64,000 nucleotides of DNA. Origin: Candidatus Latescibacterota bacterium. GTDB lineage: Bacteria > Latescibacterota > UBA2968. Shown piece after piece: positions 1-64,000 of this stretch; position 1 is the first letter of the stretch; the number at the start of each line of letters is the position of its first letter. A program made the position numbers and the translations under genes. A model generated the notes under the pieces. The model had not been told where the DNA came from and did no database searches. It saw nothing but the letters and a program-made list of their open reading frames with translations. Location: positions 3,904,001-3,968,000 of the forward strand of contig OZ241986.1 of assembly GCA_965204375.1 (NCBI GenBank), written 5' to 3'.

Positions 1-130
1 AAACACATAGGCACACTACGCCCCACCATCATCCAGTGGATGCCTGTGCATTGTCTTGAAGACGCTTTCTATTTTATCTTTTTCATCCTGACCATATCCT
101 CATATACCCGAAACTGTTCGGAATTTCCCC

Positions 131-288
131 TTGCTTTTCTCGTTGTGAAACTATACATTATGAAACAGAGCGGGTTGCGGTTTGCAGCACCGTTCCCATC
201 TCTGTATGTTGCGGCAGAAGGCCACAGGCTGCCAAACAGAGCGGCCTTCTGCCCAGCCCGCAGGCGCATCCCATGCCTGCGTTTTTTG
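131..288 (+). ncRNA. Repeated element A, copy 1: candidate ~125-nt sRNA with promoter and intrinsic terminator
   Basis: TTGCTT-17-TACATT promoter-like motif, then hairpin ACAGAG..CTCTGT, hairpin GGCAGAAGGCC..GGCCTTCTGCC, then CGCAGGC..GCCTGCG followed by a T-run. Six copies in the window. Confidence 0.5.
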
Positions 289-341
289 TACCACATTCGT
301 TTCCATATAGCGTTCTTCTCTATTTACAGCTTGAGATCAGA

Positions 342-617
342 CAAAAAACCGCGTGCCCTGTGACACGCGGTTAATTTTTGCAAAAAACAAAATGACCGGG
401 TGCCATCATCTGTGACATCCGGTTAATTTATAAAGCCGGCCAAATGCCACAGGCTGTCTAACTCTCTCTATAGCCCAGATTGAGCTCGGCCCTTTCGGAT
501 ACCGAAACCATAACATTTAACCGGCTGGAACACAAAATATATCCCAGCCTCCACCAGTTCGGACTATAAAATTAAGTTAGACGCGCTTATAATACAAGAT
601 TAGGCAACCCGTTGCAA
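342..617 (-). ncRNA. Repeated element B, copy 1: structured transcript (possibly small-peptide mRNA) with promoter and two terminator-like hairpins
   Basis: Minus-strand TTGCAA(612-617)-17-TATTAT(589-594). Long stem GCCGGTTAAATGTTATGG/CTGTGGCATTTGGCCGGC enclosing a CC-GAAA-GG hairpin (core 435-525). Terminator-like hairpins at 395-423 and 342-372. Confidence 0.5.
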
Positions 618-660
618 GAAAAAAATTGTTCAATCAATACAATTTGACATTTAGAAGCTG

Positions 661-2238
661 TCACATGCCCCATACGTCAATCTCTACCCCGCTGGTAGAT
701 GTCCGGCGAAAGTGGAAGATCTTGTCCTCCCAACGCTTACCTTCACGGCGGTCAAAAATCACCAGATGCCCCGCCTCTGCATCGCAGCGATCCATGTACT
801 CCGCCGTCTGTTCTAAACCCTCGGCAATGGTCTGCTCCAGGCTCTTGTGGAGTAATTTACATTCAATCACGATTTTGCGCGTCTGATCACCCTGCGGCCA
901 AACGATCAGCAGATCGGTGCGCCCACGCCCCAAACCATACTCCCGTTCAATGCGCCCGCCACTGTTCACAATGCGCTGCAAAAACGCCTGCAACAGCAAC
1001 TGCGGACCCGCCTCCTGATATTGGAACCGCGTCACCCAGTGCTCTGAGTGCTCGCGGAAAAAGGTCTGAAACTCGGCCATCAGCTTAATCACATCCAGGC
1101 TACCATCAGCAGTGACGTACCAGGCCGTATCCTCATTGAGTCCCACCTGGGCTGCGTAGGTCAATTCGCGGGGGACGATTTCCGCGTAGATCGGATTGGC
1201 AATGCGAAGTGGGTCGTTTGGGGCGATCAAACCCAGGTCGCGGACATACTCGAGATCGCGAGTGGAAAAGTCGCTGTTCTCTCCACCACTCAAGAGCGGT
1301 TCAATCACGCGCTGTACGCGTTCTTCCTGCAACTTATCGGCCAACTGATCCAGATGCGTCTCTCTACGCAGAATGAGTTGCTCTTGCGCTTCGAGAATAT
1401 CGTCTGCGGTAATCGGCCGATGCCGGTCTGCTGTGTCCCCGTCGTGGAAACATGTCTCATCTGCCAGCGCGTTCACCAGATAGGGTTGCCCTTGCGTCTG
1501 CGTCCAGATCGTCTCCAGCGCGGCGGCGGTAAACACCTGTCCCGTCTCCTCTGTATGCTGATTGAGCAGGGCAATCACCTCGTCCCGCGAGAAATCGCCC
1601 AGACGCAGAGATCGCGCTCTGATATTGAACGCACTTCCACCGGCAATAAGCGCGTTCTCTGCGGTTGATTGGATGCGATAATCGCGCACATCTCGCACCC
1701 CACACAGCACCACACTCTGCGGAAAGCCTGTCGGACGGCGGACATAGCCAGCCCGCAACTGCCGCAGCACGGACAGCAGCGAGTCGCCAATGAGCGCGTC
1801 AATCTCGTCAATGAGCAGCACCAATGGCTTTGGGGCCGACTCGGTCCAGCGCGTCAACGCTTCACGCAGGGCACCGTGGGGTCCGTACTTTGTCAGGATA
1901 TCGGGCCAAATATCGTCCAGAAATTCGTCGCCCAGTGTCGAACGCGCCCAGGAGGCCAATTCGCCCAGAATGGTGCGCATCACCTGTTCCACGTCTTCGC
2001 GTGCGGCCTGCCCACCTTCGATATTAACGTACACACAACGGTAGGTGTCTTCGGCATTGAGCAAGTCGCGCAGAGCCAACAATGCCGAAGTCTTGCCCGT
2101 CTGCCGGGGCGCGTGCAAGACAAAGTAGCGTTTGTCGCGTATAAACCGGCGCACATCGGCGAGGTTCAGCCGTTCCAGAGGCGGGATGCAGTAATGGTCT
2201 GCTGCCACCACCGGACCGGTCGTATTGAAGAAGCGCAT
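661..2238 (-). CDS. AAA-like ATPase with C-terminal PD-(D/E)XK nuclease domain (copy 1)
   Basis: Walker A APRQTGKTS, Walker B LLIDEID, C-terminal REY-GRTDL-VIECK-Q-Y nuclease motif. Confidence 0.85.
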   Translation of the reverse strand: MRFFNTTGPVVAADHYCIPPLERLNLADVRRFIRDKRYFVLHAPRQTGKTSALLALRDLLNAEDTYRCVYVNIEGGQAAREDVEQVMRTILGELASWARSTLGDEFLDDIWPDILTKYGPHGALREALTRWTESAPKPLVLLIDEIDALIGDSLLSVLRQLRAGYVRRPTGFPQSVVLCGVRDVRDYRIQSTAENALIAGGSAFNIRARSLRLGDFSRDEVIALLNQHTEETGQVFTAAALETIWTQTQGQPYLVNALADETCFHDGDTADRHRPITADDILEAQEQLILRRETHLDQLADKLQEERVQRVIEPLLSGGENSDFSTRDLEYVRDLGLIAPNDPLRIANPIYAEIVPRELTYAAQVGLNEDTAWYVTADGSLDVIKLMAEFQTFFREHSEHWVTRFQYQEAGPQLLLQAFLQRIVNSGGRIEREYGLGRGRTDLLIVWPQGDQTRKIVIECKLLHKSLEQTIAEGLEQTAEYMDRCDAEAGHLVIFDRREGKRWEDKIFHFRRTSTSGVEIDVWGM

Positions 2239-2277
2239 GGGATCACATCCTCTCTATTCGTCAGGCGTGACTTTAAG

Positions 2278-2430
2278 ATAGTAGCCTATTTCTATGGGCC
2301 TGTCAACACTGGCAACACATATCGCTACATCCATTGCCCTGTTGAATCTGTTGTCCAAACAATAGCTCTACTTTAGGTGCAACATCACAAAAAGAAAACG
2401 CCTCAGCATCGTTGTGCCGGGGCGTTTTTG
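2278..2430 (-). promoter_or_regulatory. Repeated terminator + sigma70 promoter module (copy 1 of 3)
   Basis: TTGACA(2301-2306)-17-TACTAT(2278-2283) on the minus strand, preceded by hairpin AAAACGCCTC..GGGGCGTTTT. Near-identical at 9832-9985 and 11440-11590. Confidence 0.75.
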
Positions 2431-2485
2431 TGTGTCTGGTAAACCAATTTCCAAATAGTGTCTGCTTCAAATCGGACAGCGCAAG

Positions 2486-2716
2486 TTATGATGATACCTC
2501 GCCGTAACTGTTGACAAAGATCAGAAAGTCGCTAACCCCAATGATGCCATTGCCATCCAGATCAAAGTCTGTGCTTGTTGTTGGCGTCCCACCGCCGCCA
2601 GAGGGTGGCACTTGTTGACCATAGCGGCTGGCAAACATTAAAAAATCAGAAAAATTGATCACGCCATTGGCATCCAGATCATACTGTGCCTGGTATCTTC
2701 CATCCCCTGACATCAT
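2486..2716 (-). pseudogene. C-terminal fragment of a dockerin/EF-hand-like repeat protein
   Basis: YDLDANGVINFSDF and FDLDGNGIIGVSDF motifs, no signal peptide. The end is identical to that of 10041..10316. Confidence 0.6.
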
Positions 2717-2731
2717 CTTTCACTCAATCTT

Positions 2732-5296
2732 TTAACGCAACAGAAGAGGTCGATAAACCTTTTTGCCATCTGAGATTAAATTTCCTCCGGGACTCCACGC
2801 CAAATCGGTGACTGTACCACCTGTTCGAATCTGTTTTTCTCGTAGCCAACCATCTGTTCGCCAGAAGGTTATGATACCCTCTGCATCTCCAGCAGCGATA
2901 TACCGCCCATCTGGTCTAAAGGCAATAGCAAGGACATTGCCTGCACTCAGCCGTCGAACCCTCGTACCACTGCTCACATCCCAAATAATCACACTGGTAT
3001 TACTTCCGTCGTATCCATCGGTAGCGAGATACCTGCCATTTGGACTGAATGCGACAGCAAGGACATTGCCCCCAGGTACCATATACTGACTATTCACATC
3101 GTCTGTCCACCAACTTCTCACTTCCCAGAGGATCGCATTGCCATCATCATCACCTGTTGCGAGATATCGCCCATCAGGACTAAACGCGACATCATAGACC
3201 TCAGAGGCGTCTCGGTCTCCCCACCCCCTCCTTCTGCTGCCACTATTCAGGTCCCAGATCCACGCCCAGCGAAGATTCACGCCTATTGCGATATAATTCC
3301 CATTGGTGGGGCTAAACGCGACTGAGTTAACCCAGTCTGCATCACTACGCGACGCACCACCAACCCCCGTGCGTTGAATCTCTGTACCACTGATCACGTC
3401 TAACAGGACCACATGAGGTTCACTACTGCCGAATCCATCGGCTGCGAGATACCGCCCATCCGGACTGAACGCAACTGATTGGACTTTACCTCCAAGACTC
3501 TTCCACCAGAGATTCGTGCCACTGCTCACCTCCCAAAGACCCATATCGCCTTCGTCATCGCCTGTTGCGATATATCTTCCATTGGGACTAAAAGCAACTG
3601 AAAGACTGCGACTATAAAGAGAATAGACCTCCTGGCTACCAAGTGCAAGAGTCCCCGTCTTTAAGGGATACTCAAAGAAGTTGAAATCCCAAGATACGGC
3701 GGCAAAATTTTCACCCAACCCAATTTTGTCGAAAATTGCAGCTTGTACACCAGCGTACCCATCTACACCCGCATGTAACGACCAATTAATCCGGCTCTGT
3801 GCTCGATTCGTCACCGCAGTAAAATCCAGGTAAGGTTTCACACCAAAATAAGGTCCGGCTACAGCATACAAATTAAAATCTACTTGACCACGTATATAGC
3901 CGCGAATGGTCGCGGCACCTTGTAGTTCTACAGTAGAATCCAGCACTTTATAGGTCGCTTCGGAACCACCCGTCAAATTCTGCCACGAGCCATCTTTGTA
4001 TATCGTCCCAACCTCAACAGGCTTTGTCATTGTTATACCCGAAATGATCCGCCCGTCAAATTCAGCACTGAAATCCGCCCCCACGCCAAATTCCATCCTT
4101 ACCTCAACCACAACGGGAATTCCACCCACTGCAAAGAAGGTGTAATTGGTCACTTGCGCCACGGGTTGGTCTGCATTCAGAGTAAAAGCGCGAAATGCCT
4201 CCAGAGACATTTCTAATGTGACAACGAGATCGCCGTTTACTCCCACCTTTAGAGAATCTAACTTAGAACCTTCAATATTCATCTTAAACTCATACTCCGG
4301 CGAGAACGAAATATCGCAATTGGTCACACGTAGCCTTGCAGAAGCATCGTCATACAAAGTAATCGGGTCCTGTATTGTTGAATTTGCCAACGCGGGCTTT
4401 GTCGCTGGAAAACGAAAGGTCCGACTTATCGAAGCATCTTCAATCACCTCCGTCAAGGCGGCATCTCTGGTCATCACAACGACTTCACCGGCATCTTGTC
4501 GGCTCACGCTAACTACTTTCTTTAAAAAATAAGGCTCCACCGTATTGACCATGACATCACCGACTTTCACACGCGGTGCTGTTCCTTGTACCGAAAAGGT
4601 TATCTGATCGCCCGCTGTGGTCTGATACATCAAAGGCCCGTCCGGAACGCCCACCAGGACCGCAGCATCAGAGATAGAGACCACTTCCACTTTTACCGTA
4701 TCGGGCCTGCTGGCATTCTGCCTGTCATGCACCACCAGTTGAAACAGGTAAGTGCCCGGCCTTTGTGCGCGGAAGGCCGGTTGGGCAACGGTCATCTGGG
4801 AAAGAGCGACGGATTCACCTCCAACTTGACGCCATTCGTAGGTCAATGTTTCGCCTTCTGGGTCGCTACTATTGGTCCCGTCCAATGTCACCGTTTCACG
4901 TTTATCGACGCTTTGGTCTTCGCCTGCCTGAGCTATGGGCAATTGATTTTGTCGTGCTGTTTGCCCAAAGAAATCGACAAAGATGAGGAAGTCAGAAATC
5001 CCCACCACGCCATTGTTATCCAGATCGTACTTTGCATCATACGTCCCATCGCCGTGGCTTGACCCGAAATGATCGACAAATAGCAAAAAATCGGGAATAC
5101 CAACTATCCCATTGCCGTCAAAGTCAGCATCCGCTGCAGTTTGAGCAACCACAGGGCACACCAAACCCACCAGCATCACCGCAACAACAAATAACCGATA
5201 CAAAATAATTTCCTCCCAAATTGGAAAACGCCCTGACCTTACCCGTCGCTGGGTATTTCCTGGCAATACCAAAACAACGCCTATAAACGCCCACAC
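2732..5296 (-). CDS. Secreted protein: dockerin/EF-hand-like pair, PKD/Ig-like domain, C-terminal WD40 propeller (true start probably near 5200)
   Basis: Signal-like LFVVAVMLVGLVCPVVA, DFDGNGIVGIPDF, PIAQAGEDQ..TLDGTNSSDPEG, repeated VAFSP(D/N)GRYLA. Confidence 0.8.
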   Translation of the reverse strand: MWAFIGVVLVLPGNTQRRVRSGRFPIWEEIILYRLFVVAVMLVGLVCPVVAQTAADADFDGNGIVGIPDFLLFVDHFGSSHGDGTYDAKYDLDNNGVVGISDFLIFVDFFGQTARQNQLPIAQAGEDQSVDKRETVTLDGTNSSDPEGETLTYEWRQVGGESVALSQMTVAQPAFRAQRPGTYLFQLVVHDRQNASRPDTVKVEVVSISDAAVLVGVPDGPLMYQTTAGDQITFSVQGTAPRVKVGDVMVNTVEPYFLKKVVSVSRQDAGEVVVMTRDAALTEVIEDASISRTFRFPATKPALANSTIQDPITLYDDASARLRVTNCDISFSPEYEFKMNIEGSKLDSLKVGVNGDLVVTLEMSLEAFRAFTLNADQPVAQVTNYTFFAVGGIPVVVEVRMEFGVGADFSAEFDGRIISGITMTKPVEVGTIYKDGSWQNLTGGSEATYKVLDSTVELQGAATIRGYIRGQVDFNLYAVAGPYFGVKPYLDFTAVTNRAQSRINWSLHAGVDGYAGVQAAIFDKIGLGENFAAVSWDFNFFEYPLKTGTLALGSQEVYSLYSRSLSVAFSPNGRYIATGDDEGDMGLWEVSSGTNLWWKSLGGKVQSVAFSPDGRYLAADGFGSSEPHVVLLDVISGTEIQRTGVGGASRSDADWVNSVAFSPTNGNYIAIGVNLRWAWIWDLNSGSRRRGWGDRDASEVYDVAFSPDGRYLATGDDDGNAILWEVRSWWTDDVNSQYMVPGGNVLAVAFSPNGRYLATDGYDGSNTSVIIWDVSSGTRVRRLSAGNVLAIAFRPDGRYIAAGDAEGIITFWRTDGWLREKQIRTGGTVTDLAWSPGGNLISDGKKVYRPLLLR

Positions 5297-5308
5297 AGAA
5301 AATATCGG

Positions 5309-5494
5309 TCAACGTCCCGGCATAAGGTGTTGTGGCACAGCGTCATTATCCTGGTCTGAAGCAAGCGTTGAACCATCAGGAGAAAACGCAACAGAGACAA
5401 GATCAGACCTATGCCCTTGAAGGGAAGCGATAGAATCATTTCCATAACAGGAGGCAGTTGAAAATGGATGCGCCAAGTTTAGCAAAAACGCCAA
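5309..5494 (-). pseudogene. Isolated WD40 repeat fragment
   Basis: LQGHRSDLVSVAFSPDGSTLAS in a short ORF. Confidence 0.45.
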
Positions 5495-5720
5495 AATAAA
5501 AATAATTTTGAGTCCGAAACGCAGGCAAATTTCCTCGAGAGTATGCCCCGGCCTGGTTGTGCCGGGGCGTTTTTTTTAGTAAATTCATCAGGACTTACGC
5601 AACACCTCTACATCTTGTGATTTATTTGAAATAAGATATACAAGATGTTGTGGCAAAATGGCGTAATTTTCGGTAAACTGCGTAAGTCCTATTCATCCTA
5701 TTTGCGGCGTGGTGAAAAGA

Positions 5721-6167
5721 CTAACCTGTTAGAGTCTTTCCAAAGTTTTCAACGAAGACGAGAAAGTCAGCAAAGTCTACATCACCATCATTGTCGAGAT
5801 CACCAACCAGGCCACTATTGCTGTTTTCTTCTGTGTCCCCTATTGTTGTGGGTTCAGCTTTCCGCATTAGGATTATATACAGAGTTCCTTTGATGTAACC
5901 CGAACGCGCACTGGCACCCACGCCCACAACTTGCCAGCCGTATAACCCCAATTGATTGAGCTTTTGCTGCTCACGTTCTTCATTAATACTTGTACCAATC
6001 TCTAATATTTTGTACTCATAAACTGGGCGTGTTGTTTGTTGCGATTGTGCCTTGCTCGAATTGGAGATCAAAAACACGACCAAGAGCCCAATAATCACGA
6101 TACCAAAAATTTTAAAACACGAACACTTGCCCTTGATGCTGGCATGCATGCTACACCTCCCTTTCAA
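5721..6167 (-). CDS. Small exported protein, DUF4177-like domain plus dockerin-like tail
   Basis: N-terminal hydrophobic segment, YEYKIL..LNQLG..GWQVV, GDLDNDGDVDFADF. Confidence 0.6.
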   Translation of the reverse strand: MKGRCSMHASIKGKCSCFKIFGIVIIGLLVVFLISNSSKAQSQQTTRPVYEYKILEIGTSINEEREQQKLNQLGLYGWQVVGVGASARSGYIKGTLYIILMRKAEPTTIGDTEENSNSGLVGDLDNDGDVDFADFLVFVENFGKTLTG

Positions 6168-6636
6168 TGGTTTGGTTTGGTATTTCCCGCCTCTGAAAAA
6201 GGCGAGGCATCGTCAAATTGGGGGTTGATAACCATCTTGCCGTCAAGCGTTATATACCCCTGACCCTGTGGGTTGGTCACCACCACAAGAAAACATCATC
6301 AAGCTCAACAACAAAATTCGAAACTTCATAGTCGTTCCTCCTAAAAGATTTATCCTGACAGATTTATAATCAATACTTCGGACAAAATTAAGCGGCGATA
6401 TTGCCATAATTGAGAAGACATCCAATTTCAAAATTACTGCATAATTCATCAAACATCTTAACAACGACAGGTGTTTTACCGAATACTCCTCCCCTCAAAA
6501 GCAAATTCTCAATCTTGGATTTGCGAGTACATATCAGATACCTGCTCCGTGTCCAGACCAATAGCGGACAGGCGTGATAAGTTTTAAGCCATCTTTACTC
6601 TCCTTTCTTGTTACATCCATCAAACGGGAAAATGCA

Positions 6637-6762
6637 ACTTGATTTTGTGGTTGTGGAACGTTGCATTTCGACACAGAGCGGGTTGCGGTTTGCAAGACCG
6701 TTTCCCTCTCTGTATGTTGGCGGCAGAAGGCCACAGGCGCCAACCCGAGCGGCCTTCTTGCA
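6637..6762 (+). repeat. Repeated element A, copy 2 (truncated, no terminator)
   Basis: TTGATT-17-TGCATT, then GCGGGTTGCGGTTTGCAAGACCG..GGCAGAAGGCCACAGG..GGCCTTCT. Confidence 0.7.
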
Positions 6763-6802
6763 GAATTTCCTCACATTGATCGGGCAAATCGCCCTGTGGT
6801 CA

Positions 6803-7500
6803 TCAAAACTGTACCCAAAACTGTACCGTAACTCCTCTGCCCTGAAGAGCTGGGATATGCGTATTGATTGATGCGGCACTTAGAGGATTATTCCTCACAT
6901 CAACCTCGTCTCCACTGCCCAATCCCGTATTTGCCACCAATGGTGAAAGATCAGAGATCCTATTGCCGGAAAGCCTCAGGCTTGTCAAATTTGTCAAACC
7001 TGACAGCGCAGATATGTCCGAGATGGTATTGCTCTGATAGAAAACTCTCGACCCGTTACATCCACTGCGGTAGTAAACTCTGCCCGTGCTAAAAAACCAG
7101 AAGATGGCAAGGTGACAAGCGTAGCAGGACCGAGGAAGTCTGTACCAATCGTTTCTCTTGGCAACGCAAACGGAAACGCACTGTTTTCCGCTCTGACATA
7201 AGTCAAAACAGACGTATCAAAGTCAAATTCAATTGCTACACCAACCAGTGGCGTAGTCGCACCTTTTGCAAAAACTTCAACCGCAATTTTTGTACCTTGT
7301 CCAGACACTGTGGCTGAAGTGACGCCATCATCTATCTGATTGCCTGGCCCCCCATCGGCAATCAGATCAAGTGACAGAACAGCATTGGCATTGGAGCCAG
7401 CAGAGGCCTGATCCACAAAGACCAGCAATGCAAGGGATATGACCAAAGCGAATACCTGACAAACTTTTCTCATTTTCATCCTCCTCATTGCATCCATCAA
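6803..7500 (-). pseudogene. Broken secreted protein: signal peptide + cohesin-like domain (6994-7500) joined out of frame to an internalin-like LRR C-terminus (6803-6997)
   Basis: VLSLDLIADGG..IAVEVFA..IEFDFD, then LRLSGNRISDLSPLVANTGL..NNPLS..HIPALQGRGVTV. Confidence 0.6.
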
Positions 7501-7515
7501 TCAAAAAAATGCAAC

Positions 7516-7654
7516 TTGATTTTGTGATTGTGGAACGTTACATTGTGAACGGATCGGGTTGCGGTTTGCAAGACCGTTTCCCTCTCTGTATGTTGGCGGC
7601 AGAAGGCCACAGGTGCCAACCCGAGCGGCCTTCTGCCCTGCCTGCGATTTTTTT
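7516..7654 (+). repeat. Repeated element A, copy 3
   Basis: TTGATT-17-TACATT, both hairpins, and a GCCTGCG-A-T7 terminator remnant. Confidence 0.7.
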
Positions 7655-7755
7655 ACACTACCCCTCCCTTCTTTCAGAATTTCCCAACAGTGTTCGGTCA
7701 AATCGCCCTGCTCTACTTATGACCCTTTCTCAATTTGTTGCCCTGGGATTAAGCA

Positions 7756-7988
7756 AAAAAATACCGGGTGCCATTACCACCTATGACACCCGGTTAATAT
7801 TATGCCGGTCAAATGCCACAGGCTGTGTGACTCACTCTATAGCCCAGATTGAGCTCGGCCCTTTCGGAGACCGAAACCATAGCATTTAACCGGCTGGAGA
7901 TTGCACATATTGTACCCGGCTCCCTCCAGCCGGCACTATAGAATGATTCACACGCCCTTATAGTACAACATCAAAAATTCCTTCGCAA
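7756..7988 (-). ncRNA. Repeated element B, copy 2
   Basis: TTGCGA(7983-7988)-17-TACTAT(7960-7965). Core 7804-7894. Terminator ACCGGGTGTCAT..ATGGCACCCGGT followed by a T-run. Confidence 0.5.
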
Positions 7989-8214
7989 CAAAAAAATCGC
8001 TCATAAGACGACCTGCAGGTGCTGTCTGGTATAGCGCGTGTCGGCCAGGGGAGCATGTCGCTCGCCTGATTGCACCGCCAAATAGGACACATTCACAAGC
8101 ATCTGGTTTCAAAAAAAAGTAACTATTCAGGACATTGTTGGAAACCCGTGTTGCTAACCACCTGTGTGGCAATAAAAGGCAAATGAATAAAAACAATTTG
8201 ACATTTAGAAATTA

Positions 8215-9792
8215 TCACATGCCCCATACGTCAATCTCTACCCCGCTGATAGACCTCCGGCGAAAGTGGAAGATCTTGTCCTCCCAACGCCTGCCTTCAC
8301 GACGGTCAAAAATCACCAGATGCCCTGCCTCTGCATCGCAACGATCCATGTACTCCGCTGTCTGTTCCAGACCCTCGGCAATGGTCTGCTCCAGGCTCTT
8401 GTGGAGTAATTTACATTCAATCACGATTTTGCGCGTCTGATCACCCTGCGGCCAGACGATCAGCAGATCGGTGCGTCCACGCCCCAAACCATACTCCCGT
8501 TCAATGCGCCCGCCACTGTTCACAATGCGCTGCAAAAACGCCTGCAACAGCAACTGCGGACCCGCCTCCTGATATTGGAACCGCGTCACCCAGTGCTCTG
8601 AGTGCTCGCGGAAAAAGGTCTGAAACTCGGCCATCAGCTTAATCACATCCAGGCTACCATCAGCAGTGACGTACCAGGCCGTATCCTCATTGAGTCCCAC
8701 CTGGGCTGCGTAGGTCAATTCGCGGGGGACGATTTCCGCGTAGATCGGATTGGCAATGCGAAGTGGGTCGTTTGGGGCGATCAAACCCAGGTCGCGGACA
8801 TACTCGAGATCGCGAGTGGAAAAGTCGCTGTTCTCTCCACCACTCAAGAGCGGTTCAATCACGCGCTGTACGCGTTCTTCCTGCAACTTATCGGCCAACT
8901 GATCCAGATGCGTCTCTCTACGCAGAATGAGTTGCTCTTGCGCTTCGAGAATATCGTCTGCGGTAATCGGCCGATGCCGGTCTGCTGTGTCCCCGTCGTG
9001 GAAACATGTCTCATCTGCCAGCGCGTTCACCAGATAGGGTTGCCCTTGCGTCTGCGTCCAGATCGTCTCCAGCGCGGCGGCGGTGAACACCTGTCCCGTC
9101 TCCTCTGTATGCTGATTGAGCAGGGCAATCACCTCGTCCCGCGAGAAATCGCCCAGACGCAGAGATCGCGCTCTGATATTGAACGCACTGCCACCGGCGA
9201 TAAGCGCGTTCTCTGCGGTTGATTGGATGCGGTAATCGCGCACATCGCGCACCCCGCACAGCACCACACTCTGCGGAAACCCCTCCGGGCGCAGGTCATA
9301 GCCAGCCCGCAACTGCCGCAGCACAGACAGCAGAGAATCGCCAATGAGCGCGTCTATCTCGTCAATGAGCAACACCAGAGGCTTTGGATCGGCTTTCGCC
9401 CAGCGCGTCAACGCCACACGCACTGCGGCGTGTGGACCAAACTCGGCGAGAATGCCGGACCAAATCTTGAGCAAAAATTCATCGTCAAGTGTCAGACTCG
9501 CCCGGACAGCCAACTCACCCAGAAAGGTACGCGTTGCCTGTTCCACATCTTCGTGTGCGGCCTGCCCGGCCTCGACATTAACATACACACAGCGGTAGGC
9601 ATCCTCAGCATTAAGCAGATCGCGCAGAGCCAACAATGCCGAAGTCTTGCCCGTCTGCCGGGGCGCGTGCAAAACGAAATAGCGTTTGTCGCGGATGAGC
9701 CGGCGCACATCGGCGAGGTTCAGCCGTTCCAGAGGCGGGATGCAGTAATGGTCTGCTGCCACCACTGGACCTGTCGTATTGAAGAAGCGCAT
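8215..9792 (-). CDS. AAA-like ATPase with PD-(D/E)XK nuclease domain (copy 2)
   Basis: Same length (525 aa) and motifs as 661..2238. Nearly identical except a divergent patch around aa 75-135 and a short one near aa 165-170. Confidence 0.85.
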   Translation of the reverse strand: MRFFNTTGPVVAADHYCIPPLERLNLADVRRLIRDKRYFVLHAPRQTGKTSALLALRDLLNAEDAYRCVYVNVEAGQAAHEDVEQATRTFLGELAVRASLTLDDEFLLKIWSGILAEFGPHAAVRVALTRWAKADPKPLVLLIDEIDALIGDSLLSVLRQLRAGYDLRPEGFPQSVVLCGVRDVRDYRIQSTAENALIAGGSAFNIRARSLRLGDFSRDEVIALLNQHTEETGQVFTAAALETIWTQTQGQPYLVNALADETCFHDGDTADRHRPITADDILEAQEQLILRRETHLDQLADKLQEERVQRVIEPLLSGGENSDFSTRDLEYVRDLGLIAPNDPLRIANPIYAEIVPRELTYAAQVGLNEDTAWYVTADGSLDVIKLMAEFQTFFREHSEHWVTRFQYQEAGPQLLLQAFLQRIVNSGGRIEREYGLGRGRTDLLIVWPQGDQTRKIVIECKLLHKSLEQTIAEGLEQTAEYMDRCDAEAGHLVIFDRREGRRWEDKIFHFRRRSISGVEIDVWGM

Positions 9793-9831
9793 GGATCACA
9801 CCCTCTCTATACGTCATGCGTGACTTGTAAG

Positions 9832-9985
9832 ATAGTAGCCTATTTCTATGGGCCTGTCAACACTGGCAACACATATCGCTACATCTATTGCCCTGTTGAA
9901 TCTGTTGATCAAACAATAGCTCTACTTTAGGTGCAACATCACAAAAAGAAAACGCCCCAGCATCGTTGTGCCGGGGCGTTTTTTG
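9832..9985 (-). promoter_or_regulatory. Terminator + sigma70 promoter module (copy 2)
   Basis: TTGACA(9855-9860)-17-TACTAT(9832-9837). Confidence 0.75.
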
Positions 9986-10040
9986 TGTGTCCGGTAAACC
10001 AATTTCCAAATAGTGTCTGCTTCAAATCGGACAGCGCAAG

Positions 10041-10316
10041 TTATGATGATACCTCGCCGTAACTGTTGACAAAGATCAGAAAGTCGCTAACCCCAATGAT
10101 GCCATTGCCATCCAGATCGTACTTCGCGTCATACCCCGCATCGCCCTGACTTAATCCGTAATGTGCAAAAAACAGCAAATAGTCATCAATATTGACGCGA
10201 CCATCGCCATTAAAGTCAGGCGTAGCCACTGCTTCGATAACAAAGGTAGAAGGCTGCTCAATTCCCGCAACTGTCACTCCAACAACAGTCGTCTCCAAAG
10301 AATTCCCAAGTGTCAA
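10041..10316 (-). pseudogene. C-terminal dockerin/EF-hand-like fragment
   Basis: PDFNGDGRVNIDDY..YDLDGNGIIGVSDF, lacking an N-terminus. Confidence 0.6.
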
Positions 10317-10653
10317 AACCGTCTGTGCTCGACCACTCGAAACGGACGATCATTCGGCAAGAAATAGATCATTCGCATGGTGCGGGGTTCGCCAACGTTC
10401 AGATTAAGTGCTTGCGTGGAATCGAGAGGTCACCTACTCAGCGCAAGTGATACACTTTCTCCCTCGAATGCTGAATACAGGACTTACCCATCGCACGGCC
10501 TTCGCTGTTGCTAAAACTTGCACTACTCATACACCTTACTATCCCGAGCATAAACCACATAGAATCTGTTGTTGACATACATGATACTGTTCGGATGTCT
10601 GTTGTCGCGATCCAGATCAAAATACAGGGCTATGATGGCTCGTCATTTGCCTC

Positions 10654-11373
10654 TCAATGCACCAATTTGATGCCCCATTCAACACATCGCGTTTCGACTT
10701 CATTGAGCGGTGCCATCGTCACGATCACGCCATCGACTGTTTTATCGGGGTGCAATGTCCGCATCAACGCCACTTTATCGGCAAAGCGATCCACATCTTC
10801 CAACTCGCAAACAGACTTCACCTCAAACACCAGTAAAGTGCTATTATCGACCAGAATATCGACTTCGTAGCGGCGCCCTGAAGGCCCGATCATACCATCC
10901 ACATCTTCTATCGGCTGTCGCAAACGCACATTCTCAGATAAAACATCGTCCCGCCCAAGTACCAATCTCATTGTGCCAGCAACAACATCCTCCAGTTTTT
11001 TGCCAGACCGCGTTTGGAAACGACCCACGATCATCTCGACCCAATCTCTCAGATCGGAAAACCGCTGATCCATCTGGTCAAACCGTTCATCAACTTTCTC
11101 AAATCGCTCATTGACTTCTGACCGAAACGTTACCATTTCCGACTGAAATGTTTCCATTCCTGACCGAAATGTTTCCATTCCTGACCGAAATGTATCAAAT
11201 TCGCCCCGAAAATCGCGCAATTCAGAAAGGACTGCTGCTACTTCTTCTTTTGTGGCAAAAGTCCGCATAAAAGCCGTATAGATTCGCCGTTCCATCTCTG
11301 GATGCCGTGCAAGCAAAGCTGGCAACTGCTTCTCAAGCGTCTCTAACAATTCTTCATCTGTCAACAGGGCCAT
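10654..11373 (-). CDS. Coiled-coil + PD-(D/E)XK nuclease-like protein (DUF3782-like)
   Basis: Heptad repeats (FRSGMET)n, then EVDILV..LVFEVKS. Confidence 0.7.
   Translation of the reverse strand: MALLTDEELLETLEKQLPALLARHPEMERRIYTAFMRTFATKEEVAAVLSELRDFRGEFDTFRSGMETFRSGMETFQSEMVTFRSEVNERFEKVDERFDQMDQRFSDLRDWVEMIVGRFQTRSGKKLEDVVAGTMRLVLGRDDVLSENVRLRQPIEDVDGMIGPSGRRYEVDILVDNSTLLVFEVKSVCELEDVDRFADKVALMRTLHPDKTVDGVIVTMAPLNEVETRCVEWGIKLVH
11119..11192. repeat. In-frame 21-bp tandem repeat encoding heptads
   Basis: Unit approximately TGACCGAAATGTTTCCATTCC, about 3.5 imperfect copies. Confidence 0.75.
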
Positions 11374-11439
11374 CTCTCATTCCTCATTGGGGGTTTCCAT
11401 AACGCAAGGCCAACAGGCCCAATGACCTTGATCAGATCA

Positions 11440-11590
11440 AAAGTAGCCTATTTCTATGGGCCTGTCAACACTGGCAACACATATCGCTACATCCATTGCC
11501 TTGTTGAATCTGTTGATCAAACAATAGCTCTACTTTAGGTGCAACATCACAAAAAGAAAACGCCTCAGCATCGTTGTGCCGGGGCGTTTT
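11440..11590 (-). promoter_or_regulatory. Terminator + sigma70 promoter module (copy 3)
   Basis: TTGACA(11463-11468)-17-TACTTT, same sequence as the 2278 and 9832 modules. Confidence 0.7.
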
Positions 11591-11704
11591 TGCGTGTCAG
11601 GTAAATTCATCTTGAATTCACGCTATTTGCATAAGCGCAAATCGCGCTCAGTTTCGGGTCATCCCCCCAATACTTATAAAAATTTTCTGAGCATCAGAAG
11701 CAGG

Positions 11705-12490
11705 TCAAAACGATTCGCTCGAAATGAACTTATAGAAACGCGCCTCCACTGCCTTCAAGCGCGACTTATAGACCGCTTTTTCGGTTGGACCGGTTGAATC
11801 AAATACCCGCACAAAAAACCGGCATTCTTTCGACTGGGAAAATTCGAACAACTGAGACGTTGCCCCAAGAAAGGCTTTTTCCGAAATATCCTGTGCCAAA
11901 ATAACGTTTTGAACCGGCAGATTTCCCCGTTCCTCCGTGCGATGAGGCAGGTCTGTCTCCCGCACAACCAGTCCAGTGGGCGTCAGTTTTACGTCGTAGA
12001 TATACTCAACCGTGCCATCGTCGCGCGTCCAGCAGGACGGAACTTCGGTCCCTTTACCCGCTGATATGAGTTTTCCATAGCTAATCAACGTGTCCTTTAC
12101 AGCATCTGGATTTTCGCCAAATCCAACCGCTCTTGCACCTTCACGAATCTTTTCAACATATTGCTTCGCCTTCTCCAGTTCTCTTTCCACATCATCAACA
12201 TCCTTATCGCCAAACGCCTTCTTAAACGCTACAAGACTATCCTGCCCGCTTCTCCATTCGCGTATCAAGTCCTCCCACGTCTTCCCATCAGGCGGTTTCG
12301 GAGGCACTTCACTGTGCTGTCCCCTTTTCAGGTCCTCTTGCACTTCCTTCAATTTTTCTCCCTGCACTGCCAACAACGCTGCAAAAGTGATCAGCAGTAC
12401 GAAAATGATCAGAAGCGCGACCTCTGCCATCGTAAAGCCGAGAACAAGACCGCGCTGATAGGATTTGTTCTGCGTCTCAATGGTTGCCAT
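11705..12490 (-). CDS. MotB/ZorB-like single-pass membrane protein with non-OmpA C-terminal domain
   Basis: N-terminal TM GFTMAEVALLIIFVLLITF with an acidic residue in the MotB Asp-like position, coiled coil, C-terminal domain with PSCW..CRFFV. Overlaps the upstream MotA-like gene. Confidence 0.5.
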   Translation of the reverse strand: MATIETQNKSYQRGLVLGFTMAEVALLIIFVLLITFAALLAVQGEKLKEVQEDLKRGQHSEVPPKPPDGKTWEDLIREWRSGQDSLVAFKKAFGDKDVDDVERELEKAKQYVEKIREGARAVGFGENPDAVKDTLISYGKLISAGKGTEVPSCWTRDDGTVEYIYDVKLTPTGLVVRETDLPHRTEERGNLPVQNVILAQDISEKAFLGATSQLFEFSQSKECRFFVRVFDSTGPTEKAVYKSRLKAVEARFYKFISSESF

Positions 12491-13886
12491 CTTTGGAATC
12501 TTGTTCTTTTTCAGGTTTTACAGGTTGAAAAAAGTTGCGAATTTTGCGCATCCAATTCTGACTTGTTGGGTGCGCATCAGTGGTGTTGCATAAGCTTTGT
12601 TCGAGTGCAGCTACCGCGCTTTGCACCTTGTTCAATGTCTGAACCAGATCACCTCCCGCTGTGCCAATTTGCTCCGCACTTCTCTGCAACGGCTCAACGG
12701 ACTGATTCAGCAATTTTTCAGGTAGATCATCCGATACCTCAATATTGCTGATCCGTTGTGACAGGTCCTGCATACTTTCCACAAAAGCATTTGTGCTCTC
12801 ACGCATCTTGTTGCTATCTGTCTCAAAGCCTTCATTCGCGGCCTTAATAACGCCAGTGAATTTTTGCAAATCCCGCTCGAAATTCTGGGCGGCATTTTCG
12901 AACTGAGAGCTAAGACCACGCTCCATTTTATCCAGAAAAGCGGCAATAGCCCCCTGTAAATCGCGCTCAAATTTATCCGTTGGAATCCGGGTATTATTCA
13001 ATCGATCTGCAAGTGTCTCTCCCGCAGTGCCTATCTGCTCGGCAACCGCTTCAATCTGCCAGCTCAATGGTTGCAAGATCTTTTCAAGGAGGTCTTCCGG
13101 CGCAGAGATTTTGTCGATTTTTGCGACAAGACCATTGAGGCTTTCTGCTATGGCCTCCGAACCTTCTTGCAACTTTTGTCGGCTCTCTCCCAGAGTGTTG
13201 GCTGCACTGTCAATGACAGATTTTGCCTCCTCGAATCCGCGTTGCAACTTCTGCTGGTTCTCATCGAAACGATTATCTGCTTCCTGTACGGTTGCAACAA
13301 ACTTTGTTACCGCTGTATCGAGCTGGGACAGACTCTGTTGCAAATTTTCGTCAATTGCATTCTTTGTCTCATCGAGTCCCTGCCTCAAATTTTCCTGCAT
13401 CTCCCGACTATATTGCAAAAAACTGCGGGTTGCATCACGTAGCCCCAAATTAAGCTCTCTTACCACATCCGCCAGTTCGACACGCGCGCGCTCCTCGATC
13501 TCTTCTGGATCTGTCTGATTCAGACCGAAATAGACTCGAAAAGCGACCCCCAATATGGTCGAAAAGATAGCGATCCCGAAGTTTGTGATAATTGGGGTGA
13601 TGGATTCGATATCTTCTTGTTTTGGGGTAAACTCATAAAGCGAAACAGCCAGACTGACAAGCGTATATAAAAGCCCAAGATAGTAGAGATTGTCGCCAAT
13701 TAAATTGAGGTAAGCGCGCAGTTTATAGTGCCATATTGCATAGCCCAACATGATCGCTACTGGACAAGCGGTCACGCCAAACTGATTCACACCCAGCAAC
13801 TTAAGAATGATGATCCCGGCCGATCCCAATAAGAAACAAGCCAAAAAAATCTTCGGATTCAAAGATTCAGCGCGTCTATCCATCAA
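12477..13886 (-). CDS. MotA/TolQ/ExbB(ZorA)-like membrane protein with long coiled-coil tail
   Basis: TMs GDNLYYLGLLYTLVSL and NFGIAIFSTILGV, then ~330 aa of helical/coiled-coil sequence. Confidence 0.6.
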   Translation of the reverse strand: MMDRRAESLNPKIFLACFLLGSAGIIILKLLGVNQFGVTACPVAIMLGYAIWHYKLRAYLNLIGDNLYYLGLLYTLVSLAVSLYEFTPKQEDIESITPIITNFGIAIFSTILGVAFRVYFGLNQTDPEEIEERARVELADVVRELNLGLRDATRSFLQYSREMQENLRQGLDETKNAIDENLQQSLSQLDTAVTKFVATVQEADNRFDENQQKLQRGFEEAKSVIDSAANTLGESRQKLQEGSEAIAESLNGLVAKIDKISAPEDLLEKILQPLSWQIEAVAEQIGTAGETLADRLNNTRIPTDKFERDLQGAIAAFLDKMERGLSSQFENAAQNFERDLQKFTGVIKAANEGFETDSNKMRESTNAFVESMQDLSQRISNIEVSDDLPEKLLNQSVEPLQRSAEQIGTAGGDLVQTLNKVQSAVAALEQSLCNTTDAHPTSQNWMRKIRNFFQPVKPEKEQDSKDGNH

Positions 13887-14698
13887 TCGTTTATCCCCGA
13901 AGTTCTAAGCACACGGACGACTCGCCCCCCATGTTCTTTGAGCCAGGATTGGAAGAATTTCAAGAGAGATCCACCATCGCCCTGCTGCGATTGTCTTCGC
14001 TGAATAAGCCATATCTCGATATCGACATCCCGCAGATCGGGGTTCAGCCCTCGCGCTTCGGGAGTCCGCTGGAAACGGTTGAAATCCGGTAGCTCTCTGT
14101 AAAATGAAATCGCGTCGCTGTTTTGCAGAAGATCCGAAATAATGATAAGACGCCGCGGAATAGTATCGCGCCCGGCCGCCTGGAAGTGCGTTATAGAAAC
14201 CGACTGCACGGATTCCATGATCGGCGACAATGGTGCTTCTTTTTCAGTAAGCAAATTTTTAAGTACTTTTTCCAATGGCTGTCGAAACTTCTGATTCCAT
14301 TTTCGACGAATTATCGCTGCGGATTCGATTAAGGGATCGGCCTCGTCCGGGTCGCCGGGATTGCAAACCTGGATAAGCGGATCAAGGGTTTTTTCCCGGG
14401 TGGAATCCACTGCAAAAATACTGATCTCGTGATTTTCCTCACTCTCAATAAGGCAGTTCCAGATTTGATTGTTCAAATCAGCCCTAGTCGTGGCCCCGAA
14501 TGAATCGGTGCGATCAAGCAGAATCGCCGTAATTGAAGATGGCCCCTCTGATCTGCAAAGGGTATCCGGATTGCGCACAACCGGGTCTGGGATGTTCAAA
14601 AAAATAAAAATCACAATTGTAAGCACGACCACCATTATCCCAACACCTGCTACGTACAATAGTGTATCTTGCCTCTTCTTTTTTTGCCGTCTCGTCAT
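13883..14698 (-). CDS. Membrane-anchored vWA-like protein
   Basis: N-terminal TM, MIDAS-like AILLDRTDS, later RLIIISDLLQN. Confidence 0.5.
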   Translation of the reverse strand: MTRRQKKKRQDTLLYVAGVGIMVVVLTIVIFIFLNIPDPVVRNPDTLCRSEGPSSITAILLDRTDSFGATTRADLNNQIWNCLIESEENHEISIFAVDSTREKTLDPLIQVCNPGDPDEADPLIESAAIIRRKWNQKFRQPLEKVLKNLLTEKEAPLSPIMESVQSVSITHFQAAGRDTIPRRLIIISDLLQNSDAISFYRELPDFNRFQRTPEARGLNPDLRDVDIEIWLIQRRQSQQGDGGSLLKFFQSWLKEHGGRVVRVLRTSGIND

Positions 14699-14776
14699 GA
14701 TTGGTCTCTGGGCTATCCGATTTTGATGCGTTACCTATTTCCATTTATTGAAATAGGTCAAAAACAAAATCACTCA

Positions 14777-16246
14777 CTAAAATTCGTTATAATCGGCATT
14801 CTGATTAGTTTTAGTTGGGAAAAAATCTCTTTTGATATCCCCACTGGAAGCATCGTAGTATTGTCTTAGAGATTTCAACCCTCTCTGATAGTTTTCTTCC
14901 GTCTCTTCCATGTACGTCTCAACAGTCGCCGCTGGCATGACCGGCAAATCTGCTGTTATTCTCGGCTTTGTCATTCTCCATTTTTTTCCAAATCGTTCTG
15001 GTTCCTGATTTCCTTCTCGCCATCTAATATTTGTAGCCTGGTAGCGTCTGAGTAAACCGTTTCCCAAGCTTTCTATATGGTCAATATGTCGCCGAAAAGA
15101 TTCGATAAAATTCTCATAATCGTTCTCAATTTCTTTGAATCGCCTTTCATTTCGCATAATACGTTGCTTAATATCCTCCAGTTTTTTGACTTCTTGCTGG
15201 AATTTGTTATGCAATTTTTCTTGATGTTCCCTGTAGATTTCTTTGTATTCTTCTTCTGCTTTTATAACTGAGCGAGCATGCTTCCCATAACCTGGATATA
15301 GATCATCCCACATTATTCCATCAATAAAGCTAATAATCGCAAACAGGCATCCCATCCCAAAGAGTATCCATGATTGAAACTCTTTTAGACCAAACGGATT
15401 CTCAAGGAAATTAGCGACGGCACGCAGACCTCCTTCATCAAGCACGGTGCCCGTTGATTCCCGATAGTGCGCCACCATCAGATTGAAACCGACTGCAAAT
15501 ACTACAAATGCCACTGCACAAACAGCCCCAATAAATTTTTTACCCCGATTGACATGGACCAGATTGGTAACCAATCTGCCCAACATAAAGGCAAAGCCGA
15601 GATTGAGAATTGAGATGACCGTCGCCTCAATGTAAGCCCCGTAAAATCCCAACTCGTTTCCCTTTGCCAGAAAGGATGCATTTCCCACCGTCTCAATGAA
15701 CCAGAGCACAAAGATGATACCTAAGATCAATACCTGTTGTGGCGTGGTGCGCGGATGTGGTTCTCGGTCAAGGTTATTTTCTTTTCGAAAATTCTCAAGA
15801 TCCTTTTGTTTGTTATTGAGCTTTTTTTTCTCGCCATCTAATTCCAATTCAGCCGTATGGAATAAGTCATTGAATATTTTTTCCCCTTGATCGGGATCAT
15901 TCACTCTTTTCATTTTGCCCAATTCTTCTTCAAAATTTAGCAGATTAAGACTATTTGCATAGTTCTCCCTCTTACCAGAATATGTAGCTTGTGCCCTGTC
16001 TCGAACGCCCTCAATATGTCCGATAATTTCCTGCTCTACAAAACTCCAACTGTGGCTGTCCAGCGCGGGCAATCCCTGATTTGCGTCGTCTCTGGCTCTC
16101 TCATCTATTCTTAGACTTCGCGAAGTATCATCTATACCAATTTGCTTAAATTCCCATACCGGTATCTTCTCCTCATTTTTTATACCGCTCGGCACAGCCT
16201 TTTTTGGGCCTGAAAATTTTGAACGGATTTTGTCAATAATAGACAT
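14777..16246 (-). CDS. Multi-pass membrane protein flanked by coiled coils
   Basis: About four central hydrophobic helices with charged helical N- and C-termini. First gene of the 4-gene operon. Confidence 0.6.
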   Translation of the reverse strand: MSIIDKIRSKFSGPKKAVPSGIKNEEKIPVWEFKQIGIDDTSRSLRIDERARDDANQGLPALDSHSWSFVEQEIIGHIEGVRDRAQATYSGKRENYANSLNLLNFEEELGKMKRVNDPDQGEKIFNDLFHTAELELDGEKKKLNNKQKDLENFRKENNLDREPHPRTTPQQVLILGIIFVLWFIETVGNASFLAKGNELGFYGAYIEATVISILNLGFAFMLGRLVTNLVHVNRGKKFIGAVCAVAFVVFAVGFNLMVAHYRESTGTVLDEGGLRAVANFLENPFGLKEFQSWILFGMGCLFAIISFIDGIMWDDLYPGYGKHARSVIKAEEEYKEIYREHQEKLHNKFQQEVKKLEDIKQRIMRNERRFKEIENDYENFIESFRRHIDHIESLGNGLLRRYQATNIRWREGNQEPERFGKKWRMTKPRITADLPVMPAATVETYMEETEENYQRGLKSLRQYYDASSGDIKRDFFPTKTNQNADYNEF

Positions 16247-16396
16247 AAAAATCTCCTTTAGATAATTCTACATACTGGCCTTTTGTTTGCCATTTCTGAA
16301 ACCTCATTCTACTCAAGTCCGAATCAAGTACCAATTCAATTTTGCGCTGGTCCAAAAAATTCATGCGGCAAAACACGTCCCAGAGGTGAACTTTAG

Positions 16397-16475
16397 AAGA
16401 TATATCTGCCCAAAGGCATTGTAAAATACCAACCTTTGACTCTCTTTTCTGCTCAGAAGGCGTATATTTTTTTCA
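16397..16475 (-). promoter_or_regulatory. Promoter module shared with 52201-52278
   Basis: TTTACA-17-TATCTT on the minus strand. Homologous copy TTGACA-17-TATCTT at ~52201-52229. Confidence 0.55.
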
Positions 16476-16487
16476 AGAATAGGGATC

Positions 16488-17516
16488 TCACGGCCCCCTG
16501 GATTCAGGGCGTTCGCGGGAAGGTTTTTTCGGCTCTATCTCCCTCGGTTCACGCTGTTCTCTAGAAGGGCGCTGTTCTCGGTAGGGATGCTGTCTGCGAT
16601 AGGTATCTGGTGCCACAGCCATCGTCCGCACAACCCGAAAACCGATGTAATTTGTGGTCCCATGCGCCCTGGCGTAATGCCGTGCGGATGAACGGAAAGG
16701 GACGAGAACACTGCGGCCATACTCGTACCAGGAACCACCCCGCAGGACGCGCATCTCGCAATTGCCTTCTCGCCAAACACTGCCATCGGATGGCGCACCG
16801 TCGTAGGTGTCATTCCAGCAGTCCGCTGTCCACTCCAGCACATTTCCGATCATATCGTACAAACCAAAATTGTTCGGGCGATACGACCCGACAGGTACTG
16901 TTGAACGTTTTTCTTCGGCACAATTATAAATAGGTCCCACATTTGCATAGGCACAAATCTCAGTCAGTCGGGGATCCTCCCCCCAATAATAGGGCGTTGG
17001 CGTGTCAGCCCGCACAGCATACTCCCACTCTGCCTCACTCAACAGACGATACGGCTTCCCCGTCTTGCGACTGAGCCACGAGACATATCTCTGCGCGTCG
17101 TTCCAATCCACATGGATCACCGGGCGATTGCCCCTGCCCCACTTTTCGTCTCCAGGCTTATGGCCATTGCACCCACCATCCGCCACACAGGCATCCCATT
17201 CGGCAAACGTTACCTCATATCGCCCCACGGCAATGGGCTGTCCAATCGTCACCAGATGCTGCGGCATTTCGGCCCGACGCACACTCAGCCCTCGTCTTGC
17301 GGAGCCCATCAGAAAGTGCCCCGGTGGCAAAATAACCACCTCTGGACATTCTGGACAATCCCGGAACACATCGCCGACAAACCTGATCGTCGGCTGCTGC
17401 CTGGGCAAAACCACCACATCCTGTGGCGGCATTTGCGCCGATGTAGTGCCCATATTGGACAAGACCCCCATCAACAGGACCCCACCCCAAATAAAAGCGC
17501 GTAATTTCAACGACAT
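16488..17516 (-). CDS. Secreted FGE-sulfatase (SUMF1) domain protein
   Basis: DCPECPE, YEVTFAEW, RLLSEAEWEYA, FGLYDMIGNVLEW, RVLRGGSW, IGFRVVR. Confidence 0.9.
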   Translation of the reverse strand: MSLKLRAFIWGGVLLMGVLSNMGTTSAQMPPQDVVVLPRQQPTIRFVGDVFRDCPECPEVVILPPGHFLMGSARRGLSVRRAEMPQHLVTIGQPIAVGRYEVTFAEWDACVADGGCNGHKPGDEKWGRGNRPVIHVDWNDAQRYVSWLSRKTGKPYRLLSEAEWEYAVRADTPTPYYWGEDPRLTEICAYANVGPIYNCAEEKRSTVPVGSYRPNNFGLYDMIGNVLEWTADCWNDTYDGAPSDGSVWREGNCEMRVLRGGSWYEYGRSVLVPFRSSARHYARAHGTTNYIGFRVVRTMAVAPDTYRRQHPYREQRPSREQREPREIEPKKPSRERPESRGP

Positions 17517-17534
17517 GACCTTTTCTCCAATTTT

Positions 17535-20393
17535 TTAACGCGACAAAAGCGGTTCGTAAATATTCTTGTTATCCGCGATTAAATTACCTCTCGGATTCCA
17601 CGCCAAATCTGTGATTGTACCACCTGTTTGAATCTGTTTTTCTATTTCCCAGGTATCTGTTCTCCAGAAAGTTATAATACCATCTTCGTCTCCGGCTGCG
17701 AGATACCGACCATCGGGTCTAAAGGTAAGTTCAAAGACATTGCCTGCATCTATCTCTCGAACCTTCCCTTCACGGATCACATCCCAAATCGTTATACTGG
17801 TATTATTGCCATCATATCCGTCGGCTGCGAGATACGGCTCATTCGGACTGAACGCCACGGCATAGACATTGCCTCCGGATGTCATAGAGCGACCATCCGC
17901 ATTATCTGTCCACCAACTGCTCACTTCCCACAGGTTCGCATTACCAGCATCATCTCCCGTAGCCAAATACCGCCCATTCGGACTGAACGCCACGGCATAA
18001 ACCTCGGAGACACCTTGCATTCCCCACCCGTTCAGACGGCCACCGCTCAGATCCCAGATCCAAGCATAGGGAAGATCAACGCCTATGGCGACATAATTCC
18101 CATTGGGGCTGAAGGCGATAGAATTGACACGCGTTGCTCTATCACTCGTCGCACCAACCCCCGTGCGCTGACTCTCTGTACCACTATCTACGCTCAGAAG
18201 AGCCACATAAGGGCCGTCCCTATCGGATCCATCTGCAGCGACATACCGCCCATCAGGGCTGAAAGTAACAACCACGACTTCACCCCCAAGACGCTTCCAC
18301 CAGATGTTCCTGCTGCTATCCAAATCCCACAGACCCACATCGCCCTGATCATCTCCTGTTGCGATATATCTTCCGTCGGGACTGAAAGCAACGGTAAGAG
18401 TCCCGCTATAAAGCGCATAGACCGCCAGATCATCCCCATCACTGATCAAATGCGCGTGAAGCGTATATTCCCCTGCATCTGAGGCATCATAGCCTTCTAC
18501 TTTGACATAATACGTACCCGCATTTACGGATCGTTCTATTCTAAAATTATCTCCGCTTCCACCATCGTCATTATTCGTCAGCGCAGAACCAGAACTATTT
18601 TGTAGCGTACCCCGCGTATCCAGATTGCCCGTCGTATAAACGATCAACCTGCCAGACTCGTTTACCCGCACGCTAAAATAATCGACATCACCGTCAGTTT
18701 CTATGCGTCCTGAAAGTGAACTGCCCAACACCAGGCTGGTCGCACCAGACCTGCTATTGCTGTAATCATCATCCGGCGCACCTCCACCGCCGCCACTAAT
18801 GGAGATATTCAGGGCAATACCCCCGAGGTCACGCAATCCAGTAACGAGGTCTTCGACATGAGAACCATCAAGATTCGAACGCTGGATCTTATTTGTGCTG
18901 CGGTTCGTCCAGTACATCTTCCCGCCAGCCACATCCAGAGCAATGCTATTTGGACCTTTAAAAAGATGCAGGCCGCCCAATCTGGTGACGAGGTCTTCCA
19001 CATTGGAACCATCAAGATTCGAACGCTGGATCTTATATGCGCCCTCATTTGTCCAGTATATCTTCCCGCCAGCCACATCCAGAGCGATACCACTGGGAAA
19101 AATCCCCATCCCAGCGAGGCGAATATCTTCGACATTGGAACCATTCATATTCGCACGCTGGATCTTATATACTTTGTCTCCACCCGCTGAAGTCGTCCAG
19201 TACATCTTCCCACCAGCCACATCCAGAGCAATACGATTTGGATCGGGTAATCCGGTGACGAGGTCTTCCACATTGGAACCATCAAGATTCGCACGCTGGA
19301 TCTTACCAGCAAACGCGGCTGTCCAGTATATTTTTCCCCTTCTCAGATCCAGGGCAATACCATTGGGGGTACGCAATCCAGTAACGAGGTCTTCCACATT
19401 GGAACCATCAAGATTTGCACGCTGGATCTTACCATCATGCCAATTCGCCCAGTACATTTTGCCCCCAGCCACATCCAGAGCGATGCCTTTTACCCCGCGG
19501 TAATCTGAGCCGATGGCGACGAGGTCTTCGACATTAGAACCATCGAGATTCGCGCGCTGGATATCGTACGCATCTTCTTTTGTCCAGTACATCTTCGGCG
19601 CACTATCCCCGCTACCCCCACCACTCCCACCACCCCCGCCACCTCCACCAGAGGGAGATACTGTTTGCCCGAAGTCATTGACCAGGATCACAAAATCTGA
19701 AAAACCAATCGCACCATCGCTATCCAGATCGTACTTCGCCTGATATTTGCCATCGCCCCGGCGCGATCCAAACACATTTGCAAACTGCACAAAGTCGGCA
19801 AAGCCAACCACCCCATCGCCGTCAAAATCGGGTGTGGGAGCCACGGACCCCGACTGCAACGACACACTCACACTCAGCGTCACGCGCTCAAATTGTCCTC
19901 CCCGACCGAGTTCACCGCGCACCAGCCGAATATTCGTACCCGAAAACGCCGCCATCGTGCGAAAGCGAATCGCCCCAACCAGACCCGTATTGACCGTAGC
20001 CTGACCACCCAGAGCACCAATACTAATCTGTACGAAGGTAGGACTTGTACCATGCTCTGCTGGCAGCACAACAACATTTGGCAGCACATCGCCCGCATCA
20101 AAACCGTCATAAATGACCTGACTCGCATCGTACTCAAAACGAACAGAAATACCATTCGCATTTTGAATGTCTCTGCCAAAAATCTGAATGGCAACAACCT
20201 GATCGAACGATACATTGGCAGACAGCACCGCTTGATCCCCCGCTGCACTGTTCACATCCAGAGACAGGGAAAAACTGCTCTGCGAGGACAGCGACAGCGG
20301 AAAAATCAAAAACGCGATGGCTATGATGACAAAAGGCGTACTACGCATGGTTTTTTTCAAAGAATTCGAAGTGGTTTGCAGGACCGTTTCCAT
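17535..20393 (-). CDS. Secreted multidomain protein: cohesin-like, dockerin-like, YWTD (LDLR-B) propeller, PPC domain, WD40 propeller (probable start 20348)
   Basis: Repeats GIALDVAGGKMYWT..KIQRANLDGSNVEDLV, GDVDYFSV..NDDGG, VAFSPNGRYLA. Confidence 0.85.
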   Translation of the reverse strand: METVLQTTSNSLKKTMRSTPFVIIAIAFLIFPLSLSSQSSFSLSLDVNSAAGDQAVLSANVSFDQVVAIQIFGRDIQNANGISVRFEYDASQVIYDGFDAGDVLPNVVVLPAEHGTSPTFVQISIGALGGQATVNTGLVGAIRFRTMAAFSGTNIRLVRGELGRGGQFERVTLSVSVSLQSGSVAPTPDFDGDGVVGFADFVQFANVFGSRRGDGKYQAKYDLDSDGAIGFSDFVILVNDFGQTVSPSGGGGGGGGSGGGSGDSAPKMYWTKEDAYDIQRANLDGSNVEDLVAIGSDYRGVKGIALDVAGGKMYWANWHDGKIQRANLDGSNVEDLVTGLRTPNGIALDLRRGKIYWTAAFAGKIQRANLDGSNVEDLVTGLPDPNRIALDVAGGKMYWTTSAGGDKVYKIQRANMNGSNVEDIRLAGMGIFPSGIALDVAGGKIYWTNEGAYKIQRSNLDGSNVEDLVTRLGGLHLFKGPNSIALDVAGGKMYWTNRSTNKIQRSNLDGSHVEDLVTGLRDLGGIALNISISGGGGGAPDDDYSNSRSGATSLVLGSSLSGRIETDGDVDYFSVRVNESGRLIVYTTGNLDTRGTLQNSSGSALTNNDDGGSGDNFRIERSVNAGTYYVKVEGYDASDAGEYTLHAHLISDGDDLAVYALYSGTLTVAFSPDGRYIATGDDQGDVGLWDLDSSRNIWWKRLGGEVVVVTFSPDGRYVAADGSDRDGPYVALLSVDSGTESQRTGVGATSDRATRVNSIAFSPNGNYVAIGVDLPYAWIWDLSGGRLNGWGMQGVSEVYAVAFSPNGRYLATGDDAGNANLWEVSSWWTDNADGRSMTSGGNVYAVAFSPNEPYLAADGYDGNNTSITIWDVIREGKVREIDAGNVFELTFRPDGRYLAAGDEDGIITFWRTDTWEIEKQIQTGGTITDLAWNPRGNLIADNKNIYEPLLSR

Positions 20394-20413
20394 CTTTGTA
20401 TGTCGAAGCAGAA
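20371..20413 (+). repeat. Repeated element A, degenerate partial copy 4
   Basis: GTGGTTTGCAGGACCGTTTCCATCTTTGTATGTCGAAGCAGAA matches the first half of A. Confidence 0.55.
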
Positions 20414-20503
20414 ATCCAAATTTTTCAGCTTACCTTCATAAAGCGTATCACAGGTCGGTTTAATCGTTTCAGTATTTTCCGCCGTCTTTATCGAGCGGTC
20501 AGA

Positions 20504-20662
20504 TCAGGATATAAAGTACAGGGCTACAAGGATGAGAAATACGATCACAAGAAACTTGCCTACCTTGCCCACAAATTTTAAAACCAAAAGAGCCAACACC
20601 ACGATCACAATAACCGAGACAATTGAATTTGTGCTTTCCGACACGCCTGGTATTTCCAGCAT
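20504..20662 (-). CDS. Small 52-aa two-TM membrane protein (below ORF-track cutoff)
   Basis: ATG preceded by AGGAG. Translation MLEIPGVSESTNSIVSVIVIVVLALLVLKFVGKVGKFLVIVFLILVALYFIS. Confidence 0.55.
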   Translation of the reverse strand: MLEIPGVSESTNSIVSVIVIVVLALLVLKFVGKVGKFLVIVFLILVALYFIS

Positions 20663-20989
20663 CCGTAACTCCTATCCTATTGAAAAATTATTTAGATACA
20701 ACAAACCTGCCAGCGGCAGGTGTGAGACTGAATGTTGTTTCGATGTTTTGGTTCACAGGTATGAAATCCTTTCTGGCAGGTCCTCATTTGACTCGATTTA
20801 GCCAATCCAACTGTGCGCTCGTACCTCGCATCTAATTTAAGGGACCGGTACCAAATACATAACTCTTGATAGAAGGGATATCAATTGCGATGACAAACAA
20901 TTCGCAGGCCATTGATGCGAAGACCTCCTTTGTCTATTAAAGATAAGAGTATGATAATGTGTGGGTAATCCATTATCTTTCTATCTTTT

Positions 20990-21271
20990 TTATGGATTAT
21001 TGTTCACGAAATCATGTTTACCATAGTGCCGAAGTCTCAATCCACCGTTATTAATTGAGCAACTGACACGGATGGAATTAGTGATGCGGAATGTGTAGAA
21101 GTCGGAGTTTCGATGGCTTTCAAAATTCAGTCCAGAGACTTTCGTATTAAGCTGTGTTGTGTCGCCATTGGTATCTTTGAGCACATCGGCGCACAAACTC
21201 TCGGCCTGATCAAATTCCTCTGCCTCAATATGTTGCCCCGCCTGGCGCAACCTGTCCTGCACGGTCATCAA
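20990..21271 (-). pseudogene. Chimeric ORF: CAPP N-terminus fused to a RelE-like C-terminus
   Basis: First ~30 aa match the CAPP N-terminus (QHIExxEFDxAESLCADVL). The rest (LNFE..YTFRIT..IRV..LRHYGKHD) resembles RelE/ParE-fold toxins. Confidence 0.55.
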
Positions 21272-21302
21272 ACATCCTTTCTAAAAATATTCACCACATT
21301 GC

Positions 21303-23114
21303 TTACGGAAAGCGAATTTCAGGCGACATTTTTTTTAATAATTCCTCGCGCAAATTGGGAGATACAAAAGCCTCGTCGAGAGCGTTGCGCTGGAGGCGCA
21401 AAATTTCGAGGTGGGTTAGCCCCGGACAGAGACGGGCGGTAAGGATCAAATTATCGCTGAGGCTTGCATCAGAGATGCCGATATTGTCCGTATTGACGGT
21501 TACGCGCACACCTTCTTTGAGATATTTAGACAACGGATAGGTTTTTTCTGATTCTTTCTTATCATCTAAGGGATAGCCACCGCGGATCTGAAAGTTGGCA
21601 TAAGGACACATTTCAATGCCAATACCGCGATTGACAACCGAGCGCAGGGTTTCTTTGGATTCGAGGAGGTTTAGGGCATGCCCGAGTCTGCGAGCATTGA
21701 GGTCAAATATGGCACGCCAAATGCCTTCGGCATCGTCGTTTTCTCCAGCGTGAACCGTGAGGGCCAGGCCGCAACGGTGAATGGCCGTGAACTCTTCGCG
21801 AAAATAGTGCGCCCGGGTTGTCTCATCTTCGTATCCAGCCAAATCAACACCCACCACGCGACACGAGTTTTCATCAGTCCAGTGTTCGGTTGCAGTAATA
21901 GCGAGCGATAGGTGTCGGGAGATTCCAGCCCGATAATCGCCACCGGATTGTCGCGTTCCAATGATAATCAAGTTGATGTGGCATTTCCCATCTTTCATAC
22001 AAGATTGAAATGTCTCGCGGATATCAACAAGCACATCCCATGGGGATCTGCCCAGTTTCTCAGCGACATAGTTGGCGGGTGAACAACGAATCTCAGCGTA
22101 CACGATATTTTGTTCGCATAGATGATCATAGAGCAGTTTGCACTGCTTCTTCAAGCATCCAGGATCGCACAAGATTAGAGAACCGTTGTTGTCGCCAAGG
22201 TGGCGATATTGCTCAAGGCCAATGGGGTCTGGCGGCAGCGGCCACTTTTCTGGAATTGAACGGTTGAGTTTATCGGGAATGTCCCTGTCTGCTTGTGCGC
22301 GGACCTCGTCGAGTTGTTTCCCTCGAGTGGCAAATCCGCCCAGATGGCAATGCAGTTCAATTTTAGGAAGTGCCTTGATCCACATCTCGTCCTTTTTGTG
22401 ATCGAGAGGTGAATTGAGCCAATCGAGACCACGTTTGGGCCAAGTTGCCAATTCAGCAAACGGAAAGCTCGGCAGTTCTTCCCACGAACTGGCGATGCGA
22501 TGCGAGCGTTCGATGATTTCCTTGTGCCATTCTCGAAATTTCTGATCTGGAGCGGATAGCCATTTCACATCATTACAGATCTTGTTCTCTATTAGCGGGT
22601 AATCACAGTACGACGCTTGGTGAAATTGCGGCCACCCTTGTTCGGCCCCCAGACGAATCCACCTGAGAAGCTCATCCTCTTTTGCCTTTATAATCTCCTT
22701 GATCGTGGAAGGTGGTGCATCGGCTGCGAGGACATGGAACACTTCTGCTGCGCCGAGAATTTCTGCTGCTTTTTGCATGGCTGAGGACATAGTTTTGAAT
22801 CCACCAGTTAAGCAAATATAGCGTTCTTCGGGCCTGGTACCTGATGATAAGAGCCAGCGGTATAGCACTTCCTCAAAACGGAAGTGGTCCTGCTCGGTCT
22901 CAAAATCTGTAAAGCACTTGACGCGGCTAATATTCAAACATGTGGGCTTGTCCCTAAAGAATTTCTGTATTAAATCTACCTTCGGCGACTCGGTAGTAAG
23001 TACGTGAACGGCCTTAAAAGTTACATCTGGAAAGAGAAAAGCCTCGGGCACGATGGCCGGTGAAGTTCCCAACGAGACAAAAAGATGTAGTTTTGGATCA
23101 TGTGAATGTGACAT
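21303..23114 (-). CDS. cad1: CARF-adenosine deaminase effector (Cad1/CAAD-like)
   Basis: N-terminal CARF (VSLGTSPAIVPE..LTGGFKTMS). Deaminase motifs ELHCHLGG, YAEIRCSP, GVDLAG, VHAGE, RLGHAL, VNTDN. Confidence 0.85.
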   Translation of the reverse strand: MSHSHDPKLHLFVSLGTSPAIVPEAFLFPDVTFKAVHVLTTESPKVDLIQKFFRDKPTCLNISRVKCFTDFETEQDHFRFEEVLYRWLLSSGTRPEERYICLTGGFKTMSSAMQKAAEILGAAEVFHVLAADAPPSTIKEIIKAKEDELLRWIRLGAEQGWPQFHQASYCDYPLIENKICNDVKWLSAPDQKFREWHKEIIERSHRIASSWEELPSFPFAELATWPKRGLDWLNSPLDHKKDEMWIKALPKIELHCHLGGFATRGKQLDEVRAQADRDIPDKLNRSIPEKWPLPPDPIGLEQYRHLGDNNGSLILCDPGCLKKQCKLLYDHLCEQNIVYAEIRCSPANYVAEKLGRSPWDVLVDIRETFQSCMKDGKCHINLIIIGTRQSGGDYRAGISRHLSLAITATEHWTDENSCRVVGVDLAGYEDETTRAHYFREEFTAIHRCGLALTVHAGENDDAEGIWRAIFDLNARRLGHALNLLESKETLRSVVNRGIGIEMCPYANFQIRGGYPLDDKKESEKTYPLSKYLKEGVRVTVNTDNIGISDASLSDNLILTARLCPGLTHLEILRLQRNALDEAFVSPNLREELLKKMSPEIRFP

Positions 23115-23259
23115 TGTTTCCTCTTGATTTTATAGCGATGAGAATATGGTGATAATGTGTAGGTAATCCAGTGTCTTTCTATCCTTTTTATGGATTTTCG
23201 TATAAGACCTTTTTATGACCATAGCGTCGAAGGGGCAATGAATCTCCGGTTATTATGGA

Positions 23260-25665
23260 TTACGATGTTGATTGCTTTACGACATTCGCCGCCTGGAGGC
23301 CCTTAGGTCCCTGGGTGATGTTAAATTCGACCAGGTCACCTTCGGACAAAGACTTAAAGCCTTCTGCTTGAATTGCAGAGAAATGGACGAAAACATCTTC
23401 GCCCCCTTCTTGCTCGATAAAGCCGTAGCCCTTGCCGTCGTTGAACCACTTAACTCTTCCCTGATAAGAGCCACTGGAGGCTTGGTGACCGCCATCACCG
23501 GAAGACTGAGAAGAAGAATATAAAAATCCTTCTTTTCCGGGTTTTGGTAAGGGCTTCGTATTTTTGAACCACTTGAAGTTTTCGCCTTTTGGATCTGGTT
23601 CTGGATTTTCTCGGGGATAGTGAACAGGTGCTTTATCAGAAGGACCAGATGCGATAGCGAGGAATGATTTGATCACATCGTGATCTTCGAGACTGTTGTT
23701 GCCTATGCAAAGTGCCTGCCTGAATAACTCGATAAATTCCTCTTTGGCCTTCGCCACATCGGTAATCGCTGAATTTCCACTCGCTGGGATGAGATTTTCA
23801 TACTCATTTTGCAGAGCGGCGTGATTCCGGATATCTACCCCGACTAATTTTGTAGTCACCGAACCAAATCCCAACGGCTTGCCTGCGCCAACTTTTAGAT
23901 GATATTTCTTATCAAGTGAGCAAAGCCACAGAAGCGCGCCGAGTTCTGCTTTATTCAGGTTGTCGAAACGAATTTCCACCTTGAATTTGGTCTTTGGCTT
24001 CACCCAGGCGCGTATCGAAACATTTTGATTATCTCGCTGCTGGACACCATGTCCCTTCCATCGAACATACTCCCGGTACGCGCCATTCGTCTTTTGAGGG
24101 CCACGGGAGTTTTGGGCATCCTCCTTCGCTTTATCTGCGTTCCAATATCCATCTGGAACACCGTGATGATGCAGATAAAATTTCCGTCCTGACAGTTTCG
24201 TTGCGCTATCATAAGTAGAGGCACCGGACGCATAAAACAGTGCTTGCTGTGGTTTGGGTGAGGACAAGATTGATAGAGGTAGGCTGTACTGCGAGTTAGA
24301 TTTACCAAATCGATGAATGGCGTCTTCAGCCTCGGTTAAGCATTGCACTTTGCGAATTCTGAGATGGCCTTTGTAAGCATTGGTTGAACCGGTATCCCCC
24401 TGGTGTACCCAGCCGAAAACCCGATCCGCGGGTGAAAATTCGGCTTCGCTATCCGCTGGTAAAAATTCTTCATTCTTCAACAAGTCCAAATATGGAGCTT
24501 TCTTTGCGAGTTCTCTCGATATCATAACGGGATAGAGACCGATGATATTGCCTTTCTGGTCAACGCGGGCATAACAGAGATCGCCTGGTTTCAATTTCGC
24601 AGCAGACTTCGTATAAATCTGGCGCGACCAGGCGGTTTTGCCCGGTTCTCCACCGAGATAAGCGTCCGGTTTCTGGGAGTTTTGCTTTCGAGTATGGAGA
24701 TCGTCCTCGTGAATGTCTTGATAGTCGCGGACAAGCTGGTTCCATTCAGTCAGCCATTTTTTATCAATAGATTCTGTAGGCACCTTGTTGAATGAGAAAA
24801 ATACCCGCTCGTCGTGTTTTTTCTTAATGTTCTGATTTGTGCGGCAGACGAATCCGCCTTTGATCAACCTGTACTCTTCGGTTTTGTGGTGCCTATTTCC
24901 ACCATACCAATGGTCATTTTTCTGTGCCTCCTTGACGCTCGAGGGATAGTTTGAATGAGTACAACCCGCGCGGCGGATATGAGTAACTCGCCAATAAGAA
25001 AAATTAGGGTTCTTGTGATTAACCAAATTGAGCCAGCAATGGACCTCATCGCTGTGTTCCGGAATCCCTCCATCCGGATATTTGACGGCGTGAGTACCTA
25101 TGATAGGCCCTTTGGTACTGGTCTTGCTACTACTCCCTTCATACATAGGCAACCACGCCGCGTACATTACACTTTTTGGAACCTGCCAACGACAGGTTTT
25201 TAAGTCCCAGGAGGGATTCTTGCTATGTTCCCCACGATACAACTCCAGTTCCTTACCGCATGTCGAAATTCTCGCTGGCACCATAGACAAGCCATCACGC
25301 GCTTCCATTCGCCGTGCCAATGGCGTCTTATAGCGTTCATCGAGAACACCTAAACGCGAACAGGTGATGGCTTCGTATGCCGCACGCAACGCCCCTTTGA
25401 GCGAGGTCGGGCGCAGAATTGGTTTGCCGCAATGCGTCGTTAGAAGGTCAAGAGTTTTATGACCGTTCCGAAGAAGAGTTAGATTTGCGGGATCAGAGAG
25501 CAGAAGCGGTGATACGGCCTTCAGCTCGATCTCAATAGACCCCTCGAAAAAGCCCTTTTTGTACGCACTGTGACCCGGGGGTTTCCCCTGGGCAAGGCCA
25601 TCGGTTCCGACATTCCCAAAGGGTACAAAATTATACGGATTGTGAAATCTCTTATTGGACATCAC
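23260..25665 (-). CDS. cas7: Type III-D Cas7-insertion RAMP (TIGR03986-like) with C-terminal cold-shock domain
   Basis: [36 protein letters not shown], ending in [34 protein letters not shown]. Confidence 0.85.
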
Positions 25666-25686
25666 CGGTCTCCCATTATGTTACTC

Positions 25687-26223
25687 TCAGGCATCGACCA
25701 GAGCAATGAGGCGTTGGTCAAATACACATACGTTTCCATGTTCAAATCGCGCCAGATACTCGCGCACTTTGAGCTTTATGCGCGAGGTGTTGTTCTCAAC
25801 AGGCACCTGAATCGGTCCCGTGCGCCCATGGGTGAGTGTCGTCCAACCAGACCTCTGACTGTTGTTCTCGCGCTCTCCCCACAGGAGGTAACTGCGGTTG
25901 AGTGTGCCTTCCAGTTTAATTTCAGAAGGCTCAGACCAACCACATGCAGAAATCTGCTTTTCGCTCAACAAGGTGGCAACACCATTGGTTCCTTCCCGAT
26001 TCCACCGCAATTCCCAGTCATTGCAGAACGCACGGACTTCAAATGCTTGATCAATTTTCCCGCCTTCAAATTGACCACCTCGCCAGACACAGAGTTCGCA
26101 GGCAGTCGGGGTCATTATCAAACCAGAAACACCACCTGAATCGTCAGTTGGGAGCGTAAGCACCATATCATTGATCTCTTCAGCGGTGCAACATTTTGTC
26201 GTAACGTAGAGGGTGTTGTTCAC
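25687..26223 (-). CDS. csx19: Csx19
   Basis: FEVRAF..ELRW, YLLWGE, LKVREY..DQRL; position between the two Cas7 genes. Confidence 0.8.
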   Translation of the reverse strand: MNNTLYVTTKCCTAEEINDMVLTLPTDDSGGVSGLIMTPTACELCVWRGGQFEGGKIDQAFEVRAFCNDWELRWNREGTNGVATLLSEKQISACGWSEPSEIKLEGTLNRSYLLWGERENNSQRSGWTTLTHGRTGPIQVPVENNTSRIKLKVREYLARFEHGNVCVFDQRLIALVDA

Positions 26224-27863
26224 GATATCGCCTCCGATTTATTTGCTTCTATATATGTGCTCCACGCTTCCTGAAGATGTCGAAAAGCCTCCATTTTGTC
26301 TTTCTTGTCAAAATCGCCCGCGGTCAAGCTACATGGCATCTCCACGCATTCCCATGTCTTCAAGCCGTCAAAAGTTGCCTTCGTCAGATCTAAATCGCCC
26401 AGACCCCGGTTGACACCGTAACCAAGTGGAATCCGACCACGCGCAAAGTCGCGAAGTGTCAACAAGAACAGGGCAAATGCGGCACGCCGAAATAAAACCA
26501 ATTCCTGCTTCCCTTTTGGAGCACAGCCATTGGGGATGTCCCAATAGGTGCGGGGCGGTGCGATCCGCTCAAAATCAATGGTGACAGCGAGATCAATCGC
26601 GTCTAATTCTGGCTCCAGCCTGCTGAATAAAAATTTGTTGGCAGCACCACCTGTCCAACGATCAATGGCGACATGTGCTACGGGTCTAAAGTCCTTCCAC
26701 TTTGTGTTCTTGGCCTCTGTGCGAAAATGTGCGAGCCGCTCTATCGAGCTACTGGCATCCAACGTCAGCAACCGTTGCCAATCACATAGAGACAAGGGGC
26801 GATCCATGCGGTAGTCGTCGAATGATACTGCGCCTTGTCCCGGTTCGCGGTAGTCTGGATCATCTAGGTCTGATTTGAGAGCCTTATCCTCCTTCGAGTT
26901 TTCATCTTTTGTTTTTGCCGTCCCGTACAGGGCATTCACAAGCTCCAGTTTATTCTCATCAGCGTCTTCACAGCCCAGCACCGTGCGTAATATCCGAGCC
27001 GATTGTGCGCGGAACGCGCCCTTGATTCCGGTTCCAGAAAGAAACGGCTTGCGCTTGTCGCCCTCAACTGCCACTGCAGGAAGCATATCTACCGCCGTAC
27101 CCTCGGCTTCGTGGCGTTGCATTACTGGGGCTACGGACTGGCATTTGAGAAATAATTTCAACTGCTGACGAGAAGGACGGATAGCCTTGATATTTTTGAA
27201 GAACTCACAAATTCCTTTGGAGCCAGCGTCTTTGACGAGCGTATCGAGGATACCACTACCCAGATCCCGGCTGGAAATTTTCTCATTCTTCAAAATCAGC
27301 TTACCCCGTCCGCGAGATTTGTCTGCACCAAAGCGAATTTCGCCCTCACAAAGGTCCTCCAACATACCGCGCAGTACGCTCTGGATTTTTTCCCAGGTAC
27401 AGTCGTCCATCGCCTTTGCCGGTCCGTATTCTTTCGCGGGCCGCTGCAATTCCAGACACAGCCGGAATCGCGCCTCAACCGGAGCCAACTCCCGGTCGAA
27501 TTTCTTATTCAATGCCGCAGTGCCCGATCTATGGTCAATGGCTACATGCTGTGCCAGATCAAGATCGATAGCTTTGATCAGCGGGGCATCGTGAACAAAC
27601 AAAATCGAAGCCCAACCACCCTTCTCACCGCCCTGTCCTTCGACTCGCCCCCACACTTCATCTTCTAATTCTGGACACGCGGAACGCCACCAGTCACGCA
27701 ACGGGCCAGCAATAGCTGAGCCGGGGAAGTACACTTCGCCCTTTCCATTGACCGCCAGCGGCAAGTCCGTAAAAACACTATCTCTGAGGCCACCGGAATG
27801 CACAGGTGTTTTCGCAACAAGTTTCCCTGTTATACAAATAACTGAGTGAAGATTTCGCCCCAT
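26220..27863 (-). CDS. cas7: Cas7-Cas7 tandem RAMP (Csm3-like); probable start MGRNLHS at 27863
   Basis: Two RAMP units: PGSAIAGPLR/HVAIDHRSG/FGADKSRGRG and GTGIKGAFR/HVAIDRWTGG/LGYGVNRGLG. Confidence 0.85.
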   Translation of the reverse strand: MGRNLHSVICITGKLVAKTPVHSGGLRDSVFTDLPLAVNGKGEVYFPGSAIAGPLRDWWRSACPELEDEVWGRVEGQGGEKGGWASILFVHDAPLIKAIDLDLAQHVAIDHRSGTAALNKKFDRELAPVEARFRLCLELQRPAKEYGPAKAMDDCTWEKIQSVLRGMLEDLCEGEIRFGADKSRGRGKLILKNEKISSRDLGSGILDTLVKDAGSKGICEFFKNIKAIRPSRQQLKLFLKCQSVAPVMQRHEAEGTAVDMLPAVAVEGDKRKPFLSGTGIKGAFRAQSARILRTVLGCEDADENKLELVNALYGTAKTKDENSKEDKALKSDLDDPDYREPGQGAVSFDDYRMDRPLSLCDWQRLLTLDASSSIERLAHFRTEAKNTKWKDFRPVAHVAIDRWTGGAANKFLFSRLEPELDAIDLAVTIDFERIAPPRTYWDIPNGCAPKGKQELVLFRRAAFALFLLTLRDFARGRIPLGYGVNRGLGDLDLTKATFDGLKTWECVEMPCSLTAGDFDKKDKMEAFRHLQEAWSTYIEANKSEAIS

Positions 27864-30205
27864 TAATTGTTCTCCTCTTTGGTCTCTTTGAGATCCTTCT
27901 CCGCATCGCGCCGGTGCGCGTGTAGTGCGGCATTCATGATCGCAGCGATGGCGTAAAGTTTTAGTGTGTCGTCTTTTTTTATGTCGTCGAGCGAACGGGT
28001 CAGTGCTGAAGGTGCATCGCTGAATTTGTCTGTTTTGGAGCCGAAACAAGAGAATGGATCATCGAGAATTTTTTCAACCTTCTCAGCTGCGTTTTCCCAC
28101 CCTTCCGGTTTGCTCCCAAGCCAATCGCGAACGGTTTTGATATCCTTTTTTGTGCGCGGGCCGTTCAGCAACGCACGCATCTTGCCCAGTTGGGACGCTG
28201 TCGGCTCCGCGGATGTCCATCCCAGAATACTCTCGCGGTCTTGATCGGTTGCTGTAACTTCCTCAGCACGGGCGCGGATATAGGTTTTCCACGCTTCAGT
28301 CTCAATAGCGCGAGCGAAATCGAGAACTTCCTCGTTCAATTTGACAGGATCGTCTATGCGACTAACTTCTTTTTCTTTTTTCTCACTGACGAATTTCAAG
28401 GAAAAGGAACTGTTACCTGTTACTTCGGATGCATTCACGCGAATTTGCCCGAACCCTTCGGCGATGCGCTCGCCCGCACCAAAGCGTTCCAACGATTGTA
28501 GCTCCTTGGAAGTAAATTTTTTACCGTCGGTTCGTTCAATGAACACCACAGAACCCGCGCGAACCAGAGTCAGCGAAGGACGCGGCAACCCCCATTGACG
28601 ATGCCAGCTATCGTGGCGACGGGTACGCATCCAACTGTGCGTGACCTTCACTCCACAACCTATCGTTTTTTGCAAAGCCGAGGCAATCTGGTCCTGCAGG
28701 CTCAGCAGTTTACCAGAGCCGAGAGGCAGTGAGAGACAAAAATCTGAGATCAACCACAACACGGCCTTTTTGCAGGCTACCTGTTGAGCATTAACCGACA
28801 TTACCTCACCTGCATTGAGCCACACATCGCCATAGCCGCGGCCCGTCACAGCTCCGATGCGTGCTCTACCGGCTACTTTTTCCCGGAATTTGCAGACCTT
28901 ATCGTCTCCGAGACCCTTCGGTAGCCGCACGACGCTCGCCAGTTTTTCGCCAGCACAAAGAGCCTCATAGGTGTAAACACCGCCGACATCCTCATTTGGC
29001 TTCTGCTTGACGTCATCCACCGTATTGTGGGTACGCACCACATGACTAACGCTACGGATCATGCCGTTAGCGACCACTTCTCCACCCCTGGGGTGCTGCA
29101 TTTGGGTCGCGTCATTATTCTCAGCCTTTAGTGGAGCATTCTTTACGCAACGTGTGCCTTGCGTCGCTTCCTCCTTCTTCCAATGCCACCGCATGGGCAT
29201 CGGCAACCCCCGTTCCTCTCCAATCACGGCGTAGGCAGGTGCCACAGACACATCACCTGAAGTGATCCATTGGGTCACTTGCTTCGCATCGACACCAGCG
29301 TCGCGAAGCGCACGGTGAACAATCGGCAGAACCATCGTCCCCGGAATGTGGTCGAGACAGGTGGTCACGTTGCCAAGCCGCTGGTCCATGATGAGTAATG
29401 GCGAGCGGACTTCGATGAATAGTGGAATGTCAACGAAGTCACCCTTACAGCGGTTGCTAAAGGAAACCTGATCCGTTGATTGGTGGGTCAATGACGACAC
29501 TGTTGGAGCCGATTTGCACGTCCGGCAAGAGAGAAACTTCAGTGCTTCCTCACTGGAACAGATTTCGGTTCCCTCAACATCGGAAACCTGCACCTCGCAA
29601 CACCCCAAACCACGTCGTCGTCCGCCGCCAATTCGCTCCAGAAGGCGCAGTGACGCGAAGGCGAAGACAACAAAGGTGTCAATATCGGTCGAATCTATAT
29701 CCGTCTTGTCAATGGTGGCCTGGGTAGTCAGGATTGCACCGGACCGAGATACTTCCTGGAAGCGAAGCATGTCAGACATTGCTGTACCGCTACGAGGATC
29801 AATACGCACACCGGGTTTGACAAAGGTCAATGCCTCGCGCAAAGACATGCGGGCTGGCCCGACAAATGCTTCGCGCAGTTTCCCGGGAAATCGAAGATCG
29901 CCCAACGATAAACGAGATGGGATCGGCTCCTGTCGGCTATTTTCGATGGCAGGCTGACTGCCGAACAAAGCGGTGACGAGGTGATCCCACTTACCGTTCT
30001 TACCTGCGGCCTGGTTGAGGCCATAGGCAAGTTGCTCGGCTGCATCGCGCCACATTGCAGCGACAGTAGAAGAGGGTGCATAAGGTAGATCATCCGGGTC
30101 GCGCAGGACAAGGCTATCTACAGATCCTTGACGCCCAACGCCGGAGCCGATATGCCAATCGCTGGTCATGGTCAGCGTGATGTTGAATGTGATTTTGTGG
30201 TTCAC
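27863..30205 (-). CDS. csx10: Cas7-Cas5-Cas11 fusion (Csx10-like)
   Basis: SDWHIGSG..IGGGRRRGLG (Cas7), DHIPGT..IGAVTGRGYG..GERIAEGFG (Cas5), helical C-terminus with SQLGKMR (Cas11-like). Confidence 0.8.
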   Translation of the reverse strand: MNHKITFNITLTMTSDWHIGSGVGRQGSVDSLVLRDPDDLPYAPSSTVAAMWRDAAEQLAYGLNQAAGKNGKWDHLVTALFGSQPAIENSRQEPIPSRLSLGDLRFPGKLREAFVGPARMSLREALTFVKPGVRIDPRSGTAMSDMLRFQEVSRSGAILTTQATIDKTDIDSTDIDTFVVFAFASLRLLERIGGGRRRGLGCCEVQVSDVEGTEICSSEEALKFLSCRTCKSAPTVSSLTHQSTDQVSFSNRCKGDFVDIPLFIEVRSPLLIMDQRLGNVTTCLDHIPGTMVLPIVHRALRDAGVDAKQVTQWITSGDVSVAPAYAVIGEERGLPMPMRWHWKKEEATQGTRCVKNAPLKAENNDATQMQHPRGGEVVANGMIRSVSHVVRTHNTVDDVKQKPNEDVGGVYTYEALCAGEKLASVVRLPKGLGDDKVCKFREKVAGRARIGAVTGRGYGDVWLNAGEVMSVNAQQVACKKAVLWLISDFCLSLPLGSGKLLSLQDQIASALQKTIGCGVKVTHSWMRTRRHDSWHRQWGLPRPSLTLVRAGSVVFIERTDGKKFTSKELQSLERFGAGERIAEGFGQIRVNASEVTGNSSFSLKFVSEKKEKEVSRIDDPVKLNEEVLDFARAIETEAWKTYIRARAEEVTATDQDRESILGWTSAEPTASQLGKMRALLNGPRTKKDIKTVRDWLGSKPEGWENAAEKVEKILDDPFSCFGSKTDKFSDAPSALTRSLDDIKKDDTLKLYAIAAIMNAALHAHRRDAEKDLKETKEENN

Positions 30206-31836
30206 GATGAGACTCCTGAATCGAGATCGACAAGTTCTAAGGCGTCAAGCAGACGGCATATACAATTGTTTGCTTCTTCGTCTTCGGGAAAAAATAGAGA
30301 TTCATCACAAGTGATCGCTGGCCAACGGAATTCATCGTACCGATGTTTGATCAACCCGAGCTGTCGATTTGCAGCATCTGCTCCGCGAAATAATGCCGCA
30401 CGCAGGGCATATTGTTGGCTTCGAGGAAATTTGTCATCCTCCTCCAGGTGCTCAGCAGCTTTCGTCAGATCGCACCAGATGCGGTTTTTTGCCCAAGCAT
30501 CTTCCCGGTCACCTTCTTCCCCCAGGACGTATGGCCGACCTGTTAAATTGTGAGTCTCTGTCAATGTCCACCGCTCACGGAGATCGTCGAGGGATGTTTC
30601 TGCGCCATCGAACAGGACGTGAAAATCCAGCGCACATCGGGAAACATCGAGCCTGGACTTGACCTTTTTGGCTTGCTTGATCAGTTGTTCTGACAATTCG
30701 TAGCCGCGGTGAAACGGATAATGTGGTTTGGTGATCGCAACACCTGCCGCAGCACCGAGTTTTTCCCAATTTTTTTCTTTAAGAATTTCCGGAATGATCG
30801 AGGATTGGCAAAGCACTTGTTTTTTCTGTGTCTGCTCCTGAAACGCCTTGAGATAGGTAGCGGCGAAATCTACAGCGATGCGCCCATCACAGAGAACCGT
30901 CAGATCATCTCCGCCCAGAACCAACGGGATGAGTGGAATAAGATCTTCCTGGTGCGGCCAGGTCTTATCCAGTGCTTCCTGAAAGGCGGCGACCCCACAA
31001 AGATCAAGAGACAGAGAAAATTTGCGGTAAGCATCGAAGTAGCCATCCAGTGTTTCTTCGCCGCAGATATCCCCGAATTTAAGAAAAAGCTGTCCCACCC
31101 CATTACCATCGGCATGGACGATACCAAGCCAGTCGTACCCACGTTTTTCCAGTTCCTCAATTTTCTGAAAAATATCAACATTTGTGCCAATCTGCATCTT
31201 AATGCGCTCTGCTGCTGTCTCACGCACATCCCATTTCGCGATCGTCACATCGGAATAGGGATGCTCATCTTCGCCCAGCTTCTTCACCCTGACCGCAGGT
31301 AGCCCGGAGCTTGCACAGGGTTCAAGAATCGGCAATGTAGGGAACCGCGCTTCGGGTGCTGGCAAATGGTTGCGAATCGCTTCAATTTTCTGGTGAACGT
31401 CACTGACCGCTTTGTTTGCTGCGTCAACCGTGTCGCCACAGATTGGCACAACAGCACCGCGAAGGACCAGTCCCGGTGCTTCTTTAACTGCCTTTTGGGT
31501 AGCGAATGCGATCAAATTTTCTGCGACTTCTTTTTTTGTACTCAGGAATAATGCTTTGCCCGATGTCGCAACGACGATTTCAACAGCCGCACCATTAGCT
31601 ATGCGAGGTGCCGTTGCCATCGCCTCCGCGTGGGAAGCGGGCCCCTTCCGTGCCTCTTTAAGCAAGTCCTTAAAGTCCGTGCTGTTCGTCACGGCCGCCG
31701 CTGCTTCGTAAGTGTATGCCACGCCCGCATCCCATACACGTTGCGATGCCCCGACATTTTCCCGCAGCCTGTTGGTCGCGAAGATATAAGCCTGATTACC
31801 GGCGGTTTCGAGAATACCCAGATACTTAGTGCTCAA
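30202..31836 (-). CDS. cas10: Cas10 lacking an HD domain, with intact Palm cyclase motif
   Basis: NQAYIFATNRLRENVGAS, IVHADGNGVG, LVLGGDDL; only 544 aa. Confidence 0.9.
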   Translation of the reverse strand: MSTKYLGILETAGNQAYIFATNRLRENVGASQRVWDAGVAYTYEAAAAVTNSTDFKDLLKEARKGPASHAEAMATAPRIANGAAVEIVVATSGKALFLSTKKEVAENLIAFATQKAVKEAPGLVLRGAVVPICGDTVDAANKAVSDVHQKIEAIRNHLPAPEARFPTLPILEPCASSGLPAVRVKKLGEDEHPYSDVTIAKWDVRETAAERIKMQIGTNVDIFQKIEELEKRGYDWLGIVHADGNGVGQLFLKFGDICGEETLDGYFDAYRKFSLSLDLCGVAAFQEALDKTWPHQEDLIPLIPLVLGGDDLTVLCDGRIAVDFAATYLKAFQEQTQKKQVLCQSSIIPEILKEKNWEKLGAAAGVAITKPHYPFHRGYELSEQLIKQAKKVKSRLDVSRCALDFHVLFDGAETSLDDLRERWTLTETHNLTGRPYVLGEEGDREDAWAKNRIWCDLTKAAEHLEEDDKFPRSQQYALRAALFRGADAANRQLGLIKHRYDEFRWPAITCDESLFFPEDEEANNCICRLLDALELVDLDSGVSS

Positions 31837-31868
31837 TGTAGCTCCCTTTGTATATTTTCAATCCACAG

Positions 31869-33635
31869 TCACGTCCGCTTTGCGTCAAGCCAGTGAGACT
31901 CGCCTTTCATATACGGGTCTCTATCTTGTTCATGCGGAGGGCGGCGATCAATAAGTGCGAAGCGGCGTACCGGGCGACCCAGCTTTTGGGCTTCTTCAAC
32001 CAACCGTTGGACAATCAAGCCCATCAGTGTTGTGCCACCAGTCATGTTGGCTACGATCTCGTCGGCATTTAACAAATGGGTACGAGCCTGTTCTGCTGAC
32101 GTCTTAATCTCGGAAAAACCACCGTGTGGATCGGTCAGAATAATCTGATCAATGTCACCGCCAAAGCCCGCATGTTTGGCGGCGTTACAAATACTACTTG
32201 ATGATGTGGCTGAGCAAATCACCAGGCAGGTACCAGGCTCAGCGACTTTTAACGCCGAAAACAATACGCCGGGTCTTGTTCCTTGCGGTGAAAGCAACAA
32301 CCGACCGCCGCCACCACCCAATTGCGGCAGAGCAATATGTTCCGCTTTCAGTTGATCCCAAAACATCTGAACCGATTCAAGATATCCTGGTGGCTGTTCA
32401 AGAGGATCGTAGCGCATGCCATGATGGTGTAGTATATTGCGTAGGTCTGCGAGTTGATTCCAGAAGTCGCCGAACGCCTTCTGCTTACAGGTTCTGATAG
32501 CTTTGAACGCCTCATCTCTGGCAAATGCGCCGAGGGCACCGAGGCGGCGTTCATACCGCAAGCGCACATCTCGGTCCAACCACTTTTCGACCTCTTCGGG
32601 ATTTCCGGATTTCAATATGGCCCAGGAAACCACCCACTCACGCATTAGACCAATAGCCAACGGAAATTGACCGCGCTCCAGGTACAAATCAATCATGCCA
32701 GCTTGACGAGCCAGTTCATCTTTATCTATAGTAACTGTCTTTTTCCATTGATCCTTTGGGGGTGACTTTACAAAGGCCGTTTTGTCAGCAACGCTGACGA
32801 TAGCGTCCGTTAGTTCTTTAGCGAGCGGCGGAAGATTGGGAGAATCTATGTCAGGAAGGGTGCAAATCGCATCAACGAGCACCCGACTGGCCTTTCGCAA
32901 TTCCAGCGGCAAAGCGGACTCATAGGCAAAGGCGTGCTTCCCCAGTGACTCAACTGAATTATTGACTTGATTGAATTGAGCGTTCCATTTTTTCCCCTCA
33001 CTCATATTACCAGCTTTGAACAGTGCGACTTTTTTTTCGTTTAACATATCTGCCAACGGCTTAAGAAGTTGCGCTACAGGCTCAGTCGTCCCCTGGTCTC
33101 GGAACATCCGCACCGCGTGAAACCACTCTGGCAATTCGAGTAATGGCCGCAAGTCAATGATGGGTTTGGGATCGGCAGTCTCGACCATGCCATAGTAGGC
33201 ACCGCGAATTTTCACGCCGCGGAGCGATGTGAGATAGAGTACCAGAGCGTAAAAGATGAACGGAAAGTGCCGGAACCCCTGTGTAACATCAAGCGTGAGT
33301 TCCGCGCCTTCTGGAATTTTTTGGGCTACCTTTTCGAGAATCTCACGGATCTCGTCGGGACTTTTTCCGTCGGGAATATCAATTGCTTCGGGTTTAATTT
33401 CAAGGATGGTGCTAATTTCCGTCTTAAAAACCGGCCATGTTTTATCCCTGGCTCCATCTGTGACCATCGCGACAACGCGATTGGGTTGTTGCAATGAGTC
33501 GAAAAATTGCACCAAAGCCAGTGGGGTGAGCGGTGCGGTAGCTGTTTTACCATTCCACTGGTATTCTGTTGGGATGGCATTCATTCCCAGACTGGTCAGT
33601 AGAATATGCTTATTTTCGTGTGTTTCTTCTTCCAA
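31869..33635 (-). CDS. csx1: Csx1/TM1812-family CARF-HEPN ribonuclease with an extra C-terminal CARF-like domain
   Basis: LLTSLG..LDVTQGFRHFP (CARF), LRNILHHHG (HEPN RxxxxH), LLLSPQGTRPGVL..ANMTGGTTLM (second CARF). Confidence 0.8.
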   Translation of the reverse strand: MEEETHENKHILLTSLGMNAIPTEYQWNGKTATAPLTPLALVQFFDSLQQPNRVVAMVTDGARDKTWPVFKTEISTILEIKPEAIDIPDGKSPDEIREILEKVAQKIPEGAELTLDVTQGFRHFPFIFYALVLYLTSLRGVKIRGAYYGMVETADPKPIIDLRPLLELPEWFHAVRMFRDQGTTEPVAQLLKPLADMLNEKKVALFKAGNMSEGKKWNAQFNQVNNSVESLGKHAFAYESALPLELRKASRVLVDAICTLPDIDSPNLPPLAKELTDAIVSVADKTAFVKSPPKDQWKKTVTIDKDELARQAGMIDLYLERGQFPLAIGLMREWVVSWAILKSGNPEEVEKWLDRDVRLRYERRLGALGAFARDEAFKAIRTCKQKAFGDFWNQLADLRNILHHHGMRYDPLEQPPGYLESVQMFWDQLKAEHIALPQLGGGGGRLLLSPQGTRPGVLFSALKVAEPGTCLVICSATSSSSICNAAKHAGFGGDIDQIILTDPHGGFSEIKTSAEQARTHLLNADEIVANMTGGTTLMGLIVQRLVEEAQKLGRPVRRFALIDRRPPHEQDRDPYMKGESHWLDAKRT

Positions 33636-33656
33636 GAGTAACTCCTTTCCTGAGAT

Positions 33657-35342
33657 TTACAAACTCCCGTTTTTCTTCTCCGAATGAATCCCGCGATGGC
33701 AAGTTTTGCAGACAATGAGGGTCTTTCGCTTTCGCGCGATCATTTCTCGCATCCATTTGTTCTCTGGTACTCGCCCCTGTCTATGGACGAGTTTTCGGAT
33801 ATGATGCACTTCCACATGGCCTGCTACGCCGCAGCATTCGCACTGGTTTGACAGCAGGCGTTGGATGAGTTCTACCCCCTTGCACCACATCGCCCTGTTC
33901 TGGTCATGAACCGCAAGAAATATCCCTTCTCTCGGCCTCAACGGAAAGCCGCCAAAGCGCGCCATCCGAGGTTGTCCATCTTCACACAACACCGGCACCT
34001 CCACACACGTTTGAGGACCATAAGGCGTTTGTATGGTCGCCTTATACTGCTTCACAAGTTGATTCACATGTGTCTTGTGTTTTTTCGCAAGCGTCTTGAG
34101 CAACGACGAACTCATCACCCAGCGCAATACATTTAAGATATGGACATTGTGTGCCAAAAGGTAGTATTGCACATATCCGACATATCGACTCTGAAAAAGA
34201 CTGATGATTTCCCAATCGCTGTCATGGAGCAGTTCAGCGCGGTATGTGATGCGCCCGCGTTTTTGATACAGGCTACACTTCTCTTTTACAGCTTTTTTAG
34301 GCACACTGAGACTCAAGGTATTTTGAGTTGCGCCATTCAGATTTTTAATTTCGTATCCGAGAAAAAAAGCACTCTCTGTCCGACAGTGGGTAATTGCAGT
34401 CTTGTCCTCTGAAAGCTCCAATCTCAGCGTCTCTCGCAAAAATGCTTTGAGACATTCTTTGATCTCTTTTGCCTCTGCCTTTCGCCCGGTAAAACCGATC
34501 AAAAAATCGTCGGCATATCGGATATAGCGAATACGTCTGAAACTGGGACCCTGAGCATCCAATATGGTCAGGATTCTTTGCAACTCCTCTGGGGTTTTCC
34601 AACTCGCCTCTATGCGTTTCTCGCCCGTTGTGTACAGGGGCACAAGCGTATTTTCGACAAACTGATCCAACCTGCCGAGATAGATATTTGCGAGAAGTGG
34701 ACTGATGGGACCGCCTTGTGGCGTACCCCTCAGCGTAGGTTCGTAACGCCCATGCGCGATGCATCCGGCCTTGAGCAACTCTCCGATTAAGTCGATAAAC
34801 CGATCATCGTGAATTTTCTCTTTCAAAATAGACAGCAGGCACTCGTGATCTATGCTGTCAAAGCACGCTTTGATATCGCCCTCAATAAAATAGTCTATGT
34901 CTTTCCATCTCGAAATTTCCGCGAGTGCAGAATGGCAACCTCGCTGAGGCCGAAATCCGTGGGACAGGTCACTAAACTGGGGATCATAATAAGCATCCAG
35001 CAGAGATCGCATAACCTCTTGCACCAGTTTATCCGACCAAACAGGTATGCCGAGCGGACGCCGCCCGCCATTTTTCTTCGGAATATAGATGCGCTTGACA
35101 GGCGTCCATTGATATCGCTCGCAGCGGAATGCCTCAATGAGGGCATTGATTTTCGCCATAGACATGCCATCTGTGGTTTCTCGTGTGATGCCTTGCGTGG
35201 TCGCGCCAGCTTTTCGATACAGCCGTCCATAAGCGCGTAAAAAGAGGTCCGGGTTGTAGAGGTGTCGATAAATGTTCTCAAGGGGCAAATTTTGTCTGCC
35301 TCTTTTCTGTATGGCTTTTAATACGGGTTCCGCGATCTTCAC
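33657..35342 (-). CDS. Group II intron-type reverse transcriptase/maturase with HNH-like C-terminus, with no flanking intron RNA
   Basis: RPLGIP..DKLVQ, SHGFRP, EGDIKACFDSIDH, GTPQGGPISPLLANIYL, RYADD, FLGY, CECCG..EVHH..VCKTCH. Confidence 0.9.
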   Translation of the reverse strand: MKIAEPVLKAIQKRGRQNLPLENIYRHLYNPDLFLRAYGRLYRKAGATTQGITRETTDGMSMAKINALIEAFRCERYQWTPVKRIYIPKKNGGRRPLGIPVWSDKLVQEVMRSLLDAYYDPQFSDLSHGFRPQRGCHSALAEISRWKDIDYFIEGDIKACFDSIDHECLLSILKEKIHDDRFIDLIGELLKAGCIAHGRYEPTLRGTPQGGPISPLLANIYLGRLDQFVENTLVPLYTTGEKRIEASWKTPEELQRILTILDAQGPSFRRIRYIRYADDFLIGFTGRKAEAKEIKECLKAFLRETLRLELSEDKTAITHCRTESAFFLGYEIKNLNGATQNTLSLSVPKKAVKEKCSLYQKRGRITYRAELLHDSDWEIISLFQSRYVGYVQYYLLAHNVHILNVLRWVMSSSLLKTLAKKHKTHVNQLVKQYKATIQTPYGPQTCVEVPVLCEDGQPRMARFGGFPLRPREGIFLAVHDQNRAMWCKGVELIQRLLSNQCECCGVAGHVEVHHIRKLVHRQGRVPENKWMREMIARKRKTLIVCKTCHRGIHSEKKNGSL

Positions 35343-35411
35343 GACGCATCTCTTGATTGTTTTTAAGTATTGAAAGGTCTGTATTAGAGACCTAAAAACC
35401 CTGACCGACTG

Positions 35412-36736
35412 GTTTCAATCCCCTAAAAATCGGGTCAAGTGTTCTGCTGAGTTTTCTCACTCAATTCAAACGTTTGACCATCCCCGTGTTTCAATCCCCT
35501 AAAAATCGGGTCAAGTGTTCTGCTTGACAGCTCCTCAGCCCGCGTAAATCAGTAGGTAGTAGTGTTTCAATCCCCTAAAAATCGGGTCAAGTGTTCTGCT
35601 CCCCTTTATATATCAGACATACGAGATCTGATTTCTTTGTTTCAATCCCCTAAAAATCGGGTCAAGTGTTCTGCTGTGTTTTAGATAATTTTTTAGATGC
35701 TGATTGATAATTACGTTTCAATCCCCTAAAAATCGGGTCAAGTGTTCTGCTATGCTCGCTGTCTATTACACCTCGAAAGGAAGACATCAAGTTTCAATCC
35801 CCTAAAAATCGGGTCAAGTGTTCTGCTGATTCTGACACACCACCGGGACGATGTTGTTGTATGCTGTTTCAATCCCCTAAAAATCGGGTCAAGTGTTCTG
35901 CTCGGAAGCCATCACTCTTCTCATATTTTTTGCGTACTATCGTTTCAATCCCCTAAAAATCGGGTCAAGTGTTCTGCTTCCCCATATGACATCACATTCA
36001 CACGCGGAGGAATCGTCCGTTTCAATCCCCTAAAAATCGGGTCAAGTGTTCTGCTTTGTTGTGTTGGAAATGGGCTTTGCTCTCTCAGCAACGTTTCAAT
36101 CCCCTAAAAATCGGGTCAAGTGTTCTGCTTCCTCGTACGAGAGCACAATTCATAAGCTCGTCAACAAGTTTCAATCCCCTAAAAATCGGGTCAAGTGTTC
36201 TGCTATGAACAAATTATTCGCAATTGCAACAGCTGTCGTTATGTTTCAATCCCCTAAAAATCGGGTCAAGTGTTCTGCTGCACCCGAACCTTCCAAACAG
36301 CGGGGTTGCTGAGAGAGGTTTCAATCCCCTAAAAATCGGGTCAAGTGTTCTGCTTTGCGCGTGTGCATATCAAATCAAACCCGATGACTCCAAATGGTTT
36401 CAATCCCCTAAAAATCGGGTCAAGTGTTCTGCTATCGATGGCGAATTGAGCGATAACGAAATGTACGTGCTCGTTTCAATCCCCTAAAAATCGGGTCAAG
36501 TGTTCTGCTCTGAAGCACTGGATATCCAGGTAGTGCAGCGAGAGATGTGTTTCAATCCCCTAAAAATCGGGTCAAGTGTTCTGCTGAAATCCGAATAAAC
36601 CGCAAACAGGAGCTGGTGATATGGGTTTCAATCCCCTAAAAATCGGGTCAAGTGTTCTGCGTGCAGAGGACCAGGCTAATTATGATCGTCGTTGGCCAAG
36701 TTTCAATCCCCTAAAAATCGGGTCAAGTGTTCTGCT
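35412..36736 (-). CRISPR. CRISPR array, 18 repeats and 17 spacers (about 37-42 nt)
   Basis: Repeat on + strand GTTTCAATCCCCTAAAAATCGGGTCAAGTGTTCTGC(T). The minus-strand form ends in ATTGAAAC (typical 8-nt handle), with the leader on the cas2 side. Confidence 0.98.
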
Positions 36737-36997
36737 CGCTCCTTTCTAACTCGCTGAGTCACAATTTGTTTGAGAGCCTGTTGCGACTCAGGCCATATTG
36801 ACAGGCGTACGCCCATCCATTTTGATTCAACCATTGCAATCCCATTCTGATAATCCCTTGTAGGACAAGAAATTACAAATTCGCGACCCAGAATAGGATG
36901 AAATGATTTACCTAATTTCCACTGCTTAAAAGCAGTATCAATCCAATGCGCCATATTGACAACCTCTTTTTAATCAGAGTCGCGAAGCTCCGGATAT
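36737..36997 (-). promoter_or_regulatory. CRISPR leader
   Basis: Relatively AT-rich non-coding region between cas2 and the first repeat; contains GCCATATTGACA twice. Confidence 0.7.
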
Positions 36998-37276
36998 TCA
37001 AACAATAATATGATCTTTTTCATCCTGCGGAGGTGAACCACCTGTAAACTCGATTTTGCTCTCGCATGCGCGGCACAGCGTATAATAGCGCACCAGATCA
37101 CCCTCTGCAAGACCAATTTCACTCATGCGCTGCCGCAACTCGACAAATTGCCGTTCGCCAATGCGACACTCGAACACACTCTTTTGCACCCGCGTTCCAA
37201 AAGCCTCCAGCACCCGCGTCGCCTGCCTGCGCGTGCGGTCAGAACTAATATCAAAGCAAATGGTCACAAACATCAA
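36998..37276 (-). CDS. cas2: Cas2
   Basis: ICFDIS..RVQKSVFEC, 92 aa, directly after cas1. Confidence 0.95.
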   Translation of the reverse strand: MMFVTICFDISSDRTRRQATRVLEAFGTRVQKSVFECRIGERQFVELRQRMSEIGLAEGDLVRYYTLCRACESKIEFTGGSPPQDEKDHIIV

Positions 37277-38271
37277 CGCACCAGAAAAGCCCTGTATTGG
37301 GCCTCCTCACCCAGAATCACCCGGGCCAATCGGCGCACCTGATATTCAAGGCAACGCCGGTAAGAAATCCGCTCCACCCGCTCGCCCCCCACGGGATAGG
37401 TCACACGGTCTTCAAGACGTCTCTGGTACCCCTCAATCAACCGCTTGCGGCCCTCTCCCTGCAAAAATACACCCCCATCTCGCGCTTCAAAATCCTCGCT
37501 CTGCACCCGGTTGTGGTTGATCAAATCCAGCACCAGCGCATCCACCAGCACGGGCCGAAACTCCTCCATCAAATCCAGTGCCAGAGAAGGACGCCCATAG
37601 TCAACCACATGCAGAAAACCCAGATACGGGTCGAGACCAACAAGATAAATCGCGCCTTCCACACTATTGCCCAGCAACGCATACCCAAAGCTGAGCAACG
37701 CATTAACCGGGTCTCTGGGCGGACGTCTGTTGCGTCCCTTAAACGCGAATCCTTCGGGAAAAAAAGTCCCAAGCACGCCAAAATAAGCCGCGGTGCCCGC
37801 CCCCTCAATGCCGCGCAAAGTTTCGGCATTGGTAGCCTGTCCCACCTGCTGAATTGACCGACGCAATCTATGGGCCACTGTCCCCACATCCACCTTGCGC
37901 CGCCGCGCCAGACGCATAAGCAGGGTTCGCATATTGCGGAGTTTTCCCTCTACCACAGCCCGCGCCACACGCAGACGAAACGGCTCATCTTCATAGCACT
38001 TGAACTGCTTTTGTCGCAACACCACATTGCGCCGCGCAGGCCCCACCAGCCGTCCCCGATACCGCCCATTGATACTTAAAAAAACCGTATCCACCCCTTG
38101 TTCGAGCAACGTACTCATCGCCGGAGCCGAAAGCGCGATTTGCCCCATAAGCACCACCTGCTCCAGATCGTGCAAATGCACCTCAACCAGAACTTGCTTG
38201 CGTCGCCGCACTTGCAAACGCTCCCCCCGGCGATAAACCCCCGCACCCTGATCTGTCACATAGAGAATCAC
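37273..38271 (-). CDS. cas1: Cas1 (not fused to RT)
   Basis: LRGIEG, RRPPRDPVNALLSFGY, GLDPYLGFLH, LALDLMEEFRP. Confidence 0.97.
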   Translation of the reverse strand: MILYVTDQGAGVYRRGERLQVRRRKQVLVEVHLHDLEQVVLMGQIALSAPAMSTLLEQGVDTVFLSINGRYRGRLVGPARRNVVLRQKQFKCYEDEPFRLRVARAVVEGKLRNMRTLLMRLARRRKVDVGTVAHRLRRSIQQVGQATNAETLRGIEGAGTAAYFGVLGTFFPEGFAFKGRNRRPPRDPVNALLSFGYALLGNSVEGAIYLVGLDPYLGFLHVVDYGRPSLALDLMEEFRPVLVDALVLDLINHNRVQSEDFEARDGGVFLQGEGRKRLIEGYQRRLEDRVTYPVGGERVERISYRRCLEYQVRRLARVILGEEAQYRAFLVR

Positions 38272-40199
38272 CCCAGGTCAACCTCCACCTGGAAACGCCC
38301 CTCTCCATCGCGGCGCAAAATCCACCCACCAGCCCGCAGTTCATCCCGATCTGCCGAAGTAATGGCATAGTGCAGATCGTCTTCGAGTTGCGCCAACTCG
38401 CGTTTCAGTCGTTGGTAATCCCGCTGCAAATTCACGTATTTATCCACCAGAGGCCCGTGGCGGTCTGCACTCTGTGACCGGCCTCTGGTAAACGTTGAAT
38501 CGAGATGCAACAGCGGAGAAGGATACCCTCCTTCGGGCAAATCGAACACACACGCGCAATTAACCGTCGAAGTGACCTCGGGAAGACGCTGGCGGATCCT
38601 GGGACAACTGATGGGAGAGGGCGGCGTGCGATCAATCTGCTGCTGAGTGATGGTCTCGGAGTAATCGAGACAATGCCCTATGATACTGTGGATCAACCGT
38701 CCCCCACCGTCGTCCAAATGCCCCAAAATGCACTTGAGCACCAACCGCTCGTCGTGTGTGAGATGATGCGTAACCACGGCTTTTTCCATTAGCGCGACCA
38801 GCACCGGACACCCCTTGAAAAGAGCCTCGTATTCGGGAAAATCTGCTTGCAGAGTTTGCACTGACCCGGCCGTACCACCTTGTGCGGGCGGAGCCACCAG
38901 ACGGGACACGGCCTGCTCAAAAGCCCCTCGCTCAACCTGTTGGATGCGCTGGAGAAAACCTTCCTGATCGCTATACTCCTGTCCGTCCAGATCGGTAAAC
39001 AAACACCTGCGTCCGGTTTTCAGATGAATCCCCAGCGGCAACTTGATCAAATTGCCCAGTTGATCTTCGGCGACTTGCTCTTGCTTGGGAAAAACTTCCC
39101 ACTGGAGTTCTGGCCCCGGCGGACCGACCCGCTGGACAACCGCCTCTAAAAAACGCTTCACCACTGCTGCGGGCACTGGCTCAGCAAAAAAAAGCCACAG
39201 ATGCACCCCCTTATATCCACTATCTTCCACATAAACCGGCAGGTGTAAGTCTTCGAACTGCCGCGCCAGCCGCCGGGCGTCTGCCAGCACCAACTCTTGA
39301 AGTCGAGCAGAAATGGGCTGACCCGCCTCGCCCGCTTTCAGGGCACTTTTGCGGATATCGATATCAATAGCCCCGAAAAGCACGGTCTGGTCTGCCCGCA
39401 CCGGGTACACGCCCAGAGTCGCCGTACCTTGCAGATGCAGAGCCAACAGATGATCGGCGAGAGGCTCCTGTAGCGGACTGTACCCAACCCGACCATTCTC
39501 ATCTATCCACTGCCGCGCATGCACCCCTTCCCGCCCGGCAAACAAGACCCGCATCCGCCGCGCGGCATCCTCTCCAGAAGGCACCTCGCTACTCGGCAAT
39601 TGTGCCAATTCTCGCATCCGCGCCATCACCACCTGAAGCGCGGTCTGCGCCTCCTCATTATTCGGATCGCACGCCAGACCCCGCTCATAAGCATCTGCGG
39701 CCAGCCCCCACAACTCGTCTTCGACATAGCACTGCGCCAGTTCAAAAGCAACCGCAGCGTGATCTGGACTCACCCGCAGGGCGCGCTGCAACAAACCCAC
39801 GGCCCGGTCCCGCTCGCCACGTTCCAAGCAGATCAGACCCAGCCTGTAGAGTACCACACCATTTTCAGGCGCCCGTTTTAGCAGATCTTCATAGATCTGC
39901 ACCGCCGTTTCCAATTCTTCTACTTCCTCGGCGATCAGACCCCACTCGACATAGTGTTCATCGCAGGGCAACTGGCCGCGGTACGCGATGCGGTCGCGCA
40001 CCTTGTCGGGTTCGTTCCGCCCCAGCCACACCCGCGCCATCAACTGATGCGCTGGCACACTAACCGGATCGGTCACCAGTACATCGGCACACAAACTCTC
40101 GGCGCGATCAAATTCCCCATCCTCAATATGCTGCCGCGCCTGATCCAACATATCCTGTATATCCGCCAAACGTATATCCCTCACAAAATCTCGTAGCAC
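38268..40199 (-). CDS. CRISPR-associated primase-polymerase (TPR + AEP + Cys-rich PriCT-like domain), CAPP
   Basis: N-terminal TPRs, AEP motifs IDID, EDSGYKGVHLW, EVFPKQ, GNLIKLPLG, C-terminal CPVL..SCPRI..NCAC. Confidence 0.85.
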   Translation of the reverse strand: MLRDFVRDIRLADIQDMLDQARQHIEDGEFDRAESLCADVLVTDPVSVPAHQLMARVWLGRNEPDKVRDRIAYRGQLPCDEHYVEWGLIAEEVEELETAVQIYEDLLKRAPENGVVLYRLGLICLERGERDRAVGLLQRALRVSPDHAAVAFELAQCYVEDELWGLAADAYERGLACDPNNEEAQTALQVVMARMRELAQLPSSEVPSGEDAARRMRVLFAGREGVHARQWIDENGRVGYSPLQEPLADHLLALHLQGTATLGVYPVRADQTVLFGAIDIDIRKSALKAGEAGQPISARLQELVLADARRLARQFEDLHLPVYVEDSGYKGVHLWLFFAEPVPAAVVKRFLEAVVQRVGPPGPELQWEVFPKQEQVAEDQLGNLIKLPLGIHLKTGRRCLFTDLDGQEYSDQEGFLQRIQQVERGAFEQAVSRLVAPPAQGGTAGSVQTLQADFPEYEALFKGCPVLVALMEKAVVTHHLTHDERLVLKCILGHLDDGGGRLIHSIIGHCLDYSETITQQQIDRTPPSPISCPRIRQRLPEVTSTVNCACVFDLPEGGYPSPLLHLDSTFTRGRSQSADRHGPLVDKYVNLQRDYQRLKRELAQLEDDLHYAITSADRDELRAGGWILRRDGEGRFQVEVDLG

Positions 40200-41152
40200 C
40201 CCAGGCCAAAGCCCGTACCCTTACCCACATGCAAATCTGCGCCCAGTCGCAAAAGCGGCATAAACGGTTCTATGTCCCCAGTAAAAACCACATCGCCCAC
40301 CACACCGCCCAATTTCATCCTCTGATCCTGACGCAACGAATACCGCTCCCAATCGTACCAGCGCGTATTCACCGTTGCGGTCTGCACTTTTTCTGCCCGC
40401 GCAATCCACTGCCCGTAATCCAGTTCCAGTTCCGCGCCACAGTGAAAGCGCATCAGATCTGATACGCGCCGCAACAACGCGCGCACCAGCAGGGAAAAAT
40501 CGAGACGAGAAGCATAGCGTCCTCCCGCTTTGAGACGGATCGGCGTCTGCAACCGCAGATGCACCAACGAGCCAACATCTTCTCCCCTGGACGACCCAAC
40601 ACAAAGCGGATAATCCAGATCCAGCATGCCCGTATCCGCCTCATAAATGCACTGTTCGCCCGCCGCACTCAGCGCAACAACCCGCTTCAGCGCAACTTTC
40701 CCGCGCCCCGTCCCCAGGCCCTGACGCCCCATCTCTTCAAAGGCATAAATAAAATAGGGCAGAGAATCCAGTGCCCGCCCCACCAGCACCAGCCCGACAG
40801 ACAGTGCGTCGCCTACCTCGTAAATCTGGTGCGTCTCTCCAGGCGGTTCAATCACAAACGGATGTGGCGCGAAAGCGTATCCCCGGCTGTCTTCCTCATC
40901 GCTGAACGGCGGCGTCTCAAAAACATAATAATACACGCACTGGGCGCAGATCAGACACGTCGAACAGTCCATATCTCGCTTAACGCACACCAGCTTTTTG
41001 AACGCATGCCCAAAAGCCCCCCGAAGGGTCGATCCCTTGTAGGGCGGCAATTTCAAGCGATCAACCGCCACCATCTCCATGCGAAAACGCGCATAGTGAA
41101 TTTTACGCAGTTCATCTATCATAGGCTCACCTCTTTTGAATAGGGAAGCCAT
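40181..41152 (-). CDS. cas6: Cas6 (with Cys motif)
   Basis: GSTLRGAFG, CxxC cluster, C-terminal HVGKGTGFGLG. Confidence 0.92.
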   Translation of the reverse strand: MASLFKRGEPMIDELRKIHYARFRMEMVAVDRLKLPPYKGSTLRGAFGHAFKKLVCVKRDMDCSTCLICAQCVYYYVFETPPFSDEEDSRGYAFAPHPFVIEPPGETHQIYEVGDALSVGLVLVGRALDSLPYFIYAFEEMGRQGLGTGRGKVALKRVVALSAAGEQCIYEADTGMLDLDYPLCVGSSRGEDVGSLVHLRLQTPIRLKAGGRYASRLDFSLLVRALLRRVSDLMRFHCGAELELDYGQWIARAEKVQTATVNTRWYDWERYSLRQDQRMKLGGVVGDVVFTGDIEPFMPLLRLGADLHVGKGTGFGLGCYEIL

Positions 41153-41227
41153 ATATACGCGAATTGCGCGTTAAAAGCAAACACAGCATAACAGGTAGCA
41201 ACACACTGGCGCAGTCATACCACTCTT

Positions 41228-41536
41228 TTAGCGAGAAAGAAGCGGCCGGTAAACCTTCAAGGAACGTACATTTGATCTTATAGAAACCGGAAGTTTGTCC
41301 CAGCGCAGCAAAGCCAGATAGAGTTCTGCCGCCACATTTTCATCCGGAACAACAGGCACACCTGATTCGTTGAGGATTAAAAACTTTTCAGGACCCGGAT
41401 GTATTAAATTCCAACTGATTTGATAGACATTGCCATCACTTGCCCTGATCAAATAAGGTTGTGGCACAGCCTCGTTATCTTGGTCTGACCGCCTGATGAT
41501 CCTTAACAAAGCCTTTCCGTCACCAGCCAACTTCAC
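41228..41536 (-). pseudogene. Hypothetical gene fragment ending in the WD40-module terminus
   Basis: Ends KVYRPLLSR, like KVYRPLLLR (2732) and IYEPLLSR (17535). Confidence 0.4.
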
Positions 41537-44274
41537 TCGTTAATGATGTAGATAATGCGCCCATTCTCATCCGACACGTAGATCGGTCCTTTCAGGATAC
41601 AGTCCCCCCACTTGCTACTCTGGCCGCCAACGAGCTTCCCGCTCGGAGGGGCGGGCAAGCTATACGCATCGGCCCGACTAACATTGACGCGGTAGCCGAG
41701 ATCAGATAGGGACTGGATCGTGATCGCGCTCAGGGGATTGGCATCGTAACTGTGAGTCGGCGTCATAAGTTCGTTGCCGAACACGGACGCCCTCCAATGA
41801 CCGCCATCACTCTCTGTTGGTACCTTTGCCCCGTTGTAATTCCTACCACCTGCATTGTTGAACGCTTGAATCGATAGCGCGCCGGTGAAGTACCTGTCAC
41901 TACGCCCACGGAGCAAATCCAGGTAATCCCAAAGCGTCCCAATCCCCAGAACGTGCCCCATCTCATGTAAGACCACCGTCCAGAGAGATCCTTCCTCCTC
42001 TATCCTCTGAAGGTCGGCCGTATCTAACAATATCTTTCCAAGAATCGGCAATTTGGTGTCCCCTCGTATCCAAAAATATCCCGCTCGCCCAAGGGTATCG
42101 CCGGAGCCGTCGATACTGGTAGCCCCCACGAATATCCGCAGGTCATCCACGGTGTCATTAACGCGAATTCTTGCGCCCAAATCCGCGTCCCATTCATTAT
42201 ACGGATTGGTCGAAAAGTCGATATCACTGAGGTCTTCTGTAATGATCGACATCCAGTGCCTTGCCGCCTGTCGGAATACTGCCTTCTGAGAAATGGTAAA
42301 GTCGTTGTCGTTGACAAAGACGAGTTCGATATTGAAGTCCCCGCTCGTGCCCGACGTCGATTCCTGATTCGCCTCTATTTTCAGGGTATAGCTCCCAGCA
42401 GTAGAAGAATCATAACCTCGTATCCGGATATAGTAGGTGCCCGAACGAACCGAAGCAGAAGTATAGAAGTTGCTACCCACACCCGCATCGTCATCCTCAG
42501 TAAGAACCCGACCTGAACTATTCAGGATAGCACCGTAGGTATCCGTGCTACCCGTCGTATAAGCAACCAAAGTACCAGAACCACTCACACTAACGCGGAA
42601 GTAATCCGTATCCCCCGCTGATAACCTGCCAGAAGTCGTACTGCCCAACGAGACTCGCGTTGCCTCTGAGCGCGTGTTTCCATGGTCATCTACGATGGTG
42701 ACCGTGATGCGTATGGCAGTAGAGCAATTGTTTCCGGTATCGCTCTCGCCGCTGACATCATCCACGCAGGCACCGTAAAAATAGGTCCCTGCGCTCGATG
42801 GTACATTCAAACGGATTGACTCAGCACTCGTATTAGAAGCCGGAAGACCGCTCACCGCGTCCGTGCCAACTTCCCTATCACCCGTTGTAATCGTCGCGTT
42901 TGACGAGCGGTAATAGCGCAGTGTCGTAGTGGCAGACCGACCAGTACCCTGATTGCGGACGGTAGCTCTCAGCGTGAAGGATTGCCCTGACGTCAGGGTA
43001 TTATCGCTGACCGAAGGCGATTCAACAATCAGGTCCGGCGCACCACCGCCACCACCGCCACCACCGCCACTCGCAGGAGATACCGGTTTGCCAAAATCAT
43101 TGGTGAAGATCACAAAATCTGAAAAACCAATCGCACCATCGCTATCCAAATCGTATTTCGCTTGATATGTCCCATCGCCTCGGCTTGACCCAAACACGCC
43201 TGCAAACTGCACAAAGTCGGCAAAGCCAACCATACCATCCCCGTCAAAGTCGGGCGTCAGAACCGCAGAATCTGATTGCAACCCAACGCTAATACTCAGC
43301 GTCACGCGCTCAAATTGTCCACTCCGACCAAGTTCACCGCGCACCAGCCGAATACGCGTACCCGAAAACGCCGCCATCGTGCGAAAGCGAATCGTGCCTA
43401 CCAGACCCGTATTGGACGTGGCTTGACCACCCAAAGACCCAATACTGATCTGGACAAAAGTCGGATTTGTGCCGTGTTCTGCTGGAAGCACGACAACATT
43501 TGGCAGCACATCACCCGCATCAAAACCGTCATAACCAACCTGACCCGCATCGTATTCAAAGCGCGTAGAAATACCATTCGCATTTTGAATATCCCTGCCA
43601 AAAATCTGAATGGCAACAACCTGACCGGGCGATACATTCACAGATGTAGCCGCTTGATCACCTGCTGAGCCATTTACATCCAGGGACAGAGAAAAACTAT
43701 TCTGTGAGGATACAGACTGCTGTCTCGCTTTCGCAAAAGTAATTACGATCCTGATTGGATCATCTGGCGGTACGTGCTGAGACAGTGCGTTCATTGCCAG
43801 AGGTCTTACAGATTCGGGTAATGAGGCCAATAATTCTTCTAAAAGAAGCGGGCGTATGATATGCAGCGAATCCGCCGTCGCTGTGTACGTATAATTGGTC
43901 TTCATTTTCGCGGTTATGGTGAGTGCATGGGTATCGGACGCGACTGTATAATTCCCCTCATATCGGCTCGTATCGTGTACAGCGACAGTAAGCGGAACCA
44001 ATAATACCATAGAGAAATTGGTTACTGTTGTGTAGTCAGATTGAACCTTGCCATCTGAACCAAAAGTTATTGTGCCGTTGATCTCGCCTTCGACTGTAAG
44101 AGGCGATACAACCTGCACGAGCCCGGCCGGGACATAAGCGTTCAGCCCGATCTTCTCAGCTACCCATGAACCCACGATATCGCCACCTTGAGGCTTAGGG
44201 GTTTCTGGCAGCAGTCCCGCATCTGCCTGTCCAAATGCTATGAACACCGTAATAAGTAGAACGTAGTCTCTCAA
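41533..44274 (-). CDS. Secreted multidomain zinc metalloprotease: cohesin-like, dockerin-like, CARDB, PPC, leishmanolysin(M8)-like
   Basis: HEMGHVLGIG, GGHW..ELMTP, SAITIQSLSDLGY, PDLIVES..TVRNQG. Confidence 0.8.
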   Translation of the reverse strand: MRDYVLLITVFIAFGQADAGLLPETPKPQGGDIVGSWVAEKIGLNAYVPAGLVQVVSPLTVEGEINGTITFGSDGKVQSDYTTVTNFSMVLLVPLTVAVHDTSRYEGNYTVASDTHALTITAKMKTNYTYTATADSLHIIRPLLLEELLASLPESVRPLAMNALSQHVPPDDPIRIVITFAKARQQSVSSQNSFSLSLDVNGSAGDQAATSVNVSPGQVVAIQIFGRDIQNANGISTRFEYDAGQVGYDGFDAGDVLPNVVVLPAEHGTNPTFVQISIGSLGGQATSNTGLVGTIRFRTMAAFSGTRIRLVRGELGRSGQFERVTLSISVGLQSDSAVLTPDFDGDGMVGFADFVQFAGVFGSSRGDGTYQAKYDLDSDGAIGFSDFVIFTNDFGKPVSPASGGGGGGGGGAPDLIVESPSVSDNTLTSGQSFTLRATVRNQGTGRSATTTLRYYRSSNATITTGDREVGTDAVSGLPASNTSAESIRLNVPSSAGTYFYGACVDDVSGESDTGNNCSTAIRITVTIVDDHGNTRSEATRVSLGSTTSGRLSAGDTDYFRVSVSGSGTLVAYTTGSTDTYGAILNSSGRVLTEDDDAGVGSNFYTSASVRSGTYYIRIRGYDSSTAGSYTLKIEANQESTSGTSGDFNIELVFVNDNDFTISQKAVFRQAARHWMSIITEDLSDIDFSTNPYNEWDADLGARIRVNDTVDDLRIFVGATSIDGSGDTLGRAGYFWIRGDTKLPILGKILLDTADLQRIEEEGSLWTVVLHEMGHVLGIGTLWDYLDLLRGRSDRYFTGALSIQAFNNAGGRNYNGAKVPTESDGGHWRASVFGNELMTPTHSYDANPLSAITIQSLSDLGYRVNVSRADAYSLPAPPSGKLVGGQSSKWGDCILKGPIYVSDENGRIIYIINE

Positions 44275-44414
44275 TACTTTAAACCGCCATTCACTTAATT
44301 TTGTTGCTTTTGGGATTTTACATTGTGGAATCGAGAGGTCCCCTACTCAGCGCAAGTGATACACTTTCCCTTACTCGTGTACACATGGAGTTGCCCCGCT
44401 TCAGTGGAGAGTTT

Positions 44415-44787
44415 AGGCCAAAGCCAGAGGTGTCACCTTGTTGGCTCCGGCGATGCCCCCAAGGGGAAAGGTCAGGGTAAATTGGCATTGGAGGACTTTG
44501 AAGTAGATGCATCCAGACACATCCAGCAATGTCCAGCGGGCCACATGCCCTTCGAGATGTCTGTGAGCAAGAAACGCCTCCAGGTTCGATTTGCTATAGA
44601 TGTGTGTGGGCAATGCCCTTTGCAGGACCGCTACCCGATCAAGGGAAAAGATCGTCTCCAATACACCCACGAACGCATAAAGCAGCGTGCCCGGTGTCTA
44701 TCTCAACAGTCTCCCGCCTTTCGTGACCGATACCGTTGGCGAGCAGGCATCGAAGGGACCGTATCGCGTCTAAAGCATCAAGCATGA
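44415..44787 (+). pseudogene. Fragment of an IS1182-like transposase
   Basis: KGKGQGKLALEDFEVD..RYRWRAGIEGTVSRLKHQ is homologous to the C-terminus of 46457..48316. Confidence 0.8.
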
Positions 44788-44837
44788 TAGCTTCTGATGG
44801 GAGCCTCTTAAATACACCATAGCATATTTTTCTTCTT

Positions 44838-45713
44838 TTAAAAGGTTTTCCTGGCTCGTAGGTCTTGGGCTTGTTTGGCGATTATATCTACTTCTCGCGG
44901 GTCAAGGTATCCGTATGTTCGGTTCAGAATTTCTTTATACATTGCCTCAAGTTGCATCCCTAGTGCTGAATAGACAGCGTTATCTACTTCTAAGAACCTC
45001 TTAAACGACACATTTGGAGAATTCCACTTGGATATACCAATAGGGAGGGCGATAGGCGTAATATTTACGCTTTTGGTCCACATTTTTTCATTTGTGAGAC
45101 TTTCGTGAATAAGCAAAGTAACACGCGGATTCATGTAGATCGACCCTGTGTATTCCCAATACTTACTATAGCTAATGACTCGGATATTGGAAGTATCAAA
45201 ATTGAAATTGATTTGAGCGGTAAGAATTAAATTGCTATTGCTTTTATCCACAAATGTCATATCGTCAAATGTCGGGAATGGCCCTCGCAGTGTGTATCCG
45301 CGTGCAGTAATTATCTCACCAAAATCCGCTGCCATATTACTCGAAAATCTGTTAAACATTGGAATTGAAGGAAGCCCTACCATCATTATAGGCGAACCGC
45401 CTCCCGAGGGGTCCATATATGGATAAGGACTACTTGGATAACCCGGATTTTGGCCAAATTGACTTCCTATCACAGCAAATGTAATACCTGTTTTACCTGC
45501 AATATCTTCTTCAGGCATGTAGTCAAATGTAGGACGCCGTCTTAAGACAATCTCCTCACGCGTAGCTACACAACCGCCAAATATAGTGATACATAGCGCA
45601 GCCAATGTGAACAAACCACATAAATTTTTCCATCGTATAAAATACATAATCCTCTCCTTTTTCTCCTTTTTTGCATTTACCATCTGGTGACAGTTACGGC
45701 AAGAATAATCCAA
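44838..45713 (-). CDS. Hypothetical lipoprotein (probable start near 45647)
   Basis: Lipobox-like IFGGC after a hydrophobic stretch; AT-rich. Confidence 0.55.
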   Translation of the reverse strand: MDYSCRNCHQMVNAKKEKKERIMYFIRWKNLCGLFTLAALCITIFGGCVATREEIVLRRRPTFDYMPEEDIAGKTGITFAVIGSQFGQNPGYPSSPYPYMDPSGGGSPIMMVGLPSIPMFNRFSSNMAADFGEIITARGYTLRGPFPTFDDMTFVDKSNSNLILTAQINFNFDTSNIRVISYSKYWEYTGSIYMNPRVTLLIHESLTNEKMWTKSVNITPIALPIGISKWNSPNVSFKRFLEVDNAVYSALGMQLEAMYKEILNRTYGYLDPREVDIIAKQAQDLRARKTF

Positions 45714-46132
45714 ATTAAACCTGCTAGCTTAATTCGTCCCCACATCCCTCTTGGTTCTATAAGTTTTTTCGACGATGTAGATGTTGTAATGATTTTGTAT
45801 ATGCGGTTTTTGTCAACATGCACATCCCGCACGCCAGGGGTTGTCCCTCTAACACCTATAAGGTGTTTCTCTATTACCTCCTCAATAACTACATGTTCGG
45901 AAGAAACAGATTTAACCTTGCCGCGTATTTCATTACTTTCTAAGAAACCACCAACATCCTCATAGTAAAACAAGGTCACTTCTTCCCCAATAAAGGACTT
46001 GAGATCATCTGCACCTAGAACAGCAGATTTATTTTCATCTCTACCTTTGCCCTCTAAATACTTATTGGCATAACAACCTACTTGTAATAGCAAAGCCAAA
46101 GGCAAAATAATGTATAACACCTTTTCATCCAT
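45677..46132 (-). CDS. Hypothetical lipoprotein/membrane protein
   Basis: LLLQVGC lipobox-like motif, C-terminal hydrophobic helix, RBS GGAGG. Confidence 0.55.
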   Translation of the reverse strand: MDEKVLYIILPLALLLQVGCYANKYLEGKGRDENKSAVLGADDLKSFIGEEVTLFYYEDVGGFLESNEIRGKVKSVSSEHVVIEEVIEKHLIGVRGTTPGVRDVHVDKNRIYKIITTSTSSKKLIEPRGMWGRIKLAGLIWIILAVTVTRW

Positions 46133-46255
46133 ATATCCCTCCCTTCAAAAACAAATTTCTAAATTCAGAAAGAAGCCTTCCTCCGCAGGTCACGGACAGG
46201 CATAATAAGTTTTAACCCCCTTTCTTGTTACATCCATCAAACGGGAAAATGCAAC

Positions 46256-46410
46256 TTGATTTTGTGATTGTGGAACGTTACATTATTCACAAAGCGGGTT
46301 GCGGTTTGCAAGACCGTTTCCCTCTCTGTATGTTGCGGCAGAAGGCCACAGGTGCCAACCCGAGCGGCCTTCTGCCCTTCACGCAAGCATAACGATGTCT
46401 GCGGTTTTTT
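46256..46410 (+). repeat. Repeated element A, copy 5
   Basis: TTGATT-17-TACATT, both hairpins, terminator CGCAAGCAT..ATGTCTGCG followed by T6. Confidence 0.7.
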
Positions 46411-46456
46411 AATTTATAAAAACAGATTTGTCCATCAACATATCTGTGAATCTACC

Positions 46457-48316
46457 TCAAATCGCGGCAGGGATGCCGCTCCTACAGCAGATTGATGAGA
46501 TATTGTCAAATGTTGACGGGTCGGCAAAAAGTCTTAAAATCAAGGGAGAAAGCCCCCTGTAACCCCTTGTCGTGGGTACTTCAAATCGTCTGTTCATACG
46601 CCCTGATATAGGTTTGTAAGGCCCAATAACCCGCTGATGACCTTGCAAGGCACTCAAAAGCCTACCAAAAAGCTTTTGAGGGTAAAAGGACCCCCTATAG
46701 ACAGCGACACGATGGATATTGAGACCCAATGCGCTGAGCAAGACCCGATATTTTACCGCACCTTGCCCACGCACCCGCAGGTGAGCCAGTCCCATTTGAT
46801 GCTTTAGACGCGATATGGTCGCTTCGATGCCAGCACGCCAGCGGTATTGGTCACGGAAGACATCAGACTGTTCAAACAGACGCCGGGCACGTTGCTTGAC
46901 ACGCTCGTGGGTATATTGGAGACGCGCTTTCCCTGGGATTGGACAGTGCTCTTGCAAGGGGCATTGGTCACATAAATCTGGGGCAAATCGAACCTGAAGG
47001 CGTTTCTTGCTCACAGACATCTCAAGGGGTGCATGGCCGGCTGGACATCGCTGGATGTGCCCAGATGCATCTACTTCAAAGTCCTCCAACGTCAATTTAC
47101 CCTGACCTTTGCCCTTGGGGGGCATCGACGGAGCCAACAACGTGACACCTCTATCTTTGGCCTGCGCGATACATTTTGTCGAACCGTAGTGCGTATCGGC
47201 CAGCAGATGCTTGGGCATCACGCCACGGGCTTGTGTATCCTGTATGGCAGGTAAGAGGGCTTTACTGTCATGGACTGTCATCTTGCCAACGGCGATATGC
47301 GTGATCAGGTCTGGCAGGGCAACTTTAGACACGCCTGATGTGGCGTCCTGTGCCTCATCGTCTTTGTCGGTATCATCACAGAAGGTCTCCATGACCTGTA
47401 TGAGGTAGCCCACCCCACGATGCTTATTATAGCTGGCGTCAGGATCGGCCGGATTAAGCGTATTATCACACGGTATCGCATGGGGATCCCGCATCTGGAT
47501 GCTGCTTTGACCAGATGCGCCTTGTATGCGTTGGCACTGTTCTTCAAAAACACCTGCCAACAGATGGTAGCTGTCCAACTGCGCCGCTTCGGTTGGACAA
47601 AACAGCTTTAGCAATGCATCTATATCGGCGGCGGCTTCTAACAATCGACACTTTGACTGGCTCGGTGTGGTTAAAGCGAAACACCCATCGCCTGTGCGGG
47701 CAACATACTTGCGCCACAAGTCACAGTCCAGTTCCTGATACAACTCTGGGCAGGTTCGACGCAACTGGCGCAAGAATTTACTCATGGACTCGACCAGAAT
47801 GCCCAAGCGTGTCAGGTTGCGCATAAAGCTTTGGACACCCGTCGAGTCAATCCGCTGCTTGCGGGTATGAACCCCTACCGAATGAATGAGCTTGTCGGTC
47901 AGACTTTGGAAGAGCACCTCATCCAGGTGATGCTGAATCACCAAACGACGATAGGTGCGAAGCGTTCGCTCGCAAAAATAACAGTCGGCTTCACTGCGCA
48001 CATCAAGGGCATACTGCCAAGCGATGTTGAATGCAATGGCCTCCACTGTCTGTGCATCGGTCAAATCATGCAGTTGTTGCAGCACCAGTGCGCCGAGCAC
48101 AACGTGGAGGTCTTTGCTGGGACGCCCAAAATTTTTGCTAAAATGGGGGGCCAGTGCCTCAACGGGCAGTTCCAAAAGCAGATACTCTCGGAAAACACCA
48201 GCCCAGGAACGATCAAGAAGTTGCTTGCGTTTAGCCCCAAGCTGTATCCAGAAATCCGGTGGGGCTGCCCTATCGTGGTCTCGTAAAGTAAGCATAAACG
48301 AAATATAGCTTACCAA
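46457..48316 (-). CDS. IS1182-like DDE transposase (reads through the IR to a stop outside the element)
   Basis: GRPS..LQQLHDLTD..WQYAL (DUF772-like), IDST, LADTHYG, RAGIEATISRLK. Confidence 0.85.
   Translation of the reverse strand: MVSYISFMLTLRDHDRAAPPDFWIQLGAKRKQLLDRSWAGVFREYLLLELPVEALAPHFSKNFGRPSKDLHVVLGALVLQQLHDLTDAQTVEAIAFNIAWQYALDVRSEADCYFCERTLRTYRRLVIQHHLDEVLFQSLTDKLIHSVGVHTRKQRIDSTGVQSFMRNLTRLGILVESMSKFLRQLRRTCPELYQELDCDLWRKYVARTGDGCFALTTPSQSKCRLLEAAADIDALLKLFCPTEAAQLDSYHLLAGVFEEQCQRIQGASGQSSIQMRDPHAIPCDNTLNPADPDASYNKHRGVGYLIQVMETFCDDTDKDDEAQDATSGVSKVALPDLITHIAVGKMTVHDSKALLPAIQDTQARGVMPKHLLADTHYGSTKCIAQAKDRGVTLLAPSMPPKGKGQGKLTLEDFEVDASGHIQRCPAGHAPLEMSVSKKRLQVRFAPDLCDQCPLQEHCPIPGKARLQYTHERVKQRARRLFEQSDVFRDQYRWRAGIEATISRLKHQMGLAHLRVRGQGAVKYRVLLSALGLNIHRVAVYRGSFYPQKLFGRLLSALQGHQRVIGPYKPISGRMNRRFEVPTTRGYRGLSPLILRLFADPSTFDNISSICCRSGIPAAI
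46461..46485 (-). repeat. GTAG-type REP-like palindrome
   Basis: Minus strand reads GTAGGAGCGGCATCCCTGCCGCGAT. Confidence 0.45.
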
Positions 48317-48354
48317 AACTATCGGGGCAATCTCTGACTTTTTGCCGACCCGTC
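46515..48354 (-). mobile_element. IS1182/IS5-like element
   Basis: Perfect 19-bp IR GACGGGTCGGCAAAAAGTC flanked by a direct repeat AAATGTT (exact IR/TSD boundary ambiguous by 1-2 bp). Confidence 0.88.
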
Positions 48355-48391
48355 AAATGTTGTGGATGGGTTTAGAACGCATCCTTTATGA

Positions 48392-49630
48392 TTATGCAGC
48401 GATTTTGCGTTCACCATCTACGAATTTCACCCCGTCAATGACGAGGGGTATGAGCTTGTAACCGCGTAATCTGACCCATGTTTTTTCAGCTTCAAGAGCC
48501 AGTTTATACACCATCGCCATTGTGGCTTTGACCGATCCGCAGCCTTTTGTCTGCCTCGTGCGATGCCTGACGGTAGCAAAAGTCGATTCAATCGGGTTGG
48601 TGGTGCGTAAATGGATCCAGTGTTTGGCAGGAAAATCATAAAAGGTGAAGAGCACCTCAAAATCTTTGGTGAGGCAGTCACAGGCTTTTTCATAGCGATC
48701 CTGATACAGACTCAAGAAGTGGTCATAGACCTTGTGCGCGGCCTCTTTTGTCGGCGACTGATACATATCTTGAAGGAGTCTCTTGGCATCCGGCTGCACA
48801 GATTTGGGTAGCTTATCCAACACATTAGCACTCTTATGCACCCAGCAGCGCTGATGTTTCGTGGCAGGGAATGTCTCTTCCAATGCGTGCCAGAAGCCCA
48901 TTGCGCCATCGCCTATGGCAAGAGCAGGGGCAAGGCGCAACCCGCGTGCTTTGACATCCAGTAAGAGGGTTTTCCAAGATAAGGTGCTCTCACGCTGTCC
49001 CTGCTCTATGGCAAGGACTTCCTTTTTACCTTCTGCTGTGGCACCAATGAGCACGAGAACACAGGGGCGATCATCAGACAGGCGTACGTTAAAATAGATA
49101 CCGTCTGCCCAGATATAGACATAGGCTTTATCGTGCAAGTCGCGCTTTTGCCATTGTTTATACTCGTCTTCCCAAATACGCTTTAAGCGCGTGATATTGG
49201 CTGGTGAAAGCCCTGGTGCGCCTTTGCCTAAGATCGCTTCGAGTGCTTGTGGGAAGGCCGAGGTAGAGACCCCTTTCAGATACAGTGTGGGGATCAATGT
49301 ATCAATGCTCGGACTGCGACGGGCATATTTAGGCAGGATCGCACTGGTGAAGTGCTCCCCGTCTCGACGATCGTGAACGCGGGGTTGTTTGACGGGTATT
49401 TTACCAATACCAGTGGTGACTTCTCGGGCAGGATGATACCCATTTTTGACCACCTCACGATGACCCTTTTCATCCACCTGATCAGCAAATCGGGCTATGT
49501 ATTCATTCACTTCATACCGCAAGGCGGCACATAACATCTTACGCGCACCATTTCTTATGACTTCCTCGAGGCTCTCGGCCAGTGTATCTTGCACTATGCT
49601 TTCCACTTCAAATGGGGTATATTCTTTCAC
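48392..49630 (-). CDS. IS256-family (Mutator) transposase
   Basis: LYLKGVST, YIWADGIY, IGDGAMGFW, QRCWVHK, RTTNPIESTFATVRHRT. Confidence 0.95.
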   Translation of the reverse strand: MKEYTPFEVESIVQDTLAESLEEVIRNGARKMLCAALRYEVNEYIARFADQVDEKGHREVVKNGYHPAREVTTGIGKIPVKQPRVHDRRDGEHFTSAILPKYARRSPSIDTLIPTLYLKGVSTSAFPQALEAILGKGAPGLSPANITRLKRIWEDEYKQWQKRDLHDKAYVYIWADGIYFNVRLSDDRPCVLVLIGATAEGKKEVLAIEQGQRESTLSWKTLLLDVKARGLRLAPALAIGDGAMGFWHALEETFPATKHQRCWVHKSANVLDKLPKSVQPDAKRLLQDMYQSPTKEAAHKVYDHFLSLYQDRYEKACDCLTKDFEVLFTFYDFPAKHWIHLRTTNPIESTFATVRHRTRQTKGCGSVKATMAMVYKLALEAEKTWVRLRGYKLIPLVIDGVKFVDGERKIAA

Positions 49631-49753
49631 GAGCGTGTCCTTTCTCCCTCCTGGAGGGATTTTAGGTTTTTGTGATACTATAGGATACGCTCTTTTCTTT
49701 TACTCATCCACAACTTTTGAATATACCTCCAGATTGATTATTGCGTTATAAAG

Positions 49754-49982
49754 AAAAAAACCAGGTGTCATCACCTATGACACCCGGTTAATATTATGCC
49801 GGTCAAATGCCACAGGCTGTGTGACTCACTCTATAGCCCAGATTGAGCTCGGCCCTTTCGGAGACCGAAACCATAGCATTTAACCGGCTGGAGATTGCAC
49901 ATATTGTACCCGGCTCCCTCCAGCCGGCACTATAGAATGATTCACACGCCCTTATAGTACAACATCAAAAATTCCTTCGCAA
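49754..49982 (-). ncRNA. Repeated element B, copy 3 (nearly identical to copy 2)
   Basis: TTGCGA(49977-49982)-17-TACTAT(49954-49959), core 49798-49888, terminator at ~49754-49788. Confidence 0.5.
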
Positions 49983-50151
49983 CAAAAAAATCGCTCATAA
50001 GACGACCTGCAGGTGCTGTCTGGTATAGCGCGTGTCGGCCAGGGGAGCATGTCGCTCGCCTGATTGCACCGCCAAATAGGACACATTCACAAGCATCTGG
50101 TTTCAAAAAAAAGTAACTATTCAGGACATTGTTGGAAACCCGTGTTGCTAA

Positions 50152-51872
50152 CCCGACTAATTCATGAAAGTTTTTGAATAGTCTATTTATGTCATCATTT
50201 CGATGTTGTAAGCCCTCTGTCCGTGTTTTTCTGTTTTTGTTGCTCCCGATTGTGTTTTTACCGGGTTCTGACAGGTCAATGTCATTGGTAGAGCGTGCCT
50301 GTGGTAGTCAAAAAGGGCAGAGGTTCCCCCTTGCCCTTGCCTGCCGAGTCTTTGCCCAGCACAAGGCGGTGTGCGCCAGTGATGTTGTCTGCCTTCTGCT
50401 TGCCATCTCTGCCCTCCTGCGTTTTGGGTTAAGGTCCTGCCCTTTTCAGATTGTGTAGGATTTTATGATACAGATGTTGCAAAGGATAGGACACAGGCAG
50501 ATGGAAGGTGATCCTTGTTTTCAACTCACAGACGCGTCCTGCGACTTTGAGGAAGCGATTTTGAATGGTATTGACCTGCGCGTTTATCCACCTTGTGCCA
50601 TTGAATCCTATTTGCGCCAATGTCTGTATCAAGACATAGGCGGCAGAATGGAGAAAGAGGCGGAACTGATTGGCAGTAAAGCTGTGACAGGATGTGCGGT
50701 CAGAGTGGAGAAAGGTTTTGTGATTTTTAATGAAGTTTTCCATCTGTCCGCGCGCACAATAGACGCTTTGATAGATAAAGGACGCCATTGAACTTTTCAG
50801 GTTGGTCACGACAAAGCGTGTGTTTTGGCCTCGGTCACTGATTTCGACCTTGCATACGATGCGTTGTGCCTTGTTCCAACTCTTTGCCTGATAGGAAAAC
50901 GAGGTAAAAAGACGCACGGCCTCCTTTGTATGTGCATAAAGCCTTTTGGCCTGCGCGATAAGGGGTTGTGCCGCCTCACAAAGCTTGGCATTGCTGGTCT
51001 GTCCTAAGATAAAATACAGGTCATCAGTCTCACAAAGGTGATGGACTTGCGGACAAGAAAAGTGGGCATCACCCCGCAAGATGATCGCCACATCAGGCCA
51101 AGCCTGACGCAGATAGGCCACCAAACGCTTGATAATGGCGACTATCTGTTGGCCGGTCGGACGGATACCGGGACGCAATATCGTAGTGATCAACTTACCG
51201 GTTTGTCCCTCATAAATATGCAAGGGCTGATAGGTGTAGGCATTGTAATAGCCATTGAATAGGGACAACTGCTGGGTCCCATAAACCGTATCCTGTGTAT
51301 CATCAATATCTAAGATGATCGCCTCGGGCGGCTTTTTATACGAAGCGATAAAACAATCGAGGAAGGCACGGGCAATCCGATACAAGTCGCTTCGCCTGAT
51401 CTGGTTCTCAAACCGGCTCATCGTGGGTTGACTGCCCAAGTCTTTACCTGAAAGCGGCAAGACACCACAGGCGGCCTTGATACCCGGATCGCTGCGTAAG
51501 GCATCACAATCATTGCCATCTTCATACCCACAGGCTATCTGGAACACCCGTTGCTTGACCAACTCTGCGACGGCGTGCCTCACATAACTCTTATGCCGAC
51601 GATCCCTGATCGCAGCACTCATGCGTGTTAAAATGCCAGATTTTGCCTCTACTTCTCGAAGCAATAACGCGCCGCTATCGCTGGTGAGAATGCCCCCATC
51701 AAAGGCGATATTGACACGTTTGCCGAAAATGCTTGCCAAAGGAACCTTGCGATGTTTATCTTGTGACCCCATGGTAGTTTCCTCCAAGTCTATTGTTTAA
51801 TGGTTATGGTGATAACCTATAATAATACAATGACTTGAATAAGGAAACTACCTTTTTTATGAATTTTTCAGG
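50152..51872 (-). mobile_element. IS1380-family element
   Basis: IRs CCCGACTAATTCATGAAA and CCTGAAAAATTCATAAAA, 4-bp TSD CTAA. The empty site GTTGCTAACCACC is visible at ~8150. Confidence 0.92.
50429..51787 (-). CDS. IS1380-family transposase
   Basis: FDGGILTSDSG, GYEDGND, LDIDDT, LRGDAHF, YCARGQMENFIK. Confidence 0.95.
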   Translation of the reverse strand: MEETTMGSQDKHRKVPLASIFGKRVNIAFDGGILTSDSGALLLREVEAKSGILTRMSAAIRDRRHKSYVRHAVAELVKQRVFQIACGYEDGNDCDALRSDPGIKAACGVLPLSGKDLGSQPTMSRFENQIRRSDLYRIARAFLDCFIASYKKPPEAIILDIDDTQDTVYGTQQLSLFNGYYNAYTYQPLHIYEGQTGKLITTILRPGIRPTGQQIVAIIKRLVAYLRQAWPDVAIILRGDAHFSCPQVHHLCETDDLYFILGQTSNAKLCEAAQPLIAQAKRLYAHTKEAVRLFTSFSYQAKSWNKAQRIVCKVEISDRGQNTRFVVTNLKSSMASFIYQSVYCARGQMENFIKNHKTFLHSDRTSCHSFTANQFRLFLHSAAYVLIQTLAQIGFNGTRWINAQVNTIQNRFLKVAGRVCELKTRITFHLPVSYPLQHLYHKILHNLKRAGP

Positions 51873-51933
51873 CTAACCACCTGTGTGGCAATAAAAGGCA
51901 AATGAATAAAAACAATTTGACATTTAGAAATTA

Positions 51934-52186
51934 TCACATGCCCCATACGTCAATCTCTACCCCGCTGGTAGATGTCCGGCGAAAGTGGAAGATCTTGTCC
52001 TCCCAACGCTTGCCTTCGCGACGGTCAAAAATCACCAGATGCCCTGCCTCTGCATCGCAACGATCCATGTACTCCGCCGTCTGTTCCAGACCCTCGGCAA
52101 TGGTCTGCTCCAGACTCTTATGAAGAATTTTGCACTCAATCACAACCTTGCGCGTCTGATCGCCCTGCGGCCAGACGATCAGCAGA
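51934..52186 (-). pseudogene. 3' remnant of a third AAA-PD-(D/E)XK gene
   Basis: LLIVWPQGDQTRK..EIDVWGM is nearly identical to the C-termini of copies 1 and 2. Confidence 0.85.
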
Positions 52187-52275
52187 AAAGTAGATTTCAA
52201 AAGATATATCTGCCCGCAGACATTGTCAAATACCAACCCTTGACTCGCTTTTTCCGCTCAGAAGATGTATATTTT

Positions 52276-52767
52276 TCAATACGTCACCAGCACAGCTTCT
52301 TGATTGCCAATAAGTTGTGGATTCTGGTCCCGACTGTGATACCGACGCGCGGTGGTCAATACATCCTTCCTCACATACTCCGAAATCTCTGAGGCCGTCA
52401 CACGACGATCGCCATCACCATCCGCATCACCGCGCAACGCCTTCAAAAAGAAATACGTAAACAAAGAATGCTGATTGGACAGCACATCATCGCGCGGCAA
52501 CTCGGCGATTGTCCCGAAGGCATCCAATTCCTTATTGATCGCCACGGCCTTTGTATCCGAAAAACCATACTTCCCATAACGCTCAGTCGTGCTGATCTTA
52601 AATCGAAGCTCTGAGGCCGTAAACTCACTGTTGACAAAATACGTATATGTGACCAACTCATACTTACCTGCCTCTATACGCGAAAATATCGGAGCCGATT
52701 GCGCGTATTGGTGCCCAACACCTCTCTTTATCGGTTCAAACATCGCAAACTCCTTTCTGCGCCTCAA
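52276..52767 (-). pseudogene. Chimeric ORF ending in a caspase (C14) domain C-terminal fragment
   Basis: HSLFTYFFLKALRGDADGDGDRRVT..NPQL, with no His/Cys dyad. Confidence 0.55.
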
Positions 52768-54164
52768 TGCATTTCACCATACTGGTCCTTCTCCACCAGA
52801 TAACTCGCCCAATCCACCCGCCAGGCATCTGCACCAACATCTTCATCCAACTGACGGGTCAACCCTTCTGGTGTCAGCATTGACCCAACCGGTTGCCATT
52901 CTTTTGCTGTTGCGATAACAAGCAGCGTTTCTAAACCAGACCCACGCGCTGCTGTGACCGACGACTCGTCTATCTCAAGTGCCCAATTAGACCCCTTCCG
53001 TAGAATGCGCCAACCCGCTCCCTCATACTCATTTTTAATCGGGACAGATTGCATATAACCAAAATGCCCATCGGCGAGGATTTCAAACAGATGCAGGTGG
53101 CAGGTGCTCGATACCTGCACTTCAATCTGAATCACACTATTTTCCGCAAACGCCTGCTCATCGGCAGAGCCGTTTAGATAAATAACAGGACCCTGTGCGC
53201 TATGACGGGAAGAAAACAAAGAACTGTAATGGAAATTCACCCCAGTGGATATAGGCAATTCCTTTGCATTGACCCGAATGCGATTCTCGCGCGATAGCGA
53301 CTTGATATCCTCAACCCAAAAGATAGCCTGACCGTTTGCATCCGTAGGCACGCGAACCGACCGCCCCATCTCCCCACTACTATTCCTGAGTTGTCCTGTG
53401 CCCCGCGTATAAGTTGCCCAAAGCGGGAATGACGCGAAGGGACTGCCTTGATAGTGAACTTGCACAACCAATGAATCGGCAAGAGACCCGCCATACGTGC
53501 CGCGCTGTTCATTGCCAGAAATCGCTTTGACCTCAAGATCTTTTTTGATAAGGGTTATTTCGCGTTCAATACCAATATCCGACAACGATGTCTTCTGATC
53601 TGGAAATGGCAATGTTCGAGCTACGTCCAATGCCTTGCTATATTCCTGAAGTGCGGTGACAACATCTGTCGTTATACTCAAATCTCCGTGCGCGACCATC
53701 TCTCCCACTTTATCCCATTGTTTTTGGATATGCTGTCGGTAAACCGTACGTTCAAGGCTTACGAGGGCATAATACTTTATCCCTTGTCTGTCGCTTTCGA
53801 TTTTGCTCTGATCAAGAGTTATTCCCGGTAGCGACTTCAGTGTAGCTGTGATACGCATTTGGTCGCTGTATTTTCGATCTATCTCCTCGTCTTTGCCCTC
53901 GCCCTTACTGTCAACGCGATATTCTTGTCGCACCTCAATAGTGCTCGATATCGCCTTGGTTAGCTCCGCACGCGCTTGATCTTTCGCCTTCTCCATACTT
54001 TCTGTACTCATACCTACGCCATAGTAATAGCGGGCATCATTAGGTGGTTTTTGGAACCAGCGGGGTTGAGCATGAGCGACGCCTGCCAGCGTGCAAAAGA
54101 GAAAACACGCCACGGCAAGAATACGCCACCCATTTTTTTTGGAGTGTGAATGGTATTCCATCAC
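52764..54164 (-). CDS. Secreted LPP20-like domain protein with Ig-like/DUF4384-like C-terminus
   Basis: Signal peptide, PRWF..YYYGVG..AKDQARAEL. Confidence 0.6.
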   Translation of the reverse strand: MMEYHSHSKKNGWRILAVACFLFCTLAGVAHAQPRWFQKPPNDARYYYGVGMSTESMEKAKDQARAELTKAISSTIEVRQEYRVDSKGEGKDEEIDRKYSDQMRITATLKSLPGITLDQSKIESDRQGIKYYALVSLERTVYRQHIQKQWDKVGEMVAHGDLSITTDVVTALQEYSKALDVARTLPFPDQKTSLSDIGIEREITLIKKDLEVKAISGNEQRGTYGGSLADSLVVQVHYQGSPFASFPLWATYTRGTGQLRNSSGEMGRSVRVPTDANGQAIFWVEDIKSLSRENRIRVNAKELPISTGVNFHYSSLFSSRHSAQGPVIYLNGSADEQAFAENSVIQIEVQVSSTCHLHLFEILADGHFGYMQSVPIKNEYEGAGWRILRKGSNWALEIDESSVTAARGSGLETLLVIATAKEWQPVGSMLTPEGLTRQLDEDVGADAWRVDWASYLVEKDQYGEMH

Positions 54165-54176
54165 AATTAACGCACC

Positions 54177-57100
54177 TCATCTCTTAAACTCAACAATAGC
54201 CATCTCTTTGTCCCGTGCCTCAATCTGAGGGGTTTGCGGACGCCCAAACAAACGATTCGACCAATACCGCACGCCCTCGTCTTCATTGAGAAGATACGCT
54301 TCCAGTTCGGACACCGTGATGCGATCATCCGTGTTGCTATCTGCCGCGCCTTGCAAGCCCTTTAAAAAGAAATAGGTGAACAGGCTGTGTTGCTTTGCCG
54401 GATACCAATTGCTGACCCGATCATTGGATGTCGAGGTCAGCACAATTGCTTGCGAATGGCTCATCAGTGGATGCGACGGCTGGTCTAAAGCAGGTAGAAC
54501 TATCGGACTGATATTTTGAATGAGCATCTTCCCATCGCCTGTCATGCCACTAAAGCAGGCATCCAACACAACCGTCAAACTGCGCCCTTCCACTTTCGAC
54601 AAATCCGCATAGAAATCCTGCAAGCGATACGCATTGTCTGCATTGATATAATTGGGATCACAATCGGAAGGCACCAAAAATCCCTCGTTCGTATTCGTGC
54701 TTGGTGCACCGTGCCCTGAATAGTAAATAAAAACATCCGATTTGCCCTTCTTTACAAAAGCAGACAATCGCTTTCTGATCAGCGTCTTTAACGTCCCAGC
54801 GGTCATCAATTCATCCGGATCGCGCGGTAGAATATTCAGCGGGTCGTAACCGAAGGTTTTAATCAGGTATTCGCGGACAAATTGGGCATCGCGCCTGGCA
54901 TACTGGACATCCGTGGCCTTTTGATAATCAGCAATACCGATGACAACAGCCACTGCATCCGGATTGGAACCGGCAGCAGACGGGATGTTTTGTTCAATAT
55001 CTATTGAGAGACCCGTCGCCTGCACGACCCGCCGCGCTGGCCCCTCTTGTCCCTCAACAACCACAGTGCGAATCCGCTTGACGCGCTCATTCAGCGAAAT
55101 CGGCAGGCGGTAGTCTTGAACATCAACTAAGCCTGTCGCCTCGGCGAAATCGACAAATACTGGAATATCTGTCGCTGTTTTGTTTGTGTAAACGCTAAAA
55201 GAGAAGTCCTTGTAATCACCCGCCTTCAGTTCGCCAAGATTATATGCCGTTTTTGATGCCCCCGTGATAAAAACGTCATTGCCAGTAGAAACTTTGGCCT
55301 GAACAGCTTTGGCGTTGCCCGCACCTTGATTTTGAACGCGGACTGTCAATATCACCACTTCGGCAGGTTCGATCATCCCATTGCCGCTCGGCTCGTCAAC
55401 GCCCACATCTACAACGACCAACTTAGGCTTGATATAGGCCCGCGTCGAAAACGTGAGTTGTAGGGGATCCGGTGGAAAGGCGTTCTTTTCAGAGAATCGA
55501 AGGGTCAACGTATGCGTTGCGTTGCGGCTATGTATGGATGCCTCAATCGGAATTTCAACCGACCGACTTTCCCCTGGTGGAATATCACCAATAGTGGCAT
55601 TAGCATAAGAAAGTCCATCAATTCTCGGTGGCGTAATAGCAACTTGAACACCCGCAGCGTACCCTCTTCCACTGTTTTTGGCAGTTACAGTGATCACACC
55701 CTTTTCATTGGCATCGAGAAAATTGTTGCCCGACGCTTCAGAAAAACGGACAGCAGCAGCGAGAGCGGGTGGATACGATGGCGTGGGCTTTTCAATCTCT
55801 AGAGTTTCGGGTGGAAGAAGTGTTCGGTAAATCTTTTTGCTATCCGAGATCAAATGACCGTTGGGACTCCATGCTAAATGTTGAACGATACCGCTCGTCC
55901 GAATCGTTTTTTCTTTTTTTAGCTCTGTTTTAGTGGTAATGTTAGTGCCGATTCGCCAGAAGGTTATTGCTTGACCTCCTCCAGTTGCGAGAAACTGCCC
56001 ATCAGGACTGAAGGCGATGGCGCGACTTTCAGATTGCATCTTCCGAATCATCGTGCCTCTGATTACGTCCCAAAAGGACACGTAACCATATTGGCCAGCT
56101 GCAAGGTACTTCCCATCCGGACTAAAGGCGACAGCGGGGACACGACCGAGGCTGAAGCGGGTGATGCCATCAAGATTCATCTGTCGAATCTCTGAAGACT
56201 CTTCTTCAGTTCTCCTACCCCAGGGGGATAAGCGTATCATATCTCTTTTGTTCAACAATGGCTCATGCCAAAGGGTTACTTTGCTTATTACATCGCCTGC
56301 TGCGAGGTACTTCCCATCCGGACTAAAGGTAAAACTGTAATACTTATCCATATACCAAACTGATTTGCCCCTGATCACATCCCAGATTACTATAACGTCG
56401 TTGCCACCATATACTCCGAGGTACTTCCCATCCGGGCTAAAGGCAACAAAATTTCGGCTATTACTAACTTTCCAACTTCTGACACCGCTCAACTCAAATA
56501 TATTGCCACTGCTCAACTCTAAGATATACGGCCCCTTACTAAAGTCACTATCTCTACCTATTGCGAGGTACTTCCCATCCGGGCTAAAGGCGATGGTCTC
56601 ACAAAAACGCAAGTCAATCTGCCAAACTTTGTTGCCACTACTCAACTCTAAGATATACTGGTCACTATCTCTACCTATTGCGAGGTACTTCCCATCCGGG
56701 CTGAATGCAACGGCACTAATGTCTTCACCAAGACTAATGTCTTTGCCAAGATGATATACCTCATAAAAACTATACGTAACTCCCTGTCTCCAAATTGGAG
56801 GATATTCCAGCTTTACCCGCGCCAACCCTCGGCGATACCCTGGATCGATCGAAACATAGCCTGTTTTGGTGACCTGGTTCCAGTTGTTGTATAGGCTACG
56901 AGCCTCATCCTTATTGACTCGCAGATATCTCTTAAAACGCTGGACTTTCTCGTTGAGCTTCGCCTCAAAAGTAATTGGAAAGCGTTCTGAGTTGGCATCA
57001 TAGGCACCGAGCGTTACGGTAATGTCGCTTGTCTGGAAGGTCTTTCGGTACAAATTCGCAACTCGGTTTTGAATATCCTCGAGATAACGTTTCTGGAGTT

Positions 57101-57980
57101 GTGAACGATGCTGGAATAGAATTGATTCCAGTTGACTTTTACGCGCAGCATAGTCTGCATCGGATTCAAACTGATCCTTTGGCGCATTAAGTGGATTGGT
57201 CTTCTGTTCCTCGGCGATCTTCTGTTCAACGAGTCTGCGTTTCTGTTCAAGTTCAGCTTCAAGGACTTTAATCTGAGCAACTGTTTGGTCAAATGCATCT
57301 CGCAGCGTGGCGGTAGCATCCGTCTGATAGTCTCTCCCCTCCGATGATTTAGACGGCTTGGATATCAGTTCTGGTTTTGTCTTGGGTGATGGTTGTTCCC
57401 AACGCCGTTTCCATGCATCTGCTCTGCGCCTTGCTTCGGTTATTTGAGCACTCGTCATTCTTTTTGAAAGGAACTTGCGGTTTTGGGGGGCATACTTCTT
57501 ATCACCTCCTGCCTCGGCAAGTAAGGACCACATGTAAGATGTCACATAGTCCTCCCTCACACCAAAGCCATTCAGATACATATAACCAAGTTGGGTTTGA
57601 GCCCAAGTATTTCCTTGTTCGGCGGCCCTTCGATACCAAACTACTGCCTTTTCATTACTCGAACGCACACCATAGCCCTTATCATACATTAAGCCAAGGT
57701 AGCATTGTGCTGTAGCATCTCCTTGTGCAGCTAGGGGGCGAAATTCCTTGAGTGCCGTTGCGTAGTCACCTCGGTCATACGCATCTTTCCCTGTCTGAAA
57801 GTCTCCCCACGCTGATGATGTGGTGAGAAAACACAGCGATAGAATGGCGAGCAAGCGGCGCAGTGCTGAACGATACACAGGAGATTGCACCGTAGTTTTT
57901 CGTTTATTCTCATTCATCTTAAATCTCCTCCCTTTTGGGGAAGGTCGTGTTTTATGTCCCTTTATTTCGTCGCGCCTCAA
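54177..57980 (-). CDS. Secreted SEL1-repeat + WD40 + Ig-like + caspase-like (peptidase C14) protein (probable start near 57917)
   Basis: AQCYLGLMY..WYRRAAEQG, AFSPDGKYLA repeats, AVVIGIADY, YYSGHG, LDACFSG. Confidence 0.85.
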   Translation of the reverse strand: MRRDEIKGHKTRPSPKGRRFKMNENKRKTTVQSPVYRSALRRLLAILSLCFLTTSSAWGDFQTGKDAYDRGDYATALKEFRPLAAQGDATAQCYLGLMYDKGYGVRSSNEKAVVWYRRAAEQGNTWAQTQLGYMYLNGFGVREDYVTSYMWSLLAEAGGDKKYAPQNRKFLSKRMTSAQITEARRRADAWKRRWEQPSPKTKPELISKPSKSSEGRDYQTDATATLRDAFDQTVAQIKVLEAELEQKRRLVEQKIAEEQKTNPLNAPKDQFESDADYAARKSQLESILFQHRSQLQKRYLEDIQNRVANLYRKTFQTSDITVTLGAYDANSERFPITFEAKLNEKVQRFKRYLRVNKDEARSLYNNWNQVTKTGYVSIDPGYRRGLARVKLEYPPIWRQGVTYSFYEVYHLGKDISLGEDISAVAFSPDGKYLAIGRDSDQYILELSSGNKVWQIDLRFCETIAFSPDGKYLAIGRDSDFSKGPYILELSSGNIFELSGVRSWKVSNSRNFVAFSPDGKYLGVYGGNDVIVIWDVIRGKSVWYMDKYYSFTFSPDGKYLAAGDVISKVTLWHEPLLNKRDMIRLSPWGRRTEEESSEIRQMNLDGITRFSLGRVPAVAFSPDGKYLAAGQYGYVSFWDVIRGTMIRKMQSESRAIAFSPDGQFLATGGGQAITFWRIGTNITTKTELKKEKTIRTSGIVQHLAWSPNGHLISDSKKIYRTLLPPETLEIEKPTPSYPPALAAAVRFSEASGNNFLDANEKGVITVTAKNSGRGYAAGVQVAITPPRIDGLSYANATIGDIPPGESRSVEIPIEASIHSRNATHTLTLRFSEKNAFPPDPLQLTFSTRAYIKPKLVVVDVGVDEPSGNGMIEPAEVVILTVRVQNQGAGNAKAVQAKVSTGNDVFITGASKTAYNLGELKAGDYKDFSFSVYTNKTATDIPVFVDFAEATGLVDVQDYRLPISLNERVKRIRTVVVEGQEGPARRVVQATGLSIDIEQNIPSAAGSNPDAVAVVIGIADYQKATDVQYARRDAQFVREYLIKTFGYDPLNILPRDPDELMTAGTLKTLIRKRLSAFVKKGKSDVFIYYSGHGAPSTNTNEGFLVPSDCDPNYINADNAYRLQDFYADLSKVEGRSLTVVLDACFSGMTGDGKMLIQNISPIVLPALDQPSHPLMSHSQAIVLTSTSNDRVSNWYPAKQHSLFTYFFLKGLQGAADSNTDDRITVSELEAYLLNEDEGVRYWSNRLFGRPQTPQIEARDKEMAIVEFKR

Positions 57981-58251
57981 TATTTTTGACCCTTGTTCTA
58001 ATATCTCCCAGTATCAATAACCGACCAAAAAAAACAACCGCTGTAAGAAACCAGGTAATGGCCCCGATAATAGCACCCTTTATACCAGAAATAGAAGCCA
58101 ACGAAAAAAGACCATCCCCACTCTGTGACATAAACTCCTCTCCCATGAGAATTGGGAAAAACCATCCAACCACCAGAAAAAAAAGAAGAGATAGCCAGAG
58201 ACCTATCTCAATAAATATCCGATGGGAATTAACAATCAACTTTGCAAGCAT
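57952..58251 (-). CDS. Small two-TM membrane protein
   Basis: MLAKLIVNSH start after AAGGAG; two hydrophobic helices. Confidence 0.55.
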   Translation of the reverse strand: MLAKLIVNSHRIFIEIGLWLSLLFFLVVGWFFPILMGEEFMSQSGDGLFSLASISGIKGAIIGAITWFLTAVVFFGRLLILGDIRTRVKNIEARRNKGT

Positions 58252-58271
58252 ATTTTTCTCCTTTCGGCCTC

Positions 58272-59510
58272 CTATCGCCACGCTTCGTACAGAGATATAC
58301 GATCGAGAACTTTCACGAGATAATCCCGCGTCTCTTTGTAGGGCAACGATTCCTTCAAATGTTCGTAGAGCTTGTCCCAATGCATATTCGCTATAACGGG
58401 CAAAGCTGCACTCACCACAGTCTCACCCGTCAGTGCCCGGCTCACATTACCGGGACCCGTATTATAGCCCGCAATAACGCAAAGCTGGGCCTTCTGGTCA
58501 TCCTCAACGCCAGCGAAAAATCGGTTCCGCAGCAAGTACAGGTACGCGCTTCCCAACTCAATATTCTTATTTGGATCATAAAAGTAAGACGGCGGCAAAA
58601 TGCGGTCATCCTTGTACACATAACGATAGGCTTCCCGACCACCGCTTTTCGGCACCAACTGCATCAGTCCCAGGGCTGGAACAGGAGACTTTGCCTTGGG
58701 ATTAAAAAAACTTTCCGTATGGATCACTGCACATACCAGAGGCACATCCACATCATAGCGCTGCGCGTATTCCCGGATCGTGGGTAAATACCGCCCGGCC
58801 CGCTTCTCCAAATGATCTGGGACCAGAGGAAACGTCGCCGTGGCTTTCATGCGCTCCTGACCATCCTTGCCAGTAACCGTGGTAAAAACCACCTTATTAC
58901 TTTGCGCCACATCCTGGGCAAAGGCATCTACTTTCTCAGGTGTAACAGCCTCACCATCCTGGTCGGCAACCTGACCTTGCAGAACCGGAGCCGTGTCCAG
59001 AGGCTTCGGCGTGTCCTCCGAACCATCGGGTAACGCGACCTTATAATCAGACGAAGTGCCCTGATCGCTGATCAATGCGACAACCGCATCCTTCAACTTA
59101 TCGCGAGCCTCCTCCTCACTCGTTTCGAGCAACACCTCGACCTCAGCCTGCCCCTGTTCAAAGTCAACACGACTTCGCCGTTGCAAATCCTCGCTATACT
59201 CCACCCAATCTTTTCGCGTTGAGCCAACGAACTCGCCCCATTGCTTTTCCACTTCCTCTTTGAACTGCGCAAAAGCGACACTATCGGCTCTGACAAAAGC
59301 GTTGTACTGCTGGAGAAACTGCTGGGCAAACTGCTCCTGTGCCTGCTGTTGCTGCTGGCGGAACCGCTCAAATTCATCCTGTGCCCTCACTTCCGGCTGC
59401 GAAAAAAGAATTGGGAAAATCAGGAACAAGGCCAGCTTTAAGAACGCGAAGGCCTGTTGCAGTTGCTTTAAGAAATACGACATCGTGAACCTCAAGTGTA
59501 AAATTTTCAA
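58272..59510 (-). CDS. mltC: MltC-like lytic transglycosylase (DUF3393 + SLT)
   Basis: RSRVDFEQG, IHTESFFNP, GLMQLVP, NIELGSAYL, YNTGPGNV, ETRDY. Confidence 0.85.
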   Translation of the reverse strand: MKILHLRFTMSYFLKQLQQAFAFLKLALFLIFPILFSQPEVRAQDEFERFRQQQQQAQEQFAQQFLQQYNAFVRADSVAFAQFKEEVEKQWGEFVGSTRKDWVEYSEDLQRRSRVDFEQGQAEVEVLLETSEEEARDKLKDAVVALISDQGTSSDYKVALPDGSEDTPKPLDTAPVLQGQVADQDGEAVTPEKVDAFAQDVAQSNKVVFTTVTGKDGQERMKATATFPLVPDHLEKRAGRYLPTIREYAQRYDVDVPLVCAVIHTESFFNPKAKSPVPALGLMQLVPKSGGREAYRYVYKDDRILPPSYFYDPNKNIELGSAYLYLLRNRFFAGVEDDQKAQLCVIAGYNTGPGNVSRALTGETVVSAALPVIANMHWDKLYEHLKESLPYKETRDYLVKVLDRISLYEAWR

Positions 59511-59624
59511 GTAGATTTGAGTTAGCGATTGCGACCCAGAAATGGCCTTTAAGTTGCATCTTTACGGGATCTCTATCAACACACGGTCTCCCTTCACTAC
59601 CTATCAAGATCGGTTCTACGGAAG

Positions 59625-60005
59625 TCACATTATGCGTATGCCCTTCAAGCATAACGGTGGATTGAGCTTCGACAATTGAAGCAGCGCAGATCCCCTGACC
59701 GTCTGCTCGAACAATTGCTCTCCCTGTACTCTCACCCGCCTGCTCCAGGATAGCTGACGAAGTGCCCTATCCAGTACCCGGTCATAATCCGTCGCAGCAT
59801 ACCCCTGAAGCACAAAACTAACACCCACGACTGTCTGTGGAGGAGGGTTACAAAACAAAGCCGGGTATTTTTTTTGCCCGACTGATGAAATAGAATCCAA
59901 TGTATAAGTCGGTGGGATAGGAGATGTTCGGGTTCCAGCGCACGATACGACCAGTCCTGCCAACCATACCCCTATCCACCGATGCCAACGACATACAGAA
60001 TTCAT
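59625..60005 (-). pseudogene. Truncated lipoprotein
   Basis: LVVSC lipobox-like motif. The ORF runs into a duplicated caspase-gene end (59553-59617, matching 60716-60779). Confidence 0.45.
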
Positions 60006-60076
60006 GGAGCCATCTTTTTCCCCAGTGAGTGACGTTATACGCGAACCAACAGTATCTGGTCGTGGGCAAAAAATTC

Positions 60077-60622
60077 CTATTGATCTCCACGTTTTTCTTC
60101 ATACGCCTTTATTTCTTTATCCAACTCCTCAAATGCCTGGCTGGCGCGGAAGCGCGTGTAGAGGTTTTTGTTCGCCTTGATCTTCGCCATCAACGCTGCG
60201 TTAGCCGCACCAATAGGCAAACTCATCAAAACATACACCTTGAAGGTGCCGTTTTCTAACTGATGGATCTCCTTTTCTTCCTCTGTGGCACCATGAAGCG
60301 TCTCAGAGGTCACGGTTTTGGTGACAGACGTGAATTGCTCCAGGAGTTCGGTGTCAGCGTCTTCACCCACTTCTTCCTGAAACAGTTTCTCCAGATTATT
60401 CACTTTGATAGCCATCTGTTGAGCCAGGTCCGCACGGGTTTGCGTCTTGGCCTTTTTTGTCGCCACCTCCATATCGCGGGAATCGCCTGTAGCTGCGGCA
60501 TAGAGATATTCGGCATCCGCATTGGGCGGATTTTCATACCATTTGGGCAAACCCTTTACTTTCAGGCTTGAAGCACACCCATAACAACAAATCGCAAGCA
60601 CCAGCAAAATGACTTTACGCAT
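60077..60622 (-). CDS. LPP20-family-like lipoprotein
   Basis: Lipobox CYGC, LPKWYENPP..LYAAATG..ADLAQQ. Confidence 0.7.
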   Translation of the reverse strand: MRKVILLVLAICCYGCASSLKVKGLPKWYENPPNADAEYLYAAATGDSRDMEVATKKAKTQTRADLAQQMAIKVNNLEKLFQEEVGEDADTELLEQFTSVTKTVTSETLHGATEEEKEIHQLENGTFKVYVLMSLPIGAANAALMAKIKANKNLYTRFRASQAFEELDKEIKAYEEKRGDQ

Positions 60623-60723
60623 AACTACTTCCTCCTTTGTGAAAGACGTATGAACTGCTTTTTCGGCAAAAGATCACGGACTACCGATCCGAGTATCATC
60701 TCCATACAATCCAGGTTGCATCT

Positions 60724-60945
60724 TTACGGGATCTGTATCAACACACGGTCTCCTTCACTACCTATCAAGATCGGTTCTTGGGAACGATCCCACTGCGTCT
60801 TAGCTGCTTCTGAAACCCAACGTTTCGTGTAAGCCGCCAATTCATTGAGTGTAATCTCCTTATTGATACTGCCACCGCCTGCACCATCTGCTTCTCCCCG
60901 CAGACCCTTGAGCAAATAATACGTGAACAAACCGTGACGCTTCGA
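60724..60945 (-). pseudogene. Caspase-domain C-terminal fragment
   Basis: HGLFTYYLLKGLRGEADG..ITLNEL..QEP. Confidence 0.6.
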
Positions 60946-61037
60946 CCTCATAGGTACGGGGGACGCGAAAGCGCAGAACGCCTTCGACTGTTTCATTGGG
61001 ATGAATGGTCCCAAGCGTCTCCTTCTCCTGCTGCACC

Positions 61038-61539
61038 TCAAGTCCACGGTTTATGTCTTCCGAGTTTAATATCGGGATTATCCGAACTCAGATGCAATTC
61101 CACATCAATACCCGGGTCAAGTCCAAAAAGTTCTGTAAAAAGGTAGCTCCGTGAAATAGTAGAAAGAATCCTTCCTTGATTCTCTTTTAAAGACTCTCTG
61201 AACTCTAGATCATCTTCTGAAAATTTATCTGGAAAAAGTGCCATCGTGGCAACGTAAAGCTCCAGTATGCCTATAGCCAATAAACCTATACCACCATCAC
61301 TGCCCCATCTGTATTTTTTGATTGACCGTTTTTGTTCTTGGTAATAGGGAGTATATCGCAAATTCAAACCGAATCCATTACCAATGGGCGTGAAGGCCAG
61401 TTTGACCTCTCCGTGTTTCTGAAGTTGTTTCAATTGTTTTCTTTTTCATAACAAGAGGTAGCATTACTGTACAACCAGTCAAACTACATGCCAACAGCGC
61501 AATGAGAATCAGATTCCCAAGATGCTTCAATTTCTTCAT
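61038..61539 (-). pseudogene. Probable frameshifted lipoprotein/hypothetical gene
   Basis: Signal MKKLKHLGNLILIALLACSLTGC at 61539; the longer ORF 61038..61433 continues in another frame. Confidence 0.35.
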
Positions 61540-61639
61540 GGTGATACTCTCTTTTGGATTTTACTTGTGACGCGCAGGGGTATTGGTCCTTGTTCATAGA
61601 TTGATCAAGGCCAACAGGTATTGAGACTTCTCTTACTGT

Positions 61640-61915
61640 TTACAATCCTGTTTTAGCCTTCAAAATCAAAAACATGATTATAGCACCAATGATGGCAGCC
61701 CACATGAGATATACCAATGTTGCGAGAGGGCCTTTGAGTTTCTTCCCATCGCCGTTGTTGCCATCGCCACCATCGTTGCCAGAGATCTCCGAGACCTTAA
61801 CAGAGAGATAAGTTACCAGAATGAGCAAAAGTACAGATGCCGCTATGATAAAAAAACTCATCCACTGCATGAGTGCCTTTATTTCCTCATACATCCCAAA
61901 AATTACCGCCTCCAA
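61640..61915 (-). CDS. Small two-TM membrane protein
   Basis: Two hydrophobic helices joined by a G/D/N-rich linker. Confidence 0.5.
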   Translation of the reverse strand: MEAVIFGMYEEIKALMQWMSFFIIAASVLLLILVTYLSVKVSEISGNDGGDGNNGDGKKLKGPLATLVYLMWAAIIGAIIMFLILKAKTGL

Positions 61916-61988
61916 ACCTAAGAGTTGATATATTTGTCCATTTCGTGATCCGAGAGCAGAAACAGAGGACTTGTCGAAAGAATCAAAT

Positions 61989-62606
61989 TTATTTTCCTTC
62001 TATTGCACACAGTAAAACTGCACCTGCAATTCCCAGCCTTCTGTCAAGTAGCCCTTTTTTGTCCATTGAAAAATCAAGATTTATCTTCATGACAAAAGGA
62101 TTGCGGTTTTGTTTAAACTGGCAGACTTCTTCCCCGCTTAATTCCCCCCTGTATGTTTGGGGAACCAGACTCGCCAAAAGGCTGAAGCGACGGAGCAATC
62201 CTGCAAGTAAGGTATCTTCTTTGATATGTCCTATTTCTCTGTCTTCCGCATCCATTATGATCCACTCGTCTCTTAAAAAGAAAGATTTCATACCCTTTCG
62301 TTTCAAAGCCCCCACTTTTGTATCGGTGGCAGGATCGACAACATCATAAGTGGCTGCAAAGTCGATGATTTGTCGAGCTTGAATTGTCAATATCTCTGTG
62401 TGCATATCTTTATCCGTATAAATTCGTATGTCCTCCTTCAATTTAAAAGATTTCATTTTCGAGTAGGACGCCAGGTTACCATTTGGATCGTAAATTTGGA
62501 ACTCTGCCTTCGCACCAAGCGAAGGTGCTATCTTCTTGCGTACAAGATAACTTTCATGGATAAAGACTTCTGAAGTGGATTGCCTGGTCTGTATATCACC
62601 GGTCAT
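61989..62606 (-). CDS. LURP-one/scramblase-like (Tubby C-like) protein
   Basis: FKLKEDIRIY..IIDFAATYDV..GALKRKG..DRRLGIA pattern. Confidence 0.65.
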   Translation of the reverse strand: MTGDIQTRQSTSEVFIHESYLVRKKIAPSLGAKAEFQIYDPNGNLASYSKMKSFKLKEDIRIYTDKDMHTEILTIQARQIIDFAATYDVVDPATDTKVGALKRKGMKSFFLRDEWIIMDAEDREIGHIKEDTLLAGLLRRFSLLASLVPQTYRGELSGEEVCQFKQNRNPFVMKINLDFSMDKKGLLDRRLGIAGAVLLCAIEGK

Positions 62607-62701
62607 TATTCTTGTCTCCTTAAAGTTGCGCTGTCAAACTTCAACGGCTTGTATCGGATCAATAAGTTTGGATGAAGTGCAGATTGAGTCTATTTCGCAT
62701 A

Positions 62702-63181
62702 TCAAAACCATTTGCGTTTCTCAATGATGTAGATTTGTTCAAACTCCTCATCGGACTTTGTCAGGTATATAACCCCTTCAATAAAGGCGATTATGCCAAC
62801 AATTATGTGCGGGGTCCACAACAACATCCAACTCACAGTCCAACCAACTGTATTAATCAGCAAAAAAACTAGTCCAGGTCCCGTGAAGCCGAGATAAAAT
62901 TTATGGATACCCAGGTGACCTAAAAAGATACCGAGAAGTCCTGCTGCTGTTTTGCTTTTCCCTGAAGATGCCAGGCTTGCAGTTAATGAAGATGCCCTGT
63001 TTACAGCTAAGTATATTTCCTTCGCCTGGTTGTCTTCCACGGTAAAATCAACGGACATACCGCGAGCAGGGGGACGATCTCCCTGCCAATCGGATCCATC
63101 GAAACTATATCTCTCACCATCCTCTCCCGAAATCGCGCCAGAGTTAGACTGAACTGAAAAATTCAGTATTTGACCTTTCAT
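62702..63181 (-). CDS. TM2 (NINE) domain protein with N-terminal OB/cold-shock-like domain
   Basis: KSKTAAGLLGIFLGHLGIHKFYLG..EGVIYL; N-terminal MKGQIL..GAISGEDGERYSF. Confidence 0.8.
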   Translation of the reverse strand: MKGQILNFSVQSNSGAISGEDGERYSFDGSDWQGDRPPARGMSVDFTVEDNQAKEIYLAVNRASSLTASLASSGKSKTAAGLLGIFLGHLGIHKFYLGFTGPGLVFLLINTVGWTVSWMLLWTPHIIVGIIAFIEGVIYLTKSDEEFEQIYIIEKRKWF

Positions 63182-63230
63182 TGCAATCCCTCCTTTAATA
63201 CTTTAGCCAGTTAAGTGACATGATTACTGC

Positions 63231-63509
63231 CTAATTTGACAATTTCCGTAGCGATATTTTAAACTCGACTTTCTCAATGGCACGATCTACAGCCTCTTTG
63301 AGATCAGGGCGTTTGAAATTAAATACAAACGACCACCTGGCATCGGTACCTTCAACCCGCGACCCTTTTGCCTCGGTGTCAATCTTCAGTTGCGTATCCT
63401 TTGAGGAAATCACGGTAAAGTCAATCATTCGGTAATTGGCACATCCAATTACTGTTAGCCCCAGATACAGAAGTAACATCAATTTGAGGATGGCAATTGC
63501 ACACTTCAT
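63231..63509 (-). CDS. Small lipoprotein, possibly truncated
   Basis: MKCAIAIL..VIGC, DFTVISSK..LKEAVDRAIEK; RBS GGAG. Confidence 0.55.
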   Translation of the reverse strand: MKCAIAILKLMLLLYLGLTVIGCANYRMIDFTVISSKDTQLKIDTEAKGSRVEGTDARWSFVFNFKRPDLKEAVDRAIEKVEFKISLRKLSN

Positions 63510-63518
63510 GGTATTATT

Positions 63519-63675
63519 TTCTCCCAAAGAAAGAGGAACTTTATATTGTGAACAGAGCGGATTGCGGGTTGCAGCACCGTTCTCATCTCTGTATGTTGCG
63601 GCGGAAGGCCACAGGCTGCCAAACCGAGCGGCCTTCTGCCATTCCCGCAGGCACAACACATGCCTGCGTTTTTTT
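63519..63675 (+). repeat. Repeated element A, copy 6
   Basis: TATATT -10-like motif, both hairpins, terminator CGCAGGCA..TGCCTGCG followed by T7. Confidence 0.7.
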
Positions 63676-64000
63676 GATTTACACATAATTTACACACCCC
63701 TTCCTTAAGACAATTATATACACAACAAAAAAAGGGTTTGCAATAAAAAATTTTAATTGAATCTACCAAGAGATTACTGGTCCATGATTTTACCTCGATT
63801 GCATGATCGAACAATCTAAAAAGAGCGCGAGATAGACGCGCACGGGCTTGCGTTTTACAGCGTGCGTGTGTATCTTTGCCCGCGAGAAAAACCTTCTGGA
63901 TTGCGGCTCGAAACCCTGCCGCGATGACAGGCAAAACCGACAACCAAACCCAAAGGAAGGAATAATGTTTGAATCCCTGACCATGGCGCCTGCGGATCCC

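Follow-up and report, generated by a model that had tools for sequence, protein, structure and literature searches.

Two predicted convergent small-RNA genes in a Latescibacterota genus, one with a distant likeness to c4-type antisense RNAs

c4-type antisense RNAs and the B unit

The c4-type antisense RNAs are collected in Rfam clan CL00128, which comprises C4 (RF01695), c4-2 (RF02944), and c4-a1b1 (RF03163). In phage P1 c4, recognition elements lie between a tetraloop hairpin and the 3' arm of the closing stem, and the leader sites a1 (TTGACAG) and b1 (GTTAGTGC) pair with the junction sequence a' and the loop sequence b'. RNase P matures c4 RNAs at their 5' side, at the base of the closing stem P1. 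The 2010 survey places C4 in Proteobacteria and phages (PMC2864571). For Acinetobacter baumannii, PMC5320573 describes 21 chromosomal c4-like sRNAs processed from longer transcripts, and also two sRNAs antisense to c4-like sRNAs. The c4-2 RNA is described in PMC5737381 and was compared here through its Rfam model.

The window analyzed here is a 64-kb (64,000-nt) stretch of DNA from a Candidatus Latescibacterota bacterium. Latescibacterota is a phylum without cultured members, and its regulatory RNAs are, to our knowledge, essentially uncharted. Two units, A on the plus strand and B on the minus strand, face each other in the window as convergent pairs at 131-620, 7516-7658/7755-7988, and 46256-46417/49750-49982. 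A and B are both structured RNAs; they show compensatory changes and are conserved within one Latescibacterota genus. As an explanation of the whole locus, we give about an even chance to two convergent sRNA genes, with B a predicted relative of c4 and A a second predicted sRNA. The first-pass annotation of this DNA had proposed two non-overlapping convergent small transcripts with promoters of their own. The present analysis agrees with it on this point and reads them as two independent small-RNA genes, neither protein genes nor simple repeats.

B has a promoter and a terminator of its own, as had been claimed; they were found at 617-589 and 423-395/372-347 for B1. The B1 promoter (589-617, minus strand; -35 TTGCAA, 17-nt spacer, -10 TATTAT) is the sole site passing the promoter scan within positions 1-700, and the counterpart of B2 is TTGCGA-17-TACTAT at 7988-7960. 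From promoter to terminator, the B1 unit extends over about 584-383/340, with a predicted primary transcript of ~200 nt. The transcript would run from the 5' leader through a hairpin and the core, in which P1 and P2 are followed by a hypervariable segment before the P1 3' arm, to the intrinsic terminator. The 5'-terminal leader (L, 559-588) and the variable segment of this RNA are complementary to each other, and the leader is the candidate analogue of a1/b1. A 5' hairpin in the MFE fold (523-549) occupies the interval between leader and core; its stem is kept while its sequence varies among copies. The c4-like core (435-525), delimited by the Rfam c4-2 match and covariation, consists of the 5' arm of the closing stem P1 (525-508), the P2 hairpin with a GAAA tetraloop (507-485), the hypervariable segment (478-456), and the junction with the P1 3' arm (455-435). 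Tandem intrinsic terminators follow (339-423), one at 423-395 with a U-tail to ~380 and a duplicate at 372-347 with a U-tail to ~339; the duplication is seen as 90% identity between 358-377 and 410-429. B P1 starts with GCCGGUU, which contains GGU and resembles the GGW processing site reported in PMC5320573, a likeness alone.

The fold of B1 was better than 200/200 shuffles (z -5.5). In the alignment of B copies, 97.3% of the core cells are paired and nine pairs show double changes, a result equaled by 0/500 shuffles, and sliding the helix partners lowers the pairing to 24-43%. These values bear out the earlier claim that B is a structured RNA. P1 has 19 pairs with 99% of cells paired and three pairs with double changes, and P2 has eight pairs, 97% paired, closed by the GAAA loop. 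The terminator stem covaries as well. The third hairpin of the core is weakly predicted because its segment pairs with the leader instead. The P1 3' arm is held by many G-U pairs, and the inner part of P1 is AU/GU-rich.

The c4-2 model matched B1 at 442-516 with 23.4 bits against a cut-off of 41. When the whole 6.3-Mb genome was scanned, three matches were obtained at E<=1, and they are exactly the three B copies (21.7-23.4 bits). The same model is the recurring match in 9/20 loci of relatives, with a best score of 33.3 bits (E 0.0038), and it also matches 2/4 further loci. No B copy reaches the gathering score of 41, the range being 21.7-33.3 bits, and two B copies of another genus gave no c4-2 match at E<=1. 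Nevertheless, of all Rfam models, c4-2 alone singles out B. Within the 64-kb window there was no riboswitch or cis-regulatory match at the gathering score, and at E<=10 only c4-2 was consistent. The Rfam check suggested in the first-pass annotation gave no match at the gathering score in the window. The sub-threshold c4-2 match on B, and with it the likeness to c4, had gone unnoticed there. The c4-a1b1 model (RF03163) found nothing in the B leader at E<=10, so the likeness of the leader to the a1/b1 sites is one of design and not of sequence. Judged from sequence and predicted structure, the best reading of B is a distant antisense RNA of the c4 type, chromosomal and multi-copy, that scores below the c4-2 cut-off.

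B resembles c4 in three respects. The closing stem P1 surrounds the tetraloop hairpin P2 together with a third element that bears a loop; variable recognition sequences (a', b') follow P2 ahead of the P1 3' arm; and the precursor carries leader sites (a1, b1) complementary to these sequences. The two differ in dimensions, as the closing stem has 19 bp in B and about 10-17 in c4, and the leader complementarity extends over about 21-25 bp in B and 7+8 nt in P1 c4. B also carries its own terminator and lacks a downstream a2/b2 target, unlike P1 c4, where the gene that follows in the operon has such sites across its ribosome-binding site; no sites of this kind were found for B. The host is different, too, as B resides in Latescibacterota.

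A duplex between leader and variable segment was predicted in 19/19 B copies. The variable 17-mers are highly diverse, with 17 distinct sequences among 21 copies, while their flanks are nearly invariant. Cognate leader:variable combinations had a mean of -17.4 kcal/mol compared with -9.4 for 354 non-cognate combinations, and the own leader was unbeaten for 18/21 copies. Compensatory changes occur in 5/9 pairs of the variable helix, for example UA:9/CG:7 and CG:8/GC:5/UA:3. Among the B copies, a change of recognition sequence is accompanied by a change of leader, as is the case between P1 and P7. In the P1 c4 precursor, a1/b1 pair with a'/b'; by these predictions, the leader and the hypervariable segment of B do the same. 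The modeled helix crosses P1, giving a predicted pseudoknot topology, and the two helices may coexist or alternate. The 17 variants, each with a matching leader, form an unusually clean natural series for studying the evolution of RNA specificity.

We infer that the leader would mask the recognition segment until B is processed or remodeled, and that the freed segment would then pair with a copy-specific target RNA and repress it. No a2/b2-like target was found on the same strand within 900 nt downstream, where cognate and non-cognate energies were alike, and RNAduplex on long sequences of the opposite strand gave large-loop artefacts with no cognate preference. Within +/-100 kb on both strands, no target exceeded the background, as the best non-self values (-32.0 and -33.5 kcal/mol) fall in the background tail. 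These sites, at window position 3605 (minus strand) inside a WD40 gene and at genome position 3818510, are no better than that tail and were discarded. A strict a2-N-b2 pattern had nine non-self matches genome-wide against ~29 expected by our own chance estimate, and the match at 63149 (minus strand), in the 5' part of a TM2-domain gene, was not significant. The conserved loop of B had seemed to fit the repeated FSPDG-coding motif of WD40 genes; this idea was rejected, as there were 3081 matches of at least 10 nt (G-U allowed) against 3873 +/- 1707 for shuffled loops.

The A unit and the distribution of both RNAs

The promoter of A1 lies at 131-159 on the plus strand, with -35 TTGCTT (131-136), a 17-nt spacer, and -10 TACATT (154-159). 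It scores 8/12 in the consensus scan, below the scan cut-off of 9/12. The pattern TTGNTT-17-TANNTT is retained in 25/30 A copies of relatives despite diverged spacer sequences, in agreement with the earlier observation that promoter spacing is kept. The predicted A1 sRNA (165-289, ~125 nt) comprises hairpin 1 (165-205, from the MFE fold), hairpin 2 (213-253), and an intrinsic terminator hairpin (259-281, from the terminator scan) followed by a T-run that would form the U-tail, so that the promoter motif, two hairpins, and U-tail terminator annotated at first pass are all present in A1. Hairpin 2 has perfect 11-bp arms and a conserved apical loop, ACAGGCUGCCAAAC..., which ranks among the most conserved parts of A. 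Terminators of both A and B are retained while their sequences change.

The MFE fold of A1 has a z-score of -4.57 and beats 200/200 shuffles. Among 30 copies, 94.2% of cells are paired and 22 cells show double changes, matched by 0/500 shuffles, whereas partners slid by 1-3 columns pair in only 46-69%. The strand of A is fixed by G-U pairs in the same alignment. The recommended collection of homologues and covariation check accordingly supports both RNAs, and only on the strand originally given. Since A and B are kept in relatives and fold better than all 200 shuffles, they are beyond chance. No Rfam match to A was obtained at E<=10, and A is a new sRNA family without an Rfam relative.

Two other readings of A were considered and set aside. 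A sigma-54 promoter opposite hairpin 1 fits some copies by eye and was rejected because the -12 GC is lost in the L040 subfamily. CsrA-type GGA motifs in the A loops are not conserved.

The genome (6.3 Mb) contains seven A and three B copies, with one A copy outside the window. A2 (6639-6761, plus strand) is solitary and has no terminator. A3 (7516-7658) belongs to the second pair, in which B2 (7755-7988, minus strand; c4-2 21.7 bits) has a variable segment unlike that of B1. A4 (46256-46417) and B3 (49750-49982, minus strand) form the third pair. A5 (63537-63681, plus strand) is solitary at the island edge, where it adjoins an aminotransferase gene, and a fragment recognized by sequence match at 20370-20418 (plus strand) holds hairpin 1 only. 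The first-pass annotation had listed three facing pairs, and all three are in place; its third-pair block, taken for one IS256 element, consists of two adjacent insertion sequences, and the terminator of A3 is degenerate with no clean hairpin. These insertion sequences (46513-49720), recognized by inverted ends and transposases, separate A4 from B3. The first has 21-bp inverted ends (46513-46533/48336-48356) and a DDE_Tnp_1_6 transposase, and the second has 19-bp ends (48353-48371/49702-49720) and an IS256-type Transposase_mut. The segment 7778-8077 is identical to 49772-50071, which indicates recent copying of the cassette.

A was found in 16/20 genomes of the genus and in 0/10 genomes from other genera of the family. 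B was found in 10/19 genus genomes and in one other genus of the family. There are 15/19 full-length B copies with a convergent A, either within 4-392 nt or 3.3 kb away across the two insertion sequences. Of the 73 A matches, roughly four-fifths lack a B. A metagenome scan with the B-core pattern gave two loci only (L138 and L139), both B with no A in the stretch of DNA covered around it. The pattern scan of genome contigs gave 67 loci, near our own chance estimate; the Latescibacterota records among them include copies known from the sequence searches. Three contigs from RNA libraries (X2, X3, and X4) cover the A core (161-240), and X4 only covers B (401-640). They are assembled contigs from relatives, 90-99% alike, without strand, end, or level information and with possible DNA carry-over, and hence they are no evidence for or against transcription.

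The neighbors in the window include an AAA_35/PDDEXK_9 ATPase, secreted repeat proteins, and a type III CRISPR-Cas locus. Among 39 window proteins compared with Pfam and 21 compared with PHROGs, and by PADLOC, there were no phage immunity, repressor, antirepressor, or integrase genes. The setting of the A/B locus is not phage, and no immunity context with icd/ant-type genes accompanies B, unlike P1/P7 c4.

Complementarity between A and B

The match between GCCACAGGCTGCCAAAC in A1 and GCCACAGGCTGTCTAAC in B1 (15/17), on which the proposal of A-B complementarity was founded, is borne out and extends to a 26-nt direct repeat on the plus strand, 212-237 versus 437-462, with 81% identity. In A1, the segment covers the 5' arm and loop of hairpin 2 (212-237, plus strand); in B1, it covers the junction and the P1 3' arm (437-462, minus strand), where the duplex prediction places it as well. 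A is complementary to the invariant 3' arm of the B closing stem over 9-11 perfect nt, up to ~18 bp. The second match claimed earlier, GAGC-GGCC versus GAGCTCGGCC, is present; it amounts to 4+4 bp with a 2-nt bulge and is missed by the duplex prediction in most pairs.

The predicted A1:B1 duplex has -35.2 kcal/mol. Over the cognate pairs, the mean was -29.8 kcal/mol compared with -19.8 +/- 4.1 for shuffled B, so that the A versus B duplex check is positive against shuffles. However, non-cognate A:B pairs reached -29.7, the same as cognate pairs. A compared with the reverse complement of B scores 19.2, compared with 15.8 for same-sense and 14.6 for shuffled sequences. Both complementary segments sit largely within helices of their own RNA.

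Each motif persists in places where no copy of the other RNA was found. The B core GCCUGUGG is kept where no A was found nearby (G021, G052, G011, and the metagenome loci L138 and L139), and A keeps CCACAGGC where no B was found (G003, G005, G007, G008, G013, and G020). The expectation that complementarity would be maintained across homologues holds at the level of the family but fails in the two most divergent pairs, where it is degraded without compensation: the G017 pair has a C-A mismatch and the G009 pair has lost the match. No intermolecular compensatory change was found in A:B. Because the complementarity is of the family level and without compensatory change, we put A-B pairing forward as a hypothesis. 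The match is alike for non-cognate pairs and is degraded without compensation, so control of B is only a candidate role of A.

A parallel to this arrangement is described in PMC5320573. Its Group 1 resembles B as a multi-copy chromosomal c4-like family whose members have a 5' extension and a recognition loop that varies. The two Group 2 sRNAs resemble A: they are encoded separately, look like the c4-like family when read as reverse complement, and are convergent or antisense to a member. Group 2 sRNAs overlap a member and are 79-90% complementary across all three regions, according to the same paper. A, on the other hand, has no overlap with B and a complementarity of 9-26 nt only, its conserved hairpin 1 is unrelated to B, and A outnumbers B. 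The A. baumannii family is described there as reaching the Rfam C4 model, whereas B falls short of c4-2.

We tentatively suggest that the loop and 5' arm of A hairpin 2 pair with the invariant junction and P1 3' arm of B, which is possible but doubtful on these predictions. If so, every B copy would have A as its general antagonist or partner.

Alternative explanations and implications

A competing explanation, possible although on the unlikely side, is that A and B are functionally unrelated sRNAs that travel in one intergenic cassette copied within a variable island. The shared 9-26 nt would be the relic of a partial inverted duplication in which A hairpin 2 arose from the reverse complement of the B closing stem, with no regulatory role, and the convergence would reflect back-to-back terminators. 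The family-wide rather than pair-specific complementarity, the missing compensatory changes with the lost match in G009, the conservation of each motif without its partner, the many A matches without B, and the identity of 7778-8077 and 49772-50071 all agree with this reading. In addition, the likeness of A to the B reverse complement, interrupted by an internal deletion, extends over the two arms of hairpin 2. The cassette reading accounts less well for the B copies that keep a convergent A (15/19) across genomes in which the genes around them, the variable segments of B, and the terminators of A have diverged, for the rank of the A loop among the most conserved parts, and for the finding that A gives Watson-Crick partners where the own stem of B has G-U.

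A more elaborate version of the preferred reading, two convergent sRNA genes with B a c4 relative, is a two-RNA circuit of chromosomal c4-type riboregulators (17 specificities seen), each with a hypervariable recognition segment masked by its own 5' end. A, as a dedicated anti-sRNA, would invade the weak G-U-rich closing stem common to all members, and the two RNAs would determine which neighboring fast-diversifying secreted repeat-protein genes are expressed. We consider it unlikely as a whole.

It is very unlikely that B acts in cis, as a 5' leader or attenuator for the next same-strand gene, usually one for a signal-peptide protein, with A as an antisense transcript that insulates it or interferes with read-through. 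The first downstream same-strand ORF of at least 60 aa often has a signal-peptide-like start by our own reading. In G017 and G019, paralogous secreted-protein genes are preceded at a distance of 120-155 nt by 3' fragments of B with the terminator, and no A was recognized in the intervening sequence. The A promoter is within 80 nt of a divergent ORF start in 13/30 copies, so that the two promoters must overlap; A itself points away from the neighboring signal-peptide protein gene. Against an attenuator, however, B is equipped with a promoter and with a strong, covarying terminator of its own, the downstream genes vary (ankyrin, LRR, WD40, and PEGA), the next gene is on the other strand at two island edges (L063 and L064), and Rfam gave no riboswitch or leader match. 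A CCGGUU/AACCGG antiterminator pairing is too weak compared with the 12-bp terminator, and this candidate was rejected because it rests on the palindrome CCGG.

The first-pass annotation had compared the locus with type I toxin-antitoxin modules, in which one RNA is the mRNA of a toxic peptide and the other an antisense antitoxin. Type I loci with non-overlapping antisense RNAs include tisB/istR-1, shoB/ohsC, and zor/orz, and the A/B locus is like them in its two small neighboring units, convergent and non-overlapping as in some type I loci, with short trans complementarity. An ATG is also found at the start of the B core in 18/19 copies. Unlike those loci, A/B has no conserved small hydrophobic frame (about 20-60 aa) with a ribosome-binding site. 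The only recurrent ATG frame in B varies in length among copies, from 13 to 43 codons, lacks a Shine-Dalgarno sequence, is not hydrophobic (MLWFRYPKGPSSIWAIE...), and its conservation tracks the RNA helices. Frames in A are common to at most 12/30 copies and are shifted by indels. The complementarity does not lie at a toxin start region but in the P1 3' arm of a structured non-coding core, and no type I family in Rfam reached its threshold, the lone match (22.6 bits against a cut-off of 50) being a terminator hairpin. Since neither A nor B has a conserved toxin frame, the analogy is unsupported and we regard it as extremely unlikely; a type I toxin at this locus is a false lead removed.

Hardly credible, finally, is the idea that A and B are non-functional MITE- or REP-like intergenic repeats whose hairpins mimic RNA genes: several intergenic copies do occur per genome in a repeat-rich island with insertion sequences, but the units have only internal hairpins and no terminal inverted repeats or target duplications, the copy number is low (seven A and three B in 6.3 Mb), strand-specific G-U pairs occur alongside compensatory changes, and promoter hexamers persist across changing spacers, as do terminators whose sequences vary.

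If the reading of B as a c4 relative is right, c4-type regulators would extend beyond Proteobacteria and phages to host-encoded multi-copy families in Latescibacterota. With its regular convergent arrangement, the A/B pair can serve to test whether one sRNA acts on another. The two-RNA circuit, if true, would mean that the logic of phage c4 immunity has been carried over to host control of a variable secreted-protein repertoire.

Two convergent small RNA genes

The first-pass annotation claimed convergent units A and B, and both were found at 131-620. A1 (+ strand) has a promoter read from the sequence (TTGCTT-17 nt-TACATT, 131-159), two hairpins in the predicted fold (165-205 and 213-253), and a terminator hairpin followed by a T-run in the terminator scan (259-281). 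B1 (- strand) has a promoter (TTGCAA-17 nt-TATTAT, 617-589) that was the sole site passing in a promoter scan of 1-700, and two tandem terminators seen by folding and terminator scan (423-395 and 372-347). The folds of A1 (z -4.57) and B1 (z -5.52) each beat 200 of 200 shuffles. BLAST and nhmmer searches of the organism's own 6.34-Mb genome placed A in the window at 131-300, 6639-6761, 7516-7658, 46256-46417, and 63537-63681, with a fragment at 20370-20418 and one further copy outside the window. B has only three copies in the genome (331-620, 7755-7971, and 49750-49965), all with an A facing them. The third pair is indeed split, but the supposed IS256 block consists of two insertion sequences side by side, each bounded by inverted ends of its own; removing both leaves ~140 nt between A4 and B3.

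A DNA search for relatives was followed by a search with covariance models, for which 19 copies of B and 30 of A were used. Because the genomes are kin, the counts are not independent. Within the genus, 16 of 20 genomes carry A, and none of the 10 searched from the family's other genera does (73 matches overall). B was searched in 151 sampled genomes of the phylum; it is present in 10 of 19 from the genus and in one from a second genus of the same family, with one weak match elsewhere. Over 30 copies, the 25 pairs of A are paired in 94.2% of cells, with 22 cells changed on both sides; the 39 pairs of the B core reach 97.3%, with nine pairs changed on both sides. Neither number of double changes was reached in 500 shuffles, and slid partners lowered the pairing to 46-69% in A (1-3 columns) and 24-43% in the B core. 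Support for the structures is specific to the given strands, since many conserved G-U pairs would become A-C on the opposite strand; pair 19-83 of B is UG in 19 of 19 copies. The conserved promoter spacing over divergent spacers was borne out for A (hexamers 17 nt apart in 25 of 30 copies), and the terminators are retained while their sequences change between copies. It is very likely that A and B are two real, conserved small RNA genes.

A B accompanies only about one A copy in five. The 3' end of an A faces that of B in 15 of 19 full-length B copies (16 from the covariance search and three in one relative, G004, from the DNA search), with the two genes 4-392 nt apart, or 3.3 kb where the insertion sequences intervene. 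The A promoter lies within 80 nt of the start of a divergent ORF in 13 of 30 copies, so that the two promoters must either overlap or stand back to back. Parts of a 2.2-kb query are matched in four metatranscriptome runs, whose labels are sponge or coral metagenome. Most contigs fall on the ATPase gene next to B, a gene whose relatives are abundant among them. The A core is covered by contigs of three runs and B by one; these contigs, all from relatives 90-99% alike, are assembled and carry neither strand nor ends, and DNA carry-over is possible, so that the coverage is not evidence of transcription either way.

Resemblance of B to the c4 antisense RNAs

The closest described system to B is the c4 family. 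The Rfam search called for by the first-pass annotation gave no match anywhere in the 64-kb window at gathering score. At relaxed thresholds, c4-2 (RF02944) recurs on the same part of B, with 23.4 bits in the window, matches at E<=1 in 9 of 20 relatives' loci (best 33.3 bits, E 0.0038), and matches in two of four further loci; no other Rfam family recurs in the 20 loci. A whole-genome scan at E<=1 gave three matches, exactly the three B copies, all under the 41-bit cut-off. The paper that describes c4-2 regards it as a likely distant homologue of an RNA known before (PMC5737381).

In the annotated c4 region of phage P1, a closing stem is accompanied by a UUCG-tetraloop hairpin and a further hairpin; the loop of the latter is recognition element b', and the junction to the closing-stem 3' arm is a'. 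Sites a1 and b1 are in its leader, and target sites a2 and b2 are in the icd ribosome-binding region. B shares this order of parts: B1 (- strand) folds into a closing stem (525-508 with 455-435) and a GAAA-tetraloop hairpin (507-485), followed by a segment that varies sharply between copies (478-456). The 5'-terminal 25-30 nt of B, directly downstream of the -10 box, are complementary to this variable segment. The duplex is predicted in 19 of 19 copies examined (-18.6 to -43 kcal/mol), and the segment shows 17 different 17-mers among 21 B copies. Specificity was computed for 21 of 22 copies, one being left out for a missing landmark motif. Cognate leaders gave -17.4 +/- 4.1 kcal/mol versus -9.4 +/- 2.7 for non-cognate ones (354 combinations), and no foreign leader equalled the own leader in 18 of 21 copies. 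Copies G004a and G017a each have one better foreign leader. In the third exception, G004b (locus L046, G004:C1:5466432-5469573), the leader has kept its fit to the B1-type segment, while the variable segment of the copy itself is altered (-8.1 kcal/mol, rank 13), perhaps through recombination or decay. In an 18-copy alignment, which excludes B2 as identical there to B3, the variable helix has compensatory changes in five of nine pairs; the conserved half of the leader helix scores lower (68.5% paired), mostly owing to the difficulty of aligning the leader. The predicted helix crosses the closing stem, giving a pseudoknot topology in the model. The phage P1 a1/b1 sites follow the same design, but the B pairing is much longer, and the Rfam c4-a1b1 model did not match B at E<=10.

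As described in excerpts of the c4 literature, these RNAs bind sequence-specifically around the ribosome-binding site of the ant-operon mRNA and are matured by RNase P (PMC12197685, PMC5320573, PMC11143913). The closest situation is that of Acinetobacter baumannii, for which 21 c4-like sRNAs encoded on the chromosome are reported, with a 5' extension and an a' loop that varies; they appear processed, and two additional sRNAs are antisense to them (PMC5320573). No second leader-like site was found in 900 nt downstream of B, within +/-100 kb around the window, or by pattern search. A stretch at 63105-63149 (-), in the 5' part of a TM2-domain gene (62702-63181), has GTCTAACT followed after 32 nt by TATAG and resembles the B1 leader sites; as a possible B1 target it is no more than a lead, since about so many hits are expected by chance genome-wide. 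B would work like a c4 RNA and is probably distantly related to it; we do not file it as a confirmed member because the formal Rfam test failed and there is neither a cis target nor a phage setting. We lean slightly towards B being a base-pairing regulator of the c4 type whose own leader masks it.

Genomic setting and altered copies

Directly upstream of each B in the window genome is a gene for a 525-aa AAA_35/PDDEXK_9 ATPase (AAA_35/AAA_22 with a weak PD-(D/E)XK C-terminus). Its three copies (661-2238, 8215-9792, and 51905-52204, the last a fragment beside an insertion sequence) had no match in PADLOC or PHROGs, and those window proteins that were scanned yielded no phage or immunity gene family. 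Downstream of B are genes for small proteins with signal peptides; in other genomes, its neighbours encode ankyrin, LRR, WD40/CARDB, PEGA, and outer-membrane proteins.

Some relatives carry altered copies. At loci L020 (genome G002) and L011 (G016), ~1440-1700 (-), only the 5' half of B is present (closing-stem 5' arm and tetraloop hairpin), ending after the conserved loop. AAGGAG and an ATG-started ORF (MLYKLGSTDGKF...) directly follow, which suggests insertion of a gene into the B copy. At locus L021 (G017:C1:2814682-2817730), the variable segment of a B copy is interrupted by an insertion of ~170 nt, which separates the tetraloop hairpin from the closing-stem 3' arm. At L028, L029, and L030 (G017) and L014 (G019), B is reduced to the closing-stem 3' arm and terminator, 120-155 nt upstream of paralogous secreted-protein genes, whose products have ANANA(R/V)LSLDLI in common with a small protein at window 6994-7500. 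Locus L061 (G016:C1:2013000-2032999) holds six A copies in series, 2.6-4 kb apart on one strand, and no B; the genes between which they lie, on the opposite strand, encode large proteins (cadherin-like/fn3) and two sigma-54 activators that carry Reg_prop/Y_Y_Y sensor domains.

Elsewhere in the window, a type III-D-like CRISPR-Cas locus (21303-41152) encodes Cas10, Csx19, IIId-type Cas7/Cas5, Cas1, Cas6, a CARF-adenosine-deaminase protein (21303-23114), a CARF-HEPN Csx1/Csm6 (31869-33635), and a PrimPol/AEP-TOTE protein with TPR repeats (38268-40199), with an array at ~35389-36736 (18 repeats, 37-nt repeat unit). An 801-aa Cas7/Csm3-like RAMP protein (23260-25665) carries a C-terminal cold-shock domain (residues 735-797), a fusion of which we know no description. 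A group II intron-type reverse transcriptase/maturase with an HNH domain (33657-35342), between the Csx1 gene and the array, could represent an inserted intron or a reverse transcriptase associated with adaptation. Large same-strand repeat-protein genes (2732-5296, 17535-20393, 41533-44274, and 54177-57980) have N-terminal regions in common (repeat family D4) and WD40, PKD, CARDB, LDL-receptor class B, Sel1, and caspase domains; an FGE-sulfatase-domain gene is at 16488-17516. Near-identical terminator-like hairpins (AGAAAACGCCCCAGC...GCCGGGGCGTTTTTT) follow four genes (2393-2430, 5538-5575, 9947-9984, and 11555-11592).

Complementarity between A and B

No Rfam family matches A at E<=10, and A is a new small RNA family. 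The 15/17 match to B reported earlier is correct and belongs to a 26-nt repeat, 81% identical. The 5' arm and loop of A hairpin 2 are complementary to the junction and closing-stem 3' arm of B (CGGCAGAAGGCCACAGGCUG in A, CAGCCUGUGGCAUUUGRCCG in B). For 14 pairs (one more was omitted, as the search pattern missed its A), the predicted duplex averaged -29.8 kcal/mol versus -19.8 +/- 4.1 for shuffled B, and non-cognate pairs gave -29.7 kcal/mol. Local alignment of A scored 19.2 against the reverse complement of B, 15.8 in the same sense, and 14.6 when shuffled. The complementarity claimed earlier is thus real and family-wide; non-cognate pairs equal cognate ones, and the fit is lost in one relative (G009).

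The predicted A:B duplex would be stronger than the inner part of the B stem because A offers C where B has U opposite G, which is one point in favour of function. On the other side, B retains GCCUGUGG without A in genomes G021, G052, and G011 and in metagenome loci L138 and L139, and A retains CCACAGGC in genomes without a detected B. In G017, B has GCCUAUGG and the adjoining A is unchanged; in G009, B also has GCCUAUGG, and the adjoining A has a different loop that loses the fit. Motifs kept without a partner and these two cases weigh against a functional interaction. The complementarity may be a relic of an inverted partial duplication, and a putative action of A on B seems rather unlikely. 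The type I toxin-antitoxin module suggested in the first-pass annotation is highly improbable: A has no reading frame conserved across copies, and the single recurrent ATG frame of B (13-43 aa) is not hydrophobic and has no Shine-Dalgarno sequence. Although the host is uncultured, the covariation of leader and recognition segment and the recurrence of the two RNAs side by side are clear-cut and open to testing.
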